The notes beneath the pieces are model-generated. The model was not told where the DNA came from, made no database searches, and worked only from the letters and a program-made list of their open reading frames with translations. Of a stretch of DNA of 61,521 nucleotides, positions 1 through 61,521 are shown piece by piece. The stretch is from positions 1 through 61,521 of IMG/VR virus record IMGVR_UViG_3300020045_002604. One strand, given 5' to 3'. The position numbers and the translations under genes were made by a program. The stretch comes from a virus. Taxonomy: Duplodnaviria > Caudoviricetes. Numbering within the stretch: position 1 is the first letter of the stretch; the number at the start of each line of letters is the position of its first letter.

Positions 1-106
1 TGATTCTGGATAAGGCGTCGTTGGCGAACCAGACCGCGGGTCGTTACATTTCGATGTGGCGTGCGACGGGTCAGCCTGCGCAGGGCGCGATCCCCGGCAC
101 GACCCC
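1..106. repeat. Direct repeat of window end (circular assembly overlap)
   Basis: 1..106 is identical to 61416..61521. Confidence 0.97.
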
Positions 107-779
107 CGCAGTGTGCACGTCTGCAACTCTGGGGGCTATGGGGTTCGCGAACCAGACCGACCCGGTGAAGTCTTACCTGGGATGGCTGTTTACCGTGTCG
201 TCGAACGCGACCACTTCCGTCGAGGTTCACGACCGGATCGCGCACAACGGCGGCCTGGTGTTGAACGTCACCACGTCGCAGACGGTCACCGGGTACAACC
301 TGGCAACCCTCGCACCGTCGGCGGATCGTGTCGGCTCAGCGGACTACTCCGACCTGCAATGGTGGTTGGAGGTGTACACGGACGGTGGCGCGACCGCATC
401 CAACGCAACCATCAACGTCACCTACGACGACGACACGACGGGGAACCTGAACGTGCAGGCGGTGGGTGGCACGATCCGCGCGGGCAACATGTTCGCCCTG
501 ACGCCCCTCATCCCCACCGGGTCGCAGGGGAAGTTCATCAAGGGTGTCAACTCGGTGATCCTGTCGGCCTCGACGGGCACGGCGGGGTCGTTCGGGTTCA
601 CCGTCACCCGCCCCCGCACGGTCATGTCCACCGTCGTCGCGAACAAGATGGAGGTTGCCGATTGGGCTCAGCTAGGGCTACCAGAAATCGCTAACGACTC
701 CTGCCTGGTCCCCATCGTGCTGTCCACAACCACGTCTTCGGGTACACTTCGTGGCGGCGGTAAGATCGCCCACGGATGA
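1..779 (+). CDS. Virion-associated protein, 3' part (starts at ATG 61358 across the join)
   Basis: ORF 21..779 is in frame with ATG 61358 (MAISTRDGLISALATNSSRLILDKASLANQT...) after removing the overlap; Thr/Gly/Ser-rich. Confidence 0.7.
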   Translation, partial: ILDKASLANQTAGRYISMWRATGQPAQGAIPGTTPAVCTSATLGAMGFANQTDPVKSYLGWLFTVSSNATTSVEVHDRIAHNGGLVLNVTTSQTVTGYNLATLAPSADRVGSADYSDLQWWLEVYTDGGATASNATINVTYDDDTTGNLNVQAVGGTIRAGNMFALTPLIPTGSQGKFIKGVNSVILSASTGTAGSFGFTVTRPRTVMSTVVANKMEVADWAQLGLPEIANDSCLVPIVLSTTTSSGTLRGGGKIAHG

Positions 780-2491
780 TTGAGGCCCTGGGACTGGAAA
801 GCCCGCGATTCAAAGGCGGATCGGACGGGTGGGATGATGGTCCCGCGTCAGCCATCCTCCTTGCGGACTACTTCACTATCCCAGAAGGGCCGCCAGCCGA
901 CCCTGACATTTCATTCGTGTCAGAGTCGGTACTTGTCGCGCCCATCGGCAACATCAACGCGAACTCGTCCCCGCAGAACCTCGCGGCTCCGGCTGGGCTT
1001 GCGGCGGGGCACCTGCTCGTTGTGGCCATCTGGCCCGCACAGGGACTAGGCGGCTCCAACCAAATCACCACACCCGCCGGGTTGACGAAGATCACCATCG
1101 ACCCGGTGAACCCGGAACGCCTCGCTGGACTGTTTGCCGCAAAGGTAGTGGACCCCGCAGATTTCGCGGGCGGAATCACGATTGCCACGTCGTCGTTCTC
1201 GTCACGTATTGCGGCAGTAGCGCAGGCGTGGGCACCGGGTGATGGGTTCGAGTGGGACTTCACCAGCATCATTGCTACCGGCCCCGAATGGAACGGGTCC
1301 GCGATGTCTGCGGACCTATGGCCAACCATCTCCACCCGAGATTTCACGCTAGGTGCCTCGTTCACAAACAAGGGCGCGTCCACCACACTGACGGTCCACA
1401 CCGCTGACGGTGGCGGGACCAACACGTCACAGTGCCGTGCGGTGTCTGCCGCGTCCGGCTCCGTGTCGGACTCTGTGGTGTCGCTGACGCGAGGCGGCAC
1501 AGGCGTATCGTTCAACATTTCACAGGCCAACGGTCTGACCTATTCGCTTGCGCTCAACCGCACAGAACTCGATCCTCCCGCCAGTCCTCACGGATTCTCT
1601 TCCGTACGACAGATGCGTGAGACACGCGGGGCAACGTGGGCGCACCGCAACCTAGGCGGCACCTACCCGGAAATGACCGTGTACGGTGTTGAGCAGGCGG
1701 CGGCGGCTGGCTTTGGTGTGATCGAAATTTCCTGCCAGCGTACGTCTGATGGGGTGTGGTTCGGTGCCCACGACCAGACGCCTAACCGTGTCACCCTTGA
1801 GACAACGCATGACGGGACGAACTACTCAGCGCTAACGTGGGCGCAAGTGTCTGCAATGAGCATTAATGTTGGCGCAACTGGCGGAACACAGCCATACGCA
1901 ACGCTACAGCAACTTGTAGAGGCTCTGCCCACAGACTTCATCTTCCTGGTGGACCCGAAGCAGTCGGGCGACAATACTACGTACCGCGCAGAGTTTTTGG
2001 ACCTGGTGGACACCCTACTGGGACCGACACGCGCCGTTATTAAGCTAGACGCCTACGCAAACATTAACAGCTTCATCGACGCCAAAGCCCGTGGGTACTA
2101 CGTAGCAACGTACTTCTACGCCGCACCCTCGTCACCTACCGGATCAACCATTGTAGAGGCGCGTCTACCTTACACCGATTTTCCCGGTCTGAACTACGAT
2201 GCCACACAGCCCGGATGGGACGCGTTTCTCGACCCCGCTGGCGCGTACTACTCGCTTGCTCAGGGCAAGCCGATGTGGGGACACGTCTGCCCGGATCAGG
2301 CCGCTCACGACGAAGCAATTAGTAAAGGTGCGTCATTCGTACAATGCACGTCAGTTACGATCACACCTAAGGGTGTGGAGGCGTGGCGGCCCGGTGCTCT
2401 TGGCGACGGCTTCGGACCAACAGAAATCTACGCTGGTACTACCCTAGTACAGAAAGTGTATCGTGGGAACACCCTGATCTGGCAAAGATGA
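776..2491 (+). CDS. Virion protein with C-terminal glycerophosphodiester phosphodiesterase (GDPD)-like domain
   Basis: WAHRN..GTYPEMT, IEISCQRTSDGVWFGAHD, FLVDPKQ match GDPD motifs; beta-rich N-terminus; ATGA overlap with upstream gene. Confidence 0.8.
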   Translation: MIEALGLESPRFKGGSDGWDDGPASAILLADYFTIPEGPPADPDISFVSESVLVAPIGNINANSSPQNLAAPAGLAAGHLLVVAIWPAQGLGGSNQITTPAGLTKITIDPVNPERLAGLFAAKVVDPADFAGGITIATSSFSSRIAAVAQAWAPGDGFEWDFTSIIATGPEWNGSAMSADLWPTISTRDFTLGASFTNKGASTTLTVHTADGGGTNTSQCRAVSAASGSVSDSVVSLTRGGTGVSFNISQANGLTYSLALNRTELDPPASPHGFSSVRQMRETRGATWAHRNLGGTYPEMTVYGVEQAAAAGFGVIEISCQRTSDGVWFGAHDQTPNRVTLETTHDGTNYSALTWAQVSAMSINVGATGGTQPYATLQQLVEALPTDFIFLVDPKQSGDNTTYRAEFLDLVDTLLGPTRAVIKLDAYANINSFIDAKARGYYVATYFYAAPSSPTGSTIVEARLPYTDFPGLNYDATQPGWDAFLDPAGAYYSLAQGKPMWGHVCPDQAAHDEAISKGASFVQCTSVTITPKGVEAWRPGALGDGFGPTEIYAGTTLVQKVYRGNTLIWQR

Positions 2492-2519
2492 TCTATTTAA
2501 CTCCTAAAACACGTTAAGT

Positions 2520-2532
2520 TGTGTGCTAACAT
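2520..2532 (+). promoter_or_regulatory. Extended -10 promoter of capsid operon
   Basis: TGTGC-TAACAT in AT-rich gap; same motif precedes other late genes. Confidence 0.55.
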
Positions 2533-2541
2533 AGAACTCAG

Positions 2542-3462
2542 GTGATTATGCTTAAACCAATCGAAATTTCTGAGTCCCTTGGGACTGTAGCCGCGCTGAC
2601 CGGTACTCGGTACAAGGTGCGGCTAATCGAGGGCGACAAGCTCGGTTCCACCGCTTACTACCCGGCCAGCGTTCTCGCAACGTTCGGACCCAAGGTCTTC
2701 AAGCGCGGCACGCCGATGTTCATTGACCACCAGACGCCCGACGAGAAGAGCGTAAAGCCCTTCGGTTCGGTCACTAACTTTGTTGGTGAGCTAGCGGAAG
2801 ACGCTTACTACGAGAACGATGGCCTCTATGCTGAGGTTGAGGTTTTCGAGGATGCGGCTCCGATGATCAAGGCTCGCAAAGACAAGATCGGCGTATCGAT
2901 TCGAGCCAACGTGGTAGCCGAAACCGGCACCATCGATGGCCGCTCCGTGCCGATTGCCAAGGAATTTACCTCAGCCCGTAGTGTGGACTTCGTTATGAAG
3001 GCCGGGGCTGGCGGTAAGATCGTGTCGATTTTGGAGTCGGCAATCGAAGAGAACCCGGAAACGGGTGTCGAAGAAGGAGACAACATGGATGAAGTCCTAA
3101 AGGCCGTTGCGGCTCTTAAGGGCGAGTTCGTTTCCCGTTTCGAGGCTATCGAGAGCAAGCTTGCTCCCGTGGTTGTCGAAGAGGGTGCGAACGATACCTA
3201 CGCTAAGGCTCTAGAAATCGCTGAGGCTTTTACCGCTTCTACGCTTGACGCTGAGGGTCGCGCCCGTGTGCTCGATCTGCACAAGGCAAACGGCAAGCCG
3301 ATTGCTGAGCTTATCACCGCCGAAGAGGCGTACGTTAAGGCTCACGTCACAACTGATGACGAGCACGGCGTAGAGGAAAGCGCAAACGAGGCCGTAGAGG
3401 CCGAAGAGGGCGCAACTACCAAGATCACGGTGCCGACAATCGGCGCGTGGGGCAAGAAGTAA
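2542..3462 (+). CDS. Capsid maturation protease/scaffold fusion
   Basis: MFIDH, IGVSIRA, SVDFVMKAGAGGKI protease-type motifs, then acidic helical C-terminus; upstream of cement and MCP. Confidence 0.8.
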   Translation: MIMLKPIEISESLGTVAALTGTRYKVRLIEGDKLGSTAYYPASVLATFGPKVFKRGTPMFIDHQTPDEKSVKPFGSVTNFVGELAEDAYYENDGLYAEVEVFEDAAPMIKARKDKIGVSIRANVVAETGTIDGRSVPIAKEFTSARSVDFVMKAGAGGKIVSILESAIEENPETGVEEGDNMDEVLKAVAALKGEFVSRFEAIESKLAPVVVEEGANDTYAKALEIAEAFTASTLDAEGRARVLDLHKANGKPIAELITAEEAYVKAHVTTDDEHGVEESANEAVEAEEGATTKITVPTIGAWGKK

Positions 3463-3471
3463 GGATAACTA

Positions 3472-3858
3472 ATGGCACGCAATCAGGTTTACAAGGAAGC
3501 AGACTTCCTTAGCCTTCCCGTTGCTACCGGCAAGCTGAGCGGCGATTCGGTTCGTATTGGTGGTCTTAACGCAGTCCTTCTCACCAACGAAGGCTCCGTA
3601 GACACTGGTACTAACCCGTACGACCAGGCATCTAGCTCTAACAAGGCTGGCTATGCTTCGGTTGCGCTCAAGGGTGCGTTCCGCATCCCGGTTAGCACTA
3701 CCAACACCCTAGCAGTCGGCGCTCCCGTCTACATCATCACGGCAACCGGTGTCCTGACGACAACCGACAACACGGGGGCAAACCCGCTGTTCGGTCACGC
3801 ACTCAGCGCCAAGGGTACCACGGCTAACCAGCCCGTTATTGTAAGGGTCTACAACTAA
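3472..3858 (+). CDS. Capsid cement/decoration protein (DUF2190-like)
   Basis: MARNQVY...SGDSVRIG...GAF...VGAPVY...LFGHAL pattern; directly upstream of MCP. Confidence 0.75.
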   Translation: MARNQVYKEADFLSLPVATGKLSGDSVRIGGLNAVLLTNEGSVDTGTNPYDQASSSNKAGYASVALKGAFRIPVSTTNTLAVGAPVYIITATGVLTTTDNTGANPLFGHALSAKGTTANQPVIVRVYN

Positions 3859-5006
3859 TGATTACTCAGGCTAGACTAGATCACGTAGCCAAGCTTGTCG
3901 ATGGTGCCCTTGCGGGTAACTACGTAGCCCAGGGTGCGATCAAGGACGAGATTCGCCGCTCTATGAGCGTTGAAGAGTCCCACAGCACTTCGGACTTCCC
4001 GACCGCGCTTCGCTCCATCACGAGCGCCGCGTTCCTCGGTGAGTACGACCAGATTCAGTCGGTGTACCCTCAGTACACTCGCCAGTACAATGTGAACAAC
4101 CTGCGTCCGCAGTCGTTCTACAGCCTGGCGTTCGACAACTCGAACCTTCCCGACGCTAACGGTGGCGAGAAGACGATCAAGGACGCCCCTGGTGGCATCC
4201 CGCGTATCCCAGAGCTGACTGAGTTCCCGACGATCAGCTTCTCTGCTAGCGAGACTAGCTTCGGGGTTGCCAAGTACGGTGCTCGCGTTCAGTTCTCGTT
4301 CGAGATGCTTCTGAACGACGAGTGGGGCGTGCTTGAGTCGCTTCCGACCCAGCTTGCTCAGCTTGCGCGTAACCAGGAGGACATTGTTGCCACTGAGGTT
4401 ATCGCTTCGGAGACTGGCCCGGACGCTACGTTCTTCAACAACACCAACGGTAACATCTTCGCTGTTGCCAACGGTTACACGGAGAACAACCCGGCGCTCG
4501 ACGTAGCGGCTATCACGGAGGCGGCTTCGCACATTCGTAGCCGTACCTTCAACGGCAACCCTGTTGTCGTGTCGAAGTTCGCGCTTATGGTTCCGCCTGC
4601 TCTTGAAGCAGAGGCCCGCCGTCTTCTCGGTGTGTCGGCGTTCGAAATCACCGACGCCAACGGTACCTACAACGTGGCCAACCCGATCAGCGACATTTCG
4701 CTTATCGTCAACCCGTGGCTTCCGGTCATCGACAAGAGCGCCAACGTCAACACGACGTGGTACCTGCTTCCTGTCGGCTCGGCTGGCGTTCGCCCGGCGG
4801 TTGTGTTCTCGAAGATTCGTGGCCGTGAGGTTCCAGAGCTTCGTATCGCATCTGCTACAGGTAACTACCTGGGTGGCGGCGAGGTTCCCGGTCGTGAGGG
4901 TAGCTTCCTGAACGACGACATTGAGTTCCGTGTCCGTCACTTCGTGGGTGCCGCAGGCATCGCGTTCGAGACAGCTACGGTATCCAAGGGTACCGGCGCG
5001 GCGTAA
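3858..5006 (+). CDS. Major capsid protein
   Basis: 382 aa; STSDFP, KYGARVQFSFEMLLND, LMVPPALE, IEFRVRHFVG; followed by terminator. Confidence 0.9.
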   Translation: MITQARLDHVAKLVDGALAGNYVAQGAIKDEIRRSMSVEESHSTSDFPTALRSITSAAFLGEYDQIQSVYPQYTRQYNVNNLRPQSFYSLAFDNSNLPDANGGEKTIKDAPGGIPRIPELTEFPTISFSASETSFGVAKYGARVQFSFEMLLNDEWGVLESLPTQLAQLARNQEDIVATEVIASETGPDATFFNNTNGNIFAVANGYTENNPALDVAAITEAASHIRSRTFNGNPVVVSKFALMVPPALEAEARRLLGVSAFEITDANGTYNVANPISDISLIVNPWLPVIDKSANVNTTWYLLPVGSAGVRPAVVFSKIRGREVPELRIASATGNYLGGGEVPGREGSFLNDDIEFRVRHFVGAAGIAFETATVSKGTGAA

Positions 5007-5023
5007 GCTTCGCTTTAATACTT

Positions 5024-5066
5024 AAGAGGCCCTGGCCCCGGTTGGGGTTGGGGCCTCTTTAGTTTT
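5024..5066 (+). terminator. Intrinsic terminator after MCP
   Basis: AAGAGGCCC...GGGCCTCTT hairpin plus T-rich tail. Confidence 0.75.
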
Positions 5067-5077
5067 AGGAGTTAAAT

Positions 5078-5449
5078 ATGGCAGGCACTATCGAGCAGGT
5101 ACGCTTGCTCATCCCCGACACCGAAGCGGTGTTCGACGGAACCACGCTTTTCACGGACGACGACCTTGACGGCTACCTAGAGATTGCCGCTGGCTCCGCC
5201 CTCCGTGCCGCTGGCTATGCTATCCTGGCTATCGCTAACAGCGAGGCTATGATCAGTAAGGTCATCAGGTCGCAAGACCTCAGCACGGACGGCTCTAAGG
5301 TAGCGGACGCTCTGCGCGCCACAGTCCGCGTTTTGTTCGCTCGCGCTGACCGTGAAGAGAACAAGGCCGACGAGTTCTACTACAACGTGGTGGACTACCC
5401 TACGGGGACAGACCGGCCCGAACTGACTGAATGGAACTGGAACCCGTAA
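5078..5449 (+). CDS. Head-to-tail adaptor
   Basis: QVRLLIPD...LFTDDDL...QDLSTDG; position after MCP. Confidence 0.75.
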   Translation: MAGTIEQVRLLIPDTEAVFDGTTLFTDDDLDGYLEIAAGSALRAAGYAILAIANSEAMISKVIRSQDLSTDGSKVADALRATVRVLFARADREENKADEFYYNVVDYPTGTDRPELTEWNWNP

Positions 5450-5450
5450 G

Positions 5451-5900
5451 ATGAAGCTATACGCGAGAGGCGCGCTAGACCCGCGCTGGACACGGCATCA
5501 TACGCCGGTCGCGGTAGACTTCATGCTCGCCACCGTCAAGGTGATTCGTAAGCTACCGTCCACGTCCGCACAGCGCCCCGTCTACGACCAGGTAGCGGGT
5601 ACATGGTCAGCTATCGACTCTATGGAGACTGTGGTCACCAACGTGCGCGCCCGCGTCCAGCCGTTCGGCATCATGGGTGACATGGTTGTAGGTCAGGACA
5701 CGACAGGTCGTAGGCTTGTCCGTGTACAGCTTGAAAATGTGGAGTCTGAGATTCGCGCCGACGACCTGGTGATCGTCACGGCCTGCCCTGACTACCCCGA
5801 GTTGCTTGCCTACACGCTAGAAGTACGTGGATCTATTTCTAGCTCCAACGCCTGGCTCACAGACCTCGTGTGTGAAGCAGACGTGAAGGCGGCTGTCTAA
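5451..5900 (+). CDS. Head-to-tail stopper
   Basis: Synteny; ARVQP, D.VIVT..PD.PEL motifs. Confidence 0.65.
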   Translation: MKLYARGALDPRWTRHHTPVAVDFMLATVKVIRKLPSTSAQRPVYDQVAGTWSAIDSMETVVTNVRARVQPFGIMGDMVVGQDTTGRRLVRVQLENVESEIRADDLVIVTACPDYPELLAYTLEVRGSISSSNAWLTDLVCEADVKAAV

Positions 5901-6400
5901 TGCCCAACTGGATCAGTATCAGAGTCAAGACCGAACCCGCTAAAATGAAGCACGTCAAGGGCCGCATTGAGGGTTTTCCTCAGCAGGCTATAGGTAAGTA
6001 TTTCTTTCAGCAGTTGCAGAGTATGACCGCATCCGGCGCCGACGTTATGAAAAATTTCATCGGTCCACAGGGTCACCCCAGCGTCCGTACCAATACAGGC
6101 CATGAGCGTAAGGCGCGTGGCGGTAACGGTCCAGGTCGCGTAGACACGGGGCTTATGCGCGACAGTATCAAATGGACTGGTCGTAAACTAGGGAACGGAA
6201 ATTATCGTTTCGAGTTTGGCTGGCTTAACGGTACGCCTGGGTACGCGATTTTTCAGGAGCAGGGCACCAAAAATGGTGTACGCGCTATGAACTCTATCGG
6301 CTATGCAACAGAGTTCATGCGCAACGAACTTAGAATGCTAGGGCAGAACCGCGCCGCAAGCCGCGCCGTTCGTAACGCTCAGTGGAGGCACGATGCTTAA
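5900..6400 (+). CDS. Neck/tail-completion protein (HK97 gp10-like)
   Basis: GRVDTGLMRDSI and YAIFQEQGT motifs. Confidence 0.7.
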   Translation: MPNWISIRVKTEPAKMKHVKGRIEGFPQQAIGKYFFQQLQSMTASGADVMKNFIGPQGHPSVRTNTGHERKARGGNGPGRVDTGLMRDSIKWTGRKLGNGNYRFEFGWLNGTPGYAIFQEQGTKNGVRAMNSIGYATEFMRNELRMLGQNRAASRAVRNAQWRHDA

Positions 6401-6815
6401 TACCCTACCAGGTGAAATCGATATCGTGAATAAGCTCAAGGAAATCTTGGGCATTGATGTGATGGAGGGTGACTACGTAGATGATGGCTACATTCCCGTA
6501 GTAGACGCTAATAAACTTTTCAAGCCTTATATGCTTGTTAAGTTTAACGGTTCGTTCCAGCAGTATGACAACGGTATCGCCGGTCCCGAGCTAGATACTC
6601 AGCGAGCGACGTTCACTGTTTACGCTGTTTCACCAGATGATAGAACCACGCGCGCTCTCCGTGACCAGGTTCGCGTGAAGATGCTCACGAACTTCCGTCC
6701 CACAGACGGAGGTTCACTACGCCCCGGCAACGCCTATAGCTTTGTAGACCCAGACTTGGGCTTCCACCGGTATGTCCACGCCCTATCGTTCTCGTACACG
6801 TTTAACCTGAGTTGA
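6393..6815 (+). CDS. Tail terminator
   Basis: Synteny, 140 aa. Confidence 0.65.
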   Translation: MLNTLPGEIDIVNKLKEILGIDVMEGDYVDDGYIPVVDANKLFKPYMLVKFNGSFQQYDNGIAGPELDTQRATFTVYAVSPDDRTTRALRDQVRVKMLTNFRPTDGGSLRPGNAYSFVDPDLGFHRYVHALSFSYTFNLS

Positions 6816-6826
6816 GTTAAGAATTC

Positions 6827-6837
6827 TGTGCTAAACT
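6827..6837 (+). promoter_or_regulatory. Extended -10 promoter of tail-tube operon
   Basis: TGTGC-TAAACT in intergenic gap. Confidence 0.55.
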
Positions 6838-6872
6838 GGAACAGAACGATCTTGTAAAGATAGGATCACTTT

Positions 6873-7106
6873 ATGACTTTTGTAACCTTCCGTCACACGG
6901 AGACTGGTGTGCTCACTGAGCTACCAGCCCACTACGCGGACCACCCTGTATTTGGGGAATACCTTGAGCTGTATGTGCCTGAGGTAGAAGAGTACGAAGA
7001 GGAAAAAGTTGTGAGCGAAAGCCACGAACTTCCTCTAGAACAGCGCATCAGCAAGACGGCTAAGCCCATCGCTAATGCCGATAACAATGAGAAGGAAACC
7101 GACTAA
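6873..7106 (+). CDS. Hypothetical protein
   Basis: RBS AGGA; stop overlaps next start (TAATG). Confidence 0.65.
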   Translation: MTFVTFRHTETGVLTELPAHYADHPVFGEYLELYVPEVEEYEEEKVVSESHELPLEQRISKTAKPIANADNNEKETD

Positions 7107-7639
7107 TGGCGGGTACTAAGCTCCTGCGCGGAAACTACTCTGTCTACGCCTTCTACCCGGAGGCGGTGGCAGACTGGAACACTCTAAGTGCCGCGACCCT
7201 TACGACGGCCCTGGGCGCGGGTATGGGTTTCGACATTTCTTGCGCGCTAACCGACGATTCTGTCAACATCAATCTGACGGACTCCGACACCGACGACAGC
7301 ATCAGCATTTGCGATATCGGTAACGTTTCGACACCGACGTTCTTTAACTATGAAGTTTCGTTTGATAGCTTCCGTAACGGCCCCGCTTCCGCTGGCGCCG
7401 CTGTCGCTGTGTACGAACTTCCCGTTGACCTCTTCCAGCAAGCCGACCGCCCGTTCTACATTGTGAAGCGCATCGGCGTGCCACAGGGTACGGCGTTTGC
7501 CTCCGGGCAGATCGTCAGCGTTTACGGCGTCAACACCGACTGGCCTCAGGACGTTCTGGGTGACGGTGAGAATATCCTCTTCGGTAGCCGCTTTAAGGCT
7601 AGTGGACAGGTCTACACAAACGCTACTCTGACGGCGTAA
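7106..7639 (+). CDS. Tail tube protein paralogue 1
   Basis: DISCALTDD...TDSDTDD...GN...FRN; visibly similar to next gene. Confidence 0.7.
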   Translation: MAGTKLLRGNYSVYAFYPEAVADWNTLSAATLTTALGAGMGFDISCALTDDSVNINLTDSDTDDSISICDIGNVSTPTFFNYEVSFDSFRNGPASAGAAVAVYELPVDLFQQADRPFYIVKRIGVPQGTAFASGQIVSVYGVNTDWPQDVLGDGENILFGSRFKASGQVYTNATLTA

Positions 7640-7648
7640 GGATAAATC

Positions 7649-8407
7649 ATGGCTAAGATTACTAGTAACGAATACGTGAAGATCGCGTGGGTGCTCGATG
7701 CGAGCATGTCCACTTCGGTTGCCCCCGCGCCCACAGCGGCCATCCTTAACGCGGCCCTCGACCTGTCGCCAGCTATCGCATGGCAGGACTACGAGCTTGG
7801 TGCCACTGACTCGGACGATGTTGACGACCGTGGTATCACTGATCCCGGCAACGCAGTCACTCGCGGTTTTGCCAACTTCGGCGGCACGCTGAGCTTCTTC
7901 CGCGACGCCAACCTGGCGGACAGCACGTCTGACTACGTGAAGGCGTGGAACGCATTTAAGACACCGCGTACCTATGGCTACCTGGTCGTGCGTATCGCTG
8001 ACAAGAAGTGGTCCGACGTATGGGCGGCGGGTGACCGCGTGTCGGTTTACCGCTTCGTGGCTGACACGATCACGGATGACGCCGAGGGCGACGACGCGGT
8101 TAAGTTCACCGTATCGTTCTTGCCTCAGGGACTCCTGTACCCGTACGCCCGTGTGGCGGCTGCTGGTGTTATCTCGGGCATCGCACCTACCAAGTCTCAG
8201 ACTGTTGCGGCTGGTCCGTACGCGCTGTCTCCTATCCTGTCGGCTCGGAGCATCCGCTCCAACGCTACGTACACTTCGTCTGATACGACGAAGGCGCGTG
8301 TGACGGCTAACGGTGTGGTCATCCCCGTCGCCGCTGGTACGGTTACCATCACGGTAAACCATCCTGCCGCGACGGCTTCGGTGCCTCACGCGCTCACGCT
8401 GACATAA
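7649..8407 (+). CDS. Major tail protein with C-terminal Ig-like domain
   Basis: DLSPAI...TDSDDVDD...GN...FFRD plus Big_2-like TYTSSDTTKARVTANGVVIPVAAGTVTIT. Confidence 0.8.
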   Translation: MAKITSNEYVKIAWVLDASMSTSVAPAPTAAILNAALDLSPAIAWQDYELGATDSDDVDDRGITDPGNAVTRGFANFGGTLSFFRDANLADSTSDYVKAWNAFKTPRTYGYLVVRIADKKWSDVWAAGDRVSVYRFVADTITDDAEGDDAVKFTVSFLPQGLLYPYARVAAAGVISGIAPTKSQTVAAGPYALSPILSARSIRSNATYTSSDTTKARVTANGVVIPVAAGTVTITVNHPAATASVPHALTLT

Positions 8408-8443
8408 GCCTAAGCTACGCTACCTTAGGGCCTACCCCCTACC

Positions 8444-8472
8444 GGACTACTCCCCGGTAGGGGGTAGTTTTA
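8444..8472 (+). terminator. Intrinsic terminator after tail tube genes
   Basis: ACTACTCCC...GGGGGTAGT hairpin plus TTT. Confidence 0.6.
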
Positions 8473-8494
8473 TGTCTTAAAACGGGTGCGTTTT

Positions 8495-8505
8495 TGTGAT
8501 AGACT
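8495..8505 (+). promoter_or_regulatory. Extended -10 promoter, leaderless tail chaperone mRNA
   Basis: TGTGA-TAGACT followed by ATG 6 nt later, no RBS. Confidence 0.6.
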
Positions 8506-8511
8506 CGGGGC

Positions 8512-9045
8512 ATGACTACGGATGCTATTACCACAGCCCAGGCCCCTGACACGTTCGACGTGCTCTCATTCATCGAGGGCACGGCGTATCCGCGCGCAGA
8601 GGTTTCGGTGTACACAGACGCCAAGAGCGCCACCGACCTTATCACACTAGGCAACCGCCGCAAGGACCGGGAGATTGCCGAGGGGCCGATCACCGACCTC
8701 GACGATGAGATTGCTGAGCTTGCTGAAAAGGTCGAGGCCTCCAAGCTGACCTTCAAGCTACAGGGCCTACCGCCCGGCATGGTGCGCGACATTTACAACG
8801 TCGAAGAGGGCGCGGACGACACTACCCAGCTATCCGCTGAGAACCGCCTGATCGCTAACACTATCACCGGGGCCGTCAACAGCAAGGGCCAGGTTGACTC
8901 ACGCGTGTGGGACGAGGAGGCTGTGGGTAAGCTACGCCGCTTCCTCAAGGAAGCCGAATTCGGCAAGCTGATCACGGGTGTGATCGAGGTTAACTTTAAC
9001 GCCGCTGTGTTTGACCAGGCGTCCGATGCCGGGTTTCTTGGCTGA
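8512..9045 (+). CDS. Tail assembly chaperone (gpG-like)
   Basis: Between tail tube and TMP. Confidence 0.8.
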   Translation: MTTDAITTAQAPDTFDVLSFIEGTAYPRAEVSVYTDAKSATDLITLGNRRKDREIAEGPITDLDDEIAELAEKVEASKLTFKLQGLPPGMVRDIYNVEEGADDTTQLSAENRLIANTITGAVNSKGQVDSRVWDEEAVGKLRRFLKEAEFGKLITGVIEVNFNAAVFDQASDAGFLG

Positions 9046-9442
9046 GGTTCTAACCTGGCCTCACAACTACTATAATTACATGGCTGTTGAGACAGCCGTT
9101 GCAATGGGTCTTCCGCCGACTAGCTTCCTCTCTGAGAAAGAGCCTAGTGCCGGGTGGAGTAGGGAAGACAAAAAGCTCGCCATCGCGCTGACTATTTTGA
9201 AGCGCGAGACATGCCAGAAGTGCGGTCAGCCGCTATGGATTTGCCGTAGCTCTGAGCGCAACCTGCTGTTTAAGGTTAAGAAAGCCACCTGCTACGCCAG
9301 CGCCGAGTACGAAAAGGCCGCCGATAAGAAGCAGAACAAGGAACTAAAGCCTGGCGAGTACATGTTCACCGTGCCGTATATGATGGACGATGGGCCGCTA
9401 CCCTCCCGCCGAGACTATCTAGAAGCTCTCGCAGAAGACTAG
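9032..9442 (+). CDS. Tail assembly chaperone second frame (gpT-like)
   Basis: Overlaps chaperone end in +1 frame; CQKCG motif; directly upstream of TMP. Confidence 0.65.
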   Translation, partial: GFLAEVLTWPHNYYNYMAVETAVAMGLPPTSFLSEKEPSAGWSREDKKLAIALTILKRETCQKCGQPLWICRSSERNLLFKVKKATCYASAEYEKAADKKQNKELKPGEYMFTVPYMMDDGPLPSRRDYLEALAED

Positions 9443-9449
9443 GAATTAA

Positions 9450-12400
9450 ATGGCTAACGACGCCGAGCTAAAAGTAGGCATTACCGCCGAGGATAACGCT
9501 ACCGCTGACATGCGTAAGGTCGCTACAGAGGTAGCGAACCTTACCGATCAGATGAGCCTCCTTGCCAAGCAGGCCCAGCGCGCCGCCAAGTCTGGTAATG
9601 CGCTTGAGAAGTCTCTGGTGGGCGCTGGTAAGGGCACTAAGCAAGCGGCTACAGGGCTTAAGGCCCAGCTAGAGCAGATGCGTGCGGTGTCCCGCGAAGA
9701 GTTTACACTAGCAAAGCGCGGTACCAGCGGCAACGACATGGCTACACGTTACCATTTCGTGGCCCAGCGAGCCAAGGAGGCTCGTGACGCCGTAGCCGCG
9801 CTCAACCTCGTTCAGAAGCCCAGCGGTAAGCTTTACAATACTGAGGACAAGCGTTGGGCTAACAAGTCTGAGGTCGCGGCGTATGCGGATGCGCTAAAGC
9901 GTGTCGTAGGTATTGAAGAACAGCTAACGAAACTACGCGCGCGCTCTGGTGGTAGCATGACAGCGGCTACGCCTACAGGTACCACTGCTTACGCCAGTAA
10001 GGTTGCCCAGGCTAACAATGTTGTAGCTGAGTCGGCTGAAAAGACTAGCAAGTCCATGCAGGACTTGAACCAGCACTTGTTCACATCGCGCTTTGCGTAC
10101 TACGACATTGCGGCGGCTACTGGTGTTGCCGGAGCCGCACTCATCGCCATGAACGCGGCGGCGGTGCACGCGTCGGCTACGTATGAGTCGGCTATGGCGT
10201 CGATCCAGCGCACAACCGGCACTTCTAACGCCGCGCTCGAAACACTTAGGTCTGACTTTATTGGCCTAGCTCAGACCATTCCGGGGGGATTCGACAACCT
10301 CGCTAAAATCGGTGAGCTAGCCGGACAGCTTAACATTCCAGAAGACCGTATCGCGTCGTTCTCGGAGACAGTGGCGAAGTTCGTGTCGTCTACAGACGTT
10401 AGTGTACAGTCTGCGACCGAGGCATTCGGACGCCTTGATGCGCTTCTTCCTGGTGTCGCCGGTAACTACGAAGCGCTAGGATCATCTATCCTTAACGTCG
10501 GCGTAAACTCTGTGGCTACCGAGTCTGCTATTATCAGCACGGCGACGCAGATCGCGGCGGCGGGCCAGCAGGCTGGCATGACCGCTGACGAAATCATCGG
10601 CCTATCCGCGGCTTACGCGTCACTAGGTGTCGCCCCAGAAGCCGCGCGCGGTACGACTGTTCGTGTCTTCGGTGAGATTGGTAAGGCCGTTGCCGAGGGC
10701 GGTGAAAAACTAGACAAGTTCGCAAAGGTTGCCCAGGTATCCAGTTCTGCATTCGCTAGCGCGTTCCAGAATAGCGGTACGGAAGCACTCATGTTGCTCT
10801 TGAACGGGCTGGCGCAGAACTCCGAGAACGCTCAGCTAGCACTTGCGGACCTAGGCATCACAGGTGTCCGTGATATCAAGGCGTTGCTTGGTCTGTCGCA
10901 GAACATGGAGATTGTCAACCAGAGCTTTGGTTATGCCGCCGATGGATTTGAGAACGCGGATGCACTAGCAAAGGCATTCGGCATCACGTCCACAACGCTG
11001 AACTCGAAGCTTGAGATTATGGCCCAGAGCTTCCAGGCATTCCTGGCTGAAATGGGCGAAGGCAACCTTGTCCCCCTTAAGGCCTTCGTGGATGCGATCA
11101 ACGGTCTTCTCGTCGTGCTCACAGAGGCCGCGGGTAACCCTGTGGCTCAGTGGGTTGCCGCGTTTACCGCGCTAATCACCCTGGTAGCGGGCGGCGTACT
11201 TATCTTTACCGCCGTCGCCGCGCGCATGGCGGCGTTCCGCGCCTCCGTGCTGTTGACGAAAATCCAGCTCGACGCTATGTCTACCAGCACTACGGTGGCA
11301 AACCAGCGTTTGATTGCGCTACGCACAACCGCTCTAACAGCCGCGACTAATCTCGCCACCCTTAGGGGCGCGCTTACCGCTTTGGCGCGCTCTACGGTGG
11401 TAATCGGGGCTGTTATGGCCATTGCTGGCATCGGTATGTCTACGTGGGAAAGAAATTTCAAGTCCGCTACAGACATTGCTAAAGACGCGGGAGCAGACTT
11501 TGGGCTACTGCGCAAGGCACTAGAGGAAGACACAGCCGCCGCTGAGGACGGCGCACACGTGTACAAGACCTTGGAGGGCACCCTTACGACTGTCCAGAGC
11601 ACCACGGCTGGCTGGGTGACACAGGTAGAGCGAGCAACCGGTGCATCTGTGGCGGCAACTTCCGCTACAGAAGACCAGATCAGTAAGACAGACGAGCTTA
11701 CGCTGAGCCTTGGTAAGAACACAAAGGCGGCTTTGGCCGCCCAGCTTGCTAACAGCCAGAGCTTCCAGAGCTTCGTTAAGAACCTGGGTGAATACACTAA
11801 GTCGGGTCGCTATGGCTCAGGTCTACAGCTTAAGGGTATTGTTACTAAGCTTACTGAGGGTGATATCGAGGGCGCGCGCAAGCTGTACGAAGGGTGGAAG
11901 GTAGAGCAGAACGCGCTTCTAGCGTTTAGCACGGACCCAGCGGGTAGGATTAACTTCCAGAATACGGTTAACGATCTAGACGCGTCCTTCAAGGAAATGG
12001 AAGGATCGATTGCGGGAGCGACAGCGTTTACCGAAGCGCTAGGCGTTGTCTCTAGCGCAACCGGCATCAACATGGAGGCTCTGGGCGGTAGCCTAGATGA
12101 GTCCGCTAGTGATGCTGACAGCGCCGCCGACAAGTTCTCTACGCTACAGACGGCCATCGCCACCGCCTTCGCCCCCATGTCTGTGCTAGTTAATTGGACA
12201 GCCGCCGCTCAGCAGTTGTTCAGCGGCCTGACCGAGACAGGCGTGACGGGCTTTTACGCTATGGGAGAGGCTGGGGCGACCAACCTAAGTAACCTCACCA
12301 ACGCGATTGCAACTACTATTGCCGCAGGCGCGTCTATGGGCGTAGACACAACACAGTCTGTCGCCGCACTATTTCTAAGCCTTCAAAAAATGGGTATCGA

Positions 12401-13922
12401 TACGGCTCAACTGTTGGCCGCCGTTGCCAACGTACCCGGTGTGGATACTAACGCGCTAAACGGGTACCTCGCCGGTACGCTACAGATGAGCGACAGTGGG
12501 TCTTACCTTGCTAGTGTGATGGATCAGCTAGCAGGCTCGGCTGGGGCGGCATCTACCGGTGTAGGCGGCGTAGGTGACTCTGCTAAGGATGCCTCCGAAG
12601 CACTAGAAGAGGCTAGTGTCTCTGCGGCGCAGTTCGCTAGTACGCTTGGCCAGATTGCCGACCGAGCGAATGACATTCGCTACGGTGTGCAGTCGGCTAA
12701 GGATGCTGTATACACGATGCTTAATACAATGAAGCAGGAAGCTGCTGATGCGTATGATAACATCGAAAAGCTTAACCGAGAAATCGGTGAGCTACAGGGT
12801 GAGAACTCTAACCTAGACTACGCGCTACAGGTGGCCATTGATTACGGCGATGACATGCGCGCCGCTGAAATCCGTGCACAGCAGGCTAAGAATGCCACAG
12901 AGATTGCCGACAAGTCTGGACAAGCAACAGAAGAACAGGACAAGCTCAGCAAGTCTACAGAAGGCACCACACAGGCCGCTGTTGACAACAGGGCCGCCTT
13001 GCTCGAACTATCTGCCGGGTACCAGGATCAGATCGAAGCCTACGCAGCTACCGGGGCTAGCCAGGCCGAAGTCGAAGCCTACGCTAAAAAGTTGTACAAG
13101 CAGTACACTAGAGAAGCCGAGGCGCTAGGTTACAGTACTGATTCCGTTAAGAAGTACGGCCTAGGTATTCTAGACATGGCTAAGATTGCTCGCGGTGTTC
13201 CGAAGACCGCTGTGACAAACATCGCCATTAAGGGACTTGATCCTGCCAAGGCGGCGCTCAAGGAATTCGAGGCGCAGGCCCAGAAGTCCGCCAGAGCCGC
13301 GTCGGATTCCATCCGCTCTGGCGGTGGCGGTGGCTGGTCTGTGCCGCCTATCGACCTAGGCTTGAAACCACCCACGCCAGAAAAGGCCCGTGAGTGGGGC
13401 GATACGACCAAGCTTCGTATCGAACGCGGTATGCCACCTGTCGGTGTGCCCCTAAGTTCTGGCCAGGCCAGAGCGCAGGGTTGGGGCGCGGCCTTCGCAT
13501 CCGGGCTAAAGGAATACCTCGACAAGAAGCGTATCCGCACGGCGCCGGGAACAAAGGTTGAATTCAACACAGACGGTACTCTAAAAGAGGGTAGCGTCGG
13601 GCGGTTTAAGTTCTACAAAACTGGTGGTTTCACAGGCCCCGGTAGCAAGCACAACCTTGCTGGCATGGTTCACGGTAAGGAATACGTGATCAACGAAGAG
13701 AACACAAGTCGTCTAGGCATCCCATTCCTGGACGCCCTTAACTCTGGCAAGACGCCGGTAGCACCCGTGGCCAGCCGCGGGTTGCAGGTTGTCGAGTTGT
13801 CGTCGCGGGACCGCGCGCTTTTGGCGGCGACTGGAAATGTAACACTTACAATTGACGGTAAGGTTGTTGGTCAGGCTACAAACGCCGCCAACTTCGGAGC
13901 CGGTAAGAGAGGTAGCAACTAA
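9450..13922 (+). CDS. Tape measure protein
   Basis: 1490 aa, Ala-rich helical, hydrophobic segments, C-terminal GGFTG...GMVHGKEYV. Confidence 0.95.
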   Translation: MANDAELKVGITAEDNATADMRKVATEVANLTDQMSLLAKQAQRAAKSGNALEKSLVGAGKGTKQAATGLKAQLEQMRAVSREEFTLAKRGTSGNDMATRYHFVAQRAKEARDAVAALNLVQKPSGKLYNTEDKRWANKSEVAAYADALKRVVGIEEQLTKLRARSGGSMTAATPTGTTAYASKVAQANNVVAESAEKTSKSMQDLNQHLFTSRFAYYDIAAATGVAGAALIAMNAAAVHASATYESAMASIQRTTGTSNAALETLRSDFIGLAQTIPGGFDNLAKIGELAGQLNIPEDRIASFSETVAKFVSSTDVSVQSATEAFGRLDALLPGVAGNYEALGSSILNVGVNSVATESAIISTATQIAAAGQQAGMTADEIIGLSAAYASLGVAPEAARGTTVRVFGEIGKAVAEGGEKLDKFAKVAQVSSSAFASAFQNSGTEALMLLLNGLAQNSENAQLALADLGITGVRDIKALLGLSQNMEIVNQSFGYAADGFENADALAKAFGITSTTLNSKLEIMAQSFQAFLAEMGEGNLVPLKAFVDAINGLLVVLTEAAGNPVAQWVAAFTALITLVAGGVLIFTAVAARMAAFRASVLLTKIQLDAMSTSTTVANQRLIALRTTALTAATNLATLRGALTALARSTVVIGAVMAIAGIGMSTWERNFKSATDIAKDAGADFGLLRKALEEDTAAAEDGAHVYKTLEGTLTTVQSTTAGWVTQVERATGASVAATSATEDQISKTDELTLSLGKNTKAALAAQLANSQSFQSFVKNLGEYTKSGRYGSGLQLKGIVTKLTEGDIEGARKLYEGWKVEQNALLAFSTDPAGRINFQNTVNDLDASFKEMEGSIAGATAFTEALGVVSSATGINMEALGGSLDESASDADSAADKFSTLQTAIATAFAPMSVLVNWTAAAQQLFSGLTETGVTGFYAMGEAGATNLSNLTNAIATTIAAGASMGVDTTQSVAALFLSLQKMGIDTAQLLAAVANVPGVDTNALNGYLAGTLQMSDSGSYLASVMDQLAGSAGAASTGVGGVGDSAKDASEALEEASVSAAQFASTLGQIADRANDIRYGVQSAKDAVYTMLNTMKQEAADAYDNIEKLNREIGELQGENSNLDYALQVAIDYGDDMRAAEIRAQQAKNATEIADKSGQATEEQDKLSKSTEGTTQAAVDNRAALLELSAGYQDQIEAYAATGASQAEVEAYAKKLYKQYTREAEALGYSTDSVKKYGLGILDMAKIARGVPKTAVTNIAIKGLDPAKAALKEFEAQAQKSARAASDSIRSGGGGGWSVPPIDLGLKPPTPEKAREWGDTTKLRIERGMPPVGVPLSSGQARAQGWGAAFASGLKEYLDKKRIRTAPGTKVEFNTDGTLKEGSVGRFKFYKTGGFTGPGSKHNLAGMVHGKEYVINEENTSRLGIPFLDALNSGKTPVAPVASRGLQVVELSSRDRALLAATGNVTLTIDGKVVGQATNAANFGAGKRGSN

Positions 13923-14767
13923 TGCCCGGTACCGTATGGTTCGGCACGCGGGACTACATGCAGTGGGTGCCCGCGCCCGCCGTTGATGTGACAGCAGGTA
14001 AGGTCGGGTTTACCGGTTCTGCCAACTTCCTCAACGGCGGTGCGTGGGTACGCCGCTCCAAGGCGTCCTCAAAGCAGTTCTCGTTCTCATGGAACATGCG
14101 CAAGCGCGCAGACATTCAGCCGATCCTCGACTACGCGGATGGGCTATTTGGCGATGGTCCGATCTACTACGTGAATCCTTTTGCCGCAGACCGCAACATG
14201 CTACCCGCGTACTGGGCTAGCCCGTTCATGAACGCGTATGATGGACCCCTCCGTGTGGACGGCTCTCGCCCGACGATCACCACCGAAGCTGTGACAAACG
14301 GTTACCCGTTGGAGTCCGCGAACTGGGCTATCACCACCACCTCCACCGGGCCGTCTATCTTCCTGCCGGTACCGCCTGGCCACACCGTGCACATCGGTGC
14401 ACACGGGCAGGCTGTATCTGGCGCTTCTACAGTCACGGTGCAGGAGTTTGTGGGCAACGTTGGAGGCGCAGTTCAGGACTTGACGCTTCTTAACAAAGCA
14501 GCGTCTCCGACTAACTGGACCTCCGCCGGTACGACTACCGGGGTGGTCATTTCGCTTAAGGCTACAGTCAACGGTACTCTACGGCTACACGGCATTATTG
14601 TACAGATGCTCCCCACAGGCGCTGTGAGCCCCGTAGGCGGCTTCGTTTCTGGTCAGGGTCAGTCGGGTATGTCTTTCGTTTCTCAGCCCTCTGTAAGCGA
14701 GTACAGCGCCGCTCTGGACCGTGTGGGCGTGAGCGCCGACCTGGTAGAGACTGAGGCATGGTCATGA
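13922..14767 (+). CDS. Minor tail protein (distal tail-like)
   Basis: First gene after TMP, translationally coupled. Confidence 0.7.
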   Translation: MPGTVWFGTRDYMQWVPAPAVDVTAGKVGFTGSANFLNGGAWVRRSKASSKQFSFSWNMRKRADIQPILDYADGLFGDGPIYYVNPFAADRNMLPAYWASPFMNAYDGPLRVDGSRPTITTEAVTNGYPLESANWAITTTSTGPSIFLPVPPGHTVHIGAHGQAVSGASTVTVQEFVGNVGGAVQDLTLLNKAASPTNWTSAGTTTGVVISLKATVNGTLRLHGIIVQMLPTGAVSPVGGFVSGQGQSGMSFVSQPSVSEYSAALDRVGVSADLVETEAWS

Positions 14768-16245
14768 GCATCGAGGTAACGCTCGGCGGCAACGGAGTTA
14801 TGTCCGGTGTGTCAGCCGAAATCGCTGACTACTCTGTGAATGAAGAGGCGACCCCTGTGGACGCTAGTGATTCTAGTGGTGCTACCGGTCAGATCACGTT
14901 TACAGCCGTGGACGAATCAGCAAGACTCGGCTCACTGTTGCTACTGGCGAACACCGCCGACCTTGACGACACAGAGCGCGGGCAGGCTTTTGGTGATATC
15001 ACTTCCCTCACGTCTACGAATGGTCTTGTCACCGTCACTGCTGATAGCGTACTGGGTCGCCTCGTTAACAACGTTAACATGCCAGCCTTCGTGGGTACGT
15101 TTGAAGACCTAATTTTGGCCTACTTTGCGGCTGGCGGCATCACCGTGCCCGAGTATACGGTAGATGTTGACGCGACCCTGGTGAGCTTGCCTGTGGCGGC
15201 TCCCAACTGGATTGACTCTGACCTGTGGACGAAGATCAAAGAGGTCTGCGTAGTCTTTGGCGCTGAGGTTGCTATGGTTGGTTCTACCGTATTCGTAAGG
15301 CCGTTGCGCACTAACACTATTTCGCCCAGCGGAGACAGCAATGTGAGTTGGACAGCGGCGAAGGCTTCGACACAATCCCGTCGTGTGGAAGTCGCTTACT
15401 ACAACACCGAGAGTAAGAATAACTACACGGTCGTACCAGACGGTGGTGTGTGGACACAGGAAGAGCAAGTCCTCACAGTGGATGCAGGCGAGACACTGAC
15501 CGTGAACGTGCCCGTTAACATGTCTGTTACCGCCGTGGAGAACCCCATTGTTCTAGACTTTGTGGGTCGCAACTACGTGGGTGTCAGCGCCTACTGTGTG
15601 TCTGGCGCTGACGGCTTCCCCATCGTACCGGCCCAGTGGACGGACGGCGGCGGCAAGGTGTCGGTAGCTATCGGCGAAGACGGCAAAAGCCTCGACGTGA
15701 CGTTGACAGGCGCCGTGGGTAGCCTAGCCACTTATGCACCGTATCGCATTGCGGCCACCGCGCTTGATGGCAACTTCTACTCGTCACTACGACTGCGAGC
15801 CAGCGGCGTCTACCACCGCGCGGAATCGATCTTCGCCCTGACCGGAGCAGAGGACACAGTAACAACTGATGTCGGTGTTACTGTAAATAATATCTTTGTT
15901 AAAAATTCACAGGAGGCCTGGAAACTAGCCGCCGCTGTCGCCGGTCGTTTTTCCGGCCCACTCGTTACTGTTTCGCGTACCGTTTCAGCGGTGACCAACA
16001 CGTTCGGCAACATCGCGGGGGCACGGTTCAAGTGGCGTCGAGGATATTACCGCGTAAGGTCAGCGTCGTCTACCCCTGTTAGTGTAGACTATACCGCAGA
16101 GCGGGACACGACGTTTGCGGATTTTAATTCTGAAATGTCTGGCAAGACCTTCTCAAACTTCACGACTACGTATGCGGGTATGACATTCGGAGAGTTCTCC
16201 CTGGCCCCGCTACCTAACCCGGACAATGACAATGACAGATATTAG
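14764..16245 (+). CDS. Minor tail protein (hub-like)
   Basis: Synteny, beta-rich; ATGA overlap. Confidence 0.7.
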   Translation: MSIEVTLGGNGVMSGVSAEIADYSVNEEATPVDASDSSGATGQITFTAVDESARLGSLLLLANTADLDDTERGQAFGDITSLTSTNGLVTVTADSVLGRLVNNVNMPAFVGTFEDLILAYFAAGGITVPEYTVDVDATLVSLPVAAPNWIDSDLWTKIKEVCVVFGAEVAMVGSTVFVRPLRTNTISPSGDSNVSWTAAKASTQSRRVEVAYYNTESKNNYTVVPDGGVWTQEEQVLTVDAGETLTVNVPVNMSVTAVENPIVLDFVGRNYVGVSAYCVSGADGFPIVPAQWTDGGGKVSVAIGEDGKSLDVTLTGAVGSLATYAPYRIAATALDGNFYSSLRLRASGVYHRAESIFALTGAEDTVTTDVGVTVNNIFVKNSQEAWKLAAAVAGRFSGPLVTVSRTVSAVTNTFGNIAGARFKWRRGYYRVRSASSTPVSVDYTAERDTTFADFNSEMSGKTFSNFTTTYAGMTFGEFSLAPLPNPDNDNDRY

Positions 16246-18247
16246 TAAGATTGTAATCCCTGAGCCTACTGACCTGCCACCGGGTAGTAGGCCCGCTTGG
16301 CGCGTCCTGGTGTCGCTGGTAAACGAGCTACGCCGGGCCAACAACACGGTGTCACGTACGGTCAGTACGCTGGCAGGCGACCAGAACCGTGTCTTCACGG
16401 CTATCCAGAACCAGTCGTCGCAGATCGCCAACCAGGACGTTGCTGTTTCCGAGCTACAGACTAGCTACGTTCCTGCTGAGCCACCCCTCGTGCCGAGTGC
16501 TCCCACGCTAAGTAGTGGTGTCAGCACGGTGACAGTGACGTGGGATGGCATGGTCATGGAGGTACCCGGACAGGAGTATGACGAATCGGGCGCGCCCGTG
16601 GGGACACCAGGCAGTCCTGTGGCCATTCCAGCCGCAGAGAACGCGGGATTCCGCTACGTTTATGCAGAGCAGTCTCCTACGGGTATCGTAGGCGACCCTG
16701 GTGACGATGAGTTCGTAGGTGACTGGGAGCGCGTAGGGCAGGTACTTAACGAGGCCGGACGCATCATTGTTCGGGCCACGATGGGCGACACGCTGTACTA
16801 CCGCCTGGTGACGGTCAGCTACTCGGGCGCCGAGAGTGGTGGCAGTGATGTGGTATCCATCGTAGTAGTGGGTGTGGACGCGCCCGACATTGAGGCTGAC
16901 GCCGTGACGGCTAACAGTATTGCGGCTGGGTCTATTGACGGTATGATCATCACCGGGGCCGTTGTTCAGTCCGACGCCGCGCCTGATACCGGAGTTAAGC
17001 TAACCTCTGGCGGTTTTGTCGCCTACAACACTCTTGGTGATGAGACAGTCCGCATCGACAGCGCCACGGGTGAGGCCACGTTCACCGGCACGTTCACGAC
17101 CGGAAACGATAACGACGAGGTTGTGCTACTCGCGGCGTCTACGTACTGGCCAGGACTAGGGCCGTTGTATGTGGACGATGTGCGGATGGTGTTCAGCCGA
17201 CCCGGTGAGGTAAACGAGCAAATCGGCGGCGTCTTTCAGGCCACAAACCGCGACGAGGGCGCGGACACGACGAGCGTGGTCATGCAGGTCAAGCCTACAT
17301 TTACCACCTATGATGACCGCGTTCTTAGTCCCTCAGACTTGACAAATGTTCCACAGCCCAAGCTCGAATTGTCTATGCTAGACGATTACAACGTGGGCTT
17401 GGGTATCGGCGTGGTTACGACAGAGGCAAAACTTATTGCCAATGAGGTTACTGTCGGGAACCCAAACCTACCGTCCGCGGTGCCCACGCGTGTTGACGTG
17501 TACGCGAGCGACGTTGACATTCACGCCACCAACACCCGCGCCCTGGGGTCGCTCCTGTCTACCACCGTCAAGTCTACGAGCAACTGGAACACGGCAATCT
17601 CGAACGGGGATTACATCTCCGACTACAGCGCGACAGGTGCCCCGGTTCTGAGTCCGCCCCTTAGCGTATCGCTTTTTGGTAAGGTCACTACAAACGGTGT
17701 CAATCGGATGCGCCAGGAGTTGTGCATTGCGAGCCTGGCCTTTGACGGCAGAACCTGGGTGCGCACGAGTAGCACCAACGGCGCGAGTTGGGGCGCCTGG
17801 GCTGAATACAGGGTCGGCCAGGAGGAACCCTACTCCGTTCCGTGGAGCTACGCAGAGGTTGCGCCCGCCTGGTCCATTCCATCGAGCGTTAGTGTCGCGC
17901 CCATTTCCGCATCGACGGTTAGTGACGCGGGGATGGGGTTCGGCTCCAATCAGTACACCATTGGCGAGGCCGGATGGTACGACCTTGAGGCGAATATGCT
18001 CGTTACGCCCGGGTCCGCTGGCCTGGGTACCGGCATCATCCTGGGAGCTATCCAGGTGAACGGGTCAAGCCTGGGGCTTTCCACGTCCCGCGAATGGCCA
18101 CAGTCCAACAACCAGTTTACTATCCTGTCCCGGGCCAAGAAGTCTCTAGACGTGGGTGACACCGTGCGCGTCGTGATGGCCCGATCCTCGACGGTGACCG
18201 GTGCGGTCCTTGACAGCCTAAGTCTGTCGGTTCGGCGCATCAAGTAA
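16226..18247 (+). CDS. Minor tail/fibre protein (coiled coil, FN3-like, knob-like domains)
   Basis: N-terminal coiled coil; VTVTWDG...YYRLVTVSYSG FN3-like; RTWVRT...WGAWAE knob-like motif. Confidence 0.75.
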   Translation: MTMTDISKIVIPEPTDLPPGSRPAWRVLVSLVNELRRANNTVSRTVSTLAGDQNRVFTAIQNQSSQIANQDVAVSELQTSYVPAEPPLVPSAPTLSSGVSTVTVTWDGMVMEVPGQEYDESGAPVGTPGSPVAIPAAENAGFRYVYAEQSPTGIVGDPGDDEFVGDWERVGQVLNEAGRIIVRATMGDTLYYRLVTVSYSGAESGGSDVVSIVVVGVDAPDIEADAVTANSIAAGSIDGMIITGAVVQSDAAPDTGVKLTSGGFVAYNTLGDETVRIDSATGEATFTGTFTTGNDNDEVVLLAASTYWPGLGPLYVDDVRMVFSRPGEVNEQIGGVFQATNRDEGADTTSVVMQVKPTFTTYDDRVLSPSDLTNVPQPKLELSMLDDYNVGLGIGVVTTEAKLIANEVTVGNPNLPSAVPTRVDVYASDVDIHATNTRALGSLLSTTVKSTSNWNTAISNGDYISDYSATGAPVLSPPLSVSLFGKVTTNGVNRMRQELCIASLAFDGRTWVRTSSTNGASWGAWAEYRVGQEEPYSVPWSYAEVAPAWSIPSSVSVAPISASTVSDAGMGFGSNQYTIGEAGWYDLEANMLVTPGSAGLGTGIILGAIQVNGSSLGLSTSREWPQSNNQFTILSRAKKSLDVGDTVRVVMARSSTVTGAVLDSLSLSVRRIK

Positions 18248-18304
18248 TGCATTCGTTGTCTCATTATGTTAAACTGGATTAGAAGCTTTTAAGGAGTAAA
18301 TTTC

Positions 18305-18901
18305 ATGGCTATCTACAACCCATTCTCACGTAGTTACAAGGTTACGAACTCGTGGTCAGTCTATCACCGCGCCGTTGACTATAACACACCGGTAGGCTTT
18401 CGCTTCGGCGCGCCTTACAGCGGCACCTACTACCGGCTACCCAGCGAACTATCGCGCACAGACAGACTAGCCGCTGGCGTGTGGGGCGAGCTTGTACTAG
18501 CGGACGGTCGGCGTATCAGATTCTGCCATCTCAAAAAGCACATCGCCGCTAACGGAGCGCGAGTCGTCAAGGGCCAGATTCTGGGTGAGACAGGCAACAC
18601 CGGGTACGTTATTCCTCGTCCCACAGTTTGGCGTCCGTATAATGGCGCCCACGTCCACACGTACGGACTGACCCGCGCAGGCTCTCGCTGGAACTGGACG
18701 GCTGGAACTGAGAAGGTCGCTACCGGCACGGTGGCGCCCGCTAAGGGACTGAACCTGCGTACCAAGCCGAGCACTCGCGGCAAAGTACTGGTGACAATCC
18801 CAGCCGGGGTCAAGCTGGTTAGCCGTGCGGTGAGTGGCCAGTGGTGGAGCGTGTCCTACAAGGGTAAGATCGGGTGGGTCCACGCGGCCTACCTTAAGTA
18901 A
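18305..18901 (+). CDS. Endolysin: M23 peptidase + SH3b
   Basis: HRAVD (HxxxD), FCHL, GETGNTG, AHVH (HxH); LNLRTKPST...WWSVSYKGKIGWV. Confidence 0.9.
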   Translation: MAIYNPFSRSYKVTNSWSVYHRAVDYNTPVGFRFGAPYSGTYYRLPSELSRTDRLAAGVWGELVLADGRRIRFCHLKKHIAANGARVVKGQILGETGNTGYVIPRPTVWRPYNGAHVHTYGLTRAGSRWNWTAGTEKVATGTVAPAKGLNLRTKPSTRGKVLVTIPAGVKLVSRAVSGQWWSVSYKGKIGWVHAAYLK

Positions 18902-18909
18902 GGTTTATT

Positions 18910-19524
18910 ATGGCGGGTACAACAGCTAAGGGTATTGCCTACCCCACAACAGGCGACCTCATCGATAACCTGCACAGTGTGTTCACTACGCTGGCATCCA
19001 GCGTGGATACGGTGCTTAATGGCTATGTCACCACGGCTAGCATCGCCCTAGAAGCCGACGTAGTAGCTGGTACGTCCACCACTAAAGTAATCTCCCCTAA
19101 GGCGTTGGCAGACGCCAACGTTTACACAGGAGATACCGGGTGGACCGACATTGCCGCGTCCGTAACCGCTGGGTCAGGCTGGACGAAAGGCGGATCGTTT
19201 CTTTGCCGCGCCAGACGCGTCGGCAACATCGTACAGATTCGCATGACGGGATTGACCAAGGCCGCATCACCCACACTGAGTGTGAGTGTGACGGGCAACA
19301 TTGCGAACTCGCTACTGGTATCCGGCGTGCCAGCACAATTCCGACCGGCAGAAGACGTAGCATCGCTTGCTAGCGGCGGTGGGGGCCGCGCTAACGCGTA
19401 CTACCTTAACGCAAGCGGTAGCCTCTACCTAGCCGCTGTAACACCCGCCGCTAACCAGACGGGCACAGTCAACCTGCCTACCAACGAGGAAGTATCCTGC
19501 GGTGGCATGTTCTTCGGAGCTTAA
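18910..19524 (+). CDS. Minor tail/receptor-binding protein
   Basis: GIAYP N-terminus; DTGWTD, RRVGNIVQI, PAQFRP tip motifs. Confidence 0.7.
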   Translation: MAGTTAKGIAYPTTGDLIDNLHSVFTTLASSVDTVLNGYVTTASIALEADVVAGTSTTKVISPKALADANVYTGDTGWTDIAASVTAGSGWTKGGSFLCRARRVGNIVQIRMTGLTKAASPTLSVSVTGNIANSLLVSGVPAQFRPAEDVASLASGGGGRANAYYLNASGSLYLAAVTPAANQTGTVNLPTNEEVSCGGMFFGA

Positions 19525-19529
19525 GGAGG

Positions 19530-19844
19530 ATGAATGAAATCATGGACGAAACCGTAAGTAACACTGCACTTATCAGCCTGGGGCGTATCGAAGCAAGGTT
19601 GGACGCTATGGCGGAAAAAGAAAATAAGACGGGCGACCGCCTCGACAGGGTTGAGGCGGTGCTTGCTGATCAAAATGTTAAGTTCACTAGGCTTGAAGGT
19701 GTAGTTGGAGAGATTAAGAACAACCAGAAGCCCAAGACGCCGTGGTGGCTAGTCCTTGGAGGCGTAGCCGCAACCATCACAGCTCTGCTTGGTTTCTGGA
19801 CGCTGTTCAACGTCGCGGTCGATCTGTCGGTCGTCGGACAATAA
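19530..19844 (+). CDS. Membrane protein (lysis-associated)
   Basis: Coiled coil plus C-terminal TM helix. Confidence 0.65.
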   Translation: MNEIMDETVSNTALISLGRIEARLDAMAEKENKTGDRLDRVEAVLADQNVKFTRLEGVVGEIKNNQKPKTPWWLVLGGVAATITALLGFWTLFNVAVDLSVVGQ

Positions 19845-19857
19845 GTAGGAGAGAAGT

Positions 19858-20133
19858 ATGGAATACAATCTAGGAAGCGTCGTAACTAACGCGACAGCAC
19901 GTAAGATTCTCTACGGCCTGTACGTCATCGCTGGCCTCATCATCGGTGGCGCAAGCGTTGCGTACCCGCTCATCGGAGCAGGCGTAACGCCCGACTGGGT
20001 GACCGCTGGCCTCGCCGTGCTGGGCTACCTGGCTATCCCGTTTGGTGCTCTAGCGCTCGCTAACGTCGGCACGCCGGTCAGCGTGGGTTACGACAGCGAG
20101 GAAATCTTCGTAGCGGAGGAAGAGGTCATCTAA
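19858..20133 (+). CDS. Putative holin
   Basis: Two TM helices, ARKILY..Y, LALANV; end of lysis cassette. Confidence 0.7.
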   Translation: MEYNLGSVVTNATARKILYGLYVIAGLIIGGASVAYPLIGAGVTPDWVTAGLAVLGYLAIPFGALALANVGTPVSVGYDSEEIFVAEEEVI

Positions 20134-20188
20134 CTTTCCCAAGCGGGTTTAGGCCCCCAAGCGAAGGGTAGGTGTCCCTATCTACGAC

Positions 20189-20227
20189 GAAAGCCCCGGT
20201 TAACTACCATAGTTAACCGGGGCTTTC
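20189..20227. terminator. Bidirectional terminator between converging arms
   Basis: Perfect 18-bp stem GAAAGCCCCGGTTAACTA/TAGTTAACCGGGGCTTTC. Confidence 0.85.
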
Positions 20228-20231
20228 TAGT

Positions 20232-20305
20232 TGGCACAGTCTGTAGGAGTCGAACCCACGCTTCTCGGGTTGGAGCCGAGCGTGCTACCGTAACACTTAG
20301 ACCAT
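20232..20305 (-). tRNA. tRNA-Trp(CCA)
   Basis: CTCGG-CT CCA AC-CCGAG; T-loop TTCGACT; CCA end. Confidence 0.9.
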
Positions 20306-20309
20306 ATAG

Positions 20310-20420
20310 CTGAGGACAGTTTTAAGAGTTAACTCGCGTTGCTCTGAGCGTAGGGTGTACTCATCCTGTAGGCTTGTTAGTTGACCAGTAGCCTCACGCC
20401 GCTAGGGCGAAACTGTTTGA
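20310..20420 (-). ncRNA. Putative small structured RNA
   Basis: Closing stem ACAGTTT/AAACTGT with internal hairpins; upstream TGTGG-TATGAT promoter-like site (~20433-20443). Confidence 0.35.
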
Positions 20421-20445
20421 TGTTGTGATAACATCATACCACATT

Positions 20446-20643
20446 TTACAGCGGCGTGTCAACCCCCAGCTTGCCAGCGATCTGTTCCAGTAGCGCTACA
20501 GTGTGCAGTCCTAGCACCACCTGGGTGCTGAGCAGTACATTCTGTGCGGCCTCGCTATGCCCCTCAAGCTCTAGCTCTCGGCTGACGCGTAGACCTTCCT
20601 TAACAAGTTCGCCTAGGCTCTTGGTGTTTTCTGTGTCGGGCAT
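20446..20643 (-). CDS. Hypothetical protein
   Basis: Coupled to upstream gene (TAATG). Confidence 0.65.
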   Translation of the reverse strand: MPDTENTKSLGELVKEGLRVSRELELEGHSEAAQNVLLSTQVVLGLHTVALLEQIAGKLGVDTPL

Positions 20644-21548
20644 TAGCTTGCTTTCCTAGTGTCGAGCGCAGACTGTAGGGGCTTGTTGCCTCGTGACCAG
20701 CCTCCGCAGTTGTCGCACGAAAATAGTTCGTATTCCTGTACGAATGTGTATGTATTGGTGCCGCTCTTTGTGAGAGATTCGTGTGCGCAGTAAGGGCAGT
20801 CGCCACCTTCCGTGGAGAACATACCCATGTGGGGGACGTTCGTGAGCCACGGCAACAGTCGCACGTACAGCCGCTCTGTCAGCCGCACGTCGCCCTCGTT
20901 GTACTCGCGCATCTTGGCCCACGCCTCAGGGTCACCGCCCATGCAGTCGATCCATAGCTGGAACCCCGCGTGCTCAACCTTGGCGCCCACTCCGGTAGCC
21001 TGGGCGATGTAGTCCAGCTTCCTGCTGGGTAGATCGAACCTGGCTCGGTTGGTCTTGAACAGGTCGATACTACGGAACGGCTTTGGCGGGGCCAGCCCGG
21101 CCTGTAGGAACTCGTTGTTGAGTCGCTTAACATCGTAGCGATCACCGTTGTAGGTGATCACAACGTCGGCCCGGCTGAGCAGGTCGTGGGCCGCCCTGAC
21201 CGTCGCCGCGTGTCCGTTGTCGTAATCGCTGTAGTACAGCACTTCGTCATCGCCTAGCCACTTGGCGGCGAAGCACATCATGCCGCCTGGGTCGATCAGC
21301 ATACTGTCTGGAATCCAGTCGGCTTTCTTCGACCACACGTACGCCTGCATGGGCTTGGACTCAATGTCGATTGTCAGAACCCGCGCGCGTGGTAGCACAA
21401 TATCGGCGTGGGCGGTAGGGGCGGCGTCGCCGTAATAAAGCTTACGATACTTGTTCACTGAGGTCTTACCGGTCAGGAGGATACGAGCGGCTTCGCGGCT
21501 ACTCACGTGCGCCGTAGCGTCGATTTGTTCTCGTGTTAGAAATGCCAT
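20643..21548 (-). CDS. DnaQ/RNase H-like (DEDDy) exonuclease with N-terminal HTH and C-terminal Zn ribbon
   Basis: IDIE, YNGDRYD, SRKLDYIA, YNEGDV; CPYC...CDNCG. Confidence 0.85.
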   Translation of the reverse strand: MAFLTREQIDATAHVSSREAARILLTGKTSVNKYRKLYYGDAAPTAHADIVLPRARVLTIDIESKPMQAYVWSKKADWIPDSMLIDPGGMMCFAAKWLGDDEVLYYSDYDNGHAATVRAAHDLLSRADVVITYNGDRYDVKRLNNEFLQAGLAPPKPFRSIDLFKTNRARFDLPSRKLDYIAQATGVGAKVEHAGFQLWIDCMGGDPEAWAKMREYNEGDVRLTERLYVRLLPWLTNVPHMGMFSTEGGDCPYCAHESLTKSGTNTYTFVQEYELFSCDNCGGWSRGNKPLQSALDTRKAS

Positions 21549-21554
21549 TCTACC

Positions 21555-21583
21555 ATCCTAGCATACGAAAAAGGCCCCGTCAA
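21555..21583 (-). promoter_or_regulatory. SigA-type promoter, leaderless; overlaps NrdH terminator hairpin
   Basis: TTGACG-17-TAGGAT, ATG 6 nt downstream. Confidence 0.75.
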
Positions 21584-21596
21584 GGGGCCTTAATCA

Positions 21597-21818
21597 TTAA
21601 AGAGCTGTGATCAGATCAGGTCTAAAACCTGACCAATGTGAGCCATCCGGCGCCACAACCACAGGAGCTTGCAAGTACCCAAGCTCTTTCGTGATGAAAT
21701 CGTATGCCTCACGGTTCTCCGAGATATCGGTGACGTTGTACGGCGTGCCTTGCTTATCTAGCACCTTGTATGTCATTTCGCACTGCACACATGAGGGCTT
21801 TGAAAAAACCTGTACCAA
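21597..21818 (-). CDS. nrdH: NrdH-like glutaredoxin
   Basis: KPSCVQC, GYLQAPVV, HWSGFRPD; likely TTG start after RBS GAAAGG. Confidence 0.9.
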   Translation of the reverse strand: MVQVFSKPSCVQCEMTYKVLDKQGTPYNVTDISENREAYDFITKELGYLQAPVVVAPDGSHWSGFRPDLITAL

Positions 21819-21918
21819 GCTTATTAACCTTTCGATGGGATGACGAATCCCCGGCTCAGATTGTGTCATGAACCGGGGATTCGTTGGGGCTATGTACCTA
21901 TATCAGTATAGCATAGAT

Positions 21919-21997
21919 CGGTAGCCACGGGAGGATTTGAACCTACCTGTCTTCGACGTATCAGATCGACGCTTATACCGGAATTAGCATCGTGGCT
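21919..21997 (-). tRNA. tRNA-Ile(GAT)
   Basis: TCGAT-CT GAT AC-GTCGA; acceptor AGCCACG/CGTGGCT. Confidence 0.8.
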
Positions 21998-21998
21998 A

Positions 21999-22067
21999 TG
22001 GTCCCCCTGCCAGGATTCGAACCCGGACCCGTAGGCTTAGAACACCCTAGGTGATCCATCCAGAGGG
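21999..22067 (-). tRNA. tRNA-Arg(TCT), truncated D-arm
   Basis: T-arm CCGGG TTCGAAT CCTGG, loop GT TCT AA, CCA end; D region only ~11 nt. Confidence 0.6.
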
Positions 22068-22074
22068 ACAGTAT

Positions 22075-22455
22075 TTAGTTGGCGTAATCGAACGGAGAGA
22101 CAGTACCGTCTAGGTAGTGAATGTAACCCTCGTGATCCTTGGCCCACTTGTAGTCACCGTAGACGCTCTCGCGCTCAAGCGGCGTGATCACTCCGTCTAC
22201 GATCAGACGACCATAGACGCTGGGCGACTCCGATCCCGAGCCCCACGCCTCCGACCAACGAGAGCCACAGCACTCGCAGTCACGGCTGTAGTTACCGTCC
22301 TCGTCGTAGCTGTCGAAGTACAGACCGATGCGCTCGGCGCGGTCATTGGCCTCTTCGGCGCTGCCTGCTTCGATGATGACGTAGGGACCGATACCGTCAA
22401 CAGCGTCTTCGAGGAAGAAGCCGCCGCTGTTGTTCTGGTGGAACTCATAAAACAT
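22075..22455 (-). CDS. Hypothetical phage protein
   Basis: FYEFHQNNSGG...DCECCGSRW; RBS AGGAG. Confidence 0.75.
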   Translation of the reverse strand: MFYEFHQNNSGGFFLEDAVDGIGPYVIIEAGSAEEANDRAERIGLYFDSYDEDGNYSRDCECCGSRWSEAWGSGSESPSVYGRLIVDGVITPLERESVYGDYKWAKDHEGYIHYLDGTVSPFDYAN

Positions 22456-22486
22456 GATCTACTCCTAGTTATTTTGTACGGTTAAG

Positions 22487-22560
22487 TGGACGTACCTACT
22501 GGATTCGAACCAGCGTGCGCGGGGTTGCAATCCGCTACCTAGCCTCTCGGTCAAGGTACG
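22487..22560 (-). tRNA. tRNA-Cys(GCA)
   Basis: Loop TT GCA AC; U73 and CCA. Confidence 0.9.
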
Positions 22561-22561
22561 G

Positions 22562-22636
22562 TGGTGGGTGCGGCAGGTAACGATCCCGCCTCCCAAGATT
22601 AAAAGTCAAGTGCTAATCCTTCTCAGCTACACACCC
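22562..22636 (-). tRNA. tRNA-Lys(TTT)
   Basis: Loop CT TTT AA; T-loop ATCGTTA; CCA. Confidence 0.85.
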
Positions 22637-22645
22637 AAAAATAAA

Positions 22646-22719
22646 TGGCTCACAGACCTGGATTCGAACCAAGGCGAACTGATTCAGAGTCAGTCATGCT
22701 ACCGTTACATCATCCGTGA
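22646..22719 (-). tRNA. tRNA-Gln(CTG)
   Basis: ACTGA-CT CTG AA-TCAGT; CCA. Confidence 0.92.
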
Positions 22720-22720
22720 G

Positions 22721-22792
22721 CGCCCCATCCGGGATTCGAACCCAGAATTTCACCTTCGTAGGGTGTTAGTTTATCCGTTAGCTTAACGGGGC
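22721..22792 (-). tRNA. tRNA-Arg(ACG)
   Basis: CACC-CT ACG AA-GGTG. Confidence 0.9.
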
Positions 22793-23074
22793 CTAATCCG
22801 CACAGTGTTCACAGCCTGCGCAACGCTGTTTATGTGTTCTGTCTCTGTGACAATTAGCGCAAACTAAGTCACACTTCATGCTTTCTTTTAGCTGTCTTTC
22901 GTAGGAAATAGACGAGCCTTCCCCTAGCCCAAACGCTTTCTGTGTCGGGTCGCGGTGATCGAAGTCCATTTGCCAGGGTTTGCCCGCCAGTACACAATCT
23001 ACGCAAGCGCTACCATGCGCCTCGATTAATTTTACCTTTGTGCGTTGTCTCCACGCAGTTACCGGGTGCGTCAT
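22793..23074 (-). CDS. HNH endonuclease
   Basis: CVDC...MDFDH...CDLVCANCHRDRT. Confidence 0.85.
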   Translation of the reverse strand: MTHPVTAWRQRTKVKLIEAHGSACVDCVLAGKPWQMDFDHRDPTQKAFGLGEGSSISYERQLKESMKCDLVCANCHRDRTHKQRCAGCEHCAD

Positions 23075-23075
23075 G

Positions 23076-23146
23076 CTCTCCCCCTTGGAATCGAACCAAG
23101 CCCTGATGGTTAACGGCCACCTGCTCCGCCTTGGAGCTGAAGGAGA
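23076..23146 (-). tRNA. tRNA-Asn(GTT)
   Basis: GGTGG-CC GTT AA-CCATC. Confidence 0.85.
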
Positions 23147-23224
23147 ATAACCTCACACACTACCGCCGTGCTACTGAGGAATAAGTGAGGGTTCCTACTC
23201 TCTTCGTGTCACCCACAACCACTG

Positions 23225-23291
23225 TCCTCCCACTAGGAATCGAACCTAGCCTGCAACCGTGTAAAGGTCGCGCCCGCCCAACGACAGGAGG
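23225..23291 (-). tRNA. tRNA-Val(TAC), truncated D-arm
   Basis: GCGACC-TT TAC AC-GGTTGC; T-arm CTAGG TTCGATT CCTAG; D region ~11 nt. Confidence 0.7.
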
Positions 23292-23366
23292 TTACATAGT
23301 GGCCGATACTACCGGTTACCATTTCGGGATACGCTGTACCTGTTATCTAATGGAAGGCCACCACAG

Positions 23367-23440
23367 TGCCGACGACAGGAATCGAACCCGCATACTCCAT
23401 ATTACAAGTATGGTGCTAAACCAGTATTAGCTACATCGGC
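23367..23440 (-). tRNA. tRNA-Thr(TGT)
   Basis: CCATA-CT TGT AA-TATGG. Confidence 0.92.
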
Positions 23441-23453
23441 GTGTATTTAATTG

Positions 23454-23723
23454 TTACTTTCTACGCTTAGGATCATACAGCACTTCATCGAAGATTGCAA
23501 GGTGCTTCTTGTTGAAGCTGTACATTTGCATTCCCTGTCGCGCCGTCCACCCGTACCCTGGCAGGTTGTCCGTCAGCGTTGTGCGGGGTATGCCCGTTGT
23601 GTAGGAGACTTCGCGGTAGCTCGCGCCGTCCTCAAGCAAGGACTTGGCGAACTCCCAACCCTTATCTGTGTAGTTGTGTGTCTTCGGACGACCCGTAGGG
23701 CGACCTGTCTTTACGTATCCCAT
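23454..23723 (-). CDS. HTH DNA-binding protein
   Basis: GRPTGRPK arm plus LLEDGASYREVSYTTGIPRTTL helix-turn-helix. Confidence 0.75.
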   Translation of the reverse strand: MGYVKTGRPTGRPKTHNYTDKGWEFAKSLLEDGASYREVSYTTGIPRTTLTDNLPGYGWTARQGMQMYSFNKKHLAIFDEVLYDPKRRK

Positions 23724-23724
23724 G

Positions 23725-23798
23725 TGCGGCACGGGAGATTCGAACTCCCACTAAATCGTTGGCAACGACTTGTGCTAACCGTTAAACACTAGTACCAC
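23725..23798 (-). tRNA. tRNA-Gly(GCC)
   Basis: AGTCG-TT GCC AA-CGATT. Confidence 0.9.
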
Positions 23799-23799
23799 G

Positions 23800-23874
23800 T
23801 GCGGTAACAGAGACTCGAACTCTGCCTTTCAGTTTGGAAGACTGACGTGCTAATACCACTAACACTACTACCAC
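23800..23874 (-). tRNA. tRNA-Gly(TCC)
   Basis: TCAGT-CT TCC AA-ACTGA. Confidence 0.9.
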
Positions 23875-23875
23875 G

Positions 23876-23947
23876 TGCCCCCGGTAGGTAACGATCCCAC
23901 GTCTACAGGTTAAGAGCCAGTTGCTAATCCATCTCAGCTACGGAGGC
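23876..23947 (-). tRNA. tRNA-Lys(CTT)
   Basis: Loop CT CTT AA; T-loop ATCGTTA. Confidence 0.85.
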
Positions 23948-24027
23948 ATGTGTGGGCCGACCAACTCCCACCGAGTATTTCTACCCTGCGTTTTCCTCCT
24001 AATAACCGAGGTTTGAGGTCGAGTGCG

Positions 24028-24112
24028 CGGAAAGTGGGAGAGTCGAACTCCATACCTTGCGGTACGATCTGTTTAGCAAACAGGCCAGGGCACCAACCCT
24101 GTTCTACCTTCC
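24028..24112 (-). tRNA. tRNA-Ser(GCT)
   Basis: CTGT-TT GCT AA-ACAG; long variable arm TACC GCAA GGTA; G73. Confidence 0.88.
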
Positions 24113-24207
24113 AAGTTTTGAGTACCCGCGCGTGGACAATAAAGTGCTCGCTTCTTCGCCCGTAGTCTAACGACTGTGCGCGGGTACCCAAGTTTTTAGT
24201 TATTAAG

Positions 24208-24290
24208 CGGCGAGTGCAGGATTCGAACCCGCACGACCCAGGAGGTCATCAAGCTTTTCAAGAGCCATAAGTACGCCAATACGACTCGCC
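24208..24290 (-). tRNA. tRNA-Ser(TGA)
   Basis: Loop CT TGA AA; long variable arm; short D-arm. Confidence 0.75.
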
Positions 24291-24355
24291 AAATGGTTAG
24301 AGGCCCGATACTTGTAAGTACCGGGCCTCTGCCAACCAACACAGAAAGGAGGAAT

Positions 24356-24418
24356 TTAACCCAGCACAAAGGCCCCGACGTTATTGCCGGTGCGCTTCGA
24401 CTGGATCGTGATGAACAT
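24356..24418 (-). CDS. Putative leaderless 20-aa peptide MFITIQSKRTGNNVGAFVLG
   Basis: ATG 6 nt after consensus -10. Confidence 0.45.
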   Translation of the reverse strand: MFITIQSKRTGNNVGAFVLG

Positions 24419-24424
24419 ACTGTT

Positions 24425-24453
24425 ATTCTAGCACAACTTTGACGGTTTGTCAA
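24425..24453 (-). promoter_or_regulatory. SigA-type promoter
   Basis: TTGACA-17-TAGAAT with TG extension. Confidence 0.85.
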
Positions 24454-24463
24454 CAGTTAACTG

Positions 24464-24544
24464 TAGCCCCGGAGAGATTTGAACTCTCAATCCTTTCGGC
24501 ACCAGTTTCTAAGACTGGCGTGTATACCGTTCCACCACGGAGCC
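24464..24544 (-). tRNA. tRNA-Leu(TAG)
   Basis: CCAGT-CT TAG AA-ACTGG; variable arm CC GAAA GG. Confidence 0.92.
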
Positions 24545-24545
24545 G

Positions 24546-24619
24546 TACGCGGGGAGGGATTCGAACCCTCACACCCAAGCTTTTGAGGCCCGGAGGTATA
24601 CCGTTCCCATCACCCGCGC
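24546..24619 (-). tRNA. tRNA-Leu(CAA), short variable loop
   Basis: CGGGC-CT CAA AA-GCTTG; Leu-type D loop GGTATAC; A73. Confidence 0.8.
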
Positions 24620-24630
24620 GTATTAAATTG

Positions 24631-24792
24631 TTAGGAGGGTAGCCCCTCCGTCATCACACGGAACTTCGTGCGACGCTTGCGACCCAGCCACTTGGCACCC
24701 ATCTGGGCTGTCTCCCGCGCGCTGTACAAGAACGGTGATCCGTCCCGCATGAGTGCAGTCTGGCGAGTCTTGATGTCGATGAGATAGTACAT
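24631..24792 (-). CDS. Small basic hypothetical protein
   Basis: MYYLIDIK... after purine-rich RBS. Confidence 0.55.
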   Translation of the reverse strand: MYYLIDIKTRQTALMRDGSPFLYSARETAQMGAKWLGRKRRTKFRVMTEGLPS

Positions 24793-24889
24793 GGTACTCT
24801 CTTTCTTGTTGGCGAGTGGTTTCGGCTGGTAACGATCCAGCAACTCCGGGACTTCAATCCAGCGTGTATCCATTAACACTTCAAAACCG

Positions 24890-24964
24890 TGGTGGGAGCA
24901 CTTAGGGTCGAACTAAGCTACCGTTGTTTTACAGACAAGTTGCGCACCCCGCGCACTTACTCCC
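24890..24964 (-). tRNA. tRNA-Tyr(GTA), short variable loop
   Basis: TTGT-CT GTA AA-ACAA; acceptor GGGAGTA/TGCTCCC, A73, CCA. Confidence 0.8.
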
Positions 24965-24965
24965 G

Positions 24966-25038
24966 TACTCCCAAGGGGATTCGAACCCCTGCCACCCGGT
25001 GTGAAAAACCGGCATCCTAACCACTAGACCATGAGAGC
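24966..25038 (-). tRNA. tRNA-Glu(TTC)
   Basis: CCGGT-TT TTC AC-ACCGG. Confidence 0.92.
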
Positions 25039-25170
25039 GTACAACCGGTAGCATACTCTTCTGGCTTACGATCCAGTACCCTTTGCTATGAAATGGAAGA
25101 ACGCCCTCGGTTGTCCGACGTTCCGACTCTGAGTGGTATACCTTGCGGCAGTGACGATACTCAGCCCGCG

Positions 25171-25241
25171 TACTCCGTAGGGGTTTCGATCCCCTGACAA
25201 TAGGTTGAGAACCTAACGTGTTGCCATTACACCAACGGAGC
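25171..25241 (-). tRNA. tRNA-Glu(CTC)
   Basis: TAGG-TT CTC AA-CCTA; T-loop ATCGAAA. Confidence 0.85.
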
Positions 25242-25297
25242 ATAAGAATGAAAACCCTGCAGCTTTAGGCCCGTTTCAGGGGCGATCTTCATTCTAG

Positions 25298-25369
25298 CGA
25301 ACCTAACGGGTTACGATCCCGCTTCCTTCCGGCTGACAACCGGGCGCTTATCCATTCAGCTTTAGGTCC
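25298..25369 (-). tRNA. tRNA-Asp(GTC)
   Basis: CCGG-TT GTC AG-CCGG; T-loop ATCGTAA. Confidence 0.85.
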
Positions 25370-25373
25370 AAGA

Positions 25374-25460
25374 TGCAGTTGTCGGAGAATTTCACGTCCG
25401 AATCGAAGCGGTTCTACCGGCAGGGCCGGGTCCGTGACGCTCTTATTGAGCTACAACTGC
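25374..25460 (-). ncRNA. Rearranged tRNA-like RNA
   Basis: Acceptor GCAGTTG/CAACTGC-A and D-arm GCTC/GAGC intact; anticodon and T regions non-canonical. Confidence 0.6.
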
Positions 25461-25463
25461 AAG

Positions 25464-25541
25464 TGGGGTGAACGACGGGAATCGAACCCGCGACGGACTG
25501 ACTCACAATCAGGCTGAACTGCCAGCAGTTCCCCGTTCAAC
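25464..25541 (-). tRNA. tRNA-His(GTG)
   Basis: CTGA-TT GTG AG-TCAG; G-1, C73, CCA; 6-bp D stem. Confidence 0.85.
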
Positions 25542-25542
25542 G

Positions 25543-25617
25543 TCTAGGTGGCAGGATTCGAACCTGCGGCCTTAAGCTTCCAAAGCAAACACTCTGACCA
25601 AACTGAGCTACACCTAG
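25543..25617 (-). tRNA. tRNA-Pro(TGG)
   Basis: Loop TT TGG AA; C1-G72, A73. Confidence 0.88.
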
Positions 25618-25765
25618 TTATGTGGATACCCTAACAGTTAGCACCGTATGTACGGCCTGTGTCTTGGGATTGTGACTCACGCCCCCGCAAGGTTTCTGGT
25701 CTGGTATCCTCTGCCTCCCACCTCGCAAACCTTTTTCGGTGGGCTGTGCTATTTAGTTTTTAAAG

Positions 25766-25841
25766 TTGCCGGGGAGGGATTCGAACCCTCGATTTCGAGA
25801 TTATGAGACTCGCGTCGTAGACCTAGCTGGACCACCCGACA
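25766..25841 (-). tRNA. tRNA-Met(CAT)
   Basis: CGAG(T)-CT CAT AA-(T)CTCG; initiator vs elongator vs Ile2 not resolved. Confidence 0.85.
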
Positions 25842-25844
25842 ATA

Positions 25845-26583
25845 CCGTGTAGGGGCTGAGAGTACACCCTACAATGGCAAGCTTTCGTTGGATTATTTGT
25901 TCCCAACTTCTCCACAGTATCCCTACTGTACTTACCGCGCCTGGTGGATTTTACGGGGCACCACCCCAGAATCAGAAAGCTACTCCACAGGTTTGACTTC
26001 GTAAAGGGACCGCTAAACCCCTAAACTGCACTACTCCCTTATGAACTACCTTGGCCTTGCGAGCTTCCAGTAGCCTCAGTTCCCGTGTTAGGGCTGAGGA
26101 TTAAGACGCTTTCACTCTCTGACGGAACAGGCTTTCGCTTGTATTTTGAAATACCATTTTCAATATGGAGCACCCTATAACCCAGGTGCGGGGCATGACA
26201 GAGGACGTGCTGTTCCATGAAGTTCCGTAGGCTTTTGACCCACAGTATGCTTCACGCCCTCATGCTTTCGTTGGCGACTACTCACACTCTCCGCTACTTT
26301 CCGAACTGCCGTCCGTGCCGTAGTTTCATGGTGACCGCCCTAGTTTGCCGACTCGGACTTATCACCCTGCGTTGAATACTCAGGCTTACTAGATGCCAGT
26401 CTATGCCTAGACTCGCTCCACCGGTTGGCCCTGCGATTTACACTTCGCTCACCTGAGTAGTGACCGTTACGATCACTTAATCATTGCATTGCGTAGTTTA
26501 CCCTTGCGGGCGGAAGCTTTGTCGAACTTCCTTTCACCAACTCACGTTGGCTTATGGGCTACGCCCCAACACATTGCTGTGTC
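25845..26583 (-). ncRNA. Large structured ncRNA, GOLLD-like
   Basis: ~740 nt with no ORF >=60 aa, between tRNA-Ala and tRNA-Met; many GNRA-capped hairpins and AGUA/GAA motifs; 3' hairpin TGTAGGG-TGTACTCTCAG-CCCCTACA; size and context fit GOLLD. Confidence 0.7.
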
Positions 26584-26584
26584 G

Positions 26585-26657
26585 TGGACCCACGGGGACT
26601 TGAACCCCGCGCCTTCTGCTTGCAAAACAGATGCTCTACCGGATGAGCTATAGGCCC
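26585..26657 (-). tRNA. tRNA-Ala(TGC)
   Basis: TCTGT-TT TGC AA-GCAGA; G3:U70. Confidence 0.93.
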
Positions 26658-26672
26658 GTATTTACTTTGTAC

Positions 26673-26701
26673 ATATTAGCAGAGGCCGGATACTTTGTCA
26701 A
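26673..26701 (-). promoter_or_regulatory. SigA-type promoter of tRNA/ncRNA array
   Basis: TTGACA-17-TAATAT just upstream of tRNA-Ala. Confidence 0.85.
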
Positions 26702-26735
26702 GTACCCGGCCTCTACTTAGATGTAGTAGATGGTT

Positions 26736-26795
26736 TTAGGTACACGAATCAGCGGCATCCTCGAATGCCGGGTAGAGTTCGTGTGTCTTAGTCAT
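26736..26795 (-). CDS. Putative leaderless 19-aa peptide MTKTHELYPAFEDAADSCT
   Basis: ATG 7 nt after consensus -10. Confidence 0.4.
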   Translation of the reverse strand: MTKTHELYPAFEDAADSCT

Positions 26796-26802
26796 GTGTA
26801 CT

Positions 26803-26831
26803 ATCATAGCACAACTTTCTGTGGTTGTCAA
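26803..26831 (-). promoter_or_regulatory. SigA-type promoter
   Basis: TTGACA-17-TATGAT with TG extension. Confidence 0.85.
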
Positions 26832-26885
26832 GAGATTGGCTGGCTGGTTGTTTTTAACGATTAAATATGTTACGATTGTAACACT

Positions 26886-27122
26886 ATGTCAGCTAATCCT
26901 AACAATGTATACTGGGCAACCATTCGCAAACTCGACGCTAAGTACGACTACCTAGAGGTAACACAAACTTCAAAAAGTCGGTGGAGCGTTACCATTGACG
27001 GTCACGACTACTCCGTGCGGACAAACTCCACCGACTTTTGGACTATCCTTGCCGCCGCCTTCAAGCTTCGTGAGAAGCGTCTAGCTAAGCTAGCTCTACA
27101 GGCCACTCAAAATCTAGAGTAA
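26886..27122 (+). CDS. Hypothetical protein (isolated + strand gene)
   Basis: Own -10 TATGT-TACGAT at 26866-26876. Confidence 0.6.
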   Translation: MSANPNNVYWATIRKLDAKYDYLEVTQTSKSRWSVTIDGHDYSVRTNSTDFWTILAAAFKLREKRLAKLALQATQNLE

Positions 27123-27294
27123 GCACCCAGCTTGTGGCTGTCTGCCACCCGCCAAGTTGACGCTCTTCGACGGTATCCAGCTCAGCTTCGGTGATCGTTG
27201 CCGAGTCTAGCACACTGTCTGGCAGATTGTCAAGGGCCTCTAGGATACCTCTCAGGCTAGTAGCCTGGATCGTGTGTTGTCCCTTAAGAATCAT
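27085..27294 (-). CDS. Hypothetical protein
   Basis: ATGA overlap with upstream gene. Confidence 0.6.
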   Translation of the reverse strand: MILKGQHTIQATSLRGILEALDNLPDSVLDSATITEAELDTVEERQLGGWQTATSWVLTLDFEWPVELA

Positions 27295-27503
27295 TTGCGT
27301 TCTTCCTCTACACGTTCTATCTCCCACTCAAGGTAAGCTTTAGCCTTGAGCAAGTCTTCCAACTCGTTGCCCTTGTACGGCGCCCTCAGCACATACTTCA
27401 ACACGTTACCCCTCAGGAACGATTCATGTCGAGTAATCTCGATAGTTTCGATGCCTGAGGGGTGTTGTGTGTAATGAGCAGGGTGCCTTACTTTGTCGCT
27501 CAC
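27291..27503 (-). CDS. DUF3310-like protein
   Basis: VRHPAHY...GIETIE...FLRGNVLKY..RA..KG...EDLLKAKAYL. Confidence 0.85.
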   Translation of the reverse strand: MSDKVRHPAHYTQHPSGIETIEITRHESFLRGNVLKYVLRAPYKGNELEDLLKAKAYLEWEIERVEEERK

Positions 27504-27733
27504 TCGCCGTAGGTCTTACCGTTCACGGCTTCGTGGATCGTGATGAGCGCGTCAATGGCGCCTTCGTACTCAGCCTTCTTACGCTGGAAGACACGGCTGT
27601 ACTGGACCTTGTTTGGCCCATCCATCGATTCCAGCACGAAGGCTAGGGCCTCGCTGTACTCAGTGATCTGCGATTCGATCAGCTTGAGAAAATCCTCTGG
27701 GGTTGCGATCTTTGCCTGCTTCGTAGCGGCCAT
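27500..27733 (-). CDS. Hypothetical protein
   Basis: ORF with RBS, coupled downstream. Confidence 0.7.
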   Translation of the reverse strand: MAATKQAKIATPEDFLKLIESQITEYSEALAFVLESMDGPNKVQYSRVFQRKKAEYEGAIDALITIHEAVNGKTYGE

Positions 27734-27754
27734 AATGTTGTCTCTTTCTGTTGG

Positions 27755-28504
27755 TTAACTGAGGTCGGACCAGGAGGTCCCGATGCTGTAGTCTGATAGG
27801 AACGGCACGGCGTCGCCGAGAACCATCCTGCCTGTCTTGCGTAGTTGAAGTCCTACATAGCGACCGATTGTGTCGGCGTTATCGGACGGACCCTCGATCA
27901 TCATGGCGTCATGGACCAGGTTAAACAGCTTGTAGCCTGCATCCTTGAGGGACGGGTTGATACGGATCGCGGTTGCCAGCAGGATATCACTTGACGTACT
28001 CTGCGGCAAGAACGACAGAGCTTCGCGCTCGATGTTCCTGTAATTTTTAGTTGTTACAACTTCCGACTGGAAGCGGCGCCCGAACGGATTGATCAGCAGG
28101 TCACGGCGGCTGGGTATTCTCGCCGCCGCCTTAACGTCTTCGCGCCACTTAGCAAAGCCTACCGCAACAGCCATGTAGTTGTCAATGATCCTCTGGGCTT
28201 CCCAGGTCTTCATGCCTAGGGACTGCGCGATAGCTGGTGCCTGGCGACCGAACGCTAGACCGTACTGAACCGCCTTAACCTTCGTCCGGGCCTCTTTGTG
28301 GAGGACCGGACATTTCTCTTTGTAGACTTCGATTGACCCGAACTCGTGGACGATCTGCGGGAACGCTACAGGCATAAGGTGACTGTCAAAAAAGTCTCCC
28401 GCCCCTTCCTGTAGCGCCCCGATCATCCACTCGTCGTTAGACAGCCGCGCCATGACCCGGAGTTCGGCCTGCGACAAGTCGATGTTAATCATCACCGTCT
28501 TCAT
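27755..28504 (-). CDS. polA: Family A DNA polymerase, C-terminal part (motifs A, B, C)
   Basis: DLSQAELRVMA, RTKVKAVQYGLAFG, NLVHDAM; own RBS GGAGGA before ATG 28504. Confidence 0.92.
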   Translation of the reverse strand: MKTVMINIDLSQAELRVMARLSNDEWMIGALQEGAGDFFDSHLMPVAFPQIVHEFGSIEVYKEKCPVLHKEARTKVKAVQYGLAFGRQAPAIAQSLGMKTWEAQRIIDNYMAVAVGFAKWREDVKAAARIPSRRDLLINPFGRRFQSEVVTTKNYRNIEREALSFLPQSTSSDILLATAIRINPSLKDAGYKLFNLVHDAMMIEGPSDNADTIGRYVGLQLRKTGRMVLGDAVPFLSDYSIGTSWSDLS

Positions 28505-28673
28505 CTGGTTCCTCCCCCTCATCGTCTGGCGGATTGGGCGTGAACCCCATCTGCGTTCGCGTTTCTAGGGTGTGCGTTTCGGGTTCCTCTACTTCGAACC
28601 CGCCGTGTATGATCGTGCACAATACCTCACCGGCATCGTCACCTACATACTTGATAACCGTAAAGCCCTTCAC
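28485..28673 (-). CDS. Small acidic protein between the polymerase halves
   Basis: GTG start after RBS GAGGA; 62 aa with acidic tail. Confidence 0.6.
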   Translation of the reverse strand: MKGFTVIKYVGDDAGEVLCTIIHGGFEVEEPETHTLETRTQMGFTPNPPDDEGEEPDEDGDD

Positions 28674-28674
28674 T

Positions 28675-30087
28675 CTATTCCTCGATCCGCACAATTTCTC
28701 GAACGCGCTTGTCTCGCGGCATGTTCTGGGCGTTGGGCTTCGTGCTGGACAGGCGCCCTGTGGACGTACCGTGCACCAGGAACGTAGGGCGCACCCTTGC
28801 CTGCGTATCGCCGTCGAGCTTGCGGGCCTGGGCGCCCCAGCCCTCGGCGTAGGTGCTGTTCTGCTTGGCCAGCCCCCGGTACTCTAGGAGTACGTGACAC
28901 CAGTCCGCGACAGCGGCCTCGGGGTTGTTTTCGATAAGCTCTGCCAGCGTGGCCTCGTTAGTCGAGAACACCACCCTGCCGAACCGGTCAGAAAGTGCTC
29001 GCTTTACCTGGACGGGACTGTTAGGGTTGAACTTAACATCACCCGCACCCTCCCTAAGCTGGTCGAGCATCAAGTCCATCGTCTGTATATTGGCACTACG
29101 CAGACTCTCTGCCGCCTGGAAGCTAAACGGGATACCGTTCATTTCCACTTCGAGCAGAAGCTCCGCGAGCGCCAACTCAAACTCAAACGCTTTCTGGTTC
29201 TCTTCGTCCGCTTCGATCTGCGGTGCGAACAGTTCCCACAACTTGTAGGTCCAGTACACGTCCCACCCGTTGTAAGTAATCAGAGCACCCCAAGGGATAA
29301 GCTCGTAATGACCTCCACCCTTGGTGTGCTTGTTGATACCCTCTTCCCAGTCCGGTGCGCCGTAGTATCTACGTGCGAGAATCTTGAGTCCATGCTCACC
29401 CGCCGCGTGGTTGAGTACGTGATGGGCCAGCATCGTGTCGAACCATACGTGCAACTCAACACCCAGTACTCTGTTCAGCACGCGGGTATCGAATTTGCCG
29501 TTGTGGTAGATGCCCTTGGTGAACTTAGGTAGCGCCTCTTTGAGCATGTCCAACATGCTCTCGCTAAGGGGCTGGCTACTACCGTCTGTTGCAGGGTTGT
29601 GATATACCACGGGGTAGCACCCATCCTGATACAGCGCGACGGAAATGACCTCTACCTCTTCCGCCGTGTGTGACCTTCCCAGGTTACCGTTTGTTTCAAT
29701 ATCGATAGCCGTGGGCTTGTAGAAGTCGAAGTCGAATAGCGCGGGGTGCGCGGCTCCACTAGCATAACCAGCGGGCTTGATGTGCTCCGGTGGTGTATGC
29801 ACACCATTGAAGTACAACTGCAACGACGACGTGAGCACCGTAGCCGCATTAGCTTTGGCCATGATCTGGGCGATGGAGTACGTGTAGATATACTCGTTGT
29901 CGAAGACCGCCCGTTCTGGGGCGCGCGAGCCGAACACAAGGACACGACGAGGCGACGCGTCGCTGGGCTTAAGCTCTACGAACTTAACGTCGTCGTACCC
30001 GTTAGCTTCCTTGATGTTTTTTAGGACTTCAATCGCTCGGGGAGTCGGCTCCTGCTCTGAGTAAATCCAGCAGATTCGGTGTTCCAT
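28675..30087 (-). CDS. polA: Family A DNA polymerase, N-terminal part (3'-5' exonuclease + thumb)
   Basis: IDIET, HNGKFD, DTMLAH, YNGWDV; FNPNSPVQ; GTSTGRLSSTKPNAQNMPR. Confidence 0.92.
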   Translation of the reverse strand: MEHRICWIYSEQEPTPRAIEVLKNIKEANGYDDVKFVELKPSDASPRRVLVFGSRAPERAVFDNEYIYTYSIAQIMAKANAATVLTSSLQLYFNGVHTPPEHIKPAGYASGAAHPALFDFDFYKPTAIDIETNGNLGRSHTAEEVEVISVALYQDGCYPVVYHNPATDGSSQPLSESMLDMLKEALPKFTKGIYHNGKFDTRVLNRVLGVELHVWFDTMLAHHVLNHAAGEHGLKILARRYYGAPDWEEGINKHTKGGGHYELIPWGALITYNGWDVYWTYKLWELFAPQIEADEENQKAFEFELALAELLLEVEMNGIPFSFQAAESLRSANIQTMDLMLDQLREGAGDVKFNPNSPVQVKRALSDRFGRVVFSTNEATLAELIENNPEAAVADWCHVLLEYRGLAKQNSTYAEGWGAQARKLDGDTQARVRPTFLVHGTSTGRLSSTKPNAQNMPRDKRVREIVRIEE

Positions 30088-30469
30088 ATACTGCCTCCCT
30101 TACTGCGTTTAGTGGCGTACCTGTGAGTTGACTGATCGCCTTGATGCTCGTGCCGTTACTGCTGGCAAGCTGGACCAGCGGCCTGTTGACCTCCTGGTTA
30201 TCCCGCCAGTCAACCGCGATGAGCCACAGTACATGTAGTGCATCGGTCTTCCAGATGCGGTTAGGCCAGGACATGTTCGTATGCAAGCCCATGTGTTTCT
30301 TTGCAAGGTCCACCGTTACGTCCAGGACCGCGCTGACTTCTGTCGGAGTGAACAGGCCGAAGGCCGCCAGCTCTTTGACGGCCTCCGGCTTACTGTGCTT
30401 CATGCCACGACGACGAAGGTCGAAGTACCAACTTGCTGTCTCCAACGCCTTAACGTAATCAGTCTCCAT
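30029..30469 (-). CDS. Putative HTH-containing protein
   Basis: GTSIKAISQLTGTP HTH-like segment. Confidence 0.55.
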   Translation of the reverse strand: METDYVKALETASWYFDLRRRGMKHSKPEAVKELAAFGLFTPTEVSAVLDVTVDLAKKHMGLHTNMSWPNRIWKTDALHVLWLIAVDWRDNQEVNRPLVQLASSNGTSIKAISQLTGTPLNAVREAVYGTPNLLDLLRAGADSPSD

Positions 30470-32690
30470 AACTCACCTTCAATGTCCATCGTGACCCGTT
30501 CTTTTCACGGGTAAGTACACCGCGCTGTTCCAGCGCGGCAATCATTTCCTCAAACTCGAACGGTCGCTTGTCCGAGAACGAACGGTAGGCCACAGCGTAG
30601 GACACCGAGCCACCCTTGTTGTTGATAAACGCTTCCAGCTTGTCCACGTCCCTCTGCCACTCGGACTCAGACACCATGCTCGCCATAGTGATCGCGTTCG
30701 TGATCCACTCACCTGCATACCCAATGGCATGAAGCATGTGACTCAACTCGATCTTACGGGCTTTCTCGTCCATCGCAAGGATAGCCGCCAACTTGAGTGT
30801 CGCGTGCACCGTACGCTCGGAGGTAGTCGCAATGATTTCTGCGTACATAGTCTCGCCAGCGCGCTTACGCACGTCCGCTTCGTACTGCTGGTACCTAGTC
30901 CACGCCTCAGGTGTAGCCCTCATGGGCACCGTGTCACCTTCGCCACCGTACATTTCCCAGTAGGCGCGACGACCGCGTAGATGCTCCATCAGCCCCTCGA
31001 AGACAACATCTTCCTTGTCCTCTTCCTCGCTTGACTGCTCGATAGGTGCGGGGCGGTAACCCTCAGGGCGCGAACCCAGAATGTACAGAAATCGTGTGAG
31101 GAATCCCGACCGGAAGTTGGTCACCGTGAGCACGTCTGTAGCCTCGGAAAGAATGCCCATCATGAACATGATAAAGGAAACCGGCACGGCTTCCTGGACT
31201 TTCTTTTCACCCGACGCCCGAACTCGACCGTCAGCCCAACCATCGTACAGCTTCGTGAACGCTTCCAGCCCGCCAGACATGTACGACTGGTGCAGGAGTT
31301 CCTTGAACAAACCCTGGACCTCATCGCGGTCGAAGACGGTAGCCTTGTTGGCGCGGTCCAGCAGAGCCAGACCAATACCACTCGGCGTCACGTCGCTACC
31401 GATGCTGTAGTTGGTGTCCTCAGTACGGAGTGCGCGGAACGCCTTGTTCATGTACGAGCGCGCCGTGGACTTTCGGTCCAAGGTTGAGCGTCCCAGTGTC
31501 ATCGTCCAGATGTTCAGCTTCATCGGACCCCACTGCGGGGTCGCGTGACCGTACTCGGAGTAGACCGCCGACATGACGGTGATAGCCGCCGCGCGGTGGT
31601 ACTCTACCGGTGCGTCCGTCTTCGTGCTGGCCCACTGGCACCACAGGTCGATGAAGTTGATCTGACCACGGACGAACTCGCGCTCTTCCTCGGTCAGAAA
31701 CTCGATCTTCCCCACGGTGCCGGTGGTCTTGCGCTGTGCGGGCTCTTCCTCGTCGTAGTATCCCTGCTCGATATCCCACGAGTAGTCAGGATCGAACGCG
31801 GCATTTTTAGCTTTTAGAAGTGCGGTGTCCCACAGCCCCTTGAGTCCGCGCGGGTCTTCACCGTTGAACTTATTGGACGGTGAACCCCACGCGATAGCCA
31901 TGACCTCACGGTCGTCCAGACCCAGCCGGTACAACTCACACATGAGGCGGAACAGGGCTTCACTACGTGAGTCCCCGTGCGGCGCCTTGAACACCAGGTC
32001 GTGTAGACCAGCGCTACTCGGCAGACCGTTGAGTAGCTTCGCACGGTTCTGCTGGATGAACTCGGGCAGGTTGTCGGGCATGTCCCCAACACTGGCCTCG
32101 TACGCGTCCGCAACCTCGGACTCGGGGTACAGATCAGTGAGGTCAGCGAACCCTGTCAGCGTGTCACCTAGGACCGCGCGCGTCACTGTGACAATGGCGC
32201 CGGGGTGCTTGCTGTTGCTTGTCCCGGGCACGCGCATGAGCTTCGCAGGGTTGATGTAGGAGGGGTCGCACCCCTGGTCCTTGTGAACCTGTGCGATACG
32301 GCGGTTGAGCTTTGCCACCTGAGCCACATCGCTGTTGTCAGCGAGAGGCCAGTACACCTGGTACCGACCTGGACTGGACTCGATGATAATGTCAGGCTGA
32401 GTGCGGAAGTTCTTGGGTTCGCAGGTGTCAGCGTCAGCGCCCGCTACTCGCAGGAGCTTGGCGTATTCCTTGTGTCGATCCTTTTCAGAGAAGAGGCTCG
32501 GGCTGAACCACACGTCGCCGTGCTCACTCGTCCACACAAAGTCGGACATGTCTTCGAGTTGTTCGGGGTACTCGAACCAGTAGTCGGAGGCGGGCTTGCC
32601 GTCGCGGTTAGGCAGGACGATAACGGCGTAACCCTCGCCGTCGCCAAAGATTGCCTCAAAGAATTCGCGGGCTTCCACTAGACCTCCCAA
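30459..32690 (-). CDS. RepB-like primase fused to helicase-like domain
   Basis: DADT, IIESSPGRYQVYW, LMRVPGTSNSK; SRSE helix bundle; GRSTLDRKST, DRDEV, SGFLTRFL. Confidence 0.85.
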   Translation of the reverse strand: MGGLVEAREFFEAIFGDGEGYAVIVLPNRDGKPASDYWFEYPEQLEDMSDFVWTSEHGDVWFSPSLFSEKDRHKEYAKLLRVAGADADTCEPKNFRTQPDIIIESSPGRYQVYWPLADNSDVAQVAKLNRRIAQVHKDQGCDPSYINPAKLMRVPGTSNSKHPGAIVTVTRAVLGDTLTGFADLTDLYPESEVADAYEASVGDMPDNLPEFIQQNRAKLLNGLPSSAGLHDLVFKAPHGDSRSEALFRLMCELYRLGLDDREVMAIAWGSPSNKFNGEDPRGLKGLWDTALLKAKNAAFDPDYSWDIEQGYYDEEEPAQRKTTGTVGKIEFLTEEEREFVRGQINFIDLWCQWASTKTDAPVEYHRAAAITVMSAVYSEYGHATPQWGPMKLNIWTMTLGRSTLDRKSTARSYMNKAFRALRTEDTNYSIGSDVTPSGIGLALLDRANKATVFDRDEVQGLFKELLHQSYMSGGLEAFTKLYDGWADGRVRASGEKKVQEAVPVSFIMFMMGILSEATDVLTVTNFRSGFLTRFLYILGSRPEGYRPAPIEQSSEEEDKEDVVFEGLMEHLRGRRAYWEMYGGEGDTVPMRATPEAWTRYQQYEADVRKRAGETMYAEIIATTSERTVHATLKLAAILAMDEKARKIELSHMLHAIGYAGEWITNAITMASMVSESEWQRDVDKLEAFINNKGGSVSYAVAYRSFSDKRPFEFEEMIAALEQRGVLTREKNGSRWTLKVSYGD

Positions 32691-32753
32691 TCTTAATGGT
32701 TAAAAGTAAAATGTTTTTTGTTGCTAGCGAATGTATAAACTTAACAAACGGCT

Positions 32754-32787
32754 AAGGCCGGACACCATATTCCAGGTGTCCGGCCTT
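32754..32787 (-). terminator. Strong hairpin after SSB gene
   Basis: 13-bp stem AAGGCCGGACACC/GGTGTCCGGCCTT. Confidence 0.6.
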
Positions 32788-32801
32788 GAGGGAGCTAGCT
32801 C

Positions 32802-33299
32802 TTAGAGCTGATCCCAACCCTTTTTCACGGCGGGCTCAGTGATGCCGCCGCCCGACTTGATCTTGCGCACACCGGTCACCCGGTTGTTGATGTACGGCTT
32901 GTTTGTCTCGGGGTTGATCTTCTGCGATTCGGTCTGACCGATCTTCGCAATGACCTCGGTACCCAGGACTTCCTTGAGGTTGTCAGGAACCTCGACAGTC
33001 TTGGTTTCCTTGTCAACCTTCCAGCCGACAGCCTCAGCGAACGCCGTCAGCGTCCAGCCGTTCTTCGCACCAGCGAACAGCGGCACATAGTTGTACCGGA
33101 TTTCGCGGCCCTTGAACTCGCCGTCCTCCACGACCTTAGCCGTGTAGGTGAACTGCGGCTTGCCCTTGTTGTCACCATTCTTGACGGTCGTTTCCTCGAT
33201 ATCGAAGATCGACACGCGAAGCTTGGCGTCGGTGGGGATCGGCGCGTAATCGCCGTTACCCTCAAGGGCCTTGTCGTCTACTCCGATGGAGCGTACCAT
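32802..33299 (-). CDS. ssDNA-binding protein (DUF669-like)
   Basis: DYAPIP, GDNKGKP, GEFKGR; follows Sak4-like gene. Confidence 0.7.
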   Translation of the reverse strand: MVRSIGVDDKALEGNGDYAPIPTDAKLRVSIFDIEETTVKNGDNKGKPQFTYTAKVVEDGEFKGREIRYNYVPLFAGAKNGWTLTAFAEAVGWKVDKETKTVEVPDNLKEVLGTEVIAKIGQTESQKINPETNKPYINNRVTGVRKIKSGGGITEPAVKKGWDQL

Positions 33300-33327
33300 A
33301 TGCTATCTCTTTTCTTTCGTTGGTTGT

Positions 33328-33528
33328 TCAGTATTCGAACTCAGGATCGTAAAGTCCTGAGAGTACCACGGCTTCCAGTATATCGTCTATGAGCGTATCC
33401 GCCTGCTGTGGGCTGAGCCAGATTGTGTAATCCGCCTCTACATCGGTGATCTTAACCTGCGGGATCGTGATGTACTCGTCGCTACTGGGGTCTTCGAACT
33501 TGCTCTCTACTAGTTCAACAGTAATCAT
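33328..33528 (-). CDS. Hypothetical acidic protein
   Basis: ORF in operon. Confidence 0.55.
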   Translation of the reverse strand: MITVELVESKFEDPSSDEYITIPQVKITDVEADYTIWLSPQQADTLIDDILEAVVLSGLYDPEFEY

Positions 33529-33546
33529 GGTCCAGAAATTCCCATC

Positions 33547-34281
33547 TTACTTACCGCTTTCCTTCGCTATGAGGATCGCGGACTGGATATCAAACAGCGT
33601 CACACCCTGGTTTCCCTGGGCTGGGTACAGCACTGGCTCCAAGCCGAAACGGTTCTTGGCAACCACGTTCTGCGTGCCGTCTACCTGCAACGCGCGGACT
33701 CGATTGCCCTCGTCGTCGCTGGTGTAGAACGTGTACCCGATGAGGTCGGGCACCGTGGGGACCTCGCTACGAGCGCCACCGGCCAGCTTCACCGTAGTGG
33801 TCATCTTGCCTGTGTTCTCGTCCTTGTCCACCTGCGGGTGGGCGATGAAGATTGCCAGGAAGTCTGCGTGGTGCATGGAACGAACAAAGTCCATTGACCA
33901 CTCAGCCAGCGCGTCCCACATAGCGAACGTGTTGGTGGGGTACTGCCGCTTGAACTCGGTCTTGGCGCGCTTCTGCGCCACGTTGAGCGTGTCGAAGATC
34001 ACAGTCTTGTACTCGTGCTCTTCGGTGAGTAGCTGTTCCCTGATGTACTCAAGTTTCTGGAACGTGTCAGCCTTGACGATATCCACGTTGGGATACCGGC
34101 GACCGACACCAGCGAATGAGCCCTCGATATCTACAGCCAGGACCGGCGCGTAGTCCTCAATCTCATCGGCAGACGCGGCGATCCAGGACTTCCCCGTGCC
34201 GTAGTCTCCGAACAGAATGAGCGAGTTGATCCGGTCAACGTCTGTTGCCTTCACGATTGAATCCTTAAAACCTAGGGCCAT
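33547..34281 (-). CDS. Sak4-like AAA ATPase/recombinase
   Basis: GDYGTGKS, DIEGS, TVIFDT, IFIAH, AKNRF. Confidence 0.85.
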   Translation of the reverse strand: MALGFKDSIVKATDVDRINSLILFGDYGTGKSWIAASADEIEDYAPVLAVDIEGSFAGVGRRYPNVDIVKADTFQKLEYIREQLLTEEHEYKTVIFDTLNVAQKRAKTEFKRQYPTNTFAMWDALAEWSMDFVRSMHHADFLAIFIAHPQVDKDENTGKMTTTVKLAGGARSEVPTVPDLIGYTFYTSDDEGNRVRALQVDGTQNVVAKNRFGLEPVLYPAQGNQGVTLFDIQSAILIAKESGK

Positions 34282-34619
34282 TACTGTACCTGTACCTCTA
34301 CCTTGTTGTCGTACGTCTTCGTGATCTTGGCCAGCGCTTCCGGTGCCAGGAACGCGCGGGCCTTTGCTGTGTCGAGTGAACTCTTCGACACCAGCGTGTA
34401 CACATCAGCCGCCAGGTGCTCCTGAGCCAGCTTGTCATCCAGTCGCGTGTTGGGTGTGATCTTTACCACCAGGGCGGGGCGACCAGCGTTGCTCTCGTCT
34501 ACCAGCGCCACTGTCTCACCCTGCCGGAACAAGTCTTTTAGTTCTTGAATTTCGGCTTCGATATCGTCACGCTGTGACTGTAGCTTTGCGATGCGAAGTG
34601 CTGTCTCGTAGGGGTTCAT
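34281..34619 (-). CDS. Hypothetical protein
   Basis: Coupled ORF, N-terminal coiled coil. Confidence 0.7.
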   Translation of the reverse strand: MNPYETALRIAKLQSQRDDIEAEIQELKDLFRQGETVALVDESNAGRPALVVKITPNTRLDDKLAQEHLAADVYTLVSKSSLDTAKARAFLAPEALAKITKTYDNKVEVQVQ

Positions 34620-34855
34620 GCCAACTCCCACTTGATACCGGCCTCAGCCGGGAGGTAGTAGAACCATCCGGGGTCTTCCGGGCTGAGTGTCTCTGCGTTG
34701 TCCCAGCCGACTGCGAATTCGCCCTCGTACTGGTAACGGGCAACCTCACCGTGACGGTCCTCGGGCGCCAACACAGTACCGAGCGTACCGGGCCGTGTGA
34801 GTCCGTCCATGCCGTGCTGATCGATCAGCAGTCGGACGCGTGTTCCAGGTTCCAT
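34616..34855 (-). CDS. Hypothetical protein
   Basis: PGTRVRL...PGTLGTV...VGWDN. Confidence 0.6.
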   Translation of the reverse strand: MEPGTRVRLLIDQHGMDGLTRPGTLGTVLAPEDRHGEVARYQYEGEFAVGWDNAETLSPEDPGWFYYLPAEAGIKWELA

Positions 34856-34883
34856 GTTGTTCCCCATTCTTGTTGGTGTCACC

Positions 34884-34912
34884 ACTCTAGCAGATGGATT
34901 CTGCGTTGTCAA
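34884..34912 (-). promoter_or_regulatory. SigA-type promoter
   Basis: TTGACA-17-TAGAGT. Confidence 0.8.
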
Positions 34913-34917
34913 GTGGG

Positions 34918-35619
34918 TTATGCTCTACCATTAACAGAGCACTGGAAGCAATCTTCGTGTGACTCTAGGTCGGACACCTCACCGTCACCCTGTAGAAACT
35001 CCCAGATGCTCTCAAGCCGCGTCCATGCTTTCACTGCGGCGCTCTCGTCGTAGTCGAACGAGTACACCCAGATATCATCGTCGGTCGAGCCGTCGCGGCA
35101 GATGAAGTTGAGCGAAATACGCTCGATCTTGACACCCTGCTTGTTCAAGCCCCACGCGTACAACTGAGTCTGATACACGTAAGCTGTCGGCACGCCGAAA
35201 AGCTTGTACTTTTTCAGCTTGTCCTTAGTGGTTGTCTTGTGATCGATAAGGTGGTTCTCTGCTACAAGAGCCAGGTCAGGCTTGCTGGAAACGGTACCGT
35301 ATCCACTAACGGTACCCAGTACAATCTTTTCCTCAATCTTAGCGTCAGCCAGCGCTGAAAAGTGGTACGACTTTGGCCTGTCGATGTGCTTTTCCTCTTC
35401 CGCTTCCAGCGCATTGTGAATGGCGGTGCCGATACGCGCACCCAGCCACCACCTGTTGGGAACCGATGGTCCACCCGTCAGCGCGCGGCCTAGGCAGTAG
35501 TCACACGGGTTACTGATCTGACTTGCGCCGACCTTTCGTTGCTGGTCGCGCTCGCTTGGTGATTTCAGCAGGTCGATGATCAACCGCTTTACTTGTGCGT
35601 CCTCTAGTGGCATCTGCAT
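34918..35619 (-). CDS. Cas4-like PD-(D/E)XK exonuclease
   Basis: GASQISNPC, GTAIH, PD...IDHKT, QTQLYA, CFQC. Confidence 0.85.
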   Translation of the reverse strand: MQMPLEDAQVKRLIIDLLKSPSERDQQRKVGASQISNPCDYCLGRALTGGPSVPNRWWLGARIGTAIHNALEAEEEKHIDRPKSYHFSALADAKIEEKIVLGTVSGYGTVSSKPDLALVAENHLIDHKTTTKDKLKKYKLFGVPTAYVYQTQLYAWGLNKQGVKIERISLNFICRDGSTDDDIWVYSFDYDESAAVKAWTRLESIWEFLQGDGEVSDLESHEDCFQCSVNGRA

Positions 35620-35748
35620 CTTTCGTTTTATGACACGAACACGCGCACCCCTCCTGTTTGCAGAGTGGGTGCGACGTGTTGGTGATGTTTGGCCACAAGC
35701 AGAAACCGCTCATGGTCATGGGCTTGTGGCCCTCACCCTTTTTAACCA

Positions 35749-36717
35749 TTAATTACGGCGGGCCTTTGTCATGATAGTCAGTACCACGCCCAGACCGATA
35801 ACCAGGATCGCTACCCAGATGGGTCCAAGGTTAGGGTTGCCACCAGTCTCAGCCAAGCGTGCGGTTGTGGGTGTGACGACGGCCTCGGGTGCAACAACGG
35901 GCGGTTCAACCACGACTACCGGGCACTCGTCAACGGTTGCGGGACGCTCATCGATGAGCTCTTCAACAAGATCGTCAATGGACACCCACTCAAGAAGTCC
36001 CTCGTCCCAGACTGTACGCAACGAAGTGGTCTTGACGCTCGTCGTGATCACGGTGCTCGTTTCACAGTCGATGTACTGTGACGACGTACCGCTGATCTTG
36101 ATAGGCGGCTGAGGGTACGTGATGATTGGGCACTCGACAGCATCGTGGTACACAGTCTCATACACGGCAGGAACCTCAGGTACACCAGGTAGGGACACCT
36201 GATCGATGACAACGATTTCCTCAGTGACTTCAGGGTGGTAGATGATTTCAGTCACAGCCTCGTGGTAGATGACCTCGGTCACAACCTCAAGGTAGAACCA
36301 GTCACCCTTGCCATGCCCACCGTGTGAGCGCCAGTAGGCACCCTCGACACCGACGTTGTGCGGGTCACCCTTGACGTTGGCCTGCCAGTCGTGACTCGGG
36401 AACGCGGGCGGCTCGGCAGAGTGATGAGGCCCGCCTGTCCATGAGTAGCGTTGCCAGTAGTCGAACACGACTTCCTCGTACGCTTCCTCGATGATCACGG
36501 TTTCCTCGTACGCCTCGGTCACGACGACAGTCTCAACGTGCGAGACTTCCGGTACCTCGGGGACAGCAGGAATGGCTGGGGTGACCAACACTTCCTCACT
36601 CCATGCCTCTGACGGTACGCAGACCTCAACAGTTGCAGACGCGGTTGCCGTACCAACCGCAACACTCCCCGCCGCGATTAGCAATACAGCCGCCACGCTT
36701 GCAGTGAATTTACGCAT
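35749..36717 (-). CDS. Secreted sortase-anchored surface protein (LAETG)
   Basis: Signal peptide ...TATASA; Val/Glu/Pro repeats; LAETG + TM helix + KARRN. Confidence 0.85.
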   Translation of the reverse strand: MRKFTASVAAVLLIAAGSVAVGTATASATVEVCVPSEAWSEEVLVTPAIPAVPEVPEVSHVETVVVTEAYEETVIIEEAYEEVVFDYWQRYSWTGGPHHSAEPPAFPSHDWQANVKGDPHNVGVEGAYWRSHGGHGKGDWFYLEVVTEVIYHEAVTEIIYHPEVTEEIVVIDQVSLPGVPEVPAVYETVYHDAVECPIITYPQPPIKISGTSSQYIDCETSTVITTSVKTTSLRTVWDEGLLEWVSIDDLVEELIDERPATVDECPVVVVEPPVVAPEAVVTPTTARLAETGGNPNLGPIWVAILVIGLGVVLTIMTKARRN

Positions 36718-36863
36718 TAAATTTCCTCTTTCTTAGGGTCGGTGTTGTGCGACCACCCGTACTCGTGTGACGCGTGATTCACGCAGCGGTCCTCACCGTG
36801 CGGCGGGCTGTACGCGACCCAGTACCCGCCTACCCCGCAGACGGCGCACGTCTGGCCGCTCAT
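36717..36863 (-). CDS. Small Cys/His protein
   Basis: CAVC...CVNH; coupled both sides. Confidence 0.5.
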   Translation of the reverse strand: MSGQTCAVCGVGGYWVAYSPPHGEDRCVNHASHEYGWSHNTDPKKEEI

Positions 36864-37177
36864 GTTCCCTCTCCCTTCGGGGTAACGGGCAACCACGGAC
36901 CAGCGGGGCGACGACGACGCAGGCCCGTGTCGGTGGGAGAGTCCGCAACCCACTCCTCGGCCATGCGGAGGCTGTGCGCGGGGGTGAACTCGCTGTGCGC
37001 GCTGTCCACTTCGTACTCGACGCCGTACTCCCATTCGGTGTCTGGTTCGGTGGGACGGTGAGCATCCGCCCCGACAAGGTAGCCGAGGATGAAATGTCGT
37101 CGCGCCGTGTACATCTCCGCGTACCCGTGTTCATCAGCGACGAGCCCGGCCTGCTCCACCTGTTCACGGGTACTCAT
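36860..37177 (-). CDS. Hypothetical protein
   Basis: EWEYGV...RRRRPAGPW; ATGA overlaps. Confidence 0.65.
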   Translation of the reverse strand: MSTREQVEQAGLVADEHGYAEMYTARRHFILGYLVGADAHRPTEPDTEWEYGVEYEVDSAHSEFTPAHSLRMAEEWVADSPTDTGLRRRRPAGPWLPVTPKGEGT

Positions 37178-37365
37178 GCGGCACCCACCAAGGACACGAT
37201 GCCAACGGCGATCAGCCACCCCGCCGAACCGAAGACGGCAACCGCCACCAGGATGATGCCCAGCGAGATGAACACTGCGTCCCACCCAACCTTGATGCCG
37301 ATCAGGATGAACATGGTCACGAACACCAGGGCAACGATGCCGATGCCTGCGATCAGCGCGATCAT
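37174..37365 (-). CDS. Small two-TM membrane protein
   Basis: Almost entirely hydrophobic. Confidence 0.7.
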   Translation of the reverse strand: MIALIAGIGIVALVFVTMFILIGIKVGWDAVFISLGIILVAVAVFGSAGWLIAVGIVSLVGAA

Positions 37366-37730
37366 GCGGGCACAACCTTCCCCGGCTCCCAGTAGGTGAT
37401 GTGCTCGGCGGTGTGCCAGTATTTCCCGTTGTCCAGACGTGCGGCCCAGAGACCGTCGTCATCGCGAACAGCGAACGGCACATTCTTGACGCCTCGGATG
37501 GTCGCGTTCACGATCACCGAACCCGGCTCGGTCGGCAGAGGCGCGGGCGGATACTCCGGGGACCACTCCTCTGGGTCGAAACTGTTGATACGCGAAGACC
37601 CCTCAACGCGGAAGTCCACCCAGGTGAAGGGTCTCTCGCCGCGTTCCGGCTCCTTCGTCACTTCTCCGTGGAGGACGGATTCCCCGTTGCGGATCACACA
37701 CCGCCCCACACGCCACACGTTCTCAGCCAT
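37362..37730 (-). CDS. Hypothetical protein
   Basis: LPTEPGS motif; coupled. Confidence 0.65.
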   Translation of the reverse strand: MAENVWRVGRCVIRNGESVLHGEVTKEPERGERPFTWVDFRVEGSSRINSFDPEEWSPEYPPAPLPTEPGSVIVNATIRGVKNVPFAVRDDDGLWAARLDNGKYWHTAEHITYWEPGKVVPA

Positions 37731-37986
37731 TATCTTTCAACCTTTCCTCTGTCGTTCGGCCACCCCAGATACCCTTTTCCTCTGCGGCGGTTGCATACTC
37801 ATCACATAGTTCGATGTGCTTGCACCCCGCACACAGGCGTCGGGCGACCTCCTGGGGGATGGGACGGTTCGCCCAATTCTCAGTATACATGTCCGGGTCT
37901 TCGATACACGGCTGTGTACCATCCAACGCGAACAGCAACTTGAGATACTTGCGGCCAACCTCTGGATCTTCGTTCTCAAAGATCAT
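37723..37986 (-). CDS. WhiB-family transcription factor
   Basis: C...ARRLCAGC.....C..YA......GIWGG. Confidence 0.88.
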   Translation of the reverse strand: MIFENEDPEVGRKYLKLLFALDGTQPCIEDPDMYTENWANRPIPQEVARRLCAGCKHIELCDEYATAAEEKGIWGGRTTEERLKDNG

Positions 37987-38231
37987 TCGAGCAGGTCCGA
38001 AATTCGGTTAAGCAGAATCCGCGCGTCCCCCGCGTACTCTTCCTCACTGTCATACGTGGAGCTGTTGAAGTCCTTGATCAGCGTATCGATAGCGATCAGG
38101 GCTTCAAGAGCTTCCGTTTTCGCGCGGTCCAGCATGAAAGCGTCGGGCGTGATATCTACGCCCTTCGATTTCTGTAGCATCGACCACTCGTTGTACTCTT
38201 TTAGGAATTCAATTTGGTTGTCGTAGCTCAT
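37983..38231 (-). CDS. Hypothetical protein
   Basis: Coupled ORF. Confidence 0.65.
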   Translation of the reverse strand: MSYDNQIEFLKEYNEWSMLQKSKGVDITPDAFMLDRAKTEALEALIAIDTLIKDFNSSTYDSEEEYAGDARILLNRISDLLE

Positions 38232-38236
38232 GATGC

Positions 38237-38560
38237 TTACGACTTGCCGGGGTTACGGATAGACCACAGACGCGTGTCCAGGTTCTCATAGAACTGTGAG
38301 TACGCCTCGGCGAACCCATCGTATTCGATCCGGTCGCAGAAGGTGTTGTTAACCGCCTCGTTGTAGCGACGACGACGCCCACCCTGCACCACGATAGCGC
38401 CCAGATACAGGGTAAACAGTGTCAAGAAAACGGACAGCCAGGGAGTTGCGGAAAAAAGCATAAGCGTCAACTGGAAGAACGCCAGGGCGCCGTAAACTAC
38501 AGTCCAGCCCGTGTCACCCCTGGTCCAGCGGTCGTACTCTACAGTCGTTGTCGTTGTCAT
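38237..38560 (-). CDS. Membrane protein
   Basis: Two TM helices. Confidence 0.65.
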   Translation of the reverse strand: MTTTTTVEYDRWTRGDTGWTVVYGALAFFQLTLMLFSATPWLSVFLTLFTLYLGAIVVQGGRRRRYNEAVNNTFCDRIEYDGFAEAYSQFYENLDTRLWSIRNPGKS

Positions 38561-39924
38561 TTCTTAAGGCTCCTGTTCATTTTGATTGCTCGTTCAACCA
38601 GCGCACTTAGCTGGCCGTCGTCGTAGGTGTCTAGCGCTACGATATCGATACTGATTACTGTCTTGGTCTGCCCACGTCGGTGAAGTCGTCGGAATGCCTG
38701 CTCGTTGAGCATCATGTTGTCACTACGACTCAGCCACACCATAATGTGTGCTCTGTGCTGTAGACCGTCCACACCCTCACCGATAGATGCAATCGTCGCT
38801 ACGATGTAGTCGATGCCCTTGTCGTTCTCGAAAGCGTCCAAGATTTCGTGACGCTCGCTCTCGCTTACGCCACCCGTCCAAGACACCGCGCGGTACCCGT
38901 CAAGAACCATCCTCGCCGCTACAATGTTAGCGTACCTTGCACTGTCTGTCAAGATCAGCATCGGCTCGGTCGGATGATCCCCGATGAACCCCATGAGTGC
39001 TTCGTACTTTGAGGACTTCATGTCGAGCGGAAAGTCCACTCGGTCGTCGGTAGGATCGTAGGACAACTCACCCAGGCTAGCCTGCCGCAAACGGATGCGC
39101 TTCACGATAGGCATGGTGATTACCAACGGGTTCTCACCGAACCATGCGATCATCGTTCGCTCGATCTGATCGTAGACCTTGCGCTCTTTAGGACTTAGAA
39201 CTACCTCGATGCGATCCTCGATGGGTTCACCAAAGTCTTTTTCCAAGCGGACATAGCACGGCAAGACGTTTACGAAGGCGCCGGGCTCTTTCTCGCCTGT
39301 GATCTGGGTGCCTGCGAAGAAGTCCTCCGTAAGTTCACACCAATCACTGGCCCATGCCCAGAACGAACCGTGGCCCTCCATCTTAGGCCAAAGCCACTGG
39401 TGAATAGCATACATGCCAGAGAATTTGTTGCCCGCTGGCGTAGCGGACAGGGCCATGCGGTACTTGGCTTTCATACGCTTCATGTTACGAAAGCCTTGTG
39501 ACTTGTGGTTTGCCCAGCGCTGGCATTCGTCATACGCCATGAAGTCCACCTTGTCCACGACCTTTACCAGTCGCTCGGAGACATTCTTCGTCTGGAAGTA
39601 TTCCCTTCCGAAGATATACCAGCCAGCCTTAAGGCTTAAAAGGTCTTCCATCGCGCGCTTGCCAGCCACCAGGCTGTTGACGAACTTGACTTGTGCATCC
39701 GGGTACTGTCGGAGGATCGTGGATCGCCAGGAGTATTTCGTGTGCAACGGCGCGACGATGATCTTAACACCGTCCGCACCTGCTACCTGCTCAGCGACCT
39801 CAACAGTCACGACTGTCTTCCCTGTGCCGTACTGACTTGCGTTCAGCGCCGCCCGCGTAGGCTCGTTGACCATACGTTTGACTGCTTCCCGCTGTTCGGC
39901 GTCTAGCTCAATCCTTGGCTTCAC
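38557..39924 (-). CDS. SF2 (SNF2-like) DNA helicase
   Basis: GTGKT, DECQ, LSATP, GEGVDGLQ, QAFRRLHRRGQ. Confidence 0.9.
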   Translation of the reverse strand: MKPRIELDAEQREAVKRMVNEPTRAALNASQYGTGKTVVTVEVAEQVAGADGVKIIVAPLHTKYSWRSTILRQYPDAQVKFVNSLVAGKRAMEDLLSLKAGWYIFGREYFQTKNVSERLVKVVDKVDFMAYDECQRWANHKSQGFRNMKRMKAKYRMALSATPAGNKFSGMYAIHQWLWPKMEGHGSFWAWASDWCELTEDFFAGTQITGEKEPGAFVNVLPCYVRLEKDFGEPIEDRIEVVLSPKERKVYDQIERTMIAWFGENPLVITMPIVKRIRLRQASLGELSYDPTDDRVDFPLDMKSSKYEALMGFIGDHPTEPMLILTDSARYANIVAARMVLDGYRAVSWTGGVSESERHEILDAFENDKGIDYIVATIASIGEGVDGLQHRAHIMVWLSRSDNMMLNEQAFRRLHRRGQTKTVISIDIVALDTYDDGQLSALVERAIKMNRSLKK

Positions 39925-40183
39925 TGTAGTACGTCCTAATCATAAACTCACAGGCGTCACGAATGGCTTCCAGCCGCTCGCGGGAACTGTTGTAATTGTC
40001 CGTATCATGGAGGGAGGTCCAGCGAATGGTAGAACTACCGTCATAGATAGCCATGTTGGTATGGCCCAAACGAGTTTTGTGGAACCAAACCCTTCGAGGT
40101 ACGGCCTCCACAATCGACTCGTACGTATCAAAGTTTTTCAGGTACGGGAAGATGTTTTCATCTTCGATATCATCCGGGGCCAT
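39908..40183 (-). CDS. Hypothetical protein
   Basis: RBS GGAGG. Confidence 0.65.
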   Translation of the reverse strand: MAPDDIEDENIFPYLKNFDTYESIVEAVPRRVWFHKTRLGHTNMAIYDGSSTIRWTSLHDTDNYNSSRERLEAIRDACEFMIRTYYSEAKD

Positions 40184-40255
40184 ATGTTACCTCCAATCTG
40201 GAAAATTTTTTCGTCTATCGCGCGTGTATGGAAATCTTAACAAAGATAATATAGC

Positions 40256-40480
40256 TTACTCATCAATGATCTTCCAATCAATGGCGGTCACGATGAGTTG
40301 GTACTTTCCATGCGCGCCCCCGTACCGCCTGTTGTTGAGGGTGACCACCGATCTAGCAGAACCCACCTTAGCATAGGGGCCGCCAGTGATCGACTTAATC
40401 TCACCGTCAACCACCCAACCGACAGCGAACAGCATATCGTCCTTTGCGCTTGGCGACTGACGCGGCGAACCGTATCCCAT
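40256..40480 (-). CDS. Hypothetical protein
   Basis: RBS AGGAG; GPY...ARS motif. Confidence 0.65.
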   Translation of the reverse strand: MGYGSPRQSPSAKDDMLFAVGWVVDGEIKSITGGPYAKVGSARSVVTLNNRRYGGAHGKYQLIVTAIDWKIIDE

Positions 40481-40573
40481 AACTTAACTCCTAAATGTCT
40501 GTGTTTGACTCGTTGGACTAACAAAATAACAAAACGGGGTACGGATTCGTCCGCACCCCGCCTTGCTACTTGG

Positions 40574-40984
40574 TTACTGTTCGCCACCCTCGTAATCGAA
40601 CTCGGGAAGCAGGTTCTCGGGCTTGATCAGCACGCGGTGGTGGTAGACACTCACGTCGATGGTGTCCAACTGCTGAATCGTCACCACGTCGTTATCGCCC
40701 TTGATCACAAAGTGCTTCACGTACTCGTTGGGGCCGATCTTGCAGGTGACCTCAAGCGCGCCAGCCAGGAACGAGTCAGCGGACTCAAGCGAGCACCGCC
40801 CCTCCACCTGCAAGGCCACAGCGTCACCGAAACCGGTGGTGACTGTGATACGCCGGTTGACCTCGAACTGCTCAGCGGCAGTCGAGATGTTCCGAGATGC
40901 CGTGTCGGCATCCGTCGTACACCCGGTGAGTGCGGTCACTGCCAGGCCGACGCCCACGAGCGCCGCGATAATCTTACGCTTCAT
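40574..40984 (-). CDS. Lipoprotein
   Basis: Lipobox LTGC after hydrophobic signal. Confidence 0.8.
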   Translation of the reverse strand: MKRKIIAALVGVGLAVTALTGCTTDADTASRNISTAAEQFEVNRRITVTTGFGDAVALQVEGRCSLESADSFLAGALEVTCKIGPNEYVKHFVIKGDNDVVTIQQLDTIDVSVYHHRVLIKPENLLPEFDYEGGEQ

Positions 40985-41032
40985 ATTTGAATCCTTAATT
41001 CTGGTGTGTTGTGAGTGGTGTGTTGGTGGTGG

Positions 41033-41566
41033 TTAGAACGCCAGGTCAGGCTCGATCAGTTCACGGATGAGTTCGTGCAGGTTGGCCTCAGCACCCGTAC
41101 CGGCGAACTCGTCACGGCGATCCCACGGCAGGAACTCGAAGCCCTCCACAGCAAGCTCCCAAGCGTGCTCAGGCCCGCGGTGCTCCCCGCTGGGGGAGGT
41201 CCATCCGCCGTCCTCTTCCAATACCCACGGCTTGTCGTTCAGCCACGTACCGTCCGCGACAGCCTGGTTGTACTCGTCGGTACCGCGCACCCGCTCCGCC
41301 GCGAGATACCGGAATCGGTCCTCGTACTCGCCCGGCTCTGTCGGAAGTGCGTCCTCAGCCGAAACCTCGACCTCGAACGACAGCGAACCATCGTTGCCTG
41401 CCTGAACAGCCTCGAAGGGCACCACCGGGCAGAACGGGTCGAACGGGTGGTAGGTCACCAGGGTACCATCGGCATCCTCGTTCAGCCAGAACGTCTTGGT
41501 GTGGGTGCTACCGTCCGTGTCGGTTGCCGTTGCACGGATGCGGTCGCCACGCTTGAAATCAGTCAT
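41033..41566 (-). CDS. Hypothetical protein
   Basis: FKRGDRIR; LPTEPG motif. Confidence 0.65.
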   Translation of the reverse strand: MTDFKRGDRIRATATDTDGSTHTKTFWLNEDADGTLVTYHPFDPFCPVVPFEAVQAGNDGSLSFEVEVSAEDALPTEPGEYEDRFRYLAAERVRGTDEYNQAVADGTWLNDKPWVLEEDGGWTSPSGEHRGPEHAWELAVEGFEFLPWDRRDEFAGTGAEANLHELIRELIEPDLAF

Positions 41567-41602
41567 GTTGTTTCTCTTTTCTTTGGGTGGTTGGGTGGTT
41601 TT

Positions 41603-42523
41603 TCAGTCTTCAAAAAGGACAGAAGAATTCTCGACTTCTTCATCCGCAGGGAAGTACCCAGCGAACGCGCCGTTGACCTCACGGCGGTGACGCTTGCGCT
41701 CATCCGGGGGTGAGTCTCCGAAACCGCCAGGACCGCCGTTGCCGCCCGAGCCGATGGGCTCGGCTTCACCATCGCCCTCGGTCAAACCGTCAGCGATTGT
41801 CTCACTGAACTCACCAGCGACCTCGGCGGCGGCCTCCATAGCCTCTGCTATACCCTTTAGCGCTTCGATCATCTGACTCATGTCAGCGGGCGAACCATCC
41901 TCGCCAAGCTGTGCGGCCTCGGCCTCACCCGGCTGTGCCATAGTGCCCTCAGACTTATCCGAAAGCGACTCAAGCGTAGCAGAGTTCCCGCTGTTCCGCA
42001 AGTACGCGAAGACGTGCTTGAGTGCGTCCATCTGATGGCGCTTGCCCTCGGTCCAGAGGTTGTTGTCCTTGAGCCACTGGTCAGGGATCAACTCTTTCTG
42101 GTCGGGGTACTGCCAGACGACACTCTCTTCGCCCCACAGCATGTGGATACCGCCCTCGATGTACTGAGGTTCGCGGTCGGCGCCCTTGATGTTGCGTTCT
42201 TTCCACTTCTCCGAAATGACCGTCAGGTTGGGGCCGATTTCTGAACCCTTAAAAAATTCCTTGAAGCCGTAACGACCGTCAGGAATCTGGTGAAGGTAGA
42301 TCAGTTCGGGCTTAGCCGTGGGGTCCAGCGTGTCGATACGCACACACGCCACACCCGTCGTACCGCCTGGGTCCATGCCGATGATGTAAGCGTACGGGTC
42401 GATCACAGGCTCGGCGTACTCGATTTTCTCCCACCACCGGTCCTCAAGTTCGAACTCCTGAGTCTGTAGTGCTTCCCACTCCTCGTCCGTGTAGTCGAGG
42501 ATGCTCTTTCGCGCCTCACTCAT
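41603..42523 (-). CDS. RuvC-like Holliday junction resolvase with acidic C-terminal extension
   Basis: IIGMDPGGTTG, VISE, HQMDALKH; start MSEARK after RBS GGAG. Confidence 0.75.
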   Translation of the reverse strand: MSEARKSILDYTDEEWEALQTQEFELEDRWWEKIEYAEPVIDPYAYIIGMDPGGTTGVACVRIDTLDPTAKPELIYLHQIPDGRYGFKEFFKGSEIGPNLTVISEKWKERNIKGADREPQYIEGGIHMLWGEESVVWQYPDQKELIPDQWLKDNNLWTEGKRHQMDALKHVFAYLRNSGNSATLESLSDKSEGTMAQPGEAEAAQLGEDGSPADMSQMIEALKGIAEAMEAAAEVAGEFSETIADGLTEGDGEAEPIGSGGNGGPGGFGDSPPDERKRHRREVNGAFAGYFPADEEVENSSVLFED

Positions 42524-42752
42524 ATTTAATCTCCGTTTCCGCCCAGAACCCGTTAGGGTCGTAAGTAAAAATTGTTGTCGGCTTGTCGGCCACCTTGTGA
42601 TTAGCCGCCGCCTTAGCGGCACTTAAGGTTGTGTACCGTCTGTAGTAGTGTACGTCGTCAGGATGCCACCGGGCAGTAAACCTCACAGCGTACGGATAAA
42701 CTTCGACGGGGCTAAGGTCTTCAAGTCTAGCCGTGCCCGCGCCCCTAGCCAT
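42516..42752 (-). CDS. Hypothetical protein
   Basis: Coupled ORF. Confidence 0.6.
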   Translation of the reverse strand: MARGAGTARLEDLSPVEVYPYAVRFTARWHPDDVHYYRRYTTLSAAKAAANHKVADKPTTIFTYDPNGFWAETEIKYE

Positions 42753-42940
42753 TACCGGTACTTCTTCGCCTGGCTGTACTTGCGCTTGATCTGTGGTGCG
42801 CCACCGGCCAGCACCAAGCGCTGGTACGCCTCGCCGTAACGAGTCTCGTTCGCCGCGCCCTGCTTGCCCGTCAGTTGAGCCTGCATGGCCTTGCTAGCCG
42901 CCGCGAAATCCCGGCGAGCCGCCTCAAGTTCCTCAGTCAT
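42752..42940 (-). CDS. Hypothetical protein
   Basis: RBS AGGAG; YQRLV..G...QIKRKY. Confidence 0.65.
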   Translation of the reverse strand: MTEELEAARRDFAAASKAMQAQLTGKQGAANETRYGEAYQRLVLAGGAPQIKRKYSQAKKYR

Positions 42941-42959
42941 TTTTCTTAACTCCTAAAGT

Positions 42960-43136
42960 TTAGTCTTCGTAACCGATTTCGTCTTCGATACGGTCGAGGG
43001 TGTAGGTCGTCAGCACGGCGATCTTGAACACGGCGTCAGGCTGGTTCGTGTCGATCTTGTCGGCTTCGGCATTCGCGGCCTTGAGAATGTTCAGTACCGC
43101 TTCGATCTTCGCGTGATCGGTCTTGGTTGCGCTCAT
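42960..43136 (-). CDS. Hypothetical 58-aa protein (not in ORF track)
   Basis: MSATKTDHAKIE...GYED; RBS GGAGGA. Confidence 0.6.
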   Translation of the reverse strand: MSATKTDHAKIEAVLNILKAANAEADKIDTNQPDAVFKIAVLTTYTLDRIEDEIGYED

Positions 43137-43138
43137 GT

Positions 43139-43312
43139 TCAGTCCTCCTGCTTGTATTCTGCTGGGATAAGTTCTTTGTTCAGTAGCCCGTGGTACTCCG
43201 TTGGGTGCCCGTAGGTGAAGTGGCTCAGGATCGCGTCAAGTGGACGCTCTTCCGCCCAATCCACAACAAACAACGTCGGGCACCAAGGACACTGCTCTCG
43301 GCTAATTTTCAT
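43139..43312 (-). CDS. Hypothetical 57-aa protein (not in ORF track)
   Basis: CPWC...H....H possible Zn finger. Confidence 0.5.
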   Translation of the reverse strand: MKISREQCPWCPTLFVVDWAEERPLDAILSHFTYGHPTEYHGLLNKELIPAEYKQED

Positions 43313-43346
43313 AATTAAAACACGTCCTTCGGATCGTACTGGTCGA

Positions 43347-43562
43347 TTAGATATCGTACCGGTCGATTAGATGCAGTGTGTACTGCAAGCGAATGACAAG
43401 TTCTTCACACTCGTCGCGACTCATTTTAAGAGTTACACCCCGACCACTTTCGCGCACAGACAGATCAACCTTACCGGTTTGCTCGTAGTAGTTGATCTGG
43501 TAGAAGTGCTCTCGGTACTTCCGATTAGCTACGTTGACACGTTCCCCCGTGACGCCAGCCAT
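43347..43562 (-). CDS. Hypothetical protein
   Basis: Coupled (TAATG). Confidence 0.6.
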   Translation of the reverse strand: MAGVTGERVNVANRKYREHFYQINYYEQTGKVDLSVRESGRGVTLKMSRDECEELVIRLQYTLHLIDRYDI

Positions 43563-44440
43563 TACCTACCACCACCGACCACGAACGGCTCGTCGTTCCA
43601 CGTCCGTCCATCCTCGATCAGCTTGGTAAGCTGAACCTCAAGCTTGTCGAACGCGGCGTTCAACTTACCCGTGTCGTTCTGCTCGCTGTACCGGTCACCG
43701 TACGGCATGTAGCCGCCGATGTACACGTACACACCGTCCTCAGGCTGGGGCACATACTTCATCATCTTGTTGTCGAACGGCGCAGACGTGCCATACCCGT
43801 ACTCCCACGTCTTGCTCTGCTCCATGATCAGGAACTCGATACGGCGAAGCCAGTCCGGGTGCATGACCACAGCCAAGTCGTTCAGGTTGAACGGGTCTTG
43901 GAACTGCTTGATCACGGTGCTGATGTACGCCACCGTGCTGTCATCCTGCCCAACGATCTGGCAACGCACACCCTGAGTCTCAAGCCAGTCCACCAGGCGA
44001 AGCAGACGCTTCTGCTTGACAATCTGGTACTCAGGCGACGTGTAGTGCACGAACGAGGTCAGGACGTTGATCGTGCAAAAGATGTTCTTGGGGTTGCCCA
44101 TCACAGCGTTGCCGAAGTGCTCAGGCTCACCCATGAGGTACTTGTCCACGTCCAGGAAGTCACCGGTCACGTCGAACATCACGTCCTTACCGGGCGACTC
44201 GATGCGTTCGATGCGGTCGTCGTTAACGTCGAACGCGCGGATGCTCTCCGGGTTGTTCTCAAAGACGTTCATCGCGGCGGCAAGGTTCTCGAACGTGTGA
44301 AAGTCCGACCCGTGGTTCTCGTCGCTGGACTTGCCGTTCTTCGGCTTCCAATTCAGGGCGCGGGCGACACGGAACACGTCGAACACGCTGTCGAACTCGG
44401 CGGAAAGCTTACCGTTTTTAAGTTCTGTAATTCGAGTCAT
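43562..44440 (-). CDS. VWA-like partner of AAA+ ATPase
   Basis: DVTGDFLDVDKYLMGEPE, LVDWLETQG, HPDWLRRI, GYG; near MoxR-type ATPase. Confidence 0.65.
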   Translation of the reverse strand: MTRITELKNGKLSAEFDSVFDVFRVARALNWKPKNGKSSDENHGSDFHTFENLAAAMNVFENNPESIRAFDVNDDRIERIESPGKDVMFDVTGDFLDVDKYLMGEPEHFGNAVMGNPKNIFCTINVLTSFVHYTSPEYQIVKQKRLLRLVDWLETQGVRCQIVGQDDSTVAYISTVIKQFQDPFNLNDLAVVMHPDWLRRIEFLIMEQSKTWEYGYGTSAPFDNKMMKYVPQPEDGVYVYIGGYMPYGDRYSEQNDTGKLNAAFDKLEVQLTKLIEDGRTWNDEPFVVGGGR

Positions 44441-44622
44441 TTGTAAACCTCCAAGAGTTCGATTTCATCTTCCTTGAACGACACGTCCAAGCCGTCGTCC
44501 AGTCGCACCCACACCGAGCGGCTACCATCCCGCCAAGGGACGTACTGTTCGATAGTCACGATTTCATTGTACAGACTTGAGTGCACATTCGCAACTCGTC
44601 CCTTACCGTATGGCATGGTCAC
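44437..44622 (-). CDS. Hypothetical protein
   Basis: Coupled ORF. Confidence 0.6.
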   Translation of the reverse strand: MTMPYGKGRVANVHSSLYNEIVTIEQYVPWRDGSRSVWVRLDDGLDVSFKEDEIELLEVYK

Positions 44623-44936
44623 TCCCCCTTAGTTTTTTGGTTCTCTCGTTTTTTGGTTCGCTCGTCCAGGTCTTTGCGTACCAGCAGGAGCGCCATGATC
44701 AGCGCGTCAACCTCGGTATCCGTCAACGCTACGGACCTTCCTCTGCCGGTGTTTGCATCTTCTATATTAAGCCAGGTATCCGCGCCAGCGTAATGCGGCA
44801 TTCGACTACCCGCCGTTGAAGTCACAAAGACTTTGCTTTCGTTCCAGCGGTCCTTGGAGGGGGCCAATGCGAATCGCAACTTCGATGTGTTCGATAGCGA
44901 TCCCTTGACCCCCTCCGTGTCTGCGTCCTCTGCCAC
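44619..44936 (-). CDS. Hypothetical protein
   Basis: RBS AGGA; coupled. Confidence 0.6.
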   Translation of the reverse strand: MAEDADTEGVKGSLSNTSKLRFALAPSKDRWNESKVFVTSTAGSRMPHYAGADTWLNIEDANTGRGRSVALTDTEVDALIMALLLVRKDLDERTKKRENQKTKGE

Positions 44937-44964
44937 TGTCTTAAGTCCTAAAACTTACTTGGAC

Positions 44965-46059
44965 TTACTTGGACCAGGCGGCGCGGGCGACGTTCTCCAC
45001 GTCCTTCTGATCGGACGCCGGAATGTTGCCGGTGAGTGCGATCTTGAGTACGTCATCGAACGACAGACCGGCGGCGAGCAGGATCGCACCACGCTGAGTG
45101 GCGCGAGGGCTGATCACGACGCGGAGTTGAAGCTCGTCCACGACACGCTTGCGCACCGCACGAACCACACCGAGCCACTTCTTGCCCTCAGCGGTCGTAC
45201 CGGCGAGTGACGCCTCAACCTTGTCATCGATGTTCCACTCAAGAGTGGCGAATCGGTCGAGCGTAGCCGCATCCAACTGGTTGCGACCGACGTACTGACG
45301 GCTTGCACCGTTGCCGTACGTGTTCGCCGTGGCGACCATGCGGAAGTCAGCGTGCGCCGACACCATGCCGTCCGGGAATGCCATCTGACCGTTGCTCAGC
45401 GCGGCGTTCAGCAGGATCAGGACGTTGCTGTTACCAGCATCCGCCTCGTCCAGCAGGAACAGCCCGCCGTGCTCGTACGCCTCGCGGAACTGTGTCCGCA
45501 CGTAGTCACCCGTGGCCGTCATGTACCCGGCCAGGTCCGACTTCGAGGTCTGCGAACCGACGCTGATCGCGTGGAAGTTGAGGCCCAGCGCGTCCGCGAC
45601 AGTCTCACTCGCGTGGGACTTACCCGTACCGGCAGGACCAACCAACAGCACGGCCTGACCGGCGTTGACGATCTTCAGCAGGTTCTCGAAGGCGTGGTGC
45701 TGGACACCCTTAAGGGGTTTTGAACCCTTAAGAGACTTGATTTCGATGGGCCGCACCGTGTTGGCCAAGGCCAGAACCTCGGCGTGGGTAGCCGCCAGAG
45801 CGGCCTCGACGCGCTCGCTGAGCGTCTTGTACTCTTCGGCGCTGAGCGACGTGAGGGTTTCCACGAACGCGGGCTTGAGGTTCTTAACAGCCAGGTCGGT
45901 GACCTGCTTGCCAAGTGCCTCCATCGTGTTCTGGTAGATGGTGACCTTGCCGTCCTCATCGACCTCGGCCTGAGCCACGGGCGTACCCTGGTCTTCGACC
46001 TGATCGATGTTCAGCAGACGGCGCATTTCGGACAGCGAAACTCGCTCCTGAGGCTTCAT
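44965..46059 (-). CDS. MoxR/CbbQ-type AAA+ ATPase
   Basis: GPAGTGKS, LLDEAD, ATANTYG, YVGRNQLDAATLDRF, SPRAT. Confidence 0.9.
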   Translation of the reverse strand: MKPQERVSLSEMRRLLNIDQVEDQGTPVAQAEVDEDGKVTIYQNTMEALGKQVTDLAVKNLKPAFVETLTSLSAEEYKTLSERVEAALAATHAEVLALANTVRPIEIKSLKGSKPLKGVQHHAFENLLKIVNAGQAVLLVGPAGTGKSHASETVADALGLNFHAISVGSQTSKSDLAGYMTATGDYVRTQFREAYEHGGLFLLDEADAGNSNVLILLNAALSNGQMAFPDGMVSAHADFRMVATANTYGNGASRQYVGRNQLDAATLDRFATLEWNIDDKVEASLAGTTAEGKKWLGVVRAVRKRVVDELQLRVVISPRATQRGAILLAAGLSFDDVLKIALTGNIPASDQKDVENVARAAWSK

Positions 46060-46144
46060 ATGTTTACTCTTTTCTGTGCTAGTTGGCTGGTGTGAAATTG
46101 TAGTGTGTGCCGCTTGGTATATTTAAAGCTTAACAGAATTAAGC

Positions 46145-46561
46145 TCAAAAGTCAAACGGTTTTCCCGGATTTTTTCCTCGCGGTGAGCGCATGTTTGCCA
46201 CCGATGTGGCGGCGAGAAGCGCGAGTACTCGGCGTGCCGTCGCGGGGTCGCTCATCAGCGTGTCGAGCGCCTTGTTCCACTGTACGATGTTGCTCTCGGT
46301 CGGGTTCATACTCACCGTTGCGTACAACTTGAGCAGGTCCACCGCATCCGTCGTCGGAGTGTTGAAGTCGCCGCCGATCAGTCGAGTGTAAATCTCGTCC
46401 GCGTTGGTGAGTGGTTCCTCGTTGTCACCGTACACCTTGTTGCCCAGGGCAGACTTGAGGTCATCCTGGCTCGAAGCGTTCGGGCTGAACATGGAGTCGT
46501 AGGTGAACTTCGGCTTGGCTTTCTTCTTGGGCTGTTCGGGCTCACCGAATTTCTTAACCAT
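46145..46561 (-). CDS. Hypothetical protein
   Basis: MVKKFGEP start after RBS. Confidence 0.65.
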   Translation of the reverse strand: MVKKFGEPEQPKKKAKPKFTYDSMFSPNASSQDDLKSALGNKVYGDNEEPLTNADEIYTRLIGGDFNTPTTDAVDLLKLYATVSMNPTESNIVQWNKALDTLMSDPATARRVLALLAATSVANMRSPRGKNPGKPFDF

Positions 46562-46565
46562 TAAA

Positions 46566-46892
46566 TCACGCGCCTTCCGCGGTTGTGGGTTCGATGTAGT
46601 TGTGCTCACCGATGCCGAACAGCGCTTCCTCAACCGTCAGAGCGCGGGTGGCGAGGTACAGTACAGCAGGGTGGATCGCGGCGTCCACATCGGATGCGAC
46701 GACGTGTGTCTCTTCGTACACAGTGGCGCCGTCAGTGATACGCAGGGCTTCCACGATGACGTGATCGATTTCGTAGAGTTCCGTCGCGCCGGTCTTACGG
46801 CAGACGGTCGGATCGATCTTCACCAGAAACGACTCGCGCTTCATGGTCGGCGTGTTCTGCACACCGATAGTCTTAACAATCTCATAGGTCAT
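46566..46892 (-). CDS. Hypothetical protein
   Basis: ORF in operon. Confidence 0.65.
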   Translation of the reverse strand: MTYEIVKTIGVQNTPTMKRESFLVKIDPTVCRKTGATELYEIDHVIVEALRITDGATVYEETHVVASDVDAAIHPAVLYLATRALTVEEALFGIGEHNYIEPTTAEGA

Positions 46893-46897
46893 AATTT

Positions 46898-47149
46898 TTA
46901 CCCTTCTCTGGTCCGCCGTGCCGAGAGTACCAGGATCAATCCCAGCATTTCCGCGTCGTCCGGGGTGATATGTCCCCAGACAGTACTACCGTTAGCGCCG
47001 TAGCTGTCAAACCACACTACTTTTGCGCGTCGCTGTGGCTGAATGATCACGCGTGTCAGTGTTCTGGTGGTCGGCTCGTTGCTGATTTCATTCTTGAACT
47101 GGGTAAGGCTGAACCCTCCACCGTAGTCGTCGTAGTTGTCAACTTTCAT
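46898..47149 (-). CDS. Hypothetical protein
   Basis: ORF in operon. Confidence 0.6.
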   Translation of the reverse strand: MKVDNYDDYGGGFSLTQFKNEISNEPTTRTLTRVIIQPQRRAKVVWFDSYGANGSTVWGHITPDDAEMLGLILVLSARRTREG

Positions 47150-47357
47150 CCCAGGGCACCTGACCTCGAATCATTGCCAACTTGAACTGTAGGATCGTGA
47201 TGAGGTCTTCGACCTCCCGCTCGTCCATGTCGGTGTTCTTCTTGCTGTAGGAGCCGTCCTGCCCCATGCTCAACCGCACTCGCTTGAGTGTGTTCTGCTG
47301 GGTCACTGTTACGTCTACCTGCGTCTTACCCTTTCGGGACTGAGGAAGTCTCGTCAT
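47139..47357 (-). CDS. Hypothetical protein
   Basis: AATTAAGGATTAAG start motif. Confidence 0.65.
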   Translation of the reverse strand: MTRLPQSRKGKTQVDVTVTQQNTLKRVRLSMGQDGSYSKKNTDMDEREVEDLITILQFKLAMIRGQVPWDES

Positions 47358-47368
47358 TTTCTTAATCC

Positions 47369-47881
47369 TTAATTCTTGTTCTTGAAGTGAGCCCGGATGC
47401 TGACGATGATTTCCTTGTACAGATCACGGCGAGCGCGGGTGTGCTCTTCCCACTCTTCGGGAATGTCCGGGAACCCGTTGTCCACGGTGACGTAATACTC
47501 TTCGTCATCCGGGAAGATGACATGTGCGGTGTCGGAGTCGTCCAGCCACTCGATGCGGTAGGGCGGCCCGTCCTCAACGGGCGTCTGCTCTTCGGCGGGC
47601 GTTGCGGGCTTCACCGGGATGAATCCCTCCGGCCCCGCCTGATAGGCACGGATCATTTCGTAGATGAAGGTGCGGTTCTGCACCCCGATGATCACCCCAA
47701 TTTCGGACACGGTGAGACCGCGCTGAGTGCGGGCCTGGACAATGACACGACCGAGACTGTACTTCCAGGGAAGCAGAATGCTCTCCAACTCTTCCTTTTG
47801 GGTCGCCTTGACCTCTTCGCGCTTGTCCTTGTACTGATCGATGACGGCGATGAGTGCCGCGTTGCTGATCTGCTCGGTCAT
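47369..47881 (-). CDS. HTH-containing protein
   Basis: GLTVSEIGVIIGVQNRTFIYE. Confidence 0.65.
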   Translation of the reverse strand: MTEQISNAALIAVIDQYKDKREEVKATQKEELESILLPWKYSLGRVIVQARTQRGLTVSEIGVIIGVQNRTFIYEMIRAYQAGPEGFIPVKPATPAEEQTPVEDGPPYRIEWLDDSDTAHVIFPDDEEYYVTVDNGFPDIPEEWEEHTRARRDLYKEIIVSIRAHFKNKN

Positions 47882-47918
47882 ATCTTAACTCCTAAAAATT
47901 TCGGTTTCGGTGTTCTTA

Positions 47919-48110
47919 CTAGGGCTGTACGGGCTTGTTCTGGTCGAACACGATGTTGATCAGGCCAATGCGGTCGTCCACAAAGACCTCGCTGATGCGG
48001 AACACCTGTAGTACCAGACCGTCCTGGCCAACCAGCGCCACGTCGAACGTCACGTCCGGTGCCGCGCTCTCGGCCTGGTGGATCACGTTGTGTAGCGTGC
48101 TGAGTCTCAT
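47919..48110 (-). CDS. Hypothetical protein
   Basis: RBS GGAGG; ATGA overlap. Confidence 0.55.
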   Translation of the reverse strand: MRLSTLHNVIHQAESAAPDVTFDVALVGQDGLVLQVFRISEVFVDDRIGLINIVFDQNKPVQP

Positions 48111-48370
48111 ACTTCCCTCCAATAGTAAGTTGGGGCGCTCTTGTGGAAACGTTCGTATCGCTCCTCGTCGGCAAGCATGTCGGCAAGCTCGCCGTAGGTG
48201 GTCATTTTGAACCATGCTACTACGTCGAGTTCGGTGTCGTAAATGCCCGCCGTGGGTTTCGTTCCACGCTCGGGCAGTGTGTAGCCGGGATCGGGCAGGA
48301 CGACGACGTAGCGCTTGCGTTCGTACTTTGGCCTAGTGGCCTCGAAATAAGACTTAAGTTCAGTCGGCAT
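48107..48370 (-). CDS. Hypothetical protein
   Basis: RBS GGAGG. Confidence 0.6.
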   Translation of the reverse strand: MPTELKSYFEATRPKYERKRYVVVLPDPGYTLPERGTKPTAGIYDTELDVVAWFKMTTYGELADMLADEERYERFHKSAPTYYWREV

Positions 48371-48596
48371 CCCATACCTCCCAGTATGCTTCCTCGTATG
48401 CGGTGATGAGTTCGGGCGCCTGCTCTGTGCGGAGCTTTTCGCCCGTCACTTTCCACAGTAGCGTGCGCTCGTCCTCTTCGTCTGTGATGGGGTCGCTGGG
48501 GAACAGCACGTCGAGGTTCTGCTCTGCTTTGGCGTGCCGTTCTCCCATTGCGCGGGCGCTTTCCAGGTGCGCCGGGGTGCTCTCAAACGCACTCAT
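48360..48596 (-). CDS. Hypothetical protein
   Basis: ATGA overlap. Confidence 0.6.
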   Translation of the reverse strand: MSAFESTPAHLESARAMGERHAKAEQNLDVLFPSDPITDEEDERTLLWKVTGEKLRTEQAPELITAYEEAYWEVWDAD

Positions 48597-48856
48597 CCCA
48601 GGTACTCTCCGGCGATGACGCAAATCTGCTGACCGTTTGCGCGCTCTGCCACGCCCACAGCGGTCAGCGCCAGTTCGATGCCGTTACCCGACCGGAACGA
48701 CCCGTAGTAGGTCACCACCGGCAGGTCGGGGTCCATTTCCTGCAACGCCGCGATCACGTCCCGCACCGGGATCACGTCATCCTGCTGGTACTTTCGTGCG
48801 GTGGGCGCTGGGTCGGCAGGTGCGGTCGCGGGCTGGTGCTCGAACTTGTTAACCAT
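48593..48856 (-). CDS. Hypothetical protein
   Basis: VRDVIAALQEMDPDLPVV motif. Confidence 0.6.
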   Translation of the reverse strand: MVNKFEHQPATAPADPAPTARKYQQDDVIPVRDVIAALQEMDPDLPVVTYYGSFRSGNGIELALTAVGVAERANGQQICVIAGEYLG

Positions 48857-48902
48857 GATGGTGTCTCGCTTTCTAAGTGTTAAAGTTACCTCGTATGGAT
48901 AC

Positions 48903-48931
48903 AACATACCAGGTCAATCTGTGCTTGTCAA
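48903..48931 (-). promoter_or_regulatory. SigA-type promoter
   Basis: TTGACA-17-TATGTT. Confidence 0.75.
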
Positions 48932-49733
48932 CGGGCTAATAATGAGGGTGGAATGAGGGTCAACATACCCCCGGGGGTATACCCACCTACCTGGGAGTTA
49001 CCTGTGAGCGGACGATTTTGCGCTCATTTTTGACCTGATTTCGTATGGCGTATGCATAATATATAATCCAAAAACGTGATTTTGTCAAGGACTGTATGAG
49101 CATACAGTACTTGAGTTGTCAAGGACGATTATTAAATACTCGTACCGTTTTGAGTGGGTCGGGAGGGGTTTTCTGTGAGTTGGCTGTGAGAAATGGTGCT
49201 TGGGAGGGGTCGAAATGGGTGAGTATGGAAAATGAAGTACATCAAAATCAACGAAACGTGAATAACAGTTGTGCAGGGGGTCCGGGCTTCTTTATATAAG
49301 ACTACTGAATTATTAATTATGCATACGTTGTACCATTTTTGGTTATATATAGAGAGGGGGGTAGGTGCACAAGTGTTATGCAATCGGCTTGGCTTGATAG
49401 TGGCCTGCGTTACAGTCGTCGGGGCGCTCAGCGATGTTGATTTTTAGACGTTAAGATGGTAGGGTGGAAGTCGGTGACAGTGTGGCCTGCGTGGCACGTC
49501 GCTTCACCGTGAAGTGAAACCCGGGATTGCACGGACAGTCGTACTCGACGTGAGTGTCTGCGATGCTCGGGAACTTGAGCGCGGCCCGGTCGTTGACCAT
49601 ACGCCAGCCGTGGGTTTCGTGAGTGTTCAGGAACTCACCGAGTCGTCGCTTGGTAGCAGGAATCGGGGCAGGGTTGGGCGTAATCGGGACCGGGACCGGG
49701 CTGGGCGTAATCGGAACGGAAGGAATGAGAGAC

Positions 49734-49973
49734 ATGGCGGTAGAGGTAGTCCTTTGTATCGAGTGTGGTGAGGTACCAGCGTGGAGTCGTGGGCTGTGTA
49801 ATACATGTTACAGCCGGGCCAGACGGAGTGGGACTCTGAGTGAATATCCAAGCAATACTTTCTTGAACGACCCAGAGTCCCACGCCAGGTGGCTGTTTGG
49901 TATGGGCAACGAGGGGATTCTGCTTTTGGCTGATATCGCCGTCGAGTTTGGTTATCGACTTGTTAAGTCTTAA
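49734..49973 (+). CDS. Small Zn-finger-like protein
   Basis: CIEC...RGLCNTCY; RBS GAAGGA. Confidence 0.55.
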   Translation: MAVEVVLCIECGEVPAWSRGLCNTCYSRARRSGTLSEYPSNTFLNDPESHARWLFGMGNEGILLLADIAVEFGYRLVKS

Positions 49974-50001
49974 AACCTGCGGGGCTCAGTGCCTCAGTGG
50001 C

Positions 50002-50412
50002 TCAGAGCCGGATTTCCTGCTTGTTACGGATATCCCAGATCGCCTTCTCACCGATTGCTTCGGCTTCGGCCAGTGCCCCGCTGAGGTCCTGGTAGTGCAT
50101 GGAGATATCCACGTACCAGTCGAGCGTTTCGTCCAGCCACAGGCCAAGGTAGTACCTCTCAGGGTACTTTGTGAATCCGCCCGGGATGAAGAACATGGGC
50201 AGTTCGGTGTCCAGCGCATCCGGCGAGTACCGGCTGTCAATCACAGCGATGTTGTAGACACCGACAAAGTAACCGTCGGTAGGCAGGTTGATCGGTGCCC
50301 ACTCCTGTCGCCAGTCGCCCGTTTCCGAGTTGTGGAACGTCGTCCGCTTGAGCGTGCCGCCACCCTGGTTCTTGATTTCGTTAAGGTAGCCCGGTGCGAT
50401 GTAGATGCTCAT
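50002..50412 (-). CDS. Hypothetical protein
   Basis: GGGT...YLGLW...YVDIS...EKAIWD. Confidence 0.7.
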   Translation of the reverse strand: MSIYIAPGYLNEIKNQGGGTLKRTTFHNSETGDWRQEWAPINLPTDGYFVGVYNIAVIDSRYSPDALDTELPMFFIPGGFTKYPERYYLGLWLDETLDWYVDISMHYQDLSGALAEAEAIGEKAIWDIRNKQEIRL

Positions 50413-50483
50413 GATTTGTCTGGCCTTCCTGGTTTCTGGTTTGATTTCTGGCTTGGCTAGCGAGGATTTTAGTTATTAAGATA

Positions 50484-50512
50484 ATCGTAAGGTAAATCCC
50501 AGCCATTGTCAA
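50484..50512 (-). promoter_or_regulatory. SigA-type promoter
   Basis: TTGACA-17-TACGAT. Confidence 0.8.
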
Positions 50513-50560
50513 GGACATTACCGTGAGAGTTATCAGGATCAGTACGAACATGGGTTGCGA

Positions 50561-50908
50561 TCAGTAGATCGACTCATACCCCATTTCGATACGTTCGCCG
50601 TTTTCCCATCGGTAGGTGTGGATAGTGTGCCCAGCGCTGATGAAGGGGTCGCTGAGCCATTCCTTCCGCTTGGCATCGATTGCTTCGATGTTGGTGGACA
50701 CGAAAGTCTCACAGATTTCCCAAACCGAGTACCAGCGGATTTCGTAGGCGATATCCGTCGTGGAGATTACTGTATCCTGGTCCTGGTCTGCCCGGTCGGC
50801 TTCGATTGCTTCTGCGATCACGTCGAGCAGGTCGCCCCAATCTTCCGGCATCTGCTCACTCAGTTTGGCGGTCGCGATCTGCTCCGCGATCTGCTCGGAG
50901 GTTTTCAC
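50561..50908 (-). CDS. Hypothetical protein
   Basis: GTGA overlap; AIEADRA motif. Confidence 0.6.
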   Translation of the reverse strand: MKTSEQIAEQIATAKLSEQMPEDWGDLLDVIAEAIEADRADQDQDTVISTTDIAYEIRWYSVWEICETFVSTNIEAIDAKRKEWLSDPFISAGHTIHTYRWENGERIEMGYESIY

Positions 50909-51087
50909 AGCGAGTACCCCCGTCCCGTCGAGAGGTCCACCACGACCAGCGTCTTGTAGGTGAACGCCGGGTGCTTCTGCAAGTTTCGGCCCTCCCACTT
51001 CGAGGTTTCGAGGTTGTGGCTCACCGTGCCGAGCATGATAAGTTCACGCTTCGGGTCGTCGTCGTTGTAGTATGCGAGTTCGAACAT
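50905..51087 (-). CDS. Hypothetical protein
   Basis: Start-associated motif upstream. Confidence 0.6.
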   Translation of the reverse strand: MFELAYYNDDDPKRELIMLGTVSHNLETSKWEGRNLQKHPAFTYKTLVVVDLSTGRGYSL

Positions 51088-51154
51088 TTTTCTAATCCTT
51101 AATTTTTCGGTGTGGCTTGGATGGACGGGGAGGGGAGGGGATGGGATGGGTTGG

Positions 51155-51358
51155 CTAGAAAACGGTGATGCCGACACCGTAGGCGATCAGTGCACAGAAC
51201 GCTACCAGTAGGATCGACACAACGGTACCGACACCGATGGAGATAAAGAATGCGATCAGCACATCTTCGAGGTCACCACTACAGGCGTATTCCCGGATTG
51301 CGATGATCACCGCGAAGATAAACGTCACGATGAGGAAGAAAGACAATACAGTGAACAT
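51155..51358 (-). CDS. Small two-TM membrane protein
   Basis: Two hydrophobic helices. Confidence 0.65.
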   Translation of the reverse strand: MFTVLSFFLIVTFIFAVIIAIREYACSGDLEDVLIAFFISIGVGTVVSILLVAFCALIAYGVGITVF

Positions 51359-51361
51359 GAA

Positions 51362-51682
51362 TCAGGACCAGGCGTAGGAATCCTGGCGGTGATCCGCGAA
51401 AACGGCGTCGTCGTAGGCATCCGGGTTCTCGGTGATTGCCCGCATCAGTCGGCGGTCGTGGTTCCGACGACGGCGAGTCTGGGTCCGCTCCGCGAACTTC
51501 CGGTACTCATCCCGAGCGATGTGACGCTTGGCGTCCTGCCACTCCGAGTCGTGGGCGGTGTAGTCGTACGCCCAGTATTCCATCGGGATGTACGCCAGTT
51601 CCCCGACGAAGTGGGAAACGTCCGGGACGTTGCGACCGTAGTCGGTCGTGTGGAACGGGGCGTGAGCGTCGGTGTGAGCCAT
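51362..51682 (-). CDS. Hypothetical protein
   Basis: Start-associated motif upstream. Confidence 0.7.
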   Translation of the reverse strand: MAHTDAHAPFHTTDYGRNVPDVSHFVGELAYIPMEYWAYDYTAHDSEWQDAKRHIARDEYRKFAERTQTRRRRNHDRRLMRAITENPDAYDDAVFADHRQDSYAWS

Positions 51683-51700
51683 TTTTGTAATCCTTAATTT

Positions 51701-51762
51701 TCGGTGTTCGTTGTGGCTGGTTCGGTGTTCGTTGTGGCTGGTTCGGTGTTCGTTGTGGCTGG
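51701..51762. repeat. 21-bp tandem repeat x3
   Basis: TCGGTGTTCGTTGTGGCTGGT. Confidence 0.9.
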
Positions 51763-51808
51763 GTGGACGGGCGGGCGGATGATTTTTATTTATTAAGTTA
51801 TGGGTAAA

Positions 51809-51838
51809 ACACTACACCGGGCACAGGGATGCTGTCAA
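51809..51838 (-). promoter_or_regulatory. SigA-type promoter
   Basis: TTGACA-18-TAGTGT. Confidence 0.6.
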
Positions 51839-51925
51839 GTGGGGCAGTCCATCGACCTATGCCCGGCGTACTTGTGTTTAGATGCGTTATTGGCTTTCGG
51901 CTGTGATTTTGGTTTTCGGTTGTGG

Positions 51926-52204
51926 TTACAGCAAACCGTCGAAGATTCCCTGAGCGACGATCTGGTCACGCGTCGGGACGATCCCACGGTTGTCCGCGAT
52001 GCACCGGTCCAGGGCGTTGTGCATGGCGGCGTACGTTGCCCGGTCGTATCCCGGGAACATGGACACCACGTATCCGGCGCGCTGGTCCGCCACGTCGCGA
52101 CCGTTCACCGCGTACTTGACCTTACGGGAACGGATCATCCCCTTGACGCGGAGCGGACGGGTGGGGACCTTCTGGGTGTCCTTGGTGCGGGGCTGGTTCG
52201 ACAT
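51926..52204 (-). CDS. Hypothetical basic protein
   Basis: Start-associated motif upstream. Confidence 0.7.
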   Translation of the reverse strand: MSNQPRTKDTQKVPTRPLRVKGMIRSRKVKYAVNGRDVADQRAGYVVSMFPGYDRATYAAMHNALDRCIADNRGIVPTRDQIVAQGIFDGLL

Positions 52205-52229
52205 TTCTAATCCTTAATTTTTCGGTGTC

Positions 52230-52269
52230 GGATGGATGGATGGATGGATGGATGGATGGATGGATGGAT
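52230..52269. repeat. (GGAT)10 microsatellite
   Basis: Directly visible. Confidence 0.95.
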
Positions 52270-52553
52270 CAGTTGTGGAGCAGAGTCCACCGGGTGTAGG
52301 CCAGGGCGAGGAACGGGTTACCCGTCGGGTTGATCGAAGACGTGTAGTCCGGCCCGTGGTTAGAGTACCGCACGATGAACGTGGTCGTGCCGAGGGTTTC
52401 CTCGTCGTCGTGGACGTACAGATCGACAAAACCGTCCGTGTCGTCCTGCTTGGGGTCCGGCGTTCCACGGTAGAACGATCCCACGAAAACGCACTTGTCG
52501 CAATCGTGGGTGTGGCGCGGCGTAGTCGGCTCAGTGAATGCGGGAATCGACAT
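52269..52553 (-). CDS. Hypothetical protein
   Basis: HDCDKCVFVG...DLY...RYSNHGPDYTS. Confidence 0.7.
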   Translation of the reverse strand: MSIPAFTEPTTPRHTHDCDKCVFVGSFYRGTPDPKQDDTDGFVDLYVHDDEETLGTTTFIVRYSNHGPDYTSSINPTGNPFLALAYTRWTLLHN

Positions 52554-52674
52554 TTCTAATCCTTAAGTTTCGGTGTAGCTCGGTGTGGGCGGATGATGGA
52601 TCAACCATGACCGGCGACACTTAAGGTTTTAAGGCTTAAGTGTCACCGGCCAAAGCGGGTCCAGCGTGGGGCGA

Positions 52675-53286
52675 TCAGGACCAGGACTCAGCCGTGACCG
52701 TGATCGACGCGATCAGTCGGAGCGCTTCGGTCACGTCCTCGTCCGACAGTTCGACTTCGAGGGCCAGGGTGTCAGCGGCACGCAGGGCGGACAGGAAACG
52801 CTGGGCGGGCGTCTGTCCCTTGGACTCCGGCTTCTCGGCGTCGAGGTCGATCAGCGCGGTCAGGTACTCCACGATCACGGCGCGGCGCTTGTCCTCGTCG
52901 TCGTACTCGGTGAGGGTTCCCAGCGCGACCTTGATCGCGTCAGCGACCTTCTTCTTAAGGTGCTTGGCCCGCGCCGACTCCACCAGCCCGACGACACCGA
53001 GGATCGCACCGTCGCGGGTGTTGGCCGATGACGGGACGGGCAGACCCGTGCTGACGTACAGGTCGAACGACGTTGCCGCGTTAGAAACGGTCGAGGACGA
53101 GAAGTTGTCGAGGATGATCCCGTGCTCGGTTGCGTAGGCCACTCCCGCGGTGTGCACGACGTGGGCGGGCAGTTTCTTGCCATCTTCGGTGTCGCGCTGA
53201 GCGATGCCGATACTCAGGACGCGGCGGGCGATAGCCGAACCCGTAATCTTGTAGGCCGCGGCGACGTTCTCGATTGCAGTGGACAT
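52675..53286 (-). CDS. Hypothetical protein (first gene of early operon)
   Basis: 203-aa ORF with strong G/C third-position bias. Confidence 0.75.
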   Translation of the reverse strand: MSTAIENVAAAYKITGSAIARRVLSIGIAQRDTEDGKKLPAHVVHTAGVAYATEHGIILDNFSSSTVSNAATSFDLYVSTGLPVPSSANTRDGAILGVVGLVESARAKHLKKKVADAIKVALGTLTEYDDEDKRRAVIVEYLTALIDLDAEKPESKGQTPAQRFLSALRAADTLALEVELSDEDVTEALRLIASITVTAESWS

Positions 53287-53307
53287 GATTGTCTCGATTC
53301 TGTGAAT

Positions 53308-53336
53308 GGTTGGTTGGTTGGTTGGTTGGTTGGTTG
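53308..53336. repeat. (GGTT)7 microsatellite
   Basis: Directly visible. Confidence 0.95.
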
Positions 53337-53359
53337 CACTTAAGTTTTAAGACTTAAGC

Positions 53360-53950
53360 GCTGGTGTCGGTTGACACTAGACAACCTAGGTTTAGGTTTA
53401 CGCTATCCCGCTATGGTTCGGCAAATTGCCCCTATAGCACTCTAAGGGTGTGCGACTAATCCTAGGCTGAAACTATCAACCGGTTTATTAGTTAATGTCT
53501 GACCTTGTAAGGTATCTAGGATTGTGGCCTATTACCGGCCCCTCATTCTGCCATTACAGCGGAATTTACTTATTAAAGTCTGGCTGTCCTAGTAGTGCTA
53601 TCGGGAGACTGTCACTCATCCCGTTATAGGTATTACGTTCCGATTGTCCGTTACTCAATCAATCGGCAGACATTAACTAGCGCGTAACCATAAGTCATCC
53701 CTATGGCGGACGGTATGCGTCCCGCGTCCCCTATGTAATTGGTAGGCCCGGTGTTTGCGGGCCAAGTGTTCTAGCGGGGCTTACATGTATCTGTATCTGC
53801 CCTATTCGGATGCGTTCCCTCAGACTGTTACTAGCGTATTCGCCGTCCTGGCCGGATAGGATCGGCCCGCCTAAGCGGGGTGCCTATCTCGCATCCTGTA
53901 GTGTTCGCGGCCCCGGTCAGTTGCCCCGGTCCCGCTTGCCCTACAACTGA
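53360..53950 (-). ncRNA. Putative large structured RNA/leader
   Basis: No credible ORF; dense hairpins; 13-bp helix 53489-53501/53667-53679 crosses helix 53458-65/53516-23; strand inferred from operon direction. Confidence 0.55.
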
Positions 53951-54411
53951 AAAACTATCCCATATCGGGGGGCAGGGGAACCACTTAAGGCCTAAAACGG
54001 CATTCTGTTATCATCCTGTGACCAAACGTTCGAAGAATAGGCCGATGTTCGAATGTTCTGCGCTGTGAGGGTCAATAGGAGGGGGTGAGTGTAGTACGTA
54101 TGTTCGAAAAACCGTGCCAGCAACCGATATAAGCAAATAGCTAATCAGCCTAGGGTAGACACGCATGCCGGTCATGTGGTATATGCACGTGCCTAGGTGT
54201 GTCTCTCGCGTAGCGCGCGCCCGACGTAGCGCTACGTCACAGTGAGGGAACCGCATGCATGCGTACGCGTGTGGGGCATATGGGATGAAACATGCCCTGG
54301 TAAGCCCTAGGTGCCCCGTAGGCGACCGTATATGGGCAGGGTGGCATGCTGGTATGGGTAGGCCAATTCTAAGGGCTTAGCAAGCGCTTTCCCGTGGGGC
54401 AGTGTGACATG

Positions 54412-54539
54412 TGTGGTCAGACCACATGGGAGGGTAGCTGTGGTCAGACCACATAGGTGTGCGTGTGCGTGTGGTCAGACCACACTTCGAATAAGTTGTC
54501 GGCGCAAACAATTCATTTCCGTCGTGTGGTCAGACCACA
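54412..54539. repeat. Four copies of palindrome TGTGGTCAGACCACA
   Basis: At 54412, 54439, 54470, 54525. Confidence 0.95.
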
Positions 54540-54751
54540 GAGGGTGTCGTGGGTGGTGCCTATATGTATGAGGTTTGGCTCTGCGCGTATGTATAAGTTA
54601 AAGAAATCCCCCTTTGACCAGGGGTTTTTACTGTTACTCTGCAAAAATTCGCTTTTAGAGCTGCTCCTGTAGAATCTTAACAAAGAATAACTCTCTTAGG
54701 CTTTAAAAATACACATTTGCATACCAGAACACACTGTGATAGGGTATGAGC

Positions 54752-55090
54752 ATGAGAGAACGAGCGATTCTGGTGGACTGGGACTTGTACCGCACCAACA
54801 AGCACACACAAGACTTCGTGAAGGCACGCCAGGGTCAGGCACGGCTCATTTTGCTGGTATCCCACCCCGCGGAGAACGATTATGAGTACGGGGAGCGCCC
54901 GGACGATATTGAGTGGGACGCGGTGATCAGGAATACTGGGACACAGGGCGTTGTTAAGTTCAAGTACAAAGCACTAGACATTATTACTTCCGTGAGCAAC
55001 CTCGACCCGGTGATTGGGCTGGATGCGAGCACGGCGGTGAACGACCTGTACCGCGACAGCGGTGTACTGATTACGACGGAAGACCTGTAA
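54752..55090 (+). CDS. Hypothetical protein, possibly degenerate HAD/PNK-phosphatase fold
   Basis: AILVDWD...K...IGLD...VNDLYRDSGV; leaderless after TGTGA-TAGGGT. Confidence 0.5.
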   Translation: MRERAILVDWDLYRTNKHTQDFVKARQGQARLILLVSHPAENDYEYGERPDDIEWDAVIRNTGTQGVVKFKYKALDIITSVSNLDPVIGLDASTAVNDLYRDSGVLITTEDL

Positions 55091-55091
55091 A

Positions 55092-55619
55092 ATGGCATTG
55101 CCACCAGTTACTAAGACACAGCGGGGCCTGACCCTGCTGGAAAGCGCGGCGTTGGATATGCTGGCCGAGGGCAAGTCCCCTCGTGCTATTGGCGAAGCGT
55201 TGGGGATTAGCCCCGGCGAGGCGGCTAAGTTGGCGTATAACCTGCTGGACCGTGAAATCATCACGGATATCGAACAGCGACGTAAGCTACAGGTGTATCG
55301 GCTTGAAAAGATCATCGAGGCGTTGTGGCAGAGGGTTATGAAGAACGCCGAGAAAGACGACGTGAAGAACCTGGTGGAAGTGCTGGATAAGCTTAACGTG
55401 CTCCTGGCGCTGAACAAAGAGCAGGATCAGGCGTACGAGACTCGGATGCACGCTCACCAGCTTGAAGGGTACCTACAGGCGACGTTGTTCCTGATTGACA
55501 GGTTCATGAAGCTGGCGCCAAACCTGATGACGGCGGAGCAGTGGACGGCATGGACGGCTGACGGTATTGAAGAAGCGCGCGCCCTGATGATCACAGAGGG
55601 TGATGAGGCGTGGAACTGA
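55092..55619 (+). CDS. Putative terminase small subunit
   Basis: N-terminal HTH (GKSPRAIGEALGIS), RLE...LW...LLAL; upstream of TerL. Confidence 0.7.
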   Translation: MALPPVTKTQRGLTLLESAALDMLAEGKSPRAIGEALGISPGEAAKLAYNLLDREIITDIEQRRKLQVYRLEKIIEALWQRVMKNAEKDDVKNLVEVLDKLNVLLALNKEQDQAYETRMHAHQLEGYLQATLFLIDRFMKLAPNLMTAEQWTAWTADGIEEARALMITEGDEAWN

Positions 55620-55921
55620 CGAACTCGGACATTACTGAACTGACCACACTCACCTATGAGCTTGGCGGTATCTACACTCCTAATACGCACCCCACCGTTG
55701 GGTCCGGTATTATGATTACCCCTAATACGACGGCGTGGTCTAAGCCACCTCAACCACCTCAGCCCGTACGCCAGGTCAAGTGGACCAACAGCGATGGGCT
55801 GACGATTGACTATGTAGTACACGACGACGGCACGATCCACATCGATGAGGATGCGTTCGAGCTGATGTTGGAGCAGATTGGCTTCATTAAGCCGCAGAAG
55901 GAAGAGAAACCACATGAGTGA
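55610..55921 (+). CDS. Hypothetical protein
   Basis: Overlapping operon gene. Confidence 0.55.
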   Translation: MELTNSDITELTTLTYELGGIYTPNTHPTVGSGIMITPNTTAWSKPPQPPQPVRQVKWTNSDGLTIDYVVHDDGTIHIDEDAFELMLEQIGFIKPQKEEKPHE

Positions 55922-56225
55922 CACAACACAGCGCGAAGTGCGCGTTAAGTTCTGGGAGCTTGCTCGCCGACAGTTCCCCGCCGTGGGTGAGCCGGGCACC
56001 GTGTGGGTACTCAGTGAGGTACTCGGTTGGGACTGGGACCAGATCAACCGCACCGCCGTTGAGGGTTTCAGCAAGGACGGCTACCGTTTGTTCCTTCTGG
56101 ACGACAATGGGGATCGAATCTTCAACCACGAGAAGGGCGAAGTGACTAAGGTCTACCGCAAGTGGACGAAGGCAGAGCGGTCCAAGCTCAAGGATTGGTG
56201 GTGGTTGCTAGGGTATGAGTACTAA
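55914..56225 (+). CDS. Hypothetical protein
   Basis: MSDTTQREV start. Confidence 0.6.
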   Translation: MSDTTQREVRVKFWELARRQFPAVGEPGTVWVLSEVLGWDWDQINRTAVEGFSKDGYRLFLLDDNGDRIFNHEKGEVTKVYRKWTKAERSKLKDWWWLLGYEY

Positions 56226-56415
56226 GCGGCAAACTATGAAACAATGGCTCAAGGATATGGAAGCGGTGTACGAGGCGCTGACTACTGGCGGGCAGGAAAT
56301 CTACGTAGAGCACAGTGACCTGAGCCAGTGGGCAGGGATGCATGTTTCAGCGGGTGAACTTTTCAGTGTGGGCCGCTCATACACGTTTACGTTCGAAGGC
56401 CCTAAAGAACTATGA
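56215..56415 (+). CDS. Hypothetical protein
   Basis: Coupled to TerL (ATGA). Confidence 0.55.
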   Translation: MSTKRQTMKQWLKDMEAVYEALTTGGQEIYVEHSDLSQWAGMHVSAGELFSVGRSYTFTFEGPKEL

Positions 56416-58145
56416 GTACTGATCCAGTAATCAGCAAGGTATTTGACTCAGCTATTGAGAAGCTACGCCGACAGGCGAGACTTAACGAATACCGCACCAA
56501 CCCGGTTGCTTGGGCTCAGGACGTTCTGGGAATCGACCCGTGGTCGAAACAGCAGGATATCCTGAACGCGGTGCAACAGCACGACCACGTTGCCGTACGA
56601 AGCTGTCACGGTAGTGGAAAGTCGTTCATCGCCAGCATTATCGCCGCATGGTATATCAGTGTGCACCCAGAGGGTGAGGCCATCGTGGTGACCACGGCGC
56701 CGACATACCACCAGGTTCACTCGATTCTGTGGGAAGATATCCGCAAACACCACATGAAGGCCAGCCAGCGCTATGCTGAGGGGTTGTCCCCCATGAAGAT
56801 GCCGGGGTACATCACCCAGAGCGACCAGTGGAAGTCGGACAGCGGCACGGTGCTCGGGTTCGGGCGTAAGCCTGCCGACAACAACGACCACGGCTTCCAG
56901 GGTATTCACCGTCGATACGTCCTTGTTATCGTGGACGAATCGTGTGGTATCCGCGAAAACCTGTTCACCGCCGTCGAAGCGATCACTACGACGCAGGACT
57001 CGGTGATTTTGGCTATTGGTAACCCTGACGACCCGGCGACGGAGTTTAACAAGTTCTTCAACGGGAACATCAAAGACCCGGCGACGGGACTGCCCGTATG
57101 GCACACTATCGACATTTCGTCGTTTGACAGCCCGAACTTCACGAAACTGCATGAGGGGCACTACAAGAAGTGCAACCACGAAGAGCCACAGGTCCGTACG
57201 TGGTGTGAAGAGCGACAGTGGGCCACTCGGTGGGACCGCGACAAGAAGTTGAACCTCACAGAGCACACCCTGGCCCAGCTACCCAACAGTGGGTGGGTGG
57301 AACAGCGCCGCGCATCGTGGGGTGAGGGGTCACCGCTGTGGGCATCCAAGGTACTCGGACAGTTCCCCCTACAGTCTGTTAACACTCTGTTCAGTCGTGA
57401 GACTATCAACAAGGCGCACGACGTACAGGTTCGGGCCGATTATCGTGGGAAGCGCGTTCTGGGCGTTGACCTTGCCCGATTCGGTCCCGACTACTCTGTC
57501 GTGTACATGGCAGAAGAGGGGCACGTATTGGGCGAGGACGGCAAGCCTACCGAAAAGAAGGGCAAGCATGTGCGCCTGCTGGACTTCTGGGGAGGCAAAG
57601 CCGACGAAACCAAGGCTGACGGTATGGAGTCCGCTTTGCGCGTACACCAGCTAGCTCAGCGTTACGGTGTGGACGAGGTACGTATTGACGGTGAGGGCAT
57701 CGGTGGCCCCATCCGTGACCGTATCAACCAGCTATCCGAAGGTTCGTACACGATTATCTCCGTGCTGGGCTCATCGGCCAGCCCCGACCGCTACCGGTGG
57801 GGTAACGCCCGTACGTACCGGTTCGACAAGGTGCGCGAAGCGATGTTCACCGGCACGGTGGACTTGGACCCAGAGGACCGCAAGCTGGAAGAAGAACTGG
57901 AAATGATCCAGTACAGCTACAAGAACCGCTGGAACTCTATGCAGGTCGAGAGCAAGGACGATATCGCTAAGCGCGGACTTAAGTCCCCTGACTATGCGGA
58001 CGCCCTAATCTACGCCCTGGCGGAAGACCTCGATACGATGGCCGACAACCCATACGGTCAGTATGCCGGTGGTGAGAAGATCAGCATGAGGGCCGCGGAT
58101 TATCTGTCTTTGATTCAGGAAAACGGGTGGTCCAGCCCCTACTAA
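56412..58145 (+). CDS. terL: Terminase large subunit
   Basis: SCHGSGKS, VIVDES, IGNP, LGVDLARFGPD, SPDYADAL. Confidence 0.95.
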   Translation: MSTDPVISKVFDSAIEKLRRQARLNEYRTNPVAWAQDVLGIDPWSKQQDILNAVQQHDHVAVRSCHGSGKSFIASIIAAWYISVHPEGEAIVVTTAPTYHQVHSILWEDIRKHHMKASQRYAEGLSPMKMPGYITQSDQWKSDSGTVLGFGRKPADNNDHGFQGIHRRYVLVIVDESCGIRENLFTAVEAITTTQDSVILAIGNPDDPATEFNKFFNGNIKDPATGLPVWHTIDISSFDSPNFTKLHEGHYKKCNHEEPQVRTWCEERQWATRWDRDKKLNLTEHTLAQLPNSGWVEQRRASWGEGSPLWASKVLGQFPLQSVNTLFSRETINKAHDVQVRADYRGKRVLGVDLARFGPDYSVVYMAEEGHVLGEDGKPTEKKGKHVRLLDFWGGKADETKADGMESALRVHQLAQRYGVDEVRIDGEGIGGPIRDRINQLSEGSYTIISVLGSSASPDRYRWGNARTYRFDKVREAMFTGTVDLDPEDRKLEEELEMIQYSYKNRWNSMQVESKDDIAKRGLKSPDYADALIYALAEDLDTMADNPYGQYAGGEKISMRAADYLSLIQENGWSSPY

Positions 58146-58197
58146 AAGGGTTTTGAACTCTTAAAAGCGCCCATATCTTTACTTTGGACGTATACTG

Positions 58198-58227
58198 TGT
58201 GGTACATACCACAGAGTGTGCTAAGAT
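58198..58227 (+). promoter_or_regulatory. Portal promoter with upstream palindrome
   Basis: TGTGGT-ACAT-ACCACA then TGTGC-TAAGAT. Confidence 0.55.
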
Positions 58228-58236
58228 AGTAGAGAT

Positions 58237-59946
58237 ATGGGCGCACTTGACTTTCTCCGACTTCCTAACCATGTCGAGGCTATCGAAGACCTCGGCACCT
58301 ATCGGCGCGCCTGGGAACAGGAATACGCTAACAACGCCGTACTCAACGAAGAGGTAGGCTTCCTACGCTCTGAACTGATCGAGGTCCGCGAAGACCTACT
58401 CAAGATCAGCGACGCTTTCGACAACGTTGGCTGGGCGCCGCTTGCTGGCGATGAGGCCAAAGAGCTGTCGCTCAAGACCGTCAAGAACATTGCGAAAATC
58501 GCCCGCGCGATGAACGCTGTGAACCCTTTTGTGAAGCGCGGTGTCAACGCGCGTATTTCTTACATCTGGGGACGCGGCGTTAAGTTTGACGGTATCGAGT
58601 CTATCAAGGACTCCTTTGGTCGGGATCGACGCAAGTTGTTCTCGCCCCAGGCTTATGAAGAGCTAGAGCGCGTTCTTGCCACTGACGGCAACGCGTTCGT
58701 GGCGTTCCCTATCAAGGAAGAGGCCAATGGCCTACCCACCAGCACGTTCCGCGTGATCCTAGACGAGATTACTAACAGTATCTCGAACCCGATGGACCGC
58801 GAAGAAGTGTGGTACTACCAGCGTACTTACAAGGTTGTCGTGACGAACCGCGAAACCGGTGAGCAGGAGCCTAAGGAAGAAATCAAGTGGTACGCCAGCC
58901 TAGGCTACTACCAGAAGCTTAAGGCGCTGGGCAAGTCTCTGCCGCGCCGCTGGAACAAGCACGGCGTCGAGCAGAACTACGTCCTACAGCACACAGCCGT
59001 GAACAAGCAGGTTGGGTGGCGTTGGGGCGTTCCTGACATTCTGCCGGTGATCTTCTGGGCCAAGGCGTACAAGGAATACCTTGAGGACAACGCCATGCTC
59101 GTTAAGGCGTACTCTCGCCTCGCATGGCAGGTCAAGGTACCCGGTGCTCAGTCGGGTAACACCGCTTCCGCTCAGGTGATGGCGCCGCCGACACGCGACC
59201 CACTGACCGGTGAGCTACGCAGTGTGGGTGGGACGCACATCGGTACCCACGAAGTAAGCTCCATCCCGTCCACTGGTTCTACTGTTAACTTTGATAACGG
59301 TAGCGCACTAGCCTCCGCTATTGCGGCGGGACTAGAAGTGTCCAAGGTTGTGATCCTGTCCGATTCTGGTAGCTCCAACCGCGCCGCTGAGGGTAGTCTA
59401 GACCTTCCGACCTTGAAGGCTATGGAATCGCGTCAGCAGTTGCATGTTGAGCGGTTCATGGAAATCTTCGAATTCTGGGGTGCTAAGGTAGACCTTAACA
59501 TGTCCAGCCAGTTGCTCACTATCGAAGAGCAGGCTACGTACAACGCAGAGTTCATCGAGTCCGCAGGCGAGAAACCCGAGGCGTCTGAGTACGCGTCTGT
59601 AGTGTTCCCGCCTATCGAGGCATCGTCTGAGAAGGACCATATCGCCGCCCTTGGCACCGCCGTCGAGCTGGGCGTGCTATTCCCCGCTGAGGCTCGCCGT
59701 GAGGTTCTTGAGGCTATGAACATCAGCCCGATCAAGCCGTGGTGGGAGCTTCCGACAATCGAGGACAACCCGGCTAAGAAGGAAGAGCAGGACCGCGCCG
59801 ACGCTCAGGCCGAGCAGGCGTTCGAGCGTGAGCAGTCCGTCATCGCCAAGCAGGGTGTCTCCGGTGGTGTATCCGCCAAGGGTGGGGCACAGAGCACAGC
59901 TAACAGCGCCCGAGACAACCGGGCCGCAGACAGCAAGAAAAAGTAA
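58237..59946 (+). CDS. Portal protein
   Basis: Follows TerL; NPFVKRG, DGNAF, WGVPD, VVFPPI. Confidence 0.9.
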   Translation: MGALDFLRLPNHVEAIEDLGTYRRAWEQEYANNAVLNEEVGFLRSELIEVREDLLKISDAFDNVGWAPLAGDEAKELSLKTVKNIAKIARAMNAVNPFVKRGVNARISYIWGRGVKFDGIESIKDSFGRDRRKLFSPQAYEELERVLATDGNAFVAFPIKEEANGLPTSTFRVILDEITNSISNPMDREEVWYYQRTYKVVVTNRETGEQEPKEEIKWYASLGYYQKLKALGKSLPRRWNKHGVEQNYVLQHTAVNKQVGWRWGVPDILPVIFWAKAYKEYLEDNAMLVKAYSRLAWQVKVPGAQSGNTASAQVMAPPTRDPLTGELRSVGGTHIGTHEVSSIPSTGSTVNFDNGSALASAIAAGLEVSKVVILSDSGSSNRAAEGSLDLPTLKAMESRQQLHVERFMEIFEFWGAKVDLNMSSQLLTIEEQATYNAEFIESAGEKPEASEYASVVFPPIEASSEKDHIAALGTAVELGVLFPAEARREVLEAMNISPIKPWWELPTIEDNPAKKEEQDRADAQAEQAFEREQSVIAKQGVSGGVSAKGGAQSTANSARDNRAADSKKK

Positions 59947-59955
59947 GGGTTAAGT

Positions 59956-60282
59956 ATGAGTAGTATTAAGCTACCGCAGGGAATCGACAGCGGTTACACT
60001 TGGCCCATCGTAGACTCTGTGGGTGCGCCAGCCGTACTCACAGGGTTTACCGCCGCCGCCAAAGTGCGGTCGGAAGAGAGCCACACGAGTGCGCTTTTGT
60101 TCGAGTTCACGGCTAACGTCGTGGGGTCCAACGTGGTCATCCAGTGGACGGCTGAGCAGTCACTCGCCTGGGAATGGGCGTCAGGATATTGTGATGTGAT
60201 TCTTATTAACAACTTGGCGCGACCGATCCAGGTGGTGTGGCAGGGTCAGGTTAAGGTTGACAAGGTGGTAACAGATGCCTGA
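59956..60282 (+). CDS. Virion accessory protein
   Basis: QG...LTGFTAAAKVR...CDV...QGQVKV adaptor-like pattern. Confidence 0.6.
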   Translation: MSSIKLPQGIDSGYTWPIVDSVGAPAVLTGFTAAAKVRSEESHTSALLFEFTANVVGSNVVIQWTAEQSLAWEWASGYCDVILINNLARPIQVVWQGQVKVDKVVTDA

Positions 60283-60529
60283 TCAGCCACCAGTACAGCT
60301 TAGCACCGGGCTTACCCCCGGTCCCGTTAACCCGCTACAGCCGTACGCCTCCGGCGATACCGCTGTCGCCGTGCCCGGACCTCCGGGGCCTCCCGGTACT
60401 CCTGTTGATACGGTGACCCCCATCGAACTAGCGGACGCTATTGAGGACCACCGGGCGGAACCCACCCCTCACTATGCGTACGACGACATGCCGTCGCTAA
60501 CCCTTATTTATGAGAATGGACTTGTGTAA
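60275..60529 (+). CDS. Small collagen-like virion protein
   Basis: PGPPGPPG; H...PTPH.AYDD. Confidence 0.6.
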   Translation: MPDQPPVQLSTGLTPGPVNPLQPYASGDTAVAVPGPPGPPGTPVDTVTPIELADAIEDHRAEPTPHYAYDDMPSLTLIYENGLV

Positions 60530-61167
60530 TGGCACTACAGACTAACATCACAAACCTGGCCACTCGCGCCGCTACGGAAGACAAGTCTCTCCGTACCCTG
60601 ATCAACGGAAACGTTGTAGACCTTTCCAGCCTTACGACCACCGCTAAGAGCAATCTTGTAGCGGCTATCAACGAGGTTGCCGCTAGCGTGGCGGGCGCCT
60701 CAGGGATCAACGATGCGGTGACCAACACAAGCACTTCGTGGTCATCGTCTAAGACCCAGGCGGAAATCGATGAGGCCATCGCGGCGATCCTCGACACCGC
60801 ACCGGGCACACTGGACACGCTTAACGAACTTGCGGCGGCCCTCGGGGACGACCCTAACTTCGCCACGACAGTAACCACGGCGCTCGGACTCAAGGCCCCA
60901 CTCGCGTCACCGACGTTCACTGGGACACCTGCCGCACCTACGGCTACACCGGGCACTAATACGACCCAGCTTGCCACCACTGCTTTCGTGACGGCGGCTA
61001 CACCCGACGCATCCAGCACCGTCAAGGGTAAGGTAGAGCTTGCAACCGACGCAGAGGCGATTGCTGGCGCCAGCACGACGTTGGTGGTAACCCCTGCAAA
61101 CCTACTTGCTGTGGTCGGTGACTCTACGACTGACTTCGTGGCAACCTTCAACGCCGGTCTGGTGTAA
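60529..61167 (+). CDS. Fibre-like protein
   Basis: LTTTAKSNLVAAINEV, APGTLDTLNELAAALGDDPNFA, SPTFTGTP...TQLATTAFV, DASSTVKGKVELAT. Confidence 0.8.
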   Translation: MALQTNITNLATRAATEDKSLRTLINGNVVDLSSLTTTAKSNLVAAINEVAASVAGASGINDAVTNTSTSWSSSKTQAEIDEAIAAILDTAPGTLDTLNELAAALGDDPNFATTVTTALGLKAPLASPTFTGTPAAPTATPGTNTTQLATTAFVTAATPDASSTVKGKVELATDAEAIAGASTTLVVTPANLLAVVGDSTTDFVATFNAGLV

Positions 61168-61169
61168 TA

Positions 61170-61349
61170 GTGGCCGTAGCGCTTCTGACTAACGGGTTCG
61201 CCGCGCGGGTGGCAGAGGAATTCAACACCGTTCGTACCGAGAAGGCAGACGCAGAGTCGGCTGGGGCGGCTATTTGGATTGGCACGAGTGCGGCTTACAC
61301 GGCGCTGACGCCTAAGAACGCCACCACGATTTATTACGTTACAGACTAA
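61170..61349 (+). CDS. 59-aa fibre-adaptor-like protein (not in ORF track)
   Basis: MAVALL...IWIGTSAAYTALTPKNATTIYYVTD. Confidence 0.65.
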   Translation: MAVALLTNGFAARVAEEFNTVRTEKADAESAGAAIWIGTSAAYTALTPKNATTIYYVTD

Positions 61350-61357
61350 GGAAAACT

Positions 61358-61521
61358 ATGGCAATTTCAACACGCGATGGACTAATCTCCGCGTTGGCGA
61401 CGAACTCGTCACGCCTGATTCTGGATAAGGCGTCGTTGGCGAACCAGACCGCGGGTCGTTACATTTCGATGTGGCGTGCGACGGGTCAGCCTGCGCAGGG
61501 CGCGATCCCCGGCACGACCCC
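61358..61521 (+). CDS. 5' part of gene continuing at window start
   Basis: ATG 61358 after RBS AAGGA. Confidence 0.75.
   Translation, partial: MAISTRDGLISALATNSSRLILDKASLANQTAGRYISMWRATGQPAQGAIPGTT
61416..61521. repeat. Copy of 1..106 (circular overlap)
   Basis: Exact identity. Confidence 0.97.

Follow-up and report, generated by a model that had tools for sequence, protein, structure and literature searches.

Can the spacers of a phage tRNA gene cluster be read as one set of small structured RNAs, cut from a common transcript by tRNA processing? The question is raised by an uncultured actinophage-like virus, in whose DNA (61,521 nucleotides, the whole stretch analyzed and referred to here as the window) a tRNA gene cluster occupies positions ~20190-26831 of the minus strand. 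The initial annotation had proposed such a set, including a giant RNA and a rearranged tRNA. The reading that we consider probable is a different one, in which the locus is a tRNA cluster of at least four transcription units with a GOLLD RNA and three conserved RNAs (S1, S6, and S12), S12 belongs to a tRNA-independent family, and the other spacers are filler or decayed tRNAs. Comparisons were made with L028, which carries 23 ARAGORN tRNAs in the same order as the window, with the partial array of L040 and the fragment L011, and with contigs of a related phage from two DNA runs.

tRNA genes, GOLLD, and transcription units

ARAGORN called 21 tRNAs on the minus strand of 20232-26657 and none on the plus strand. 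Five tRNA genes were overlooked by this program (Lys-UUU, Ser-GCU, Asn-GUU, Tyr-GUA, and an Arg-UCU-like gene), and all 20 amino acids are therefore covered. The 25 tRNAs claimed initially were recovered as 25 tRNAs plus one tRNA-like gene by ARAGORN, Rfam, folding, and reading by eye. Five to six protein genes lie within the cluster.

26584-26657, minus strand: tRNA-Ala(TGC), ARAGORN and Rfam
25853-26583, minus strand: full-length GOLLD RNA (RF02032) between tRNA-Ala and tRNA-Met, within the gap 25842-26583
25765-25841, minus strand: tRNA-Met(CAT), ARAGORN and Rfam
24889-24964, minus strand: tRNA-Tyr(GUA), CCA encoded, cloverleaf read by eye, missed by ARAGORN and Rfam
24631-24792, minus strand: gene for a 53-aa protein, flanked by tRNA-Phe and tRNA-Leu, homologue in L028 (translated by eye)
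24029-24112, minus strand: class II tRNA-Ser(GCT), 43.8 bits with the Rfam tRNA-Sec model (cut-off 47), missed by ARAGORN
23075-23147, minus strand: tRNA-Asn(GUU), missed by ARAGORN and Rfam, minimum-energy fold a cloverleaf whose anticodon loop reads GUU
22565-22636, minus strand: tRNA-Lys, Rfam only, 40 bits (at the gathering score), anticodon UUU by eye
22002-22067, minus strand: tRNA-like gene, D region short, loop GUGUUCUAAG, 21.4 bits as tRNA and 28.3 bits as mascRNA, both below the cut-off
20232-20305, minus strand: tRNA-Trp(CCA), ARAGORN

Overlooked genes have counterparts in the relatives. The tRNA-Tyr(GUA) gene is 98% identical in the related-phage contigs and syntenic with an ARAGORN tRNA-Tyr of L040 and a cloverleaf at L028 8699-8772. 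The tRNA-Ser(GCT) homologue is at L028 9638-9721 (44.9 bits), and the L028 position matching tRNA-Asn(GUU) holds an ARAGORN tRNA-Asn. The tRNA-like gene, possibly Arg-UCU as read from its loop, is kept at L028 ~11712-11787 (by eye).

The giant RNA of the initial annotation is GOLLD: the Rfam match at 25853-26262 scored 210.5 bits (cut-off 150) and covers model positions 1-416, and the 5' domain (26263-26583) occupies the rest of the gap to tRNA-Ala. The Rfam search proposed at the outset thus recovered GOLLD and added the tRNA at 22565-22636. In related-phage contigs the 5' domain shows 81% identity, and it resembles that of cluster M mycobacteriophages. Morgado 2020 is reportedly a source for GOLLD at tRNA islands. 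The GOLLD of the window lies flush between two tRNA genes and has no embedded tRNA detectable by ARAGORN. In agreement with this position, passages of PMC6582537 and bioRxiv 10.1101/2024.12.08.627333 on phage and mycobacterial tRNA arrays place GOLLD near or inside tRNA islands; this association is already published, and the window adds nothing new on GOLLD itself. The GOLLD slot of L011 and L028 contains shorter RNAs for which the Rfam search gave no match, and that of L040 contains a ~190-nt spacer homologous by eye to the one in L011.

Sigma-70-like promoter sites numbered 12, versus 4.4 ± 2.0 in shuffled sequences, and five minus-strand sites match 10 to 11 of 12 positions and have an extended -10. 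The strong promoters lie at 26831, 26701, 24453, and 20462 within the cluster and at 27233 just upstream of it.

26803-26831, minus strand: promoter P1 at the cluster head, TTGACA-17-TATGAT, 11/12 positions, extended -10, a paralogue of P3
26736-26795, minus strand: leaderless mini-ORF of 19 codons, MTKTHELYPAFEDAADSCT, starting 7 nt past the -10 of P1
26670-26725, minus strand: strong hairpin whose loop contains the -35 box of promoter P2 (26701-26673)
24291-24453, minus strand: P3 unit ahead of tRNA-Ser(TGA), with promoter P3 (24453-24425), mini-ORF, CCUCCUUUC tract, and hairpin
20433-20462, minus strand: promoter P4, TTGACA-18-TATGAT, 11/12 positions, inside the 3' part of a 65-codon ORF

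By eye, L011, L028, and L040 have P1-like promoters in the same position and keep the core of the mini-ORF peptide, L-P-(A)-F-E/D-D/E-A, with synonymous changes. The segment 26658-26800 folds with a z-score of -8.3, and its hairpin has a paralogue at 24299-24335, the 14-bp hairpin of the P3 unit. That unit also contains a leaderless 20-codon mini-ORF (24356-24418), folds with a z-score of -5.9, and is 90 to 93% identical to L028 and 98% identical to related contigs. The L028 counterpart of P4 is TTGACA-17-TATAAT in the same position. Terminators were found at 21591-21571 and, 3' of tRNA-Trp(CCA), as a perfect 18-bp hairpin (20189-20227) that closes the unit. The polycistronic array of the initial annotation finds no support in this arrangement: because at least five strong promoters, counting the one just upstream, and two terminators split the cluster, it is predicted to comprise four or more transcription units, each with its own promoter, and not a single polycistron. 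No RNA run contained this sequence, and the transcription, processing, and stability of the cluster RNAs are predictions.

Conserved and lineage-specific spacers

The initial annotation had taken most spacers to be structured RNAs closed by their own stem, and it named six. Fold z-scores were calculated against 200 dinucleotide shuffles for these six and for the "rearranged tRNA."

24113-24206, minus strand: S6, three-way junction between tRNA-Ser(TGA) and tRNA-Ser(GCT), an A/U-rich linker and then a 14-bp closing stem, z -6.4
25242-25296, minus strand: 10-bp closing stem, z -2.4, not conserved
25618-25764, minus strand: S12, directly following tRNA-Met, an A/U-rich linker and then a pseudoknotted motif (model match 25622-25744), z -1.55
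23292-23365, minus strand: 9-bp closing stem, z -0.56, not conserved
20306-20432, minus strand: S1, noncoding leader of ~120 nt from P4 to tRNA-Trp, with a conserved 5' 70 nt and two hairpins, z -0.33 as folded over 20306-20445
25039-25169, minus strand: no significant fold, z +0.79, not conserved
25370-25463, minus strand: tRNA-derived oddity (the "rearranged tRNA"), z -3.0, not conserved

At minimum energy, five of the six fold with a terminal stem, the exception being 25039-25169, which is not stably closed; two of the six were more stable than chance by energy alone, a measure that does not single out S1 or S12. Judged from sequence comparison, three of the six (S1, S6, and S12) are folded RNAs that related phages conserve, with compensatory base-pair changes. 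The other three are absent or unalignable in relatives.

S1 is 78 to 86% identical to L028 and has a 15-nt conserved loop, ACYGGUCAACUAAMA. Four pairs are changed on both sides relative to L028, with one hairpin going from GGCU/AGCC to AUCC/GGAU. L028 keeps the promoter, the leader, a tRNA-Trp-like gene (by eye), and the terminator. In related contigs, 118 nt of S1 are 92% identical and the next gene is 80% identical. The S6 stem pairs 24118-24131 with 24178-24191 around two hairpins; the architecture at L028 9544-9636 is identical (z -4.5 versus -6.4 in the window), and 5 of 13 stem pairs are changed on both sides by hand count (RNAalifold was also run). The support for S1 and S6 comes from one fully readable relative, L028, and partial contigs, and two sequences give no statistics.

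The other spacers fared differently. At 23292-23365, contigs of both runs have 11 letters instead and L028 has an unrelated 70-nt spacer. The spacer 25242-25296 is absent in the L028 array and has no match in L028 or L040, and 25039-25169, which carries a T-arm-like remnant at 25063-25083, is not conserved in related contigs, L028, or L040. Relatives lack spacers 23148-23223 and 23948-24028, have other sequence in their place, or cannot be aligned there, and two further gaps are overlooked tRNAs. The "rearranged tRNA" does have tRNA-like parts (an acceptor-like 9-bp stem, a D-arm-like hairpin, and a misplaced T-loop-like hairpin), but L028 has no spacer there, related contigs skip it, and no homologue was found in phage records. 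The claim of structured spacers therefore stands for S1, S6, and S12 and falls for the rest, which are probably lineage-specific filler or decayed tRNA copies whose hairpins may at most insulate tRNA folding.

Decay could also be extended to every spacer, as nonfunctional remains of tRNA genes or recombination scars that are conserved only through recent ancestry. The T-arm-like remnant, the tRNA-derived look of 25370-25463, and the lack of conservation of at least four spacers fit this explanation. As an account of all the spacers it is quite unlikely, since the S6 stem still pairs despite five differing pairs and S1 has diverged less than the protein gene next to it.

The S12 RNA family

The S12 motif is ~110 nt long. 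It consists of hairpin P1, whose loop forms a 7-bp pseudoknot with the strand following ACCAG, and an outer stem P2 (25703-25709 with 25624-25630) around hairpins P3 and P4. Over 138 nt, the window copy shares 86% identity with L011. The family has no match in Rfam 15, including its known ribozyme and riboswitch families.

When 14 sequences, 11 of them distinct, were aligned with MAFFT only, 96.2% of the cells were paired versus 32 to 41% with slid partners, and 9 of 19 pairs had both sides changed; the observed values were reached in 0 of 500 shuffles. Model R1 matched all 29 loci searched, once each, at 58.8 to 121.4 bits. Among 26 distinct sequences, P2, P3, P4a, and P4b were 97.4%, 96.2%, 92.3%, and 96.9% paired (92 to 97% versus 38 to 47% in slid controls), with a covariation score of 0.615, compared with no more than 0.166 for slid partners; alignment A9 had been fitted to the model structure, and its helix P1 is poorly aligned (60.6% paired). 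Of the 26 sequences, 20 have pseudoknot strands that are complementary at 7/7 positions and 6 have strands complementary at 6/7; 12 different strand pairs occur. Because G-U pairs are present, for example in 17 of 26 sequences at one P4b pair, the minus strand is the folded strand. About 45 unpaired bases are invariant; 18 loci were found with a pattern requiring ACCAG..ACC.UGCG, CAAGAC, and CUGUUAGG, so the conservation of these blocks in those loci is circular, which does not apply to the helices.

blastn matched S12 in 39 Microbacterium phage records, and all 10 that were checked with the model were confirmed. S12 is common to phages whose polymerases are at most 76% identical and to unrelated Microbacterium phages. 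This distant sharing, together with heavy compensatory change, refutes decay as an explanation for S12. Among the 25 loci with flanks examined, 20 have no tRNA directly upstream, so tRNAs, the cutting marks of the initial proposal, are not obligatory for this RNA. Away from tRNAs, S12 either follows a Gp3-like gene, with a terminator just beyond it, or opens an operon at its 5' end. It is a few bases ahead of an intrinsic terminator at 10 of the 25 loci; in five lineages it begins 1 to 3 nt past a -10-like hexamer, and a ribosome-binding site and an ORF come next, and in one group it heads an operon containing the large terminase. No shared gene family flanks the S12 loci. Since it is also present away from tRNAs, S12 is a widespread, independent module and not a tRNA-dependent cargo.

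Release and possible roles of the conserved RNAs

In the reading that we favor, S1, S6, and S12 are each bounded by tRNA genes or a transcription start. Because their ends abut tRNA genes, it is reasonable to expect that discrete RNAs would result once RNase P cuts where the next tRNA begins and the preceding tRNA is trimmed at its 3' end; the proposed release between tRNAs survives to this extent, but most of the examined loci of the S12 family have no tRNA directly upstream. A precedent is provided by RNAC and RNAD (species 1 and 2) of phage T4, which lie among the T4 tRNA genes and mature with them. Compared by description, these are likewise phage-encoded non-tRNA RNAs, but the window has three elements plus GOLLD, one with its own promoter and one belonging to a family also found away from tRNAs. 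A passage of PMC9697503 lists RNAC and RNAD as expressed RNAs of unknown function.

A further step would be to view GOLLD, the rearranged tRNA, and every closed spacer as one tRNA-punctuated polycistronic set, released together as decoys, cargo of GOLLD cages, or anti-defense RNAs. The spacers do abut tRNA genes, several fold well, and three are conserved; GOLLD cages are proposed, in a passage of bioRxiv 10.1101/2024.12.08.627333, to hold tRNAs or other molecules. We consider this set very unlikely, given the promoters and terminators that divide the cluster, the absence or replacement of half of the named spacers and the rearranged tRNA in relatives, and the many S12 loci without a directly upstream tRNA. 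No link to GOLLD was found: L011 and L028 keep S12 without an Rfam GOLLD match, and L040 keeps it with only the ~190-nt spacer in the GOLLD slot.

It is possible, though on balance we doubt it, that the conserved spacers are only cis signals for processing or expression, with S6 as an RNase III-type stem, S1 as a tRNA-Trp maturation leader, and S12 as a leader or anti-termination element that helps RNA polymerase past the hairpin-rich array and nearby terminators. The 12- to 14-bp S6 stem with A/U-rich linkers on its flanks in both phages is consistent with this, as are the promoter-proximal, terminator-proximal, and terminase-operon positions of S12. The put RNA of HK022, a precedent for such a role, consists of two simple stem-loops and acts on the polymerase transcribing it. 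Placement downstream of promoters or upstream of terminators at 16 of 25 S12 loci resembles that of put-type RNAs, but S12 has no sequence or fold similarity to them. Against the reading as cis signals, the invariant unpaired bases and pseudoknotted three-way junction exceed the needs of a processing stem, an unsystematic look noticed no competing base pairing with ribosome-binding sites or terminators farther downstream, and a gene-motif-terminator layout is also classic for a stand-alone or 3'-UTR-derived small RNA.

S12 could instead cleave itself as a new ribozyme or bind a ligand as an aptamer (orphan riboswitch), its place in a tRNA cluster being incidental. Its size, pseudoknot, and multihelix junction, with junction bases strongly conserved throughout loci of 40 to 72% GC, would suit either, and small ribozymes usually occur in varied contexts, as S12 does. 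In L031 and L032, the P2 3' strand is GGAGAA and a start codon lies 1 to 3 nt beyond the model match. This proposal is nonetheless unlikely: no known family matches, no downstream gene is common to the loci, and no ORF follows S12 in the window or the Microbacterium phages.

The survey of Fremin et al. 2023 (PMC10690425), which describes covarying RNA motifs of uncultured phages with 8,495 IMG/VR candidates, concerns, in the portion available, the same kind of object and the same database. That portion of its main text names no actinophage motif of the S12 kind, and the S12 family may be among its IMG/VR candidates.

The settings in which S12 occurs are too varied to favor either a cis or a trans role; the RNA could serve as a stable RNA, or it could work on its own transcript in the manner of a leader or an anti-termination-type element. 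On the basis of its many invariant unpaired bases and these mixed contexts, we infer that binding to a conserved component of the host or the phage is the most likely activity of S12.

The tRNA array and its relatives

Phage tRNA clusters are usually seen as codon-supply devices. In the cluster of the window, the gaps between tRNA genes are a mixture, with conserved folded RNAs in some of them and disposable sequence in others. The virus record is complete (61,521 bp with direct terminal repeats) and has a G+C content of 51 to 62%. The virus appears to be actinophage-like, and its host is likewise a prediction, because the nearest relatives of one large protein are found in Microbacterium and Clavibacter phages (~39% identity or less) and because Microbacterium phages also carry the RNA motif in spacer S12, after tRNA-Met.

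Megablast of the whole region matched only three tRNA fragments, and no close relative was found among GenBank phages. Searches of IMG/VR yielded three useful relatives: L011, an 8.6-kb fragment with a polymerase 76% identical to that of the window; L028, with 23 ARAGORN tRNAs in the same order as in the window; and L040, with part of the array (Ala, Met, motif, Pro, Asp, Glu, Glu, Tyr). Two DNA runs of one study contain contigs of an even closer phage, which cover a small share of the region and were compared through the extents and identities of their alignments; no RNA run containing the region turned up. With the RNase H-like gene as bait, nine loci were recovered at 41 to 61% identity, all without the array, and the DUF7296 gene recovered no relatives. 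A single metagenome scan gave one 1,078-bp fragment and two distant loci and nothing else. The family A DNA polymerase of the window is split between two minus-strand ORFs ~150 nt apart, with the exonuclease and N-terminal polymerase part followed by the C-terminal polymerase part (27755-28522 and 28675-30087).

ARAGORN called 21 tRNAs between 20232 and 26657, every one on the minus strand, and missed five tRNA or tRNA-like genes, so that standard finders miss a fifth of the tRNA genes in this cluster. The total is 25 tRNAs, the number given in the initial annotation, plus one tRNA-like gene; once the missed tRNAs are added, all 20 amino acids are represented. The first four genes listed here were accepted as tRNAs on the evidence given for each; the features sought were a cloverleaf with a T-loop and a 7-nt anticodon loop, together with a syntenic orthologue in relatives.

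tRNA and tRNA-like genes missed by ARAGORN
22565-22636, minus strand: tRNA; Rfam tRNA model, 40 bits, at the gathering score
23075-23147, minus strand: tRNA-Asn with a GUU anticodon loop; cloverleaf minimum-energy fold; ARAGORN tRNA-Asn at the same place in L028
24029-24112, minus strand: tRNA-Ser (anticodon GCU by eye); 43.8 bits with the tRNA-Sec model (cut-off 47); twin in L028
24890-24964, minus strand: tRNA-Tyr, GUA, with encoded CCA; cloverleaf by eye; ARAGORN tRNA-Tyr there in L040 and cloverleaf in L028
22002-22067, minus strand: tRNA-like gene; weak match; counterpart at about 11712-11787 in L028

A long-arm tRNA-Ser usually scores in this way with the tRNA-Sec model. The tRNA-like gene has a shortened D region and an invariant anticodon-region loop, GUGUUCUAAG, that is also present in L028; it could be an Arg-UCU tRNA or carry an enlarged loop containing CUA. 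The T arm normally contains GGUUCGAAUCC; four tRNAs (22565-22636, 23875-23947, 24816-24888, and 25297-25369, minus strand) share an atypical word there instead, GGAUCGUUACC or GGAUCGUAACC (repeat families D5 and D8). The stretch at 25370-25463, taken to be the rearranged tRNA of the initial annotation, does not form a complete tRNA cloverleaf. Its fold contains acceptor-like and D-like helices and no anticodon loop, and the T-loop-like hairpin lies inside the third helix; no tRNA match was found in Rfam at E values up to 10, and the stretch is absent from L028.

A recurrent A/U-rich word, AAUUUAAUAC or UUAAAUAC, precedes tRNAs that follow an ORF or a promoter, and AAUAACUAAA-like linkers precede S12 and S6, a spacer between two tRNA-Ser genes. 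These words and linkers may be processing signals.

A/U-rich words before tRNAs
24620-24630, minus strand, window
23441-23453, minus strand, window
26658-26669, minus strand, window
9135-9144, L028
11214-11221, L028
11703-11711, L028

Transcription units and the GOLLD slot

A promoter scan of the region found 12 sigma-70-like sites, versus 4.4 ± 2.0 in shuffled sequences. Five minus-strand sites have an extended -10 and match 10 to 11 of 12 positions, four in the cluster (26831, 26701, 24453, and 20462) and one just upstream (27233). Those at 26831 and 24453 are paralogues, and equivalent promoters occur at the same places in L011, L028, and L040 as judged by eye. Within the cluster are genes for an RNase H-like protein, an NrdH-type glutaredoxin, and a DUF7296 protein, as well as three small ORFs. 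The array had been proposed to form a single polycistron cut at its tRNAs. This is not borne out, given five strong promoters, four of them internal, a terminator at 21591-21571, and a perfect 18-bp hairpin after tRNA-Trp.

Two stretches of the cluster contain short leaderless ORFs. A mini-ORF (26736-26795, minus strand) starts ~7 nt beyond the -10 of the cluster's first promoter and is followed by a hairpin overlapping the next promoter, a layout like that of a leader peptide with an attenuator. Its counterparts lie at about 7876-7926 in L011, 7366-7416 in L028, and 13221-13274 in L040, and translation by eye shows that synonymous changes preserve a peptide core, L-P-(A)-F-E/D-D/E-A, in all four phages. 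The leader before tRNA-Ser(TGA) (24291-24424, minus strand) consists of a leaderless 20-codon ORF (MFITIQSKRTGNNVGAFVLG), the tract UUCCUCCUUUCUGUG, which we take to resemble the 3' end of 16S rRNA, and a 14-bp hairpin. It is 90 to 93% identical to L028 9331-9459, with the tract invariant, and a nearby protein gene is only 59% identical to its L028 counterpart at the protein level. The conservation of this leader far exceeds what the 20-codon ORF alone would explain.

The giant RNA of the initial annotation is real: a full-length GOLLD (RF02032; 25853-26262, minus strand; model positions 1 to 416 of 416) scores 210.5 bits against a cut-off of 150 and fills the gap between tRNA-Ala and tRNA-Met, the latter starting 11 nt past the model match. 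Upstream of the model match, the variable 5' domain of GOLLD is represented by 321 extra noncoding bases (26263-26583) that reach tRNA-Ala; this stretch is 81% identical in the contigs of the related phage and similar to cluster M mycobacteriophages. GOLLD within tRNA islands of phages and mycobacteria has been published already (PMC6582537; bioRxiv 10.1101/2024.12.08.627333). The Ala-Met slot (25842-26583) holds GOLLD in the window and the related contigs, a conserved ~190-nt RNA with helices compensated by eye in L011 (8093-8288) and L040 (about 13439-13628), and a 247-nt RNA in L028 (7576-7822). The RNAs of these three relatives have the words GGGNUUAGCGGCC and CGAAAGCCUG in common with GOLLD, and an Rfam search of the L011 and L028 slots gave zero matches. 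In the three relatives, the slot RNA may be related to GOLLD and reduced in size, or it may be a cargo RNA that was swapped in.

Conserved and disposable spacers

The folding energy of each spacer was compared with that of 200 dinucleotide shuffles.

Spacer folds (minus strand)
26658-26800, minus strand: stable, z -8.3; hairpin with a promoter in its loop
24113-24206, minus strand: S6; stable, z -6.4
24291-24424, minus strand: stable, z -5.9
25370-25463, minus strand: stable, z -3.0
25242-25296, minus strand: stable, z -2.4
24889-24964, minus strand: within chance, z -1.7
25618-25764, minus strand: S12; within chance, z -1.55
23948-24028, minus strand: within chance, z -0.8
23292-23365, minus strand: within chance, z -0.56
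20306-20445, minus strand: within chance, z -0.33
23148-23223, minus strand: within chance, z -0.08
25039-25169, minus strand: within chance, z +0.79

Energy alone therefore backs only two of the six spacers that had been described as closed by their own terminal stems. Conservation in relatives divides the same six differently. S6, S12, and S1 (20306-20432, before tRNA-Trp) are conserved; 23292-23365, 25242-25296, and 25039-25169 are not. The folded-spacer observation of the initial annotation is thus partly confirmed and its interpretation as a system partly supported, with three of six spacers conserved and no single polycistron. Comparison with relatives shows that selection maintains minus-strand RNA helices in S1, S6, and S12.

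A counterpart of S6 lies between the two tRNA-Ser genes of L028 as well. Both copies consist of an A/U-rich linker, a closing stem of 12 to 14 bp, and two inner hairpins, with z scores of -6.4 in the window and -4.5 in L028. By hand count, 5 of 13 stem pairs differ on both sides with pairing kept, and each stem has one G-U pair. S1 begins at its own promoter and is followed by tRNA-Trp and a terminator hairpin. In L028 the promoter, the 70-nt 5' part (78 to 86% identical), a tRNA-Trp-like gene (by eye), and the terminator are all kept. An S1 hairpin changes from GGCU/AGCC to AUCC/GGAU, with a fourth compensated pair besides, and the closing stem noted in the initial annotation changes from ACAGUUU/AAACUGU to CGGUUU/AAACUG (by eye). 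In the related contigs, S1 aligns over 118 nt at 92% identity and the next gene at 80%, with the small ORF between them replaced. A reading of S1 as a peptide gene was rejected because its 11-codon ORF in the window has no L028 counterpart (by eye). S1 and S6 are predicted lineage-specific conserved RNAs that are new here.

The other spacers are not conserved in relatives. In place of 23292-23365, contigs of both runs have 11 letters and L028 has an unrelated 70-nt spacer. In L028, tRNA-Pro, His, Asp, and Glu abut, leaving no counterpart of 25242-25296 or 25370-25463, and the related contigs skip both. No matches to 25039-25169, 23148-23223, or 23948-24028 were found in L028 or L040; 25039-25169 contains a T-arm-like remnant, and an exact 38-nt word from it was not found in viral contigs. 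Distant blastn against 50,697 phage records (E values up to 10) gave no match for 24113-24206 and only 19- to 27-nt chance matches, mostly in protein genes, for 25370-25463, 25039-25169, 20306-20445, and 24291-24462. The most plausible view of the nonconserved spacers is that they are filler and remnants of tRNAs. Between two tRNA-Glu genes, L028 has a 266-nt noncoding spacer (8360-8625) that is unrelated to the 131-nt spacer of the window and has no Rfam match.

The Rfam search of the window placed GOLLD above its cut-off and left S1, S6, and S12 without a family (Rfam 15, E values up to 10). Their homologous places in L011, L028, and the further loci L017 to L021 had no Rfam 15 match at E values up to 1.

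The S12 RNA family

S12 is 86% identical between the window and L011 over 138 nt, whereas the adjacent tRNA-Met genes differ strongly (by eye). Two helices carry compensated changes, CCCACC/GGUGGG becoming CCUACC/GGUAGG or GCCGUCC/GGACGGC and GGAUACC/GGUAUCC becoming GGGAACC/GGUUCCC or GGAUGAC/GUCAUCC. In a distant blastn search, S12 matched 39 records of Microbacterium phages (genus Dismasvirus) in an intergenic stretch that carries no annotation; 10 of these records were retrieved. A covariance model of the motif, R1, built on 11 sequences, found exactly one match in each motif-bearing source and zero copies in phage Bongo (L016) or 12 further loci (L002-L010, L012, L029, and L030). In a MAFFT-only alignment (14 sequences, 11 distinct), 96.2% of cells were paired, versus 32 to 41% with partners slid by 1 to 3 columns; both partners had changed in 9 of 19 pairs, and none of 500 shuffles reached the observed value on any of five measures.

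Strict sequence patterns found S12 only in L011 and L021 among viral contigs and not at all in genome contigs. A relaxed pattern based on the invariant blocks yielded 17 stretches among viral contigs and another 4 on genome-bin contigs (L046, L047, L048, and L049) from two Saccharibacteria bins, one Propioniciclava bin, and one Mollicutes bin. These four may be prophages or mis-binned phage contigs; on one 672-kb genome-bin contig, S12 adjoins tRNA-Gln. R1 matched 29 of the 29 loci searched, with 58.8 to 121.4 bits. Since the relaxed-pattern loci were chosen for conserved blocks, only their helices are independent evidence. In a model-fitted alignment of 26 distinct sequences, pairing was 97.4% in P2, 96.2% in P3, 92.3% in P4a, and 96.9% in P4b, with both-side changes in 5 of 6, 3 of 4, and 5 of 5 pairs of P2, P3, and P4b, respectively. 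The covariation score was 0.615, versus at most 0.166 for slid partners.

Helix P1 was badly aligned in this set (60.6% paired). MAFFT failed on P1 and the 5' pseudoknot strand across the two S12 subtypes, and these were scored by script instead. The script found a P1 hairpin in all 14 sequences of the initial set. Pairing of the P1 loop with the strand that follows ACCAG gives a 7-nt pseudoknot, which occurs in 12 versions and is perfect in 20 of 26 sequences and 6 of 7 in the other 6, counts that are biased upwards because the script chooses the best upstream 7-mer; for the 20 perfect cases, shuffling the upstream sequence reached the observed score in 0 to 7 of 200 trials. The S12 family is well supported, is new here, and has no Rfam 15 match, and it may already be among the 10,006 candidate viral RNAs that a 2023 catalogue compiled from IMG/VR (PMC10690425).

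The flanks of S12 were compared at 25 loci. At 10 of them, S12 lies after the stop codon of a Gp3-like "recombination directionality factor" gene (identified by Pfam and PHROG matches for 2 of the 10) and before an intrinsic terminator. Five loci (the window, L011, L028, L040, and the further locus L033) have a tRNA or tRNA-like 3' end just upstream; on the other side, three of them continue with tRNA-Pro and two with an ORF. At six others (L048, L036, L044, L041, L049, and L035; L044 and L041 belong to a single lineage), the end of a -10-like hexamer lies 1 to 3 nt before the model match, and all of these except L048 have a ribosome-binding site and an ORF no more than about 30 nt downstream. 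The operon after S12 in the L044 group includes the large terminase. Contexts at the remaining four loci are mixed. These contexts indicate a self-contained module that can sit at the 5' end, in the interior, or at the 3' end of a transcript. S12 was rejected as a regulator of one gene family, the flanking genes being unrelated. A riboswitch would have a recurrent downstream gene family; S12 is followed by a tRNA, by a terminator without a gene, or by ORFs of unrelated families.

About 45 unpaired bases of S12 are invariant in a family that spans 40 to 72% G+C, from which we infer that S12 binds something conserved. The leading candidate role, itself tentative, is an element acting on its own transcript or on the polymerase, of the leader or antitermination kind. 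A stable trans-acting RNA or decoy ranks second and is rather doubtful. A ribozyme or aptamer ranks third and is improbable; S12 matched no known ribozyme family in Rfam in the window or the homologous loci. The remaining probability falls to something else. On textbook RNase P and RNase Z biology, tRNA-processing enzymes would cut out S6 and S12 and would sever S1 from its tRNA.

The small RNAs of phage T4 are located in its tRNA cluster and are a precedent both for non-tRNA RNAs in such clusters and for this predicted release. Placement beside tRNA genes is the sole T4-type small-RNA trait observed here. That precedent and GOLLD beside tRNAs were already known; the dissection of one cluster into conserved and disposable parts, S1 and S6, and the S12 family are new.

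It is conceivable, although we would not expect it, that the S12 family, defined by the pseudoknot motif ACCAG...CUGUUAGG, is a new class of functional RNA used by phages of at least three host groups (Actinobacteria, Saccharibacteria, and the host of the Mollicutes bin), with tRNA clusters as launch pads for swappable modules. As such a class, S12 could be a factor-independent element that reprograms the RNA polymerase or ribosome working on its own transcript. Alternatively, it could be a self-cleaving ribozyme of a new type or a sponge RNA that takes up a host signal. GOLLD, S1, S6, and S12 would then be swapped in and out between tRNA genes, and tRNA clusters would be general launch pads. 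The S12 family has a defined fold and occurs in cultured Microbacterium phages that grow on a harmless laboratory strain, so its function is directly testable, and S12 offers an experimental way into the question of what GOLLD, ROOL, and the T4 RNAs RNAC and RNAD do.

Follow-up and report, generated by a model that had tools for sequence, protein, structure and literature searches.

A rearranged tRNA-like unit in the GOLLD-bearing tRNA array of a phage genome: a candidate pseudo-tRNA

The tRNA cluster of phage T4 contains, besides tRNAs, two small stable RNAs, species 1 and 2 (rnaC/rnaD), which are co-transcribed and co-processed with the tRNAs. They have tRNA-like ends and are conserved among T4-like phages and, to our knowledge, their function is not known. 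In the tRNA-like structures (TLS) at the 3′ end of plant RNA viruses, a pseudoknot builds the acceptor arm, and in the T-armless mitochondrial tRNAs the anticodon arm is of the usual form. Allo-tRNAs retain a T-loop of the normal 7 nt. According to the accessible part of their description, allo-tRNAs are of the 8/4 or 9/3 type, with an anticodon arm and a long V-arm, and some of them have been proposed to be regulatory RNAs or pseudogenes (PMC5389517). In a GOLLD-containing '32 tRNA cluster' of a Mycobacterium, a pseudo-tRNA was predicted, as stated in the accessible part of that report (PMC6582537). Pseudo-tRNAs, GOLLD and non-canonical tRNAs are not mentioned in PMC5966550. Here, an 87-nt tRNA-like unit is described that lies in a dense phage tRNA array, and it is compared with these systems.

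The tRNA array and its amino-acid coverage

The window, i.e., the whole stretch of DNA analyzed, is the record of a complete virus genome of 61,521 bp (61.5 kb) with direct terminal repeats. Matches to phage families were obtained for a primase, a tail protein and pieces of a DNA polymerase. Judged by the primase, the nearest cultured phages are those of Arthrobacter, Gordonia and Microbacterium, with an amino-acid identity of only ~33%; the source is therefore an uncultured phage, probably an actinobacteriophage. The tRNA genes recognized by ARAGORN are all on the minus strand, from 20232 to 26657, and the array is flanked on one side by the exonuclease subunit and on the other by the two pieces of a DNA polymerase that is split. 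Besides tRNAs, the array includes a GOLLD RNA (RF02032, 25853-26262; Rfam score 210.5 bits, E 5.9e-59) and a conserved RNA of 147 nt with four compensatory pairs. Immediately upstream of tRNA-Ala, the minus strand has two promoter-like sites (26831-26803 and 26701-26673). The element considered in this work occupies 25374-25460 on the minus strand. Its upstream neighbour is tRNA-His(gtg) (25464-25540, minus strand, ARAGORN), from which it is separated by 3 nt (CTT), and its downstream neighbour is tRNA-Asp(gtc) (25297-25369, minus strand, ARAGORN and Rfam), at a distance of 4 nt (TCTT).

The array is a mosaic in rapid flux, with units gained, lost and broken. This is so because it contains debris of tRNA-Asp (its 5′ end is repeated over 18 nt at 25255-25272 and its T-arm over 21 nt at 25063-25083) along with several spacers of tRNA size that can be folded so that a long terminal stem closes each of them; because its identity to a relative found in two metagenome runs (X1 and X2, see below) is patchy, with segments 98% identical next to spacers that fail to align at 80%; and because a related viral locus (L002) is devoid of GOLLD between tRNA-Ala and tRNA-Met.

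Concerning amino-acid coverage, the first-pass annotation had described the array as serving 19 amino acids, Phe being the absent one, and had considered a Phe ancestry of the element. The default ARAGORN run gave 21 tRNAs, including tRNA-Phe(gaa) at 24816-24888 on the minus strand, which was matched also by the Rfam tRNA model (35.7 bits, E 1.2e-4, with a gathering score of 29). When the ARAGORN threshold was set to 95%, 25 tRNAs were obtained and all 20 amino acids were covered. The four tRNAs so added, all on the minus strand, were Lys(ttt) (22562-22636), Ser(gct) (24027-24112) and the borderline Asn(gtt) (23075-23146) and Tyr(gta) (24890-24964). Neither Tyr nor Asn was among the Rfam tRNA matches at E ≤ 1 over 9 kb, and tRNA-Tyr searched alone had no Rfam match even at E ≤ 10; both are ARAGORN cloverleaves with proper anticodon loops. 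Given that Phe(GAA) is present and that the 20 amino acids are covered, the element is an extra, 26th unit rather than a stand-in for an absent tRNA, and its Phe ancestry is left without basis. A missing isoacceptor was thus discarded for Phe, found by default, and likewise for Tyr and Asn, lacking after the default run and found at the 95% threshold.

Anatomy, detection and folding of the 87-nt element

The element is read on the minus strand, its positions 1-87 running from window position 25460 down to 25374. The 5′ strand of the acceptor stem, GCAGTTG (positions 1-7, 25454-25460), pairs perfectly with the 3′ strand CAACTGC (positions 80-86, 25375-25381), which is followed by an A as discriminator base at 25374. 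The stem thus has 7 bp and no mismatch, and T8-A79 is an optional eighth pair. No CCA is encoded, the trailer being TCTT at 25370-25373. The D-arm (25439-25451, minus strand) has a 4-bp stem, GCTC/GAGC, and a 5-nt loop, AATAA. It had been taken for a normal one, and its stem is indeed there, but the loop is without the G18G19 found in the other array tRNAs compared, and therefore the arm is not normal.

The remainder of the element is rearranged, and in this respect the description made from the sequence at first pass was accurate, as it was for the acceptor stem and its discriminator. At the place of an anticodon stem there is the 5′ strand TCACG (positions 24-28, 25433-25437), whose partner CGTGA (positions 65-69, 25392-25396) comes only after exactly 36 nt. 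Enclosed between them are a GC hairpin, CCGGC-CCT-GCCGG (positions 32-44, 25417-25429), with a CCT triloop instead of an anticodon loop, and a displaced T-loop-like TTCGATT (positions 54-60, 25401-25407). At the place of a T-stem, TCGGA (positions 60-64, 25397-25401) pairs with TCCGA (positions 75-79, 25382-25386), which abuts the 3′ strand of the acceptor stem. This helix closes a loop of 10 nt, CGTGAAATTC, the first five bases of which are the partner of TCACG, while TTCGATT stays outside that loop, on the 5′ side of the helix. After TTCGATT the order is, therefore, TCGGA, CGTGA, AATTC, TCCGA and the acceptor 3′ strand, all on the minus strand, and the strands of the two 5-bp core helices interleave. 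The unit has its boundaries exactly at the ends of the acceptor stem, with spacers of 3-4 nt to tRNA-His and tRNA-Asp.

When compared with a canonical tRNA, the element displays an acceptor stem of 7 bp with a discriminator base. It displays neither a 5-bp anticodon stem with a 7-nt loop (U33 and a purine at 37), nor a 5-bp T-stem closing a 7-nt TTCRANY loop (the loop being of 10 nt), nor a D-arm with G18G19 in its loop. Altogether it fails four of the five defining tRNA features tested and is no member of the tRNA family. On the other hand, it shows what is expected of a tRNA pseudogene in one respect, namely recognizable tRNA parts in a tRNA context, with the decoding parts lost.

The behaviour of the element in detector programs was examined with ARAGORN and Rfam. 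No minus-strand call was made on it by ARAGORN at the default or at the 95, 90 and 85% thresholds, nor with seven relaxed, intron or mitochondrial settings (-i, -mt, -m and -ps60 to -ps80), and the only calls overlapping this stretch, at the 70 and 60% thresholds, were spurious ones on the plus strand. The Rfam tRNA clan gave no match either at E ≤ 1 over 9 kb or at E ≤ 10 with the element alone, and the element alone against Rfam 15 matched three unrelated families with E values of 4.2-5.4 and at most 10.7 bits. The rejection by the detectors is due to the lack of a 7-nt anticodon loop, the 10-nt loop at the T position and the location of TTCGATT outside the helix. As tRNA-Tyr and tRNA-Asn also score poorly, failure with a detector is weak evidence in this array. 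Other assignments were discarded. An intron-containing, mitochondrial-type or low-score tRNA was ruled out by the lack of minus-strand ARAGORN calls. A protein-coding nature was rejected as well, the only ORFs overlapping the element being four of 27-32 amino acids. The element is not part of GOLLD, as it lies outside the GOLLD match, ~390 nt downstream, with tRNA-Met, the 147-nt RNA, tRNA-Pro and tRNA-His in between.

It could be considered that the element is a decoding tRNA of unprecedented shape, for instance a suppressor, which the detectors overlook. Other tRNAs of the array are divergent too, an 8-bp acceptor stem with a 4-bp adjacent helix can be drawn, and 8/4 tRNAs occur in phage tRNA clusters according to the accessible text of PMC5389517. 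However, a 7-nt Y-U-NNN-R loop is found nowhere in the element, the only robust hairpin has a loop of 3 nt, the helix at the T position has one of 10 nt, and 20 amino acids are already served. So, a decoding role is regarded as highly improbable.

To estimate the chance expectation, the inner 57 nt were shuffled 200,000 times by mononucleotides. A 5-bp helix free of mismatches appeared at the anticodon-stem position in 5.6% of the shuffles and at the T-stem position in 5.7%, but the two helices appeared together in 0.45%, and together with a TTCGA/TTCAA motif in 0.023%. The helices and the motif of the element are more than chance. The minimum free energy of the whole unit was -30.8 kcal/mol (z = -2.8), and 2 of 200 dinucleotide shuffles folded equally well. 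The energies of two folds were close, -30.0 kcal/mol for the nested one with TCACG/CGTGA and -27.4 kcal/mol for a T-arm-like one with TCGGA/TCCGA, there being 216 structures within 3 kcal/mol of the optimum. The acceptor stem had a pair probability of 1.0, the D-stem one of 0.98, the GC hairpin 0.93-0.98 and T8-A79 0.85, while in the nested ensemble the values were 0.19-0.22 for TCACG/CGTGA and 0.10-0.38 for TCGGA/TCCGA. In the folding model, then, the core is ambiguous, and the only robust parts are the acceptor stem, the D-stem and the GC hairpin.

As the two core helices interleave, both could form jointly as an H-type pseudoknot, to judge from this single sequence. The pseudoknot suggested at first pass fares accordingly only in part: the interleaved strands allow the pairing on paper, but it is drawn on one sequence, and the probabilities of both helices in the nested ensemble are low.

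A second interpretation is that of a functional, non-decoding tRNA-like RNA, processed and CCA-tailed, which would serve as a decoy or sponge for a host tRNA-binding factor, or as a regulator. The target of such a decoy might be, e.g., a tRNA-targeting defence toxin that reads acceptor ends or the tRNA body. Among the features that agree with a function are the perfect acceptor stem, the D-stem, the two perfect 5-bp core helices, which could form an H-type pseudoknot stacked on the acceptor helix, and the unit-exact boundaries. The element is also in the company of other structured RNAs of the array, i.e., GOLLD with its 210.5 bits and the 147-nt RNA with its four compensatory pairs. A full set for 20 amino acids fits a phage under attack on its tRNAs, and phage tRNAs do counter tRNA-cleaving defences according to the accessible parts of two reports (PMC11464382, PMC11555353), which give context and no evidence on the element itself. 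Against a function, the core is ambiguous in the nested ensemble, the partner or target is hypothetical, and the tRNA elbow, which is read by many tRNA-binding proteins, is probably missing, because G18G19 is absent from the D-loop and the T-loop motif lies outside the T-arm. We regard a functional RNA of this kind as unlikely, though as the chief rival of a pseudo-tRNA. A more specific version of it is quite unlikely, namely that the element is a pseudoknotted tRNA mimic, kept as an accessory counter-defence sponge, CCA-tailed, in only some members of the lineage; that the acceptor helix stacks on an H-type pseudoknot replacing the anticodon and T arms, so as to offer a 3′ end without a decodable body; and that the mimic soaks up a host enzyme attacking or modifying the acceptor ends or the bodies of tRNAs.

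Homologues and element-free relatives

The element is present as a single copy in the genome. When it was aligned locally to the 24 tRNAs and tRNA-like units of the array, the best result was an exact match of 10 nt to tRNA-Arg(ACG), a weak one that spans the 3′ strand of the anticodon stem, the variable loop and the start of the T-stem, followed by an 11/12 match to tRNA-Pro. With matches of 10-12 nt at most, a recent duplicate or chimera of array tRNAs was discarded. Outside the genome, four exact sub-patterns of the element had 0 matches in the IMG/VR viral contigs and 0 matches in metagenome contigs and in one genome per prokaryote species. In a blastn search of 50,697 phage records, the 18 records obtained covered at most 31% of the element with a best E value of 0.06, i.e., at chance level. 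A single-sequence covariance model, which is of little reach, found only the element itself in 14 sources with 231,854 bases, a set that took in the GOLLD-bearing array of Mycobacterium phage Bongo.

Relatives of the genome were sought also through other parts of it. The C-terminal piece of the DNA polymerase detected two loci in viral contigs, one of them the L002 locus, with 76% identity. This locus has in common tRNA-Ala, tRNA-Met and the spacer that follows, and its contig ends before the site of the element; it was also the only match of the conserved-spacer pattern. The exonuclease subunit detected nine more distant loci, with no comparable array in any of them, and the alignment query of metagenome contigs detected one distant locus with 24% identity.

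Parts of the stretch 24000-27000 occur in seven of the eight public sequencing runs listed, none of them of RNA, with 0.11 as the largest share of words. Contigs were compared in four metagenome runs (X1, X2, X3 and X5, of which X1 and X2 belong to one study and X5 to another). In three of the four, on going from tRNA-Asp towards tRNA-His, the stretch of the element is skipped in the contig of a relative. In X1 and X2, with one contig each, 25368 is joined to 25460, with 91 letters skipped and 4 letters that fit both sides; this direct joint is deduced from the 4 common letters and contig-length arithmetic. The source of the X1 and X2 contigs is, by sequence, a very close relative, with 3 differences in 147 letters at 24892-25038 and, in the X2 contig, 4 differences in 214 letters at 24207-24420. 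In the X5 contig, 25362 is joined to 25460 with 6 other letters between, which replace letters 25363-25368 of the tRNA-Asp acceptor strand. A 4-nt direct repeat, CAAG, is found on the plus strand at both edges of the 91-nt presence/absence difference (25369-25372 and 25460-25463). From these joints and the repeat at both edges it follows that the relatives read tRNA-His, CTT, tRNA-Asp, and that the extra unit of the window with respect to them is exactly the 87-nt element plus TCTT (91 nt). In X3, a contig has 837 other letters in the place of 24895-25541; one more contig, across the element, would be in keeping with the bin depths of 6.4 and 8.34 and with the loose ends at 25330 and 25493.

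These contigs show that an element-free form exists, not that an element-bearing form is absent. With this reading of the data, the element is not conserved and is dispensable in relatives, as is typical of a pseudogene (three of the four runs, the X1/X2 joint being deduced). It had been proposed at first pass that the finding of a normal tRNA at this place in relatives, with the present copy as a one-off decay, would go against a repurposed RNA. The outcome is of neither kind, as the relatives examined have neither the element nor a normal tRNA there.

The same contigs invite the question of an assembly artefact in the virus record, since contigs without the element were obtained from three of the four runs and none among the contigs listed shows it. 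Nevertheless, a chimeric join would not yield an 8-bp terminal stem, a D-arm and unit-exact ends, a repeat of 4 nt is too short to mislead an assembler, and the X3 depths fit a contig that crosses the element, as far as can be deduced from depths. An artefact is, hence, barely credible. Another explanation is that of a mobile or recombined module, in which a 91-nt unit would have been inserted at the His-Asp junction, the terminal inverted repeat (8 bp) being the acceptor stem and the target duplication (4 bp) being CAAG. It agrees with the clean 91-nt difference, the 4-nt direct repeat and the 98% identity of relatives in neighbouring segments, and also with the lack of a duplicate among the 24 array units, where the best local matches are of 10-12 nt. 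But the module would be present as a single copy in the genome and as none in the collections searched, and it has no transposase. Furthermore, a microhomology deletion in the relatives would leave the same 4-nt repeat, a CTT spacer before a tRNA that starts with G is the usual arrangement in the array, and we know of no mechanism for such an insertion. We therefore consider a mobile module very unlikely.

The searches and the contigs also weigh against the functional interpretation. Since no homologue was found, there is no covariation in its favour, and the element is skipped by close relatives.

A probable pseudo-tRNA and its place among known systems

It seems fairly reasonable to interpret the element as a tRNA-derived, non-decoding pseudo-tRNA, an extra unit of the array made by internal rearrangement. 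We find this reading somewhat probable because the element is redundant, is an orphan, is skipped in close relatives and has an ambiguous core fold. The idea of a tRNA scaffold repurposed as a mimic or decoy, which came with the first-pass annotation, survives in its first half: the tRNA ancestry of the scaffold is supported by the stems, the T-loop motif and the His-Asp slot, but no positive evidence of a decoy was found.

As to the biogenesis of such a pseudo-tRNA, the transcript would be a single precursor that runs through Ala, GOLLD, Met, the 147-nt RNA, Pro, His, the element, Asp and onward; such a joint precursor is probable because of the promoter-like sites close to tRNA-Ala, on its upstream side. 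The acceptor stem and the abutting TCGGA/TCCGA helix could make a 12-bp minihelix stack. Minihelices of acceptor and T-stem are substrates of both RNase P and the CCA-adding enzyme. Provided that the 12-bp minihelix forms, excision by RNase P and 3′-end processing enzymes is probable, and CCA could perhaps be added. The predicted product would be a small stable RNA unable to read a codon. Concerning its origin, a rearrangement within one tRNA unit may have left the strands of the former anticodon and T stems interleaved around the 36-nt core. The element, a putative by-product, would be gained or lost as a whole unit of 91 nt.

Some observations are not so easily reconciled with a pseudo-tRNA. 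All four stems are perfect and the boundaries are exactly at the ends of the acceptor stem, which is unlike a slow decay by point mutation; therefore, unless the rearrangement took place recently, some constraint must act on the stems. Superfluous DNA tends to be lost from phage genomes, which are compact. In addition, if a contig does cross the element in X3, the element would be present in another sample.

The earlier picture is to be corrected mainly in two points: the array is complete, with 20 amino acids, and the element, an orphan, is missing from close relatives. The locus is a clean example of how whole tRNA units are gained and lost in phage arrays, with unit-exact boundaries and a 4-nt microhomology, and it illustrates how, in arrays of this kind, several units escape the tRNA detectors. 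As things stand, its import is small, as it adds one non-canonical unit to those of phage tRNA arrays. Should the RNA turn out to be stable, to carry a CCA tail and to benefit the phage, it would represent a novel type of tRNA mimic encoded by a phage, with a bearing on the use of phage tRNAs against tRNA-targeting defences.

Compared with the systems described at the outset, the element shares with the viral TLS and the T-armless tRNAs a core that is not a cloverleaf, and its 10-nt linker could replace a T-arm if TCACG/CGTGA forms. It differs from the viral TLS in that its acceptor stem is an ordinary helix, and from T-armless tRNAs in that it has no normal anticodon arm. With the 8/4 tRNA-Ser and tRNA-His and the allo-tRNAs, as far as these are covered by the accessible text of PMC5389517, it has in common its location in a phage tRNA cluster, and a 12-bp acceptor branch can be drawn for it as 8 + 4. 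The 8/4 split would come from the T8-A79 pair, which can form with a probability of 0.85, calculated on one sequence only, and would leave a 4-bp adjacent helix. Unlike the allo-tRNAs, the element has no anticodon loop or arm and no V-arm, and the helix at its T position carries a 10-nt loop; because the anticodon arm and the V-arm are absent, it is neither an allo-tRNA nor an 8/4 tRNA. For its likely biogenesis, the closest analogue would be T4 species 1 and 2, although those RNAs are conserved and the element is an orphan.

With the pseudo-tRNAs and tRNA fragments of phage and mycobacterial arrays, which move horizontally, the element shares a dense array beside GOLLD, tRNA parts, the lack of a usable decoder and a variable presence. 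It differs from the array pseudo-tRNAs, as they appear in the accessible part of PMC6582537, in that its stems are perfect, its strands are re-ordered, it is outside GOLLD and it has no homologue. By analogy, then, the element would work most like the pseudo-tRNAs of GOLLD-bearing tRNA clusters.

A conserved spacer between tRNA-Met and tRNA-Pro

The spacer of 147 nt that separates tRNA-Met from tRNA-Pro (25618-25764, minus strand) has a counterpart at positions 8363-8510 of L002, a related viral contig, and the two are about 88% identical, which makes the spacer better conserved between window and contig than tRNA-Met itself. When these two sequences (n = 2) were folded jointly with RNAalifold, 28 pairs were obtained, and compensatory double changes were seen in 4 of these. 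The spacer is also spanned by contigs from four public metagenome sequencing runs (X1, X2, X3 and X5), and it had no match in Rfam. The spacer is probably an undescribed structured RNA travelling with the tRNA array.

GOLLD RNA and the remaining spacers

Within the array there is a GOLLD RNA (RF02032), matched at 25853-26262 on the minus strand (210.5 bits, E 5.9e-59). The 321 nt upstream of the match (26263-26583) may be the variable 5′ half of this RNA. In L002 there is no GOLLD between tRNA-Ala and tRNA-Met, because the gap between them is only 196 nt. The whole tRNA/GOLLD array, of about 6 kb, lies within a divided family-A DNA polymerase, between the gene of the exonuclease subunit (20643-21548) and two polymerase pieces (27755-28522 and 28675-30087), all on the minus strand.

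Four inter-tRNA spacers of the minus strand (23292-23365, 24113-24206, 25039-25169 and 25242-25296) are closed by long terminal stems, and two of them contain tRNA-Asp-like fragments (25063-25083 and 25255-25272). These stem-closed spacers are either tRNA debris or additional small RNAs. Two longer minus-strand "spacers", 23441-23723 and 24620-24815, start with or contain ATG and appear to encode putative small proteins of about 90 and 50 amino acids, respectively; the ORF corresponding to the former covers 23454-23732 (92 amino acids).

Unusual tRNAs and a second tRNA-like unit

A second odd tRNA-like unit was located at 22003-22067 (minus strand). This unit encodes its CCA and possesses an acceptor stem and a good T-arm, but its D region is stunted and its anticodon arm is poor. 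Its only Rfam match was mascRNA-menRNA (28.3 bits, E 0.019), and ARAGORN calls, either Arg(tct) or an over-long Pro, appeared only when the threshold was set to 90% or below.

Among the array tRNAs, all on the minus strand, five have ATCGTTA, ATCGTAA or ATCGAAA as their T-loop sequence instead of one of the usual TTCGAAT type, namely both tRNAs-Lys, Phe, Glu(ctc) and Asp (22562-22636, 23875-23947, 24816-24888, 25170-25241 and 25297-25369). The set of 20 amino acids is completed by tRNA-Asn(gtt) (23075-23146) and tRNA-Tyr(gta) (24890-24964), neither of which was detected by ARAGORN under default settings or by Rfam at E ≤ 1. The variable region of this tRNA-Tyr is short, unlike that of bacterial tRNA-Tyr, which is usually of the long-arm type.

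Follow-up and report, generated by a model that had tools for sequence, protein, structure and literature searches.

What occupies the long interval between the first two genes of this phage's tRNA array? The window, by which we mean the whole stretch of DNA that was analysed, is a complete virus record of 61,521 bp with direct terminal repeats. ARAGORN places 21 tRNA genes in the interval 20232-26657, every one of them on the minus strand. The presumed first gene of the transcript, tRNA-Ala(UGC) (26584..26657, minus strand; Rfam tRNA score: 64.3 bits; CCA not encoded), is followed by a minus-strand gap of 742 nt (25842-26583), then by tRNA-Met(CAU) (25765..25841, minus strand; 53.2 bits) and, further downstream, by the 19 other ARAGORN tRNAs of the array (20232..25617, minus strand). 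A sequence-only reading had set the gap at 25845-26583, within 3 nt of the ARAGORN boundaries, and its account of the tRNA flanks, the promoter-like site (a consensus match only) and the phage context agrees with ours. It had also guessed that the gap carries a GOLLD RNA or a new relative of one. Few natural RNAs are known to form cages free of protein, and GOLLD is one of them. Members of this family are described from phage tRNA islands, as 12- or 14-mer cages (PMC12286853, PMC12990946).

The whole window was scanned against all 4227 Rfam families at their gathering scores, and the region 19500-27500 was rescanned at E ≤ 0.1. At the gathering score, the sole non-tRNA match in the window was GOLLD (RF02032), at 26262..25853 on the minus strand (210.5 bits with respect to a gathering score of 150, E-value: 4e-58). 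This match spans model positions 1-416 of 416 without truncation, and few of its pairs are flagged as non-canonical. The guess of GOLLD membership is borne out by this full-length match, but the novelty implied by "new relative" is not: the locus adds a divergent member to a known family and is not a new kind of RNA. The GOLLD search gave the same result in the phage's own genome and had matches in none of 14 control genomes. A comparison with the Rfam models of both GOLLD and ROOL had been suggested previously, and here GOLLD was matched over its full length and ROOL was not. ROOL would suit the setting, being a large ornate phage RNA that also occurs in tRNA islands and also forms cages, but it is unrelated to this segment in sequence and fold, it had no match at the gathering score in the whole window or at E ≤ 0.1 in 19500-27500, and the permissive rescan of that region returned nothing further in the gap. 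With GOLLD the only one of the 4227 families to match the gap (at the gathering score or at E ≤ 0.1), there is next to no chance that the segment is ROOL or another of the known large ornate RNAs.

The conserved 3'-domain motifs are all present in the Rfam alignment (the L14 loop UCAAAAG, the CGCAA loop, GAGUA, AAUAAUCC and GUAnUCUCA), and these loop and junction motifs are also kept across a 20-sequence alignment with relatives. Further GOLLD traits found here are a structured variable 5' domain upstream and a phage location beside tRNA genes. The segment is almost certainly a GOLLD RNA gene and a member of RF02032, and the best explanation for it, which we hold to be very probable, is a GOLLD RNA gene of a compact, actinobacteriophage-associated subtype. 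Folding stability is a weak signal at this locus (z = -1.88; 1 of 20 shuffles folds as well) and the MFE structure is at odds with the helices supported by covariation, so the thermodynamic fold was not used for the anatomy; that the feature is more than chance follows from the Rfam E-value and from covariation in relatives. The Rfam model of GOLLD is restricted to the conserved 3' region, so that the ~320 nt separating the match from tRNA-Ala should be the variable 5' domain.

Which other phages carry this RNA? A BLASTN search of GenBank phages returned only 27 Mycobacterium phage records, including M. abscessus prophages and the cluster M phages Bongo, PegLeg, Reindeer, Estes, Aziz and others, and each record covers 12-20% of the query at the boundary of the 5' and 3' domains. 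The homologous place in Bongo (2201-2957) is an unannotated 757-nt gap from tRNA-Asn to tRNA-Arg, while that in Estes (2167-3018) has a tRNA-Leu inside. In a four-way alignment, homology extends over the full length, 5' domain included. Further relatives were found by scans with alignment-derived patterns, for which an nhmmer profile served as a filter. A loose 5' pattern that allowed gaps of variable length gave mostly chance matches in unrelated taxa and was replaced by a tighter one, for which nhmmer upheld 1 of 6 genome matches and 9 of 18 metagenome matches. Across both domains, 25 further loci match, some of them duplicates of one record. The clade comprises loci in cluster M phages, in ~80-kb prophage-like viral contigs, in metagenome contigs and in two MAGs, one of Propionibacteriaceae (L362) and one of Actinomycetes (L301). 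The Rfam GOLLD threshold is passed by 14 of the 16 relatives scanned (160.9-235.2 bits), with L373 and L301 falling below it; scores in Bongo, Estes, L134 and L180 are 182-216 bits. Identity with the window is 76.9% (3' domain) and ~50% (5' domain) for the nearest relatives, L035 and L383, and 62-64% and 52-58%, respectively, for the mycobacteriophages. By these identities, the window lacks a close relative and is divergent within the clade.

The gap had been called free of ORFs, which holds only roughly: four mechanically called ORFs of 40-59 aa overlap it, the longest of which (59 aa; 26039-26218, minus strand) has no Pfam match. These ORFs, and the hypothetical protein annotated under the matching stretch in 18 of the 27 phage records, are what would speak for a gap that encodes one or more small proteins. 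The Rfam model, in contrast, explains the whole 3' half, substitutions are paired and compensatory as in an RNA, indels are frequent, and no conserved reading frame with codon-like substitution was seen across the clade. A coding function for the gap is extremely improbable. In the GenBank records of cluster M phages, the GOLLD gene is either unannotated or overlaid by short "hypothetical protein" ORFs. The clade is present, mostly unannotated or mis-annotated as small ORFs, in culturable cluster M phages that grow on the M. smegmatis mc2 155 laboratory strain, where genetics is feasible.

Helix and loop names used here were inferred by matching the Rfam structure line to text descriptions in papers, and all coordinates are on the minus strand. 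The P13/P14 hairpin (26200..26262; Rfam model positions 1-62) opens the conserved 3' region and carries an intact L14 loop, UCAAAAG, at 26238..26232 in the Rfam alignment. It is followed by the internal linker J13/15 (26124..26199), which is 76 nt long, forms small hairpins only and carries the GCG of a kissing pair, and then by the conserved 3' domain from P17 to P27 (25853..26123). In the Rfam alignment, the latter includes L20 (CGCAA, 26061..26057), L21 (UUUAGCGG, 26017..26010), L26 (AAUAAUCC, 25897..25890) and L27 (UGUACUCUCAG, 25866..25856). The hairpins and 3' motifs quoted in the sequence-only reading were all recovered on the minus strand: AATAATCC belongs to L26 and TGTACTCTCAG to L27, and reading the reverse complement places GCGAAAGC at 26138..26131, GTCTTAATC at 26107..26099 and the hairpin motifs CCCGCAAGGG and GTGATCGTAACGGTCAC at 26510..26501 and 26476..26460, respectively.

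Could this RNA assemble with copies of itself? Three elements with a reported role in bridging cage subunits can be recognized in its sequence, namely the A-rich loop L14, the kissing pair of J13/15 with L20 and the GC core of L21. In GOLLD, L14 makes an A-minor contact according to Kretsch et al. (PMC12286853). The J13/15-L20 kissing pair (bridge B7) joins GCG at 26138..26136 with CGC at 26061..26059 through three Watson-Crick pairs. Among the matches listed, the same pair in 97 mainstream viral GOLLDs reads GCA/CGC in 45, GGA/CCC in 37 and GAA or GAG/CTC in 4, with other combinations in the rest; its middle position covaries (C-G, G-C, A-T) and at least two of the three pairs are kept in 96 of these 97. 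Within the clade, at least two pairs form in 18 of 20 sequences and the other two look misaligned. All 20 clade members have the central GC of L21. It is part of a palindromic 4-nt core (GGCC, AGCU or UGCA) in 15 of them and of AGCG, in which only the central GC is self-complementary, in the window and four others. The published account of L21a is of a self-kissing GC/CG dinucleotide, which this central GC fits; in GOLLD cages, the L21/L21a loop is described as joining the two half-shells. These three features are consistent with an oligomerising GOLLD, and by homology the product may be a cage. We consider cage formation by the window's GOLLD to be quite probable, on extrapolation from two solved GOLLDs with 5' domains unlike that of the window. 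The number of subunits is described as varying with 5'-domain and P21 content in a review (PMC12990946).

The 5' domain (26263..26570, minus strand) is ~310 nt in length, is of the compact type found in this actinophage clade and can be aligned with those of 19 relatives, in which its helices show compensatory changes. An explicit structure was drawn up for its first subdomain (82 nt; 26488..26569, minus strand). It has a 3-bp hairpin in which the 6-nt loop (GCGUAG) forms a second helix with CUACGC, located 80 nt downstream; the two helices covary. Its other elements are a GUGA-capped hairpin, a GGAAG/CUUCC hairpin and a CCC-GCAA-GGG hairpin. The sequence-only reading held that a genuine structured RNA here should covary, and this proved to be the case in the relatives. 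For 14 distinct sequences over these first 82 nt, 95.1% of cells are paired as compared to 78.4% in column shuffles and 34-42% in slid controls, 15 of 25 pairs have changed on both sides, and none of 500 shuffles reaches any of five measures. The GNRA-capped hairpin has both-side changes at 4 of its 6 pairs. Over the 20-sequence full-length alignment, RNAalifold predicts 135 pairs, 100 of which have a compensatory change in at least one sequence, and more covarying helices are located at columns 285-322 and 343-356. The central ~150 nt of the 5' domain is poorly aligned by MAFFT and was left out of the structure model. A long-range pairing of the 5' end with the P17 strand, also proposed by RNAalifold, was dropped in favour of the Rfam P17 helix, and the GCGUC/GGCGC helix predicted by the same program looks like a pseudoknot across P17.

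A different view of the locus would be that it is a decaying, non-functional GOLLD relic carried in the tRNA array. Consistent with decay, the window lacks the linker tRNA or tRNA-like element that many clade members have, its L21 core is not a full palindrome, and its nearest relative is only ~77% (3' domain) and ~50% (5' domain) identical. Decay would not readily account for an untruncated Rfam match 60 bits over the threshold with few non-canonical pairs, for a first 5' subdomain whose helices all pair in the window's own sequence, or for a kissing pair intact at 3 bp. In addition, the phage genome around the gene is complete and has terminal repeats, and dead sequence is not likely to last in such a genome. 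We regard a relic as very unlikely.

How does the 5' domain compare with those of GOLLDs outside the clade? A 3'-motif scan of viral contigs provided a sample of at least 120 loci, and at least 1000 nt of sequence was available for 99 of the 121 motif-bearing candidates listed (the window's own locus counted). When the 5' regions were clustered by BLASTN, 94 of these 99 among the matches listed fell into one cluster, with the window and L035 outside it. A covariance model of the clade's first subdomain matched 1 of the 100 viral GOLLD-motif loci listed, namely its own training sequence L035, in a run that left out loci L102-L122. The 5' domain is also shorter than that of env-38 (~310 as compared to ~420 nt). 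One could conclude from this that the locus represents an RNA family of its own, with nothing but a GOLLD-like 3' module in common, and that its different 5' domain gives it a different architecture and function. When 14 randomly chosen mainstream GOLLDs were aligned, however, their 5' ends were judged by eye to follow the same plan as the clade: a hairpin with a 6-nt loop and a distal strand that pairs and covaries with this loop, then an AUAA(G/A)C junction, a GNRA hairpin and an AAAG junction. Variable 5' domains are moreover part of the definition of GOLLD as given in PMC12286853 and PMC12990946, and a 700-nt GOLLD described as lacking several 5' helices and P21b still forms a cage. The P21 region has two hairpins in mainstream sequences and one in the clade. 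Given the common 5' plan, the shorter 5' domain and the single P21 hairpin, we read the clade as diverged, shortened GOLLD and not as another family, which would be a most improbable outcome.

One solved member for comparison is the env-38 GOLLD, an 833-nt RNA with a 5' domain of ~420 nt that assembles as a D7 nanocage of 14 subunits (Kretsch et al., Nature 2025, PMC12286853). The window resembles it in matching the whole 3' model, in the L14 UCAAAAG loop, in kissing complementarity, in the L26 and L27 motifs and in its phage location beside tRNA-Met. It differs in total length (~720-742 nt), in having one hairpin in place of P21a plus P21b, and in a 5' domain with no BLASTN- or nhmmer-detectable similarity to mainstream 5' domains. 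The 700-nt GOLLD of Streptococcus agalactiae, described in a review (PMC12990946) as a dodecamer without P9, P11a-c and P21b, is the 700-nt RNA referred to above. Compared by description only, it is similar to the window in size, in its reduced 5' domain and in a single P21 hairpin with a self-kissing loop, but its host phylum is Bacillota whereas that of the window is presumed to be Actinomycetota. GOLLD genes have also been described in Mycobacterium tRNA arrays (Behra et al. 2019, PMC6582537). The mycobacterial and cluster M GOLLDs have the same 5'-domain type as the window, can be aligned with it over the full length, and are likewise located in large tRNA arrays with a tRNA directly after the RNA; unlike many of them, the window has no tRNA or tRNA-like insert in the linker. 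This 5'-domain type may already be included in the supplementary GOLLD alignment of Kretsch et al. and in Morgado et al. 2020 on Mycobacterium tRNA arrays.

The locus leaves the general picture of GOLLD unchanged and adds a divergent, compact sequence from a complete phage genome, one that is useful in comparative structural work on how 5'-domain size relates to stoichiometry and which bridges are invariant. A stronger proposal, for which we would claim perhaps a minority chance, is that of a compact GOLLD subclass specific to actinophages, with a ~310-nt 5' cap and a single P21 hairpin, cut from tRNA arrays by tRNA-processing enzymes, that could differ in stoichiometry or cap geometry from the solved 12- and 14-mers. 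If that proposal is correct, the caging of an embedded tRNA would not be the core function of the RNA (the window, L137 and L384 have no linker tRNA), and the cage would instead act in trans, its targets being the phage tRNA pool, ribosomes or host defences directed at tRNA.

In the window's 76-nt linker, no tRNA was found by ARAGORN or by Rfam at E ≤ 0.1. ARAGORN identifies a linker tRNA or tRNA-like gene in 7 of 17 relatives, and the Rfam tRNA model matches the linker in 9 of 16, three of these without an acceptor stem. The acceptor-less inserts are at 713-775 in L035, 828-890 in L383 and 5422-5483 in L362; they correspond to tRNA model positions 5-66 of 71 and appear as tRNA-like bodies that are not called by ARAGORN. 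A few other relatives (L137 and L384) share with the window the absence of a linker tRNA. An embedded tRNA is therefore not required in the GOLLD family, and the locus itself speaks for a dispensable linker tRNA. A review (PMC12990946) quotes for GOLLD the hypothesis of "storage of its own tRNA", and dispensability of the linker tRNA argues against such storage as a general GOLLD function.

How might the RNA be transcribed and released? A sigma-70-like promoter candidate, TTGACA-17-TAATAT, is located at 26673..26701 on the minus strand, 16 nt upstream of tRNA-Ala (consensus scan, 10/12), and a second candidate, TTGACA-17-TATGAT (26831..26803, minus strand; 11/12), is found 130 nt further up. 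Such sites number 12 in 19500-27500 as compared to 5.1 +/- 2.3 in shuffles. The nearer one, a consensus match, is the presumed start of the tRNA-Ala / GOLLD / tRNA array transcript. Centred on its -35 hexamer is a 34-nt near-perfect palindrome (26681-26714, minus strand), AGAGGCCGG-GTACTT-GACA-AAGTAT-CCGGCCTCT, with no T-run after it on either strand; this palindrome may be an operator or a regulatory hairpin.

The GOLLD gene is at the head of the array, with its first conserved base 13 nt past the end of tRNA-Ala and its last model position 11 nt from the start of tRNA-Met; the distance from the L27 motif to tRNA-Met is 16 nt. Of 10 distinct clade loci, 8 have a tRNA on the same strand that starts at most 40 nt from the L27 motif, and all 10 have one within 150 nt, whereas a tRNA at most 40 nt from L27 occurs in 15 of 98 mainstream loci among the matches listed. 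Several relatives also have a tRNA immediately before the RNA, and in others a promoter-like TTGACA-17-TATAAC is found just upstream of it. From this abutment, in which the clade RNA is bounded by tRNAs on both sides, we infer that the RNA is cut from a tRNA transcript by RNase P and tRNA 3'-end processing. Excision of GOLLD by tRNA processing is probable, and the whole inter-tRNA segment (25842..26583, minus strand) would be the GOLLD precursor if it is freed in this way.

The events at this locus can be tentatively ordered as follows. Transcription would proceed leftward from the sigma-70-like promoter, with GOLLD as the second unit of a tRNA-Ala / GOLLD / tRNA-Met / tRNA array transcript. 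Host tRNA-processing enzymes would then free the RNA, with its 3' end created by RNase P cleavage at tRNA-Met and its 5' end by maturation of the tRNA-Ala 3' end. In sequence, the RNA conforms to the GOLLD fold of two domains, a conserved 3' domain and a covarying 5' domain, and by homology the folded RNA would self-assemble into a dihedral, RNA-only nanocage through L14 A-minor contacts, J13/15-L20 kissing and L21-L21 self-kissing, with the 76-nt linker facing the cage interior. More speculatively, the cage might act during lytic growth on tRNA or on the translation machinery; since the window's linker holds no tRNA, such action would be in trans and not by the caging of its own tRNA. A role linked to tRNA or translation is a speculation to which we would give somewhat less than an even chance.

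A discrete long RNA that increases in the lytic cycle would be expected of a GOLLD. None of the public sequencing runs searched contained the phage's own sequence (best share of words: 0.05). Metatranscriptome run X4 gave a 558-nt contig of a relative, ~87% identical and wholly inside the gene (26010-26564), and runs X1 and X2 (probably one data set filed twice, and only guessed to be RNA) gave contigs of 335 and 331 nt, 90-95% identical and also wholly inside the gene. Run X5 matched only the tRNA flanks. These contigs are a weak hint that close relatives may exist as discrete RNAs.

The remainder of the array has several features of its own. Three tRNA-like elements on the minus strand are not called by ARAGORN (22565-22636, 24029-24112 and 22003-22067): they comprise an Rfam tRNA (40 bits), a tRNA-like element with a long arm that matches the tRNA-Sec model below its cut-off (43.8 bits; cut-off: 47) and a weak tRNA-like match. 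With these elements, the array may hold 22-23 tRNAs. Protein genes for an RNase H-superfamily protein (PF13482, 301 aa), a glutaredoxin (90 aa) and a DUF7296 protein (126 aa) are located amid the tRNAs at 20643-22455 (minus strand). An HNH endonuclease is described for mycobacterial GOLLD/tRNA arrays, but none was found among the array ORFs scanned here; similarly, a tmRNA is nearby in 7 of 16 relatives scanned, while the Rfam scan found none in the window. The 147-nt spacer between tRNA-Met and tRNA-Pro (25618-25764, minus strand) has no minus-strand ORF and no Rfam match but contains a CCCCCGCAAGG-type hairpin, and may be another small RNA or a processing spacer.

What kind of phage carries this gene? 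PHROG matches include a terminase, portal, protease, capsid, 1490-aa tape measure, primase, helicase and family A DNA polymerase. When 20 kb of the phage was compared with GenBank phages by megablast, there was no match. Among cultured phages, Arthrobacter phages such as Amigo and Molivia come closest at the protein level (33-34% aa identity, portal and primase), and almost all other protein matches are to actinobacteriophages. The phage is siphovirus-like and distantly related to actinobacteriophages. An actinobacterial host is probable, judging from these matches, from the taxa in which the GOLLD clade occurs and from a GC content of 51-62%. Two ORFs within 27755-30087 (minus strand), ~150 nt apart, correspond to the family A DNA polymerase: ORF 28675-30087 (470 aa) has the PHROG DNA polymerase match, and ORF 27755-28522 (255 aa) matches Pfam DNA_pol_A positions 151-380. 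The cause could be a frameshift, a gene that has been split or a small element lying between the two ORFs.

Follow-up and report, generated by a model that had tools for sequence, protein, structure and literature searches.

The interval 53360-53950 of a phage genome is read here as the body of a modular, untranslated leader of approximately 650 nt that belongs to the leftward genes and lies on the minus strand, a reading that we prefer and hold with slightly less than even confidence. For this leader we infer transcription itself, its strand, its start point and its function. The hairpins LH and HP-A, located before the first leftward gene (gene 1), and HP-B, located after it, were shown to be exceptional folds. 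The initial annotation had described the interval as a single large, almost wholly paired RNA of an unrecognised family, heading an early operon. Its position at the head of the leftward gene block was borne out, and no Rfam family was matched; the single large RNA did not hold up when folding and conservation were analyzed.

Gene arms and the non-coding gap

The virus record analyzed (the window: the whole stretch of DNA, 61,521 bases) is a complete, circularly assembled, actinophage-like genome of 61.5 kb. The first and last 106 bases of the record are identical and both lie inside an ORF; this repeat was therefore taken as the assembly overlap of a circular or collapsed map and not as a real end. 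The rightward genes run from 54746 across the record ends to approximately 20133 and include a small HTH protein, the large terminase and the structural genes. The leftward arm carries 21 tRNAs (20232-26657), a GOLLD RNA, and replication and unknown genes up to 53286. The flagged interval is located within a non-coding gap of 1,459 bases (53287-54745), at which the two gene arms diverge. Because the nearest named phages are those of Arthrobacter cluster AQ (Amigo; terminase 37% identical, primase 33.5%), the host is probably an actinobacterium.

Two features of the arms themselves were recorded. A perfect 18-bp hairpin with a 3-nt loop (20189-20227) lies exactly at the convergence of the rightward and leftward arms and is likely a two-way terminator. 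The Pol I-type DNA polymerase is found in two ORFs on the minus strand (27755-28522 and 28675-30087), which match successive parts of phrog_17 (positions 608-998 and 1007-1232): either the gene is split or it is interrupted by something in the 150-nt gap.

All six frames of the gap were found to be non-coding and, as had been stated for the interval, no credible ORF was present: within 53360-53950 no ORF exceeds 46 aa. Best-frame codon scores for 53251-54750 ranged from -0.09 to -0.38 (genome median +0.17, 10th percentile -0.18), and no conserved peptide was detected by tblastx against the upstream region of the relative L004 (best E 0.2). The A-over-T bias of 53200-53900 resembles that of a leftward coding strand. 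Both the non-coding status in six frames and this bias favour a leftward leader. No match to the gap was obtained by blastn against 50,697 phage records, and no description of this gap element was found in the literature searched.

Other ways of reading the stretch were rejected. With TAG read as Gln, 53471-53950 becomes a frame of 159 aa whose product, rich in Cys, Pro and Arg, does not look like a protein; none of the 21 tRNAs is a suppressor. TAG serves as the stop codon in 2 of the 40 long ORFs tallied. Translation with Table 4 (TGA as sense) opened nothing convincing or protein-like. A mobile element, with the 8-bp direct repeats CACTTAAG as target duplications, was rejected since terminal inverted repeats are lacking and similar boxes occur in L004.

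The gene to which the putative leader would belong is the following:

52675..53286, minus strand: gene 1, coding for a 203-aa all-helical protein of no known family

Gene 1 had no Pfam or PHROG match. Neither PDB nor BFVD contained a fold matching its structural model (pLDDT 84.3) at E <= 0.001, and the model gave no clue to an RNA- or DNA-binding role. Six homologues are 53-60% identical; tblastn against the 50,697 phage records produced no match, and protein-pattern and alignment scans for gene 1 detected no relative in IMG/VR or GTDB genomes. The same kind of scan in JGI metagenomes identified one locus, L004. A protein-pattern scan with the 175-aa neighbour gene found no relative, and scans with the terminase found two close fragments (L002 and L003) that end short of the gap, other relatives being at most 38% identical. 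The comparison of upstream regions covers one relative, L004. Searches of the gap by blastn and nhmmer against all 23 compared loci yielded nothing useful.

The putative leader and its counterpart in a relative

The stretch between the upstream box and gene 1, together with the region just after gene 1, contains the following elements:

53982..53998, minus strand: upstream box GTTTTAGGCCTTAAGTG, with GCCGT before it; bounds the ORF-free stretch on the side away from gene 1
53952..53957, minus strand: -10-like TAGTTT of a tentative leftward promoter, from which transcription would begin near 53945
53898..53945, minus strand: 5' hairpin of the putative leader; 66-nt fold of -24.6 kcal/mol, z -3.08, helices with pair probability >0.9
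53842..53853, minus strand: 12-mer GGCCAGGACGGC, exact in L004 413-424 on the same strand
53795..53808, minus strand: 14-mer CGAATAGGGCAGAT, exact in L004 656-669 on the same strand
53368..53482, no strand assigned: LH, a long imperfect hairpin of 115 nt and 40 pairs; 82 nt separate its end from the start codon of gene 1
53336..53361, minus strand: HP-A, a 10-bp hairpin formed by GCGCUUAAGU and ACUUAAGUGC with one G-U pair; pair probability >0.9
53307..53336, minus strand: (ACCA)7.5 tandem repeat, an unpaired C/A-rich spacer that precedes the start region GAGACAATCATG
52610..52650, minus strand: HP-B, a perfect stem of 16 bp that closely follows the stop codon of gene 1; -25.4 kcal/mol, z -8.22

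Transcription would proceed leftward from a weak or factor-dependent promoter near 53950-54000. The leader would begin with the small 5' hairpin and continue through approximately 450 nt of little stable local structure, carrying a few conserved short words of the AUAGGG type and, on the side of LH, the domain closed by the 13-bp repeat (53679-53489). Its gene-proximal modules would be LH, HP-A, the unpaired (ACCA)7 spacer and the gene-1 start codon, with HP-B following gene 1; on the minus strand (ACCA)7.5 is followed by GAGACAATC and then by the gene-1 ATG. LH, HP-A and HP-B may act on the RNA: they would either serve its processing or stabilisation or form an attenuator that meters gene 1, as in the T7 early region.

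LH folded at -46.2 kcal/mol (z -5.10) on the minus strand and at -42.9 kcal/mol (z -3.08) on the plus strand. This is an outlier: among 148 background windows of 125 nt the mean z was -0.44, and only two were at -3.5 or lower. For HP-A the values were -13.1 kcal/mol and z -5.63 on the minus strand versus -10.4 kcal/mol and z -1.94 on the plus strand; the windows covering 53262-53436 gave z -3.2 to -5.0 on the minus strand versus -0.1 to -1.3 on the plus strand. The outlying fold of LH and the minus-strand preference of HP-A and its surrounding windows argue for the leader reading, as does the CUUAAG core common to HP-A and HP-B, which bracket gene 1.

In L004, a JGI contig, the gene-1 homologue is 37% identical and the preceding 914 nt contain no credible ORF. 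A gene-sense promoter-like site, TTGCAT-N16-TATCTT, is found approximately 505 nt upstream of the start codon, and the block around it aligns with the upstream box and TAGTTT of the window; the box itself aligns with L004 371-395, where it overlaps this site. No window of the L004 scan folded more strongly than an imperfect hairpin of 114 nt (735-848), which is separated from the start codon by 67 nt, compared with 82 nt for LH; a strong local fold follows the gene (1521-1620, z -4.8). This arrangement, with an ORF-free stretch, a promoter-like site in gene sense, a long hairpin before the gene and a strong one after it, supports the leader reading. So do the 12-mer and the 14-mer, found exactly and on the same strand: in 1000 dinucleotide shuffles, a shared word of at least 14 nt occurred in 0.8% and two words of at least 12 nt in 1% (P 0.008 and 0.01). 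The sequence GAGACA(N)ATCATG is also common to the gene-1 start region and L004.

LH and the L004 hairpin occupy the same position and are unrelated in sequence. The L004 hairpin is consistent with conservation of structure, as a single comparison by which the strand is not settled: it folded at -42.1 in sense versus -50.2 in antisense orientation (z -3.47 and -5.92), so that the strand preference is opposite to that of LH in the window. This reversal counts against the leader; G-U counts do not pick a strand for LH, and a DNA palindrome fits equally well. Beyond the two short words no significant similarity was detected between the gap and the L004 upstream region (best E 0.094), and the distances between the shared marks are 97/34/442 nt in the window versus 10/232/214 nt in L004. 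Judged from these sequences, the layout and the long hairpin appear to be conserved between the window and L004, and one large architecture does not.

The AUAGGG words occur four times on the minus strand (53805, 53734, 53704 and 53435), one of them being included in the 14-mer CGAATAGGGCAGAT. Of the ten ATAGGG sites of the genome, four fall in this stretch, all on the minus strand. Pair probabilities showed no common structural context for the words. They are not enriched in L004, where TAGG was found twice in sense and four times in antisense orientation within the leader, a result that counts against the leader reading.

The upstream box matches the motif GTYTTARNMCTTAAGTG exactly; the genome contains 17 sites of this motif versus 1.6 expected. 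This enrichment is partly due to the ribosome-binding module of the phage, ...TTAAGGATTAGAAATG, which gene 1 does not have.

Of the first four leftward genes, three have C/A-rich tandem repeats directly before their ribosome-binding regions: (ACCA)7.5 at 53307-53336, and others at 52230-52269 and 51700-51762, in mRNA sense and of the types (ATCC)10 and a 21-nt unit repeated three times. The exception is the 94-aa gene at 52553. L004 has C/A-rich spacers at the same places. These may be unstructured, translation-enhancing spacers.

The -10-like TAGTTT upstream of the interval on the minus strand, pointed out earlier, is present and aligns with the -10 TATCTT of L004; its -35 is poor (TTCCCC, 3/6 by our own reading). 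Scans of the gap for a minus-strand promoter returned 0 sites by consensus and 0 by a stricter scan, none with a -35 match of at least 5. The lack of a convincing minus-strand promoter in the gap speaks against a leader. Elsewhere in the genome, 12 sites consist of a perfect TTGACA and TANNNT separated by 17-18 nt, with TGn in most; all are on the minus strand, between 20438 and 51814. The one nearest to the gap is at 51814, and such sites serve genes located further left. None was found in the rightward structural arm. Their distribution suggests that early and middle promoters are of the host-sigma type and that late transcription has a mode of its own. Since no TTGACA-type minus-strand site lies in the gap, the gene-1 promoter would be weak, different or factor-dependent. 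The reading of CTATAGGG as a T7-like promoter was rejected, there being no ORF of the size of a single-subunit RNA polymerase.

In the early region of coliphage T7, a long leader follows the A1-A3 promoters, and RNase III hairpins are located before gene 0.3 and between the early genes. The stretch described here is similar in that several hundred gene-free nucleotides head the first genes and in that long imperfect hairpins flank the first cistron (LH and HP-A before it, HP-B after it), as is also the case in L004. It differs in that no strong host-type promoter was detected on the minus strand of the stretch, where only TAGTTT with its poor -35 was found, L004 having TTGCAT-N16-TATCTT. There is no sequence relation to T7, the host is probably an actinobacterium, and RNase III cleavage is putative here.

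A second comparison is provided by the Arthrobacter phage Amigo (L008 2621-3606, record 52621-53605), in which an unannotated, ORF-free gap of 985 bp heads a long leftward operon. The position and the layout are similar, with TTGTACYGG iterons, TTCCACNNTGTGGAA palindromes and several 125-nt windows of z -4 to -5.4. However, there is no sequence similarity between the two gaps, gene 1 and Amigo gene 83 are not homologous, and a promoter-like site lies approximately 50 nt from gene 83, the first leftward gene. The Amigo gap would thus not be a leader, which weakens the case for one here. This gap is not discussed in the excerpted text of the paper describing the phage (PMC5513430).

If the leader reading is true, this would be another phage that spends several hundred bases on untranslated RNA before its first genes. 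That RNA would combine a long, conserved hairpin with an unusual spacer of C/A repeats, and the clade, in which GOLLD is present already, would be useful for studying how phage leaders meter early gene expression. A more specific proposal seems unlikely to us: that the ~650-nt leader, with LH as its conserved core, represents a new phage ncRNA family heading the leftward genes in a rare GOLLD- and tRNA-carrying actinophage-like clade, and that it works in cis, either as an antiterminator or attenuator or, in the way of PE1-T of the c2 phages, as an origin or primer transcript.

A possible role of the gap as DNA

The right half of the gap and the start of the rightward genes contain the following features:

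54000..54745, no strand assigned: rest of the gap, rich in palindromes by sequence scans
54163-54349: four copies of GCATGC within 190 bp, the only four in the genome
54412-54543: four copies of the 15-bp palindrome TGTGGTCAGACCACA, with spacings of 27, 31 and 55 bp and an AT-rich stretch after them
54609-54624, plus strand: terminator-like hairpin with a T-run, z -0.91
54717-54745, plus strand: TTGCAT-N17-TGATAGGGT, directly adjoining the first ATG of the rightward genes, with ATG codons at 54746 and 54752

A random hexamer would be expected approximately 15 times in a genome of 61.5 kb, compared with the four GCATGC copies, so that this word is avoided elsewhere. The TGTGGTCAGACCACA array looks, from its sequence, like an operator or iteron array. 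A search with the paired-iteron DNA pattern gave two candidates that were rejected: the match in L005 is a coding repeat only, and L006 has no other similarity to the window. Words of the TGTTCGAA type recur at 54029, 54048 and 54103. The position of TTGCAT-N17-TGATAGGGT is as expected for a leaderless first gene of a rightward operon; the start at 56215 is adjoined in the same way by TGCTAGGGT.

Such features raise the possibility, which we regard as doubtful while giving it real weight, that the stretch works as DNA: as part of the virion's terminal repeat or of its packaging region, as an origin, or as an array of protein-binding sites. LH would then be a cruciform-capable palindrome and the CACTTAAG boxes would be boundary or recognition sites. 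The palindromes packed into the right half of the gap and the absence of a consistent strand preference in LH agree with such a role. So do the 17-nt direct repeats that bracket the stretch (53337-53353 and 53982-53998), and the placing of CACTTAAG, of whose five genome sites four, including the upstream box, lie in 52618-53989.

Genome ends would also be plausible at this place. The terminase is closest to that of the Arthrobacter cluster AQ phages (37%), which have long direct terminal repeats according to the excerpted text of PMC5513430, and the gene arms diverge at the gap, a frequent location of the ends in phages with this layout according to the Cluster AP passage of the same paper. 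In the lactococcal c2-type phages the gap between the divergent early and late blocks is the origin, as stated in the excerpted text of PMC7150918. A role at the DNA level is less easily reconciled with the preference of HP-A for the minus strand as RNA and with a base skew like that of transcribed leftward DNA. The cumulative GC-skew minimum, near 45-48 kb, is away from the gap, and the 106-bp repeat of the record ends, being in coding DNA, is uninformative on the real ends.

PE1-T of the c2-type phages (Ceduovirus) is a non-coding early transcript at the replication origin (PMC7150918, excerpted text). Compared with the features of PE1-T given there, the present stretch is similarly free of ORFs and ribosome-binding sites, stands at the head of early genes between divergent blocks and has one copy of a signal at each of its two borders. 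It differs in that its two boxes do not follow the TTGACA/TANNNT rule, in that the GC-skew minimum is elsewhere and in the unrelated phage lineage. A PE1-T-like role in replication is putative. Should the stretch be a terminal repeat or an origin and not a leader, the genome ends of an uncultured phage would be fixed.

Folding of the interval and possible transcription from its left edge

The main stem of the structure first proposed and the pair said to cross it are as follows:

53489-53501 and 53667-53679, no strand assigned: 13-bp perfect inverted repeat, TAGTTAATGTCTG and CAGACATTAACTA, enclosing 165 nt
53458-53465 and 53516-53523: 8-bp pair, AATCCTAG and CTAGGATT, by sequence reading

All the complementary words quoted earlier were found at, or within 1-2 nt of, the places given for them, and the crossing of the 13-bp pair by AATCCTAG/CTAGGATT was confirmed in the sequence, as were GGATGCG/CGCATCC, CCGATTG/CAATCGG, GGCCCG/CGGGCC, GGACG/CGTCC and CTGGTGTC/GACACTAG. 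By our own arithmetic approximately 2.7 perfect 8-bp complements are expected by chance in 600 nt, and the listed pairs of up to 8 bp are expected by chance. Genome-wide, 11 inverted pairs (seed 11, arms at most 300 nt apart) were found including the 13-bp repeat, versus approximately 4.4 expected by the same kind of estimate; two other long-range ones are in coding DNA. The 13-bp repeat is thus real and within genome-wide chance, and no counterpart was recognised in L004. None of the results supports a pseudoknot.

The claim that the interval is almost wholly pairable describes an ordinary property, the mean unpaired probability being 0.43. Against 20 shuffles the interval gave z -4.24 on the plus and -3.54 on the minus strand (-3.93 and -4.08 on repetition). 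It therefore folds better than shuffled controls on both strands; among 14 equally long coding windows, three show an advantage of this order (z -3.85, -4.01 and -6.97), and in a composition-regressed ranking the interval came 26th and 37th among 362 native windows. The window with GOLLD and tRNA gave z -0.32. In this genome, folding z-scores obtained by shuffling are thus unable to tell RNA genes apart from coding DNA.

Within the interval, 300-nt windows ranged from z +0.16 to -1.72. Scans of 100 and 125 nt detected significant local folding in two places only, 53262-53486 and the iteron block 54412-54586; from 53487 to 54336 every 125-nt window was at z -2.0 or above on both strands. Folding of the interval as a whole is not beyond the native genomic background, and exceeds it only for LH and HP-A. 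Approximately 80% of the interval (53487-53950) is not notably structured.

A discrete new structured RNA of approximately 600 nt, with long-range and crossing helices and standing as a second ornate RNA beside GOLLD, is decidedly unlikely in view of these results. In its favour are the global z of about -4 on both strands, the 13-bp long-range stem and the absence of an Rfam match. A search of Rfam 15 over 52500-55500 at E <=10 returned only three miRNA matches, all outside the interval and sub-threshold; for 53287-54010 the best match had 16.1 bits against a gathering score of 42. Yet ~80% of the interval has no local fold better than z -2.0, the global z is inside the range of the coding DNA of this genome, the 13-bp stem is within chance, and similarity to L004 is limited to two short words whose spacing, like that of the other shared motifs, differs several-fold and does not fit one conserved architecture.

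The phage does carry one giant RNA already. At gathering level, Rfam matched only GOLLD (RF02032; 25853-26262, minus strand; 210.5 bits, E 4e-58) and tRNAs in the whole genome; GOLLD lies among the 21 tRNA genes and is presumably the first large RNA to which the initial annotation alluded. The MFE z-score is blind to it, so that weak scores do not exclude a real RNA, and partly for this reason a large RNA was not rated lower. The interval resembles the ornate GOLLD and ROOL RNAs in its large size and phage setting; it is unlike them in having no covariance-model match at E <=10, in not lying beside tRNAs and in its little local structure. TTGACA-N17-TANNNT sites occur just upstream of GOLLD, at 26678 and 26808, and mycobacteriophages of the cluster M type share approximately 90-150 nt of it at 72-82% identity.

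The left edge of the interval also contains a promoter-like site on the other strand:

53371..53398, plus strand: TTGACA-N16-TAGGTT, promoter-like; directed rightward into the interval and antisense to gene 1

Rightward transcription from this site would give an antisense or non-coding plus-strand RNA, forming a switch of convergent promoters or running to 54609-54624. This is very unlikely. The site has the only perfect -35 on the plus strand and lies in non-coding DNA, the CTGGTGTC/GACACTAG hairpin pairs better on the plus strand (G-U there, A-C on the minus strand), and the terminator-like hairpin with its T-run would provide an end. However, approximately 0.7 such sites per strand are expected by chance (own arithmetic); the site lacks the TGn typical of most minus-strand sites and has a 16-nt spacer. 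The first 178 nt of the putative RNA gave z -0.80, the terminator-like hairpin scored only z -0.91, and the antisense promoter-like site of L004 differs in geometry.

Functionless spacer DNA with chance pairings would account for the chance frequency of most listed pairings and for a global fold within the native background, and is scarcely credible given that the gap and its L004 counterpart have been kept ORF-free though phage genomes are tightly packed, that LH, HP-A and HP-B are strong outliers, and that the shared words exceed the shuffling expectation.

The top folding outlier of the genome scans lies outside the gap: a 38-nt imperfect palindrome at 58167-58244, between the terminase and the next gene, with z -4.0 at 300 nt and -3.4 at 621 nt.
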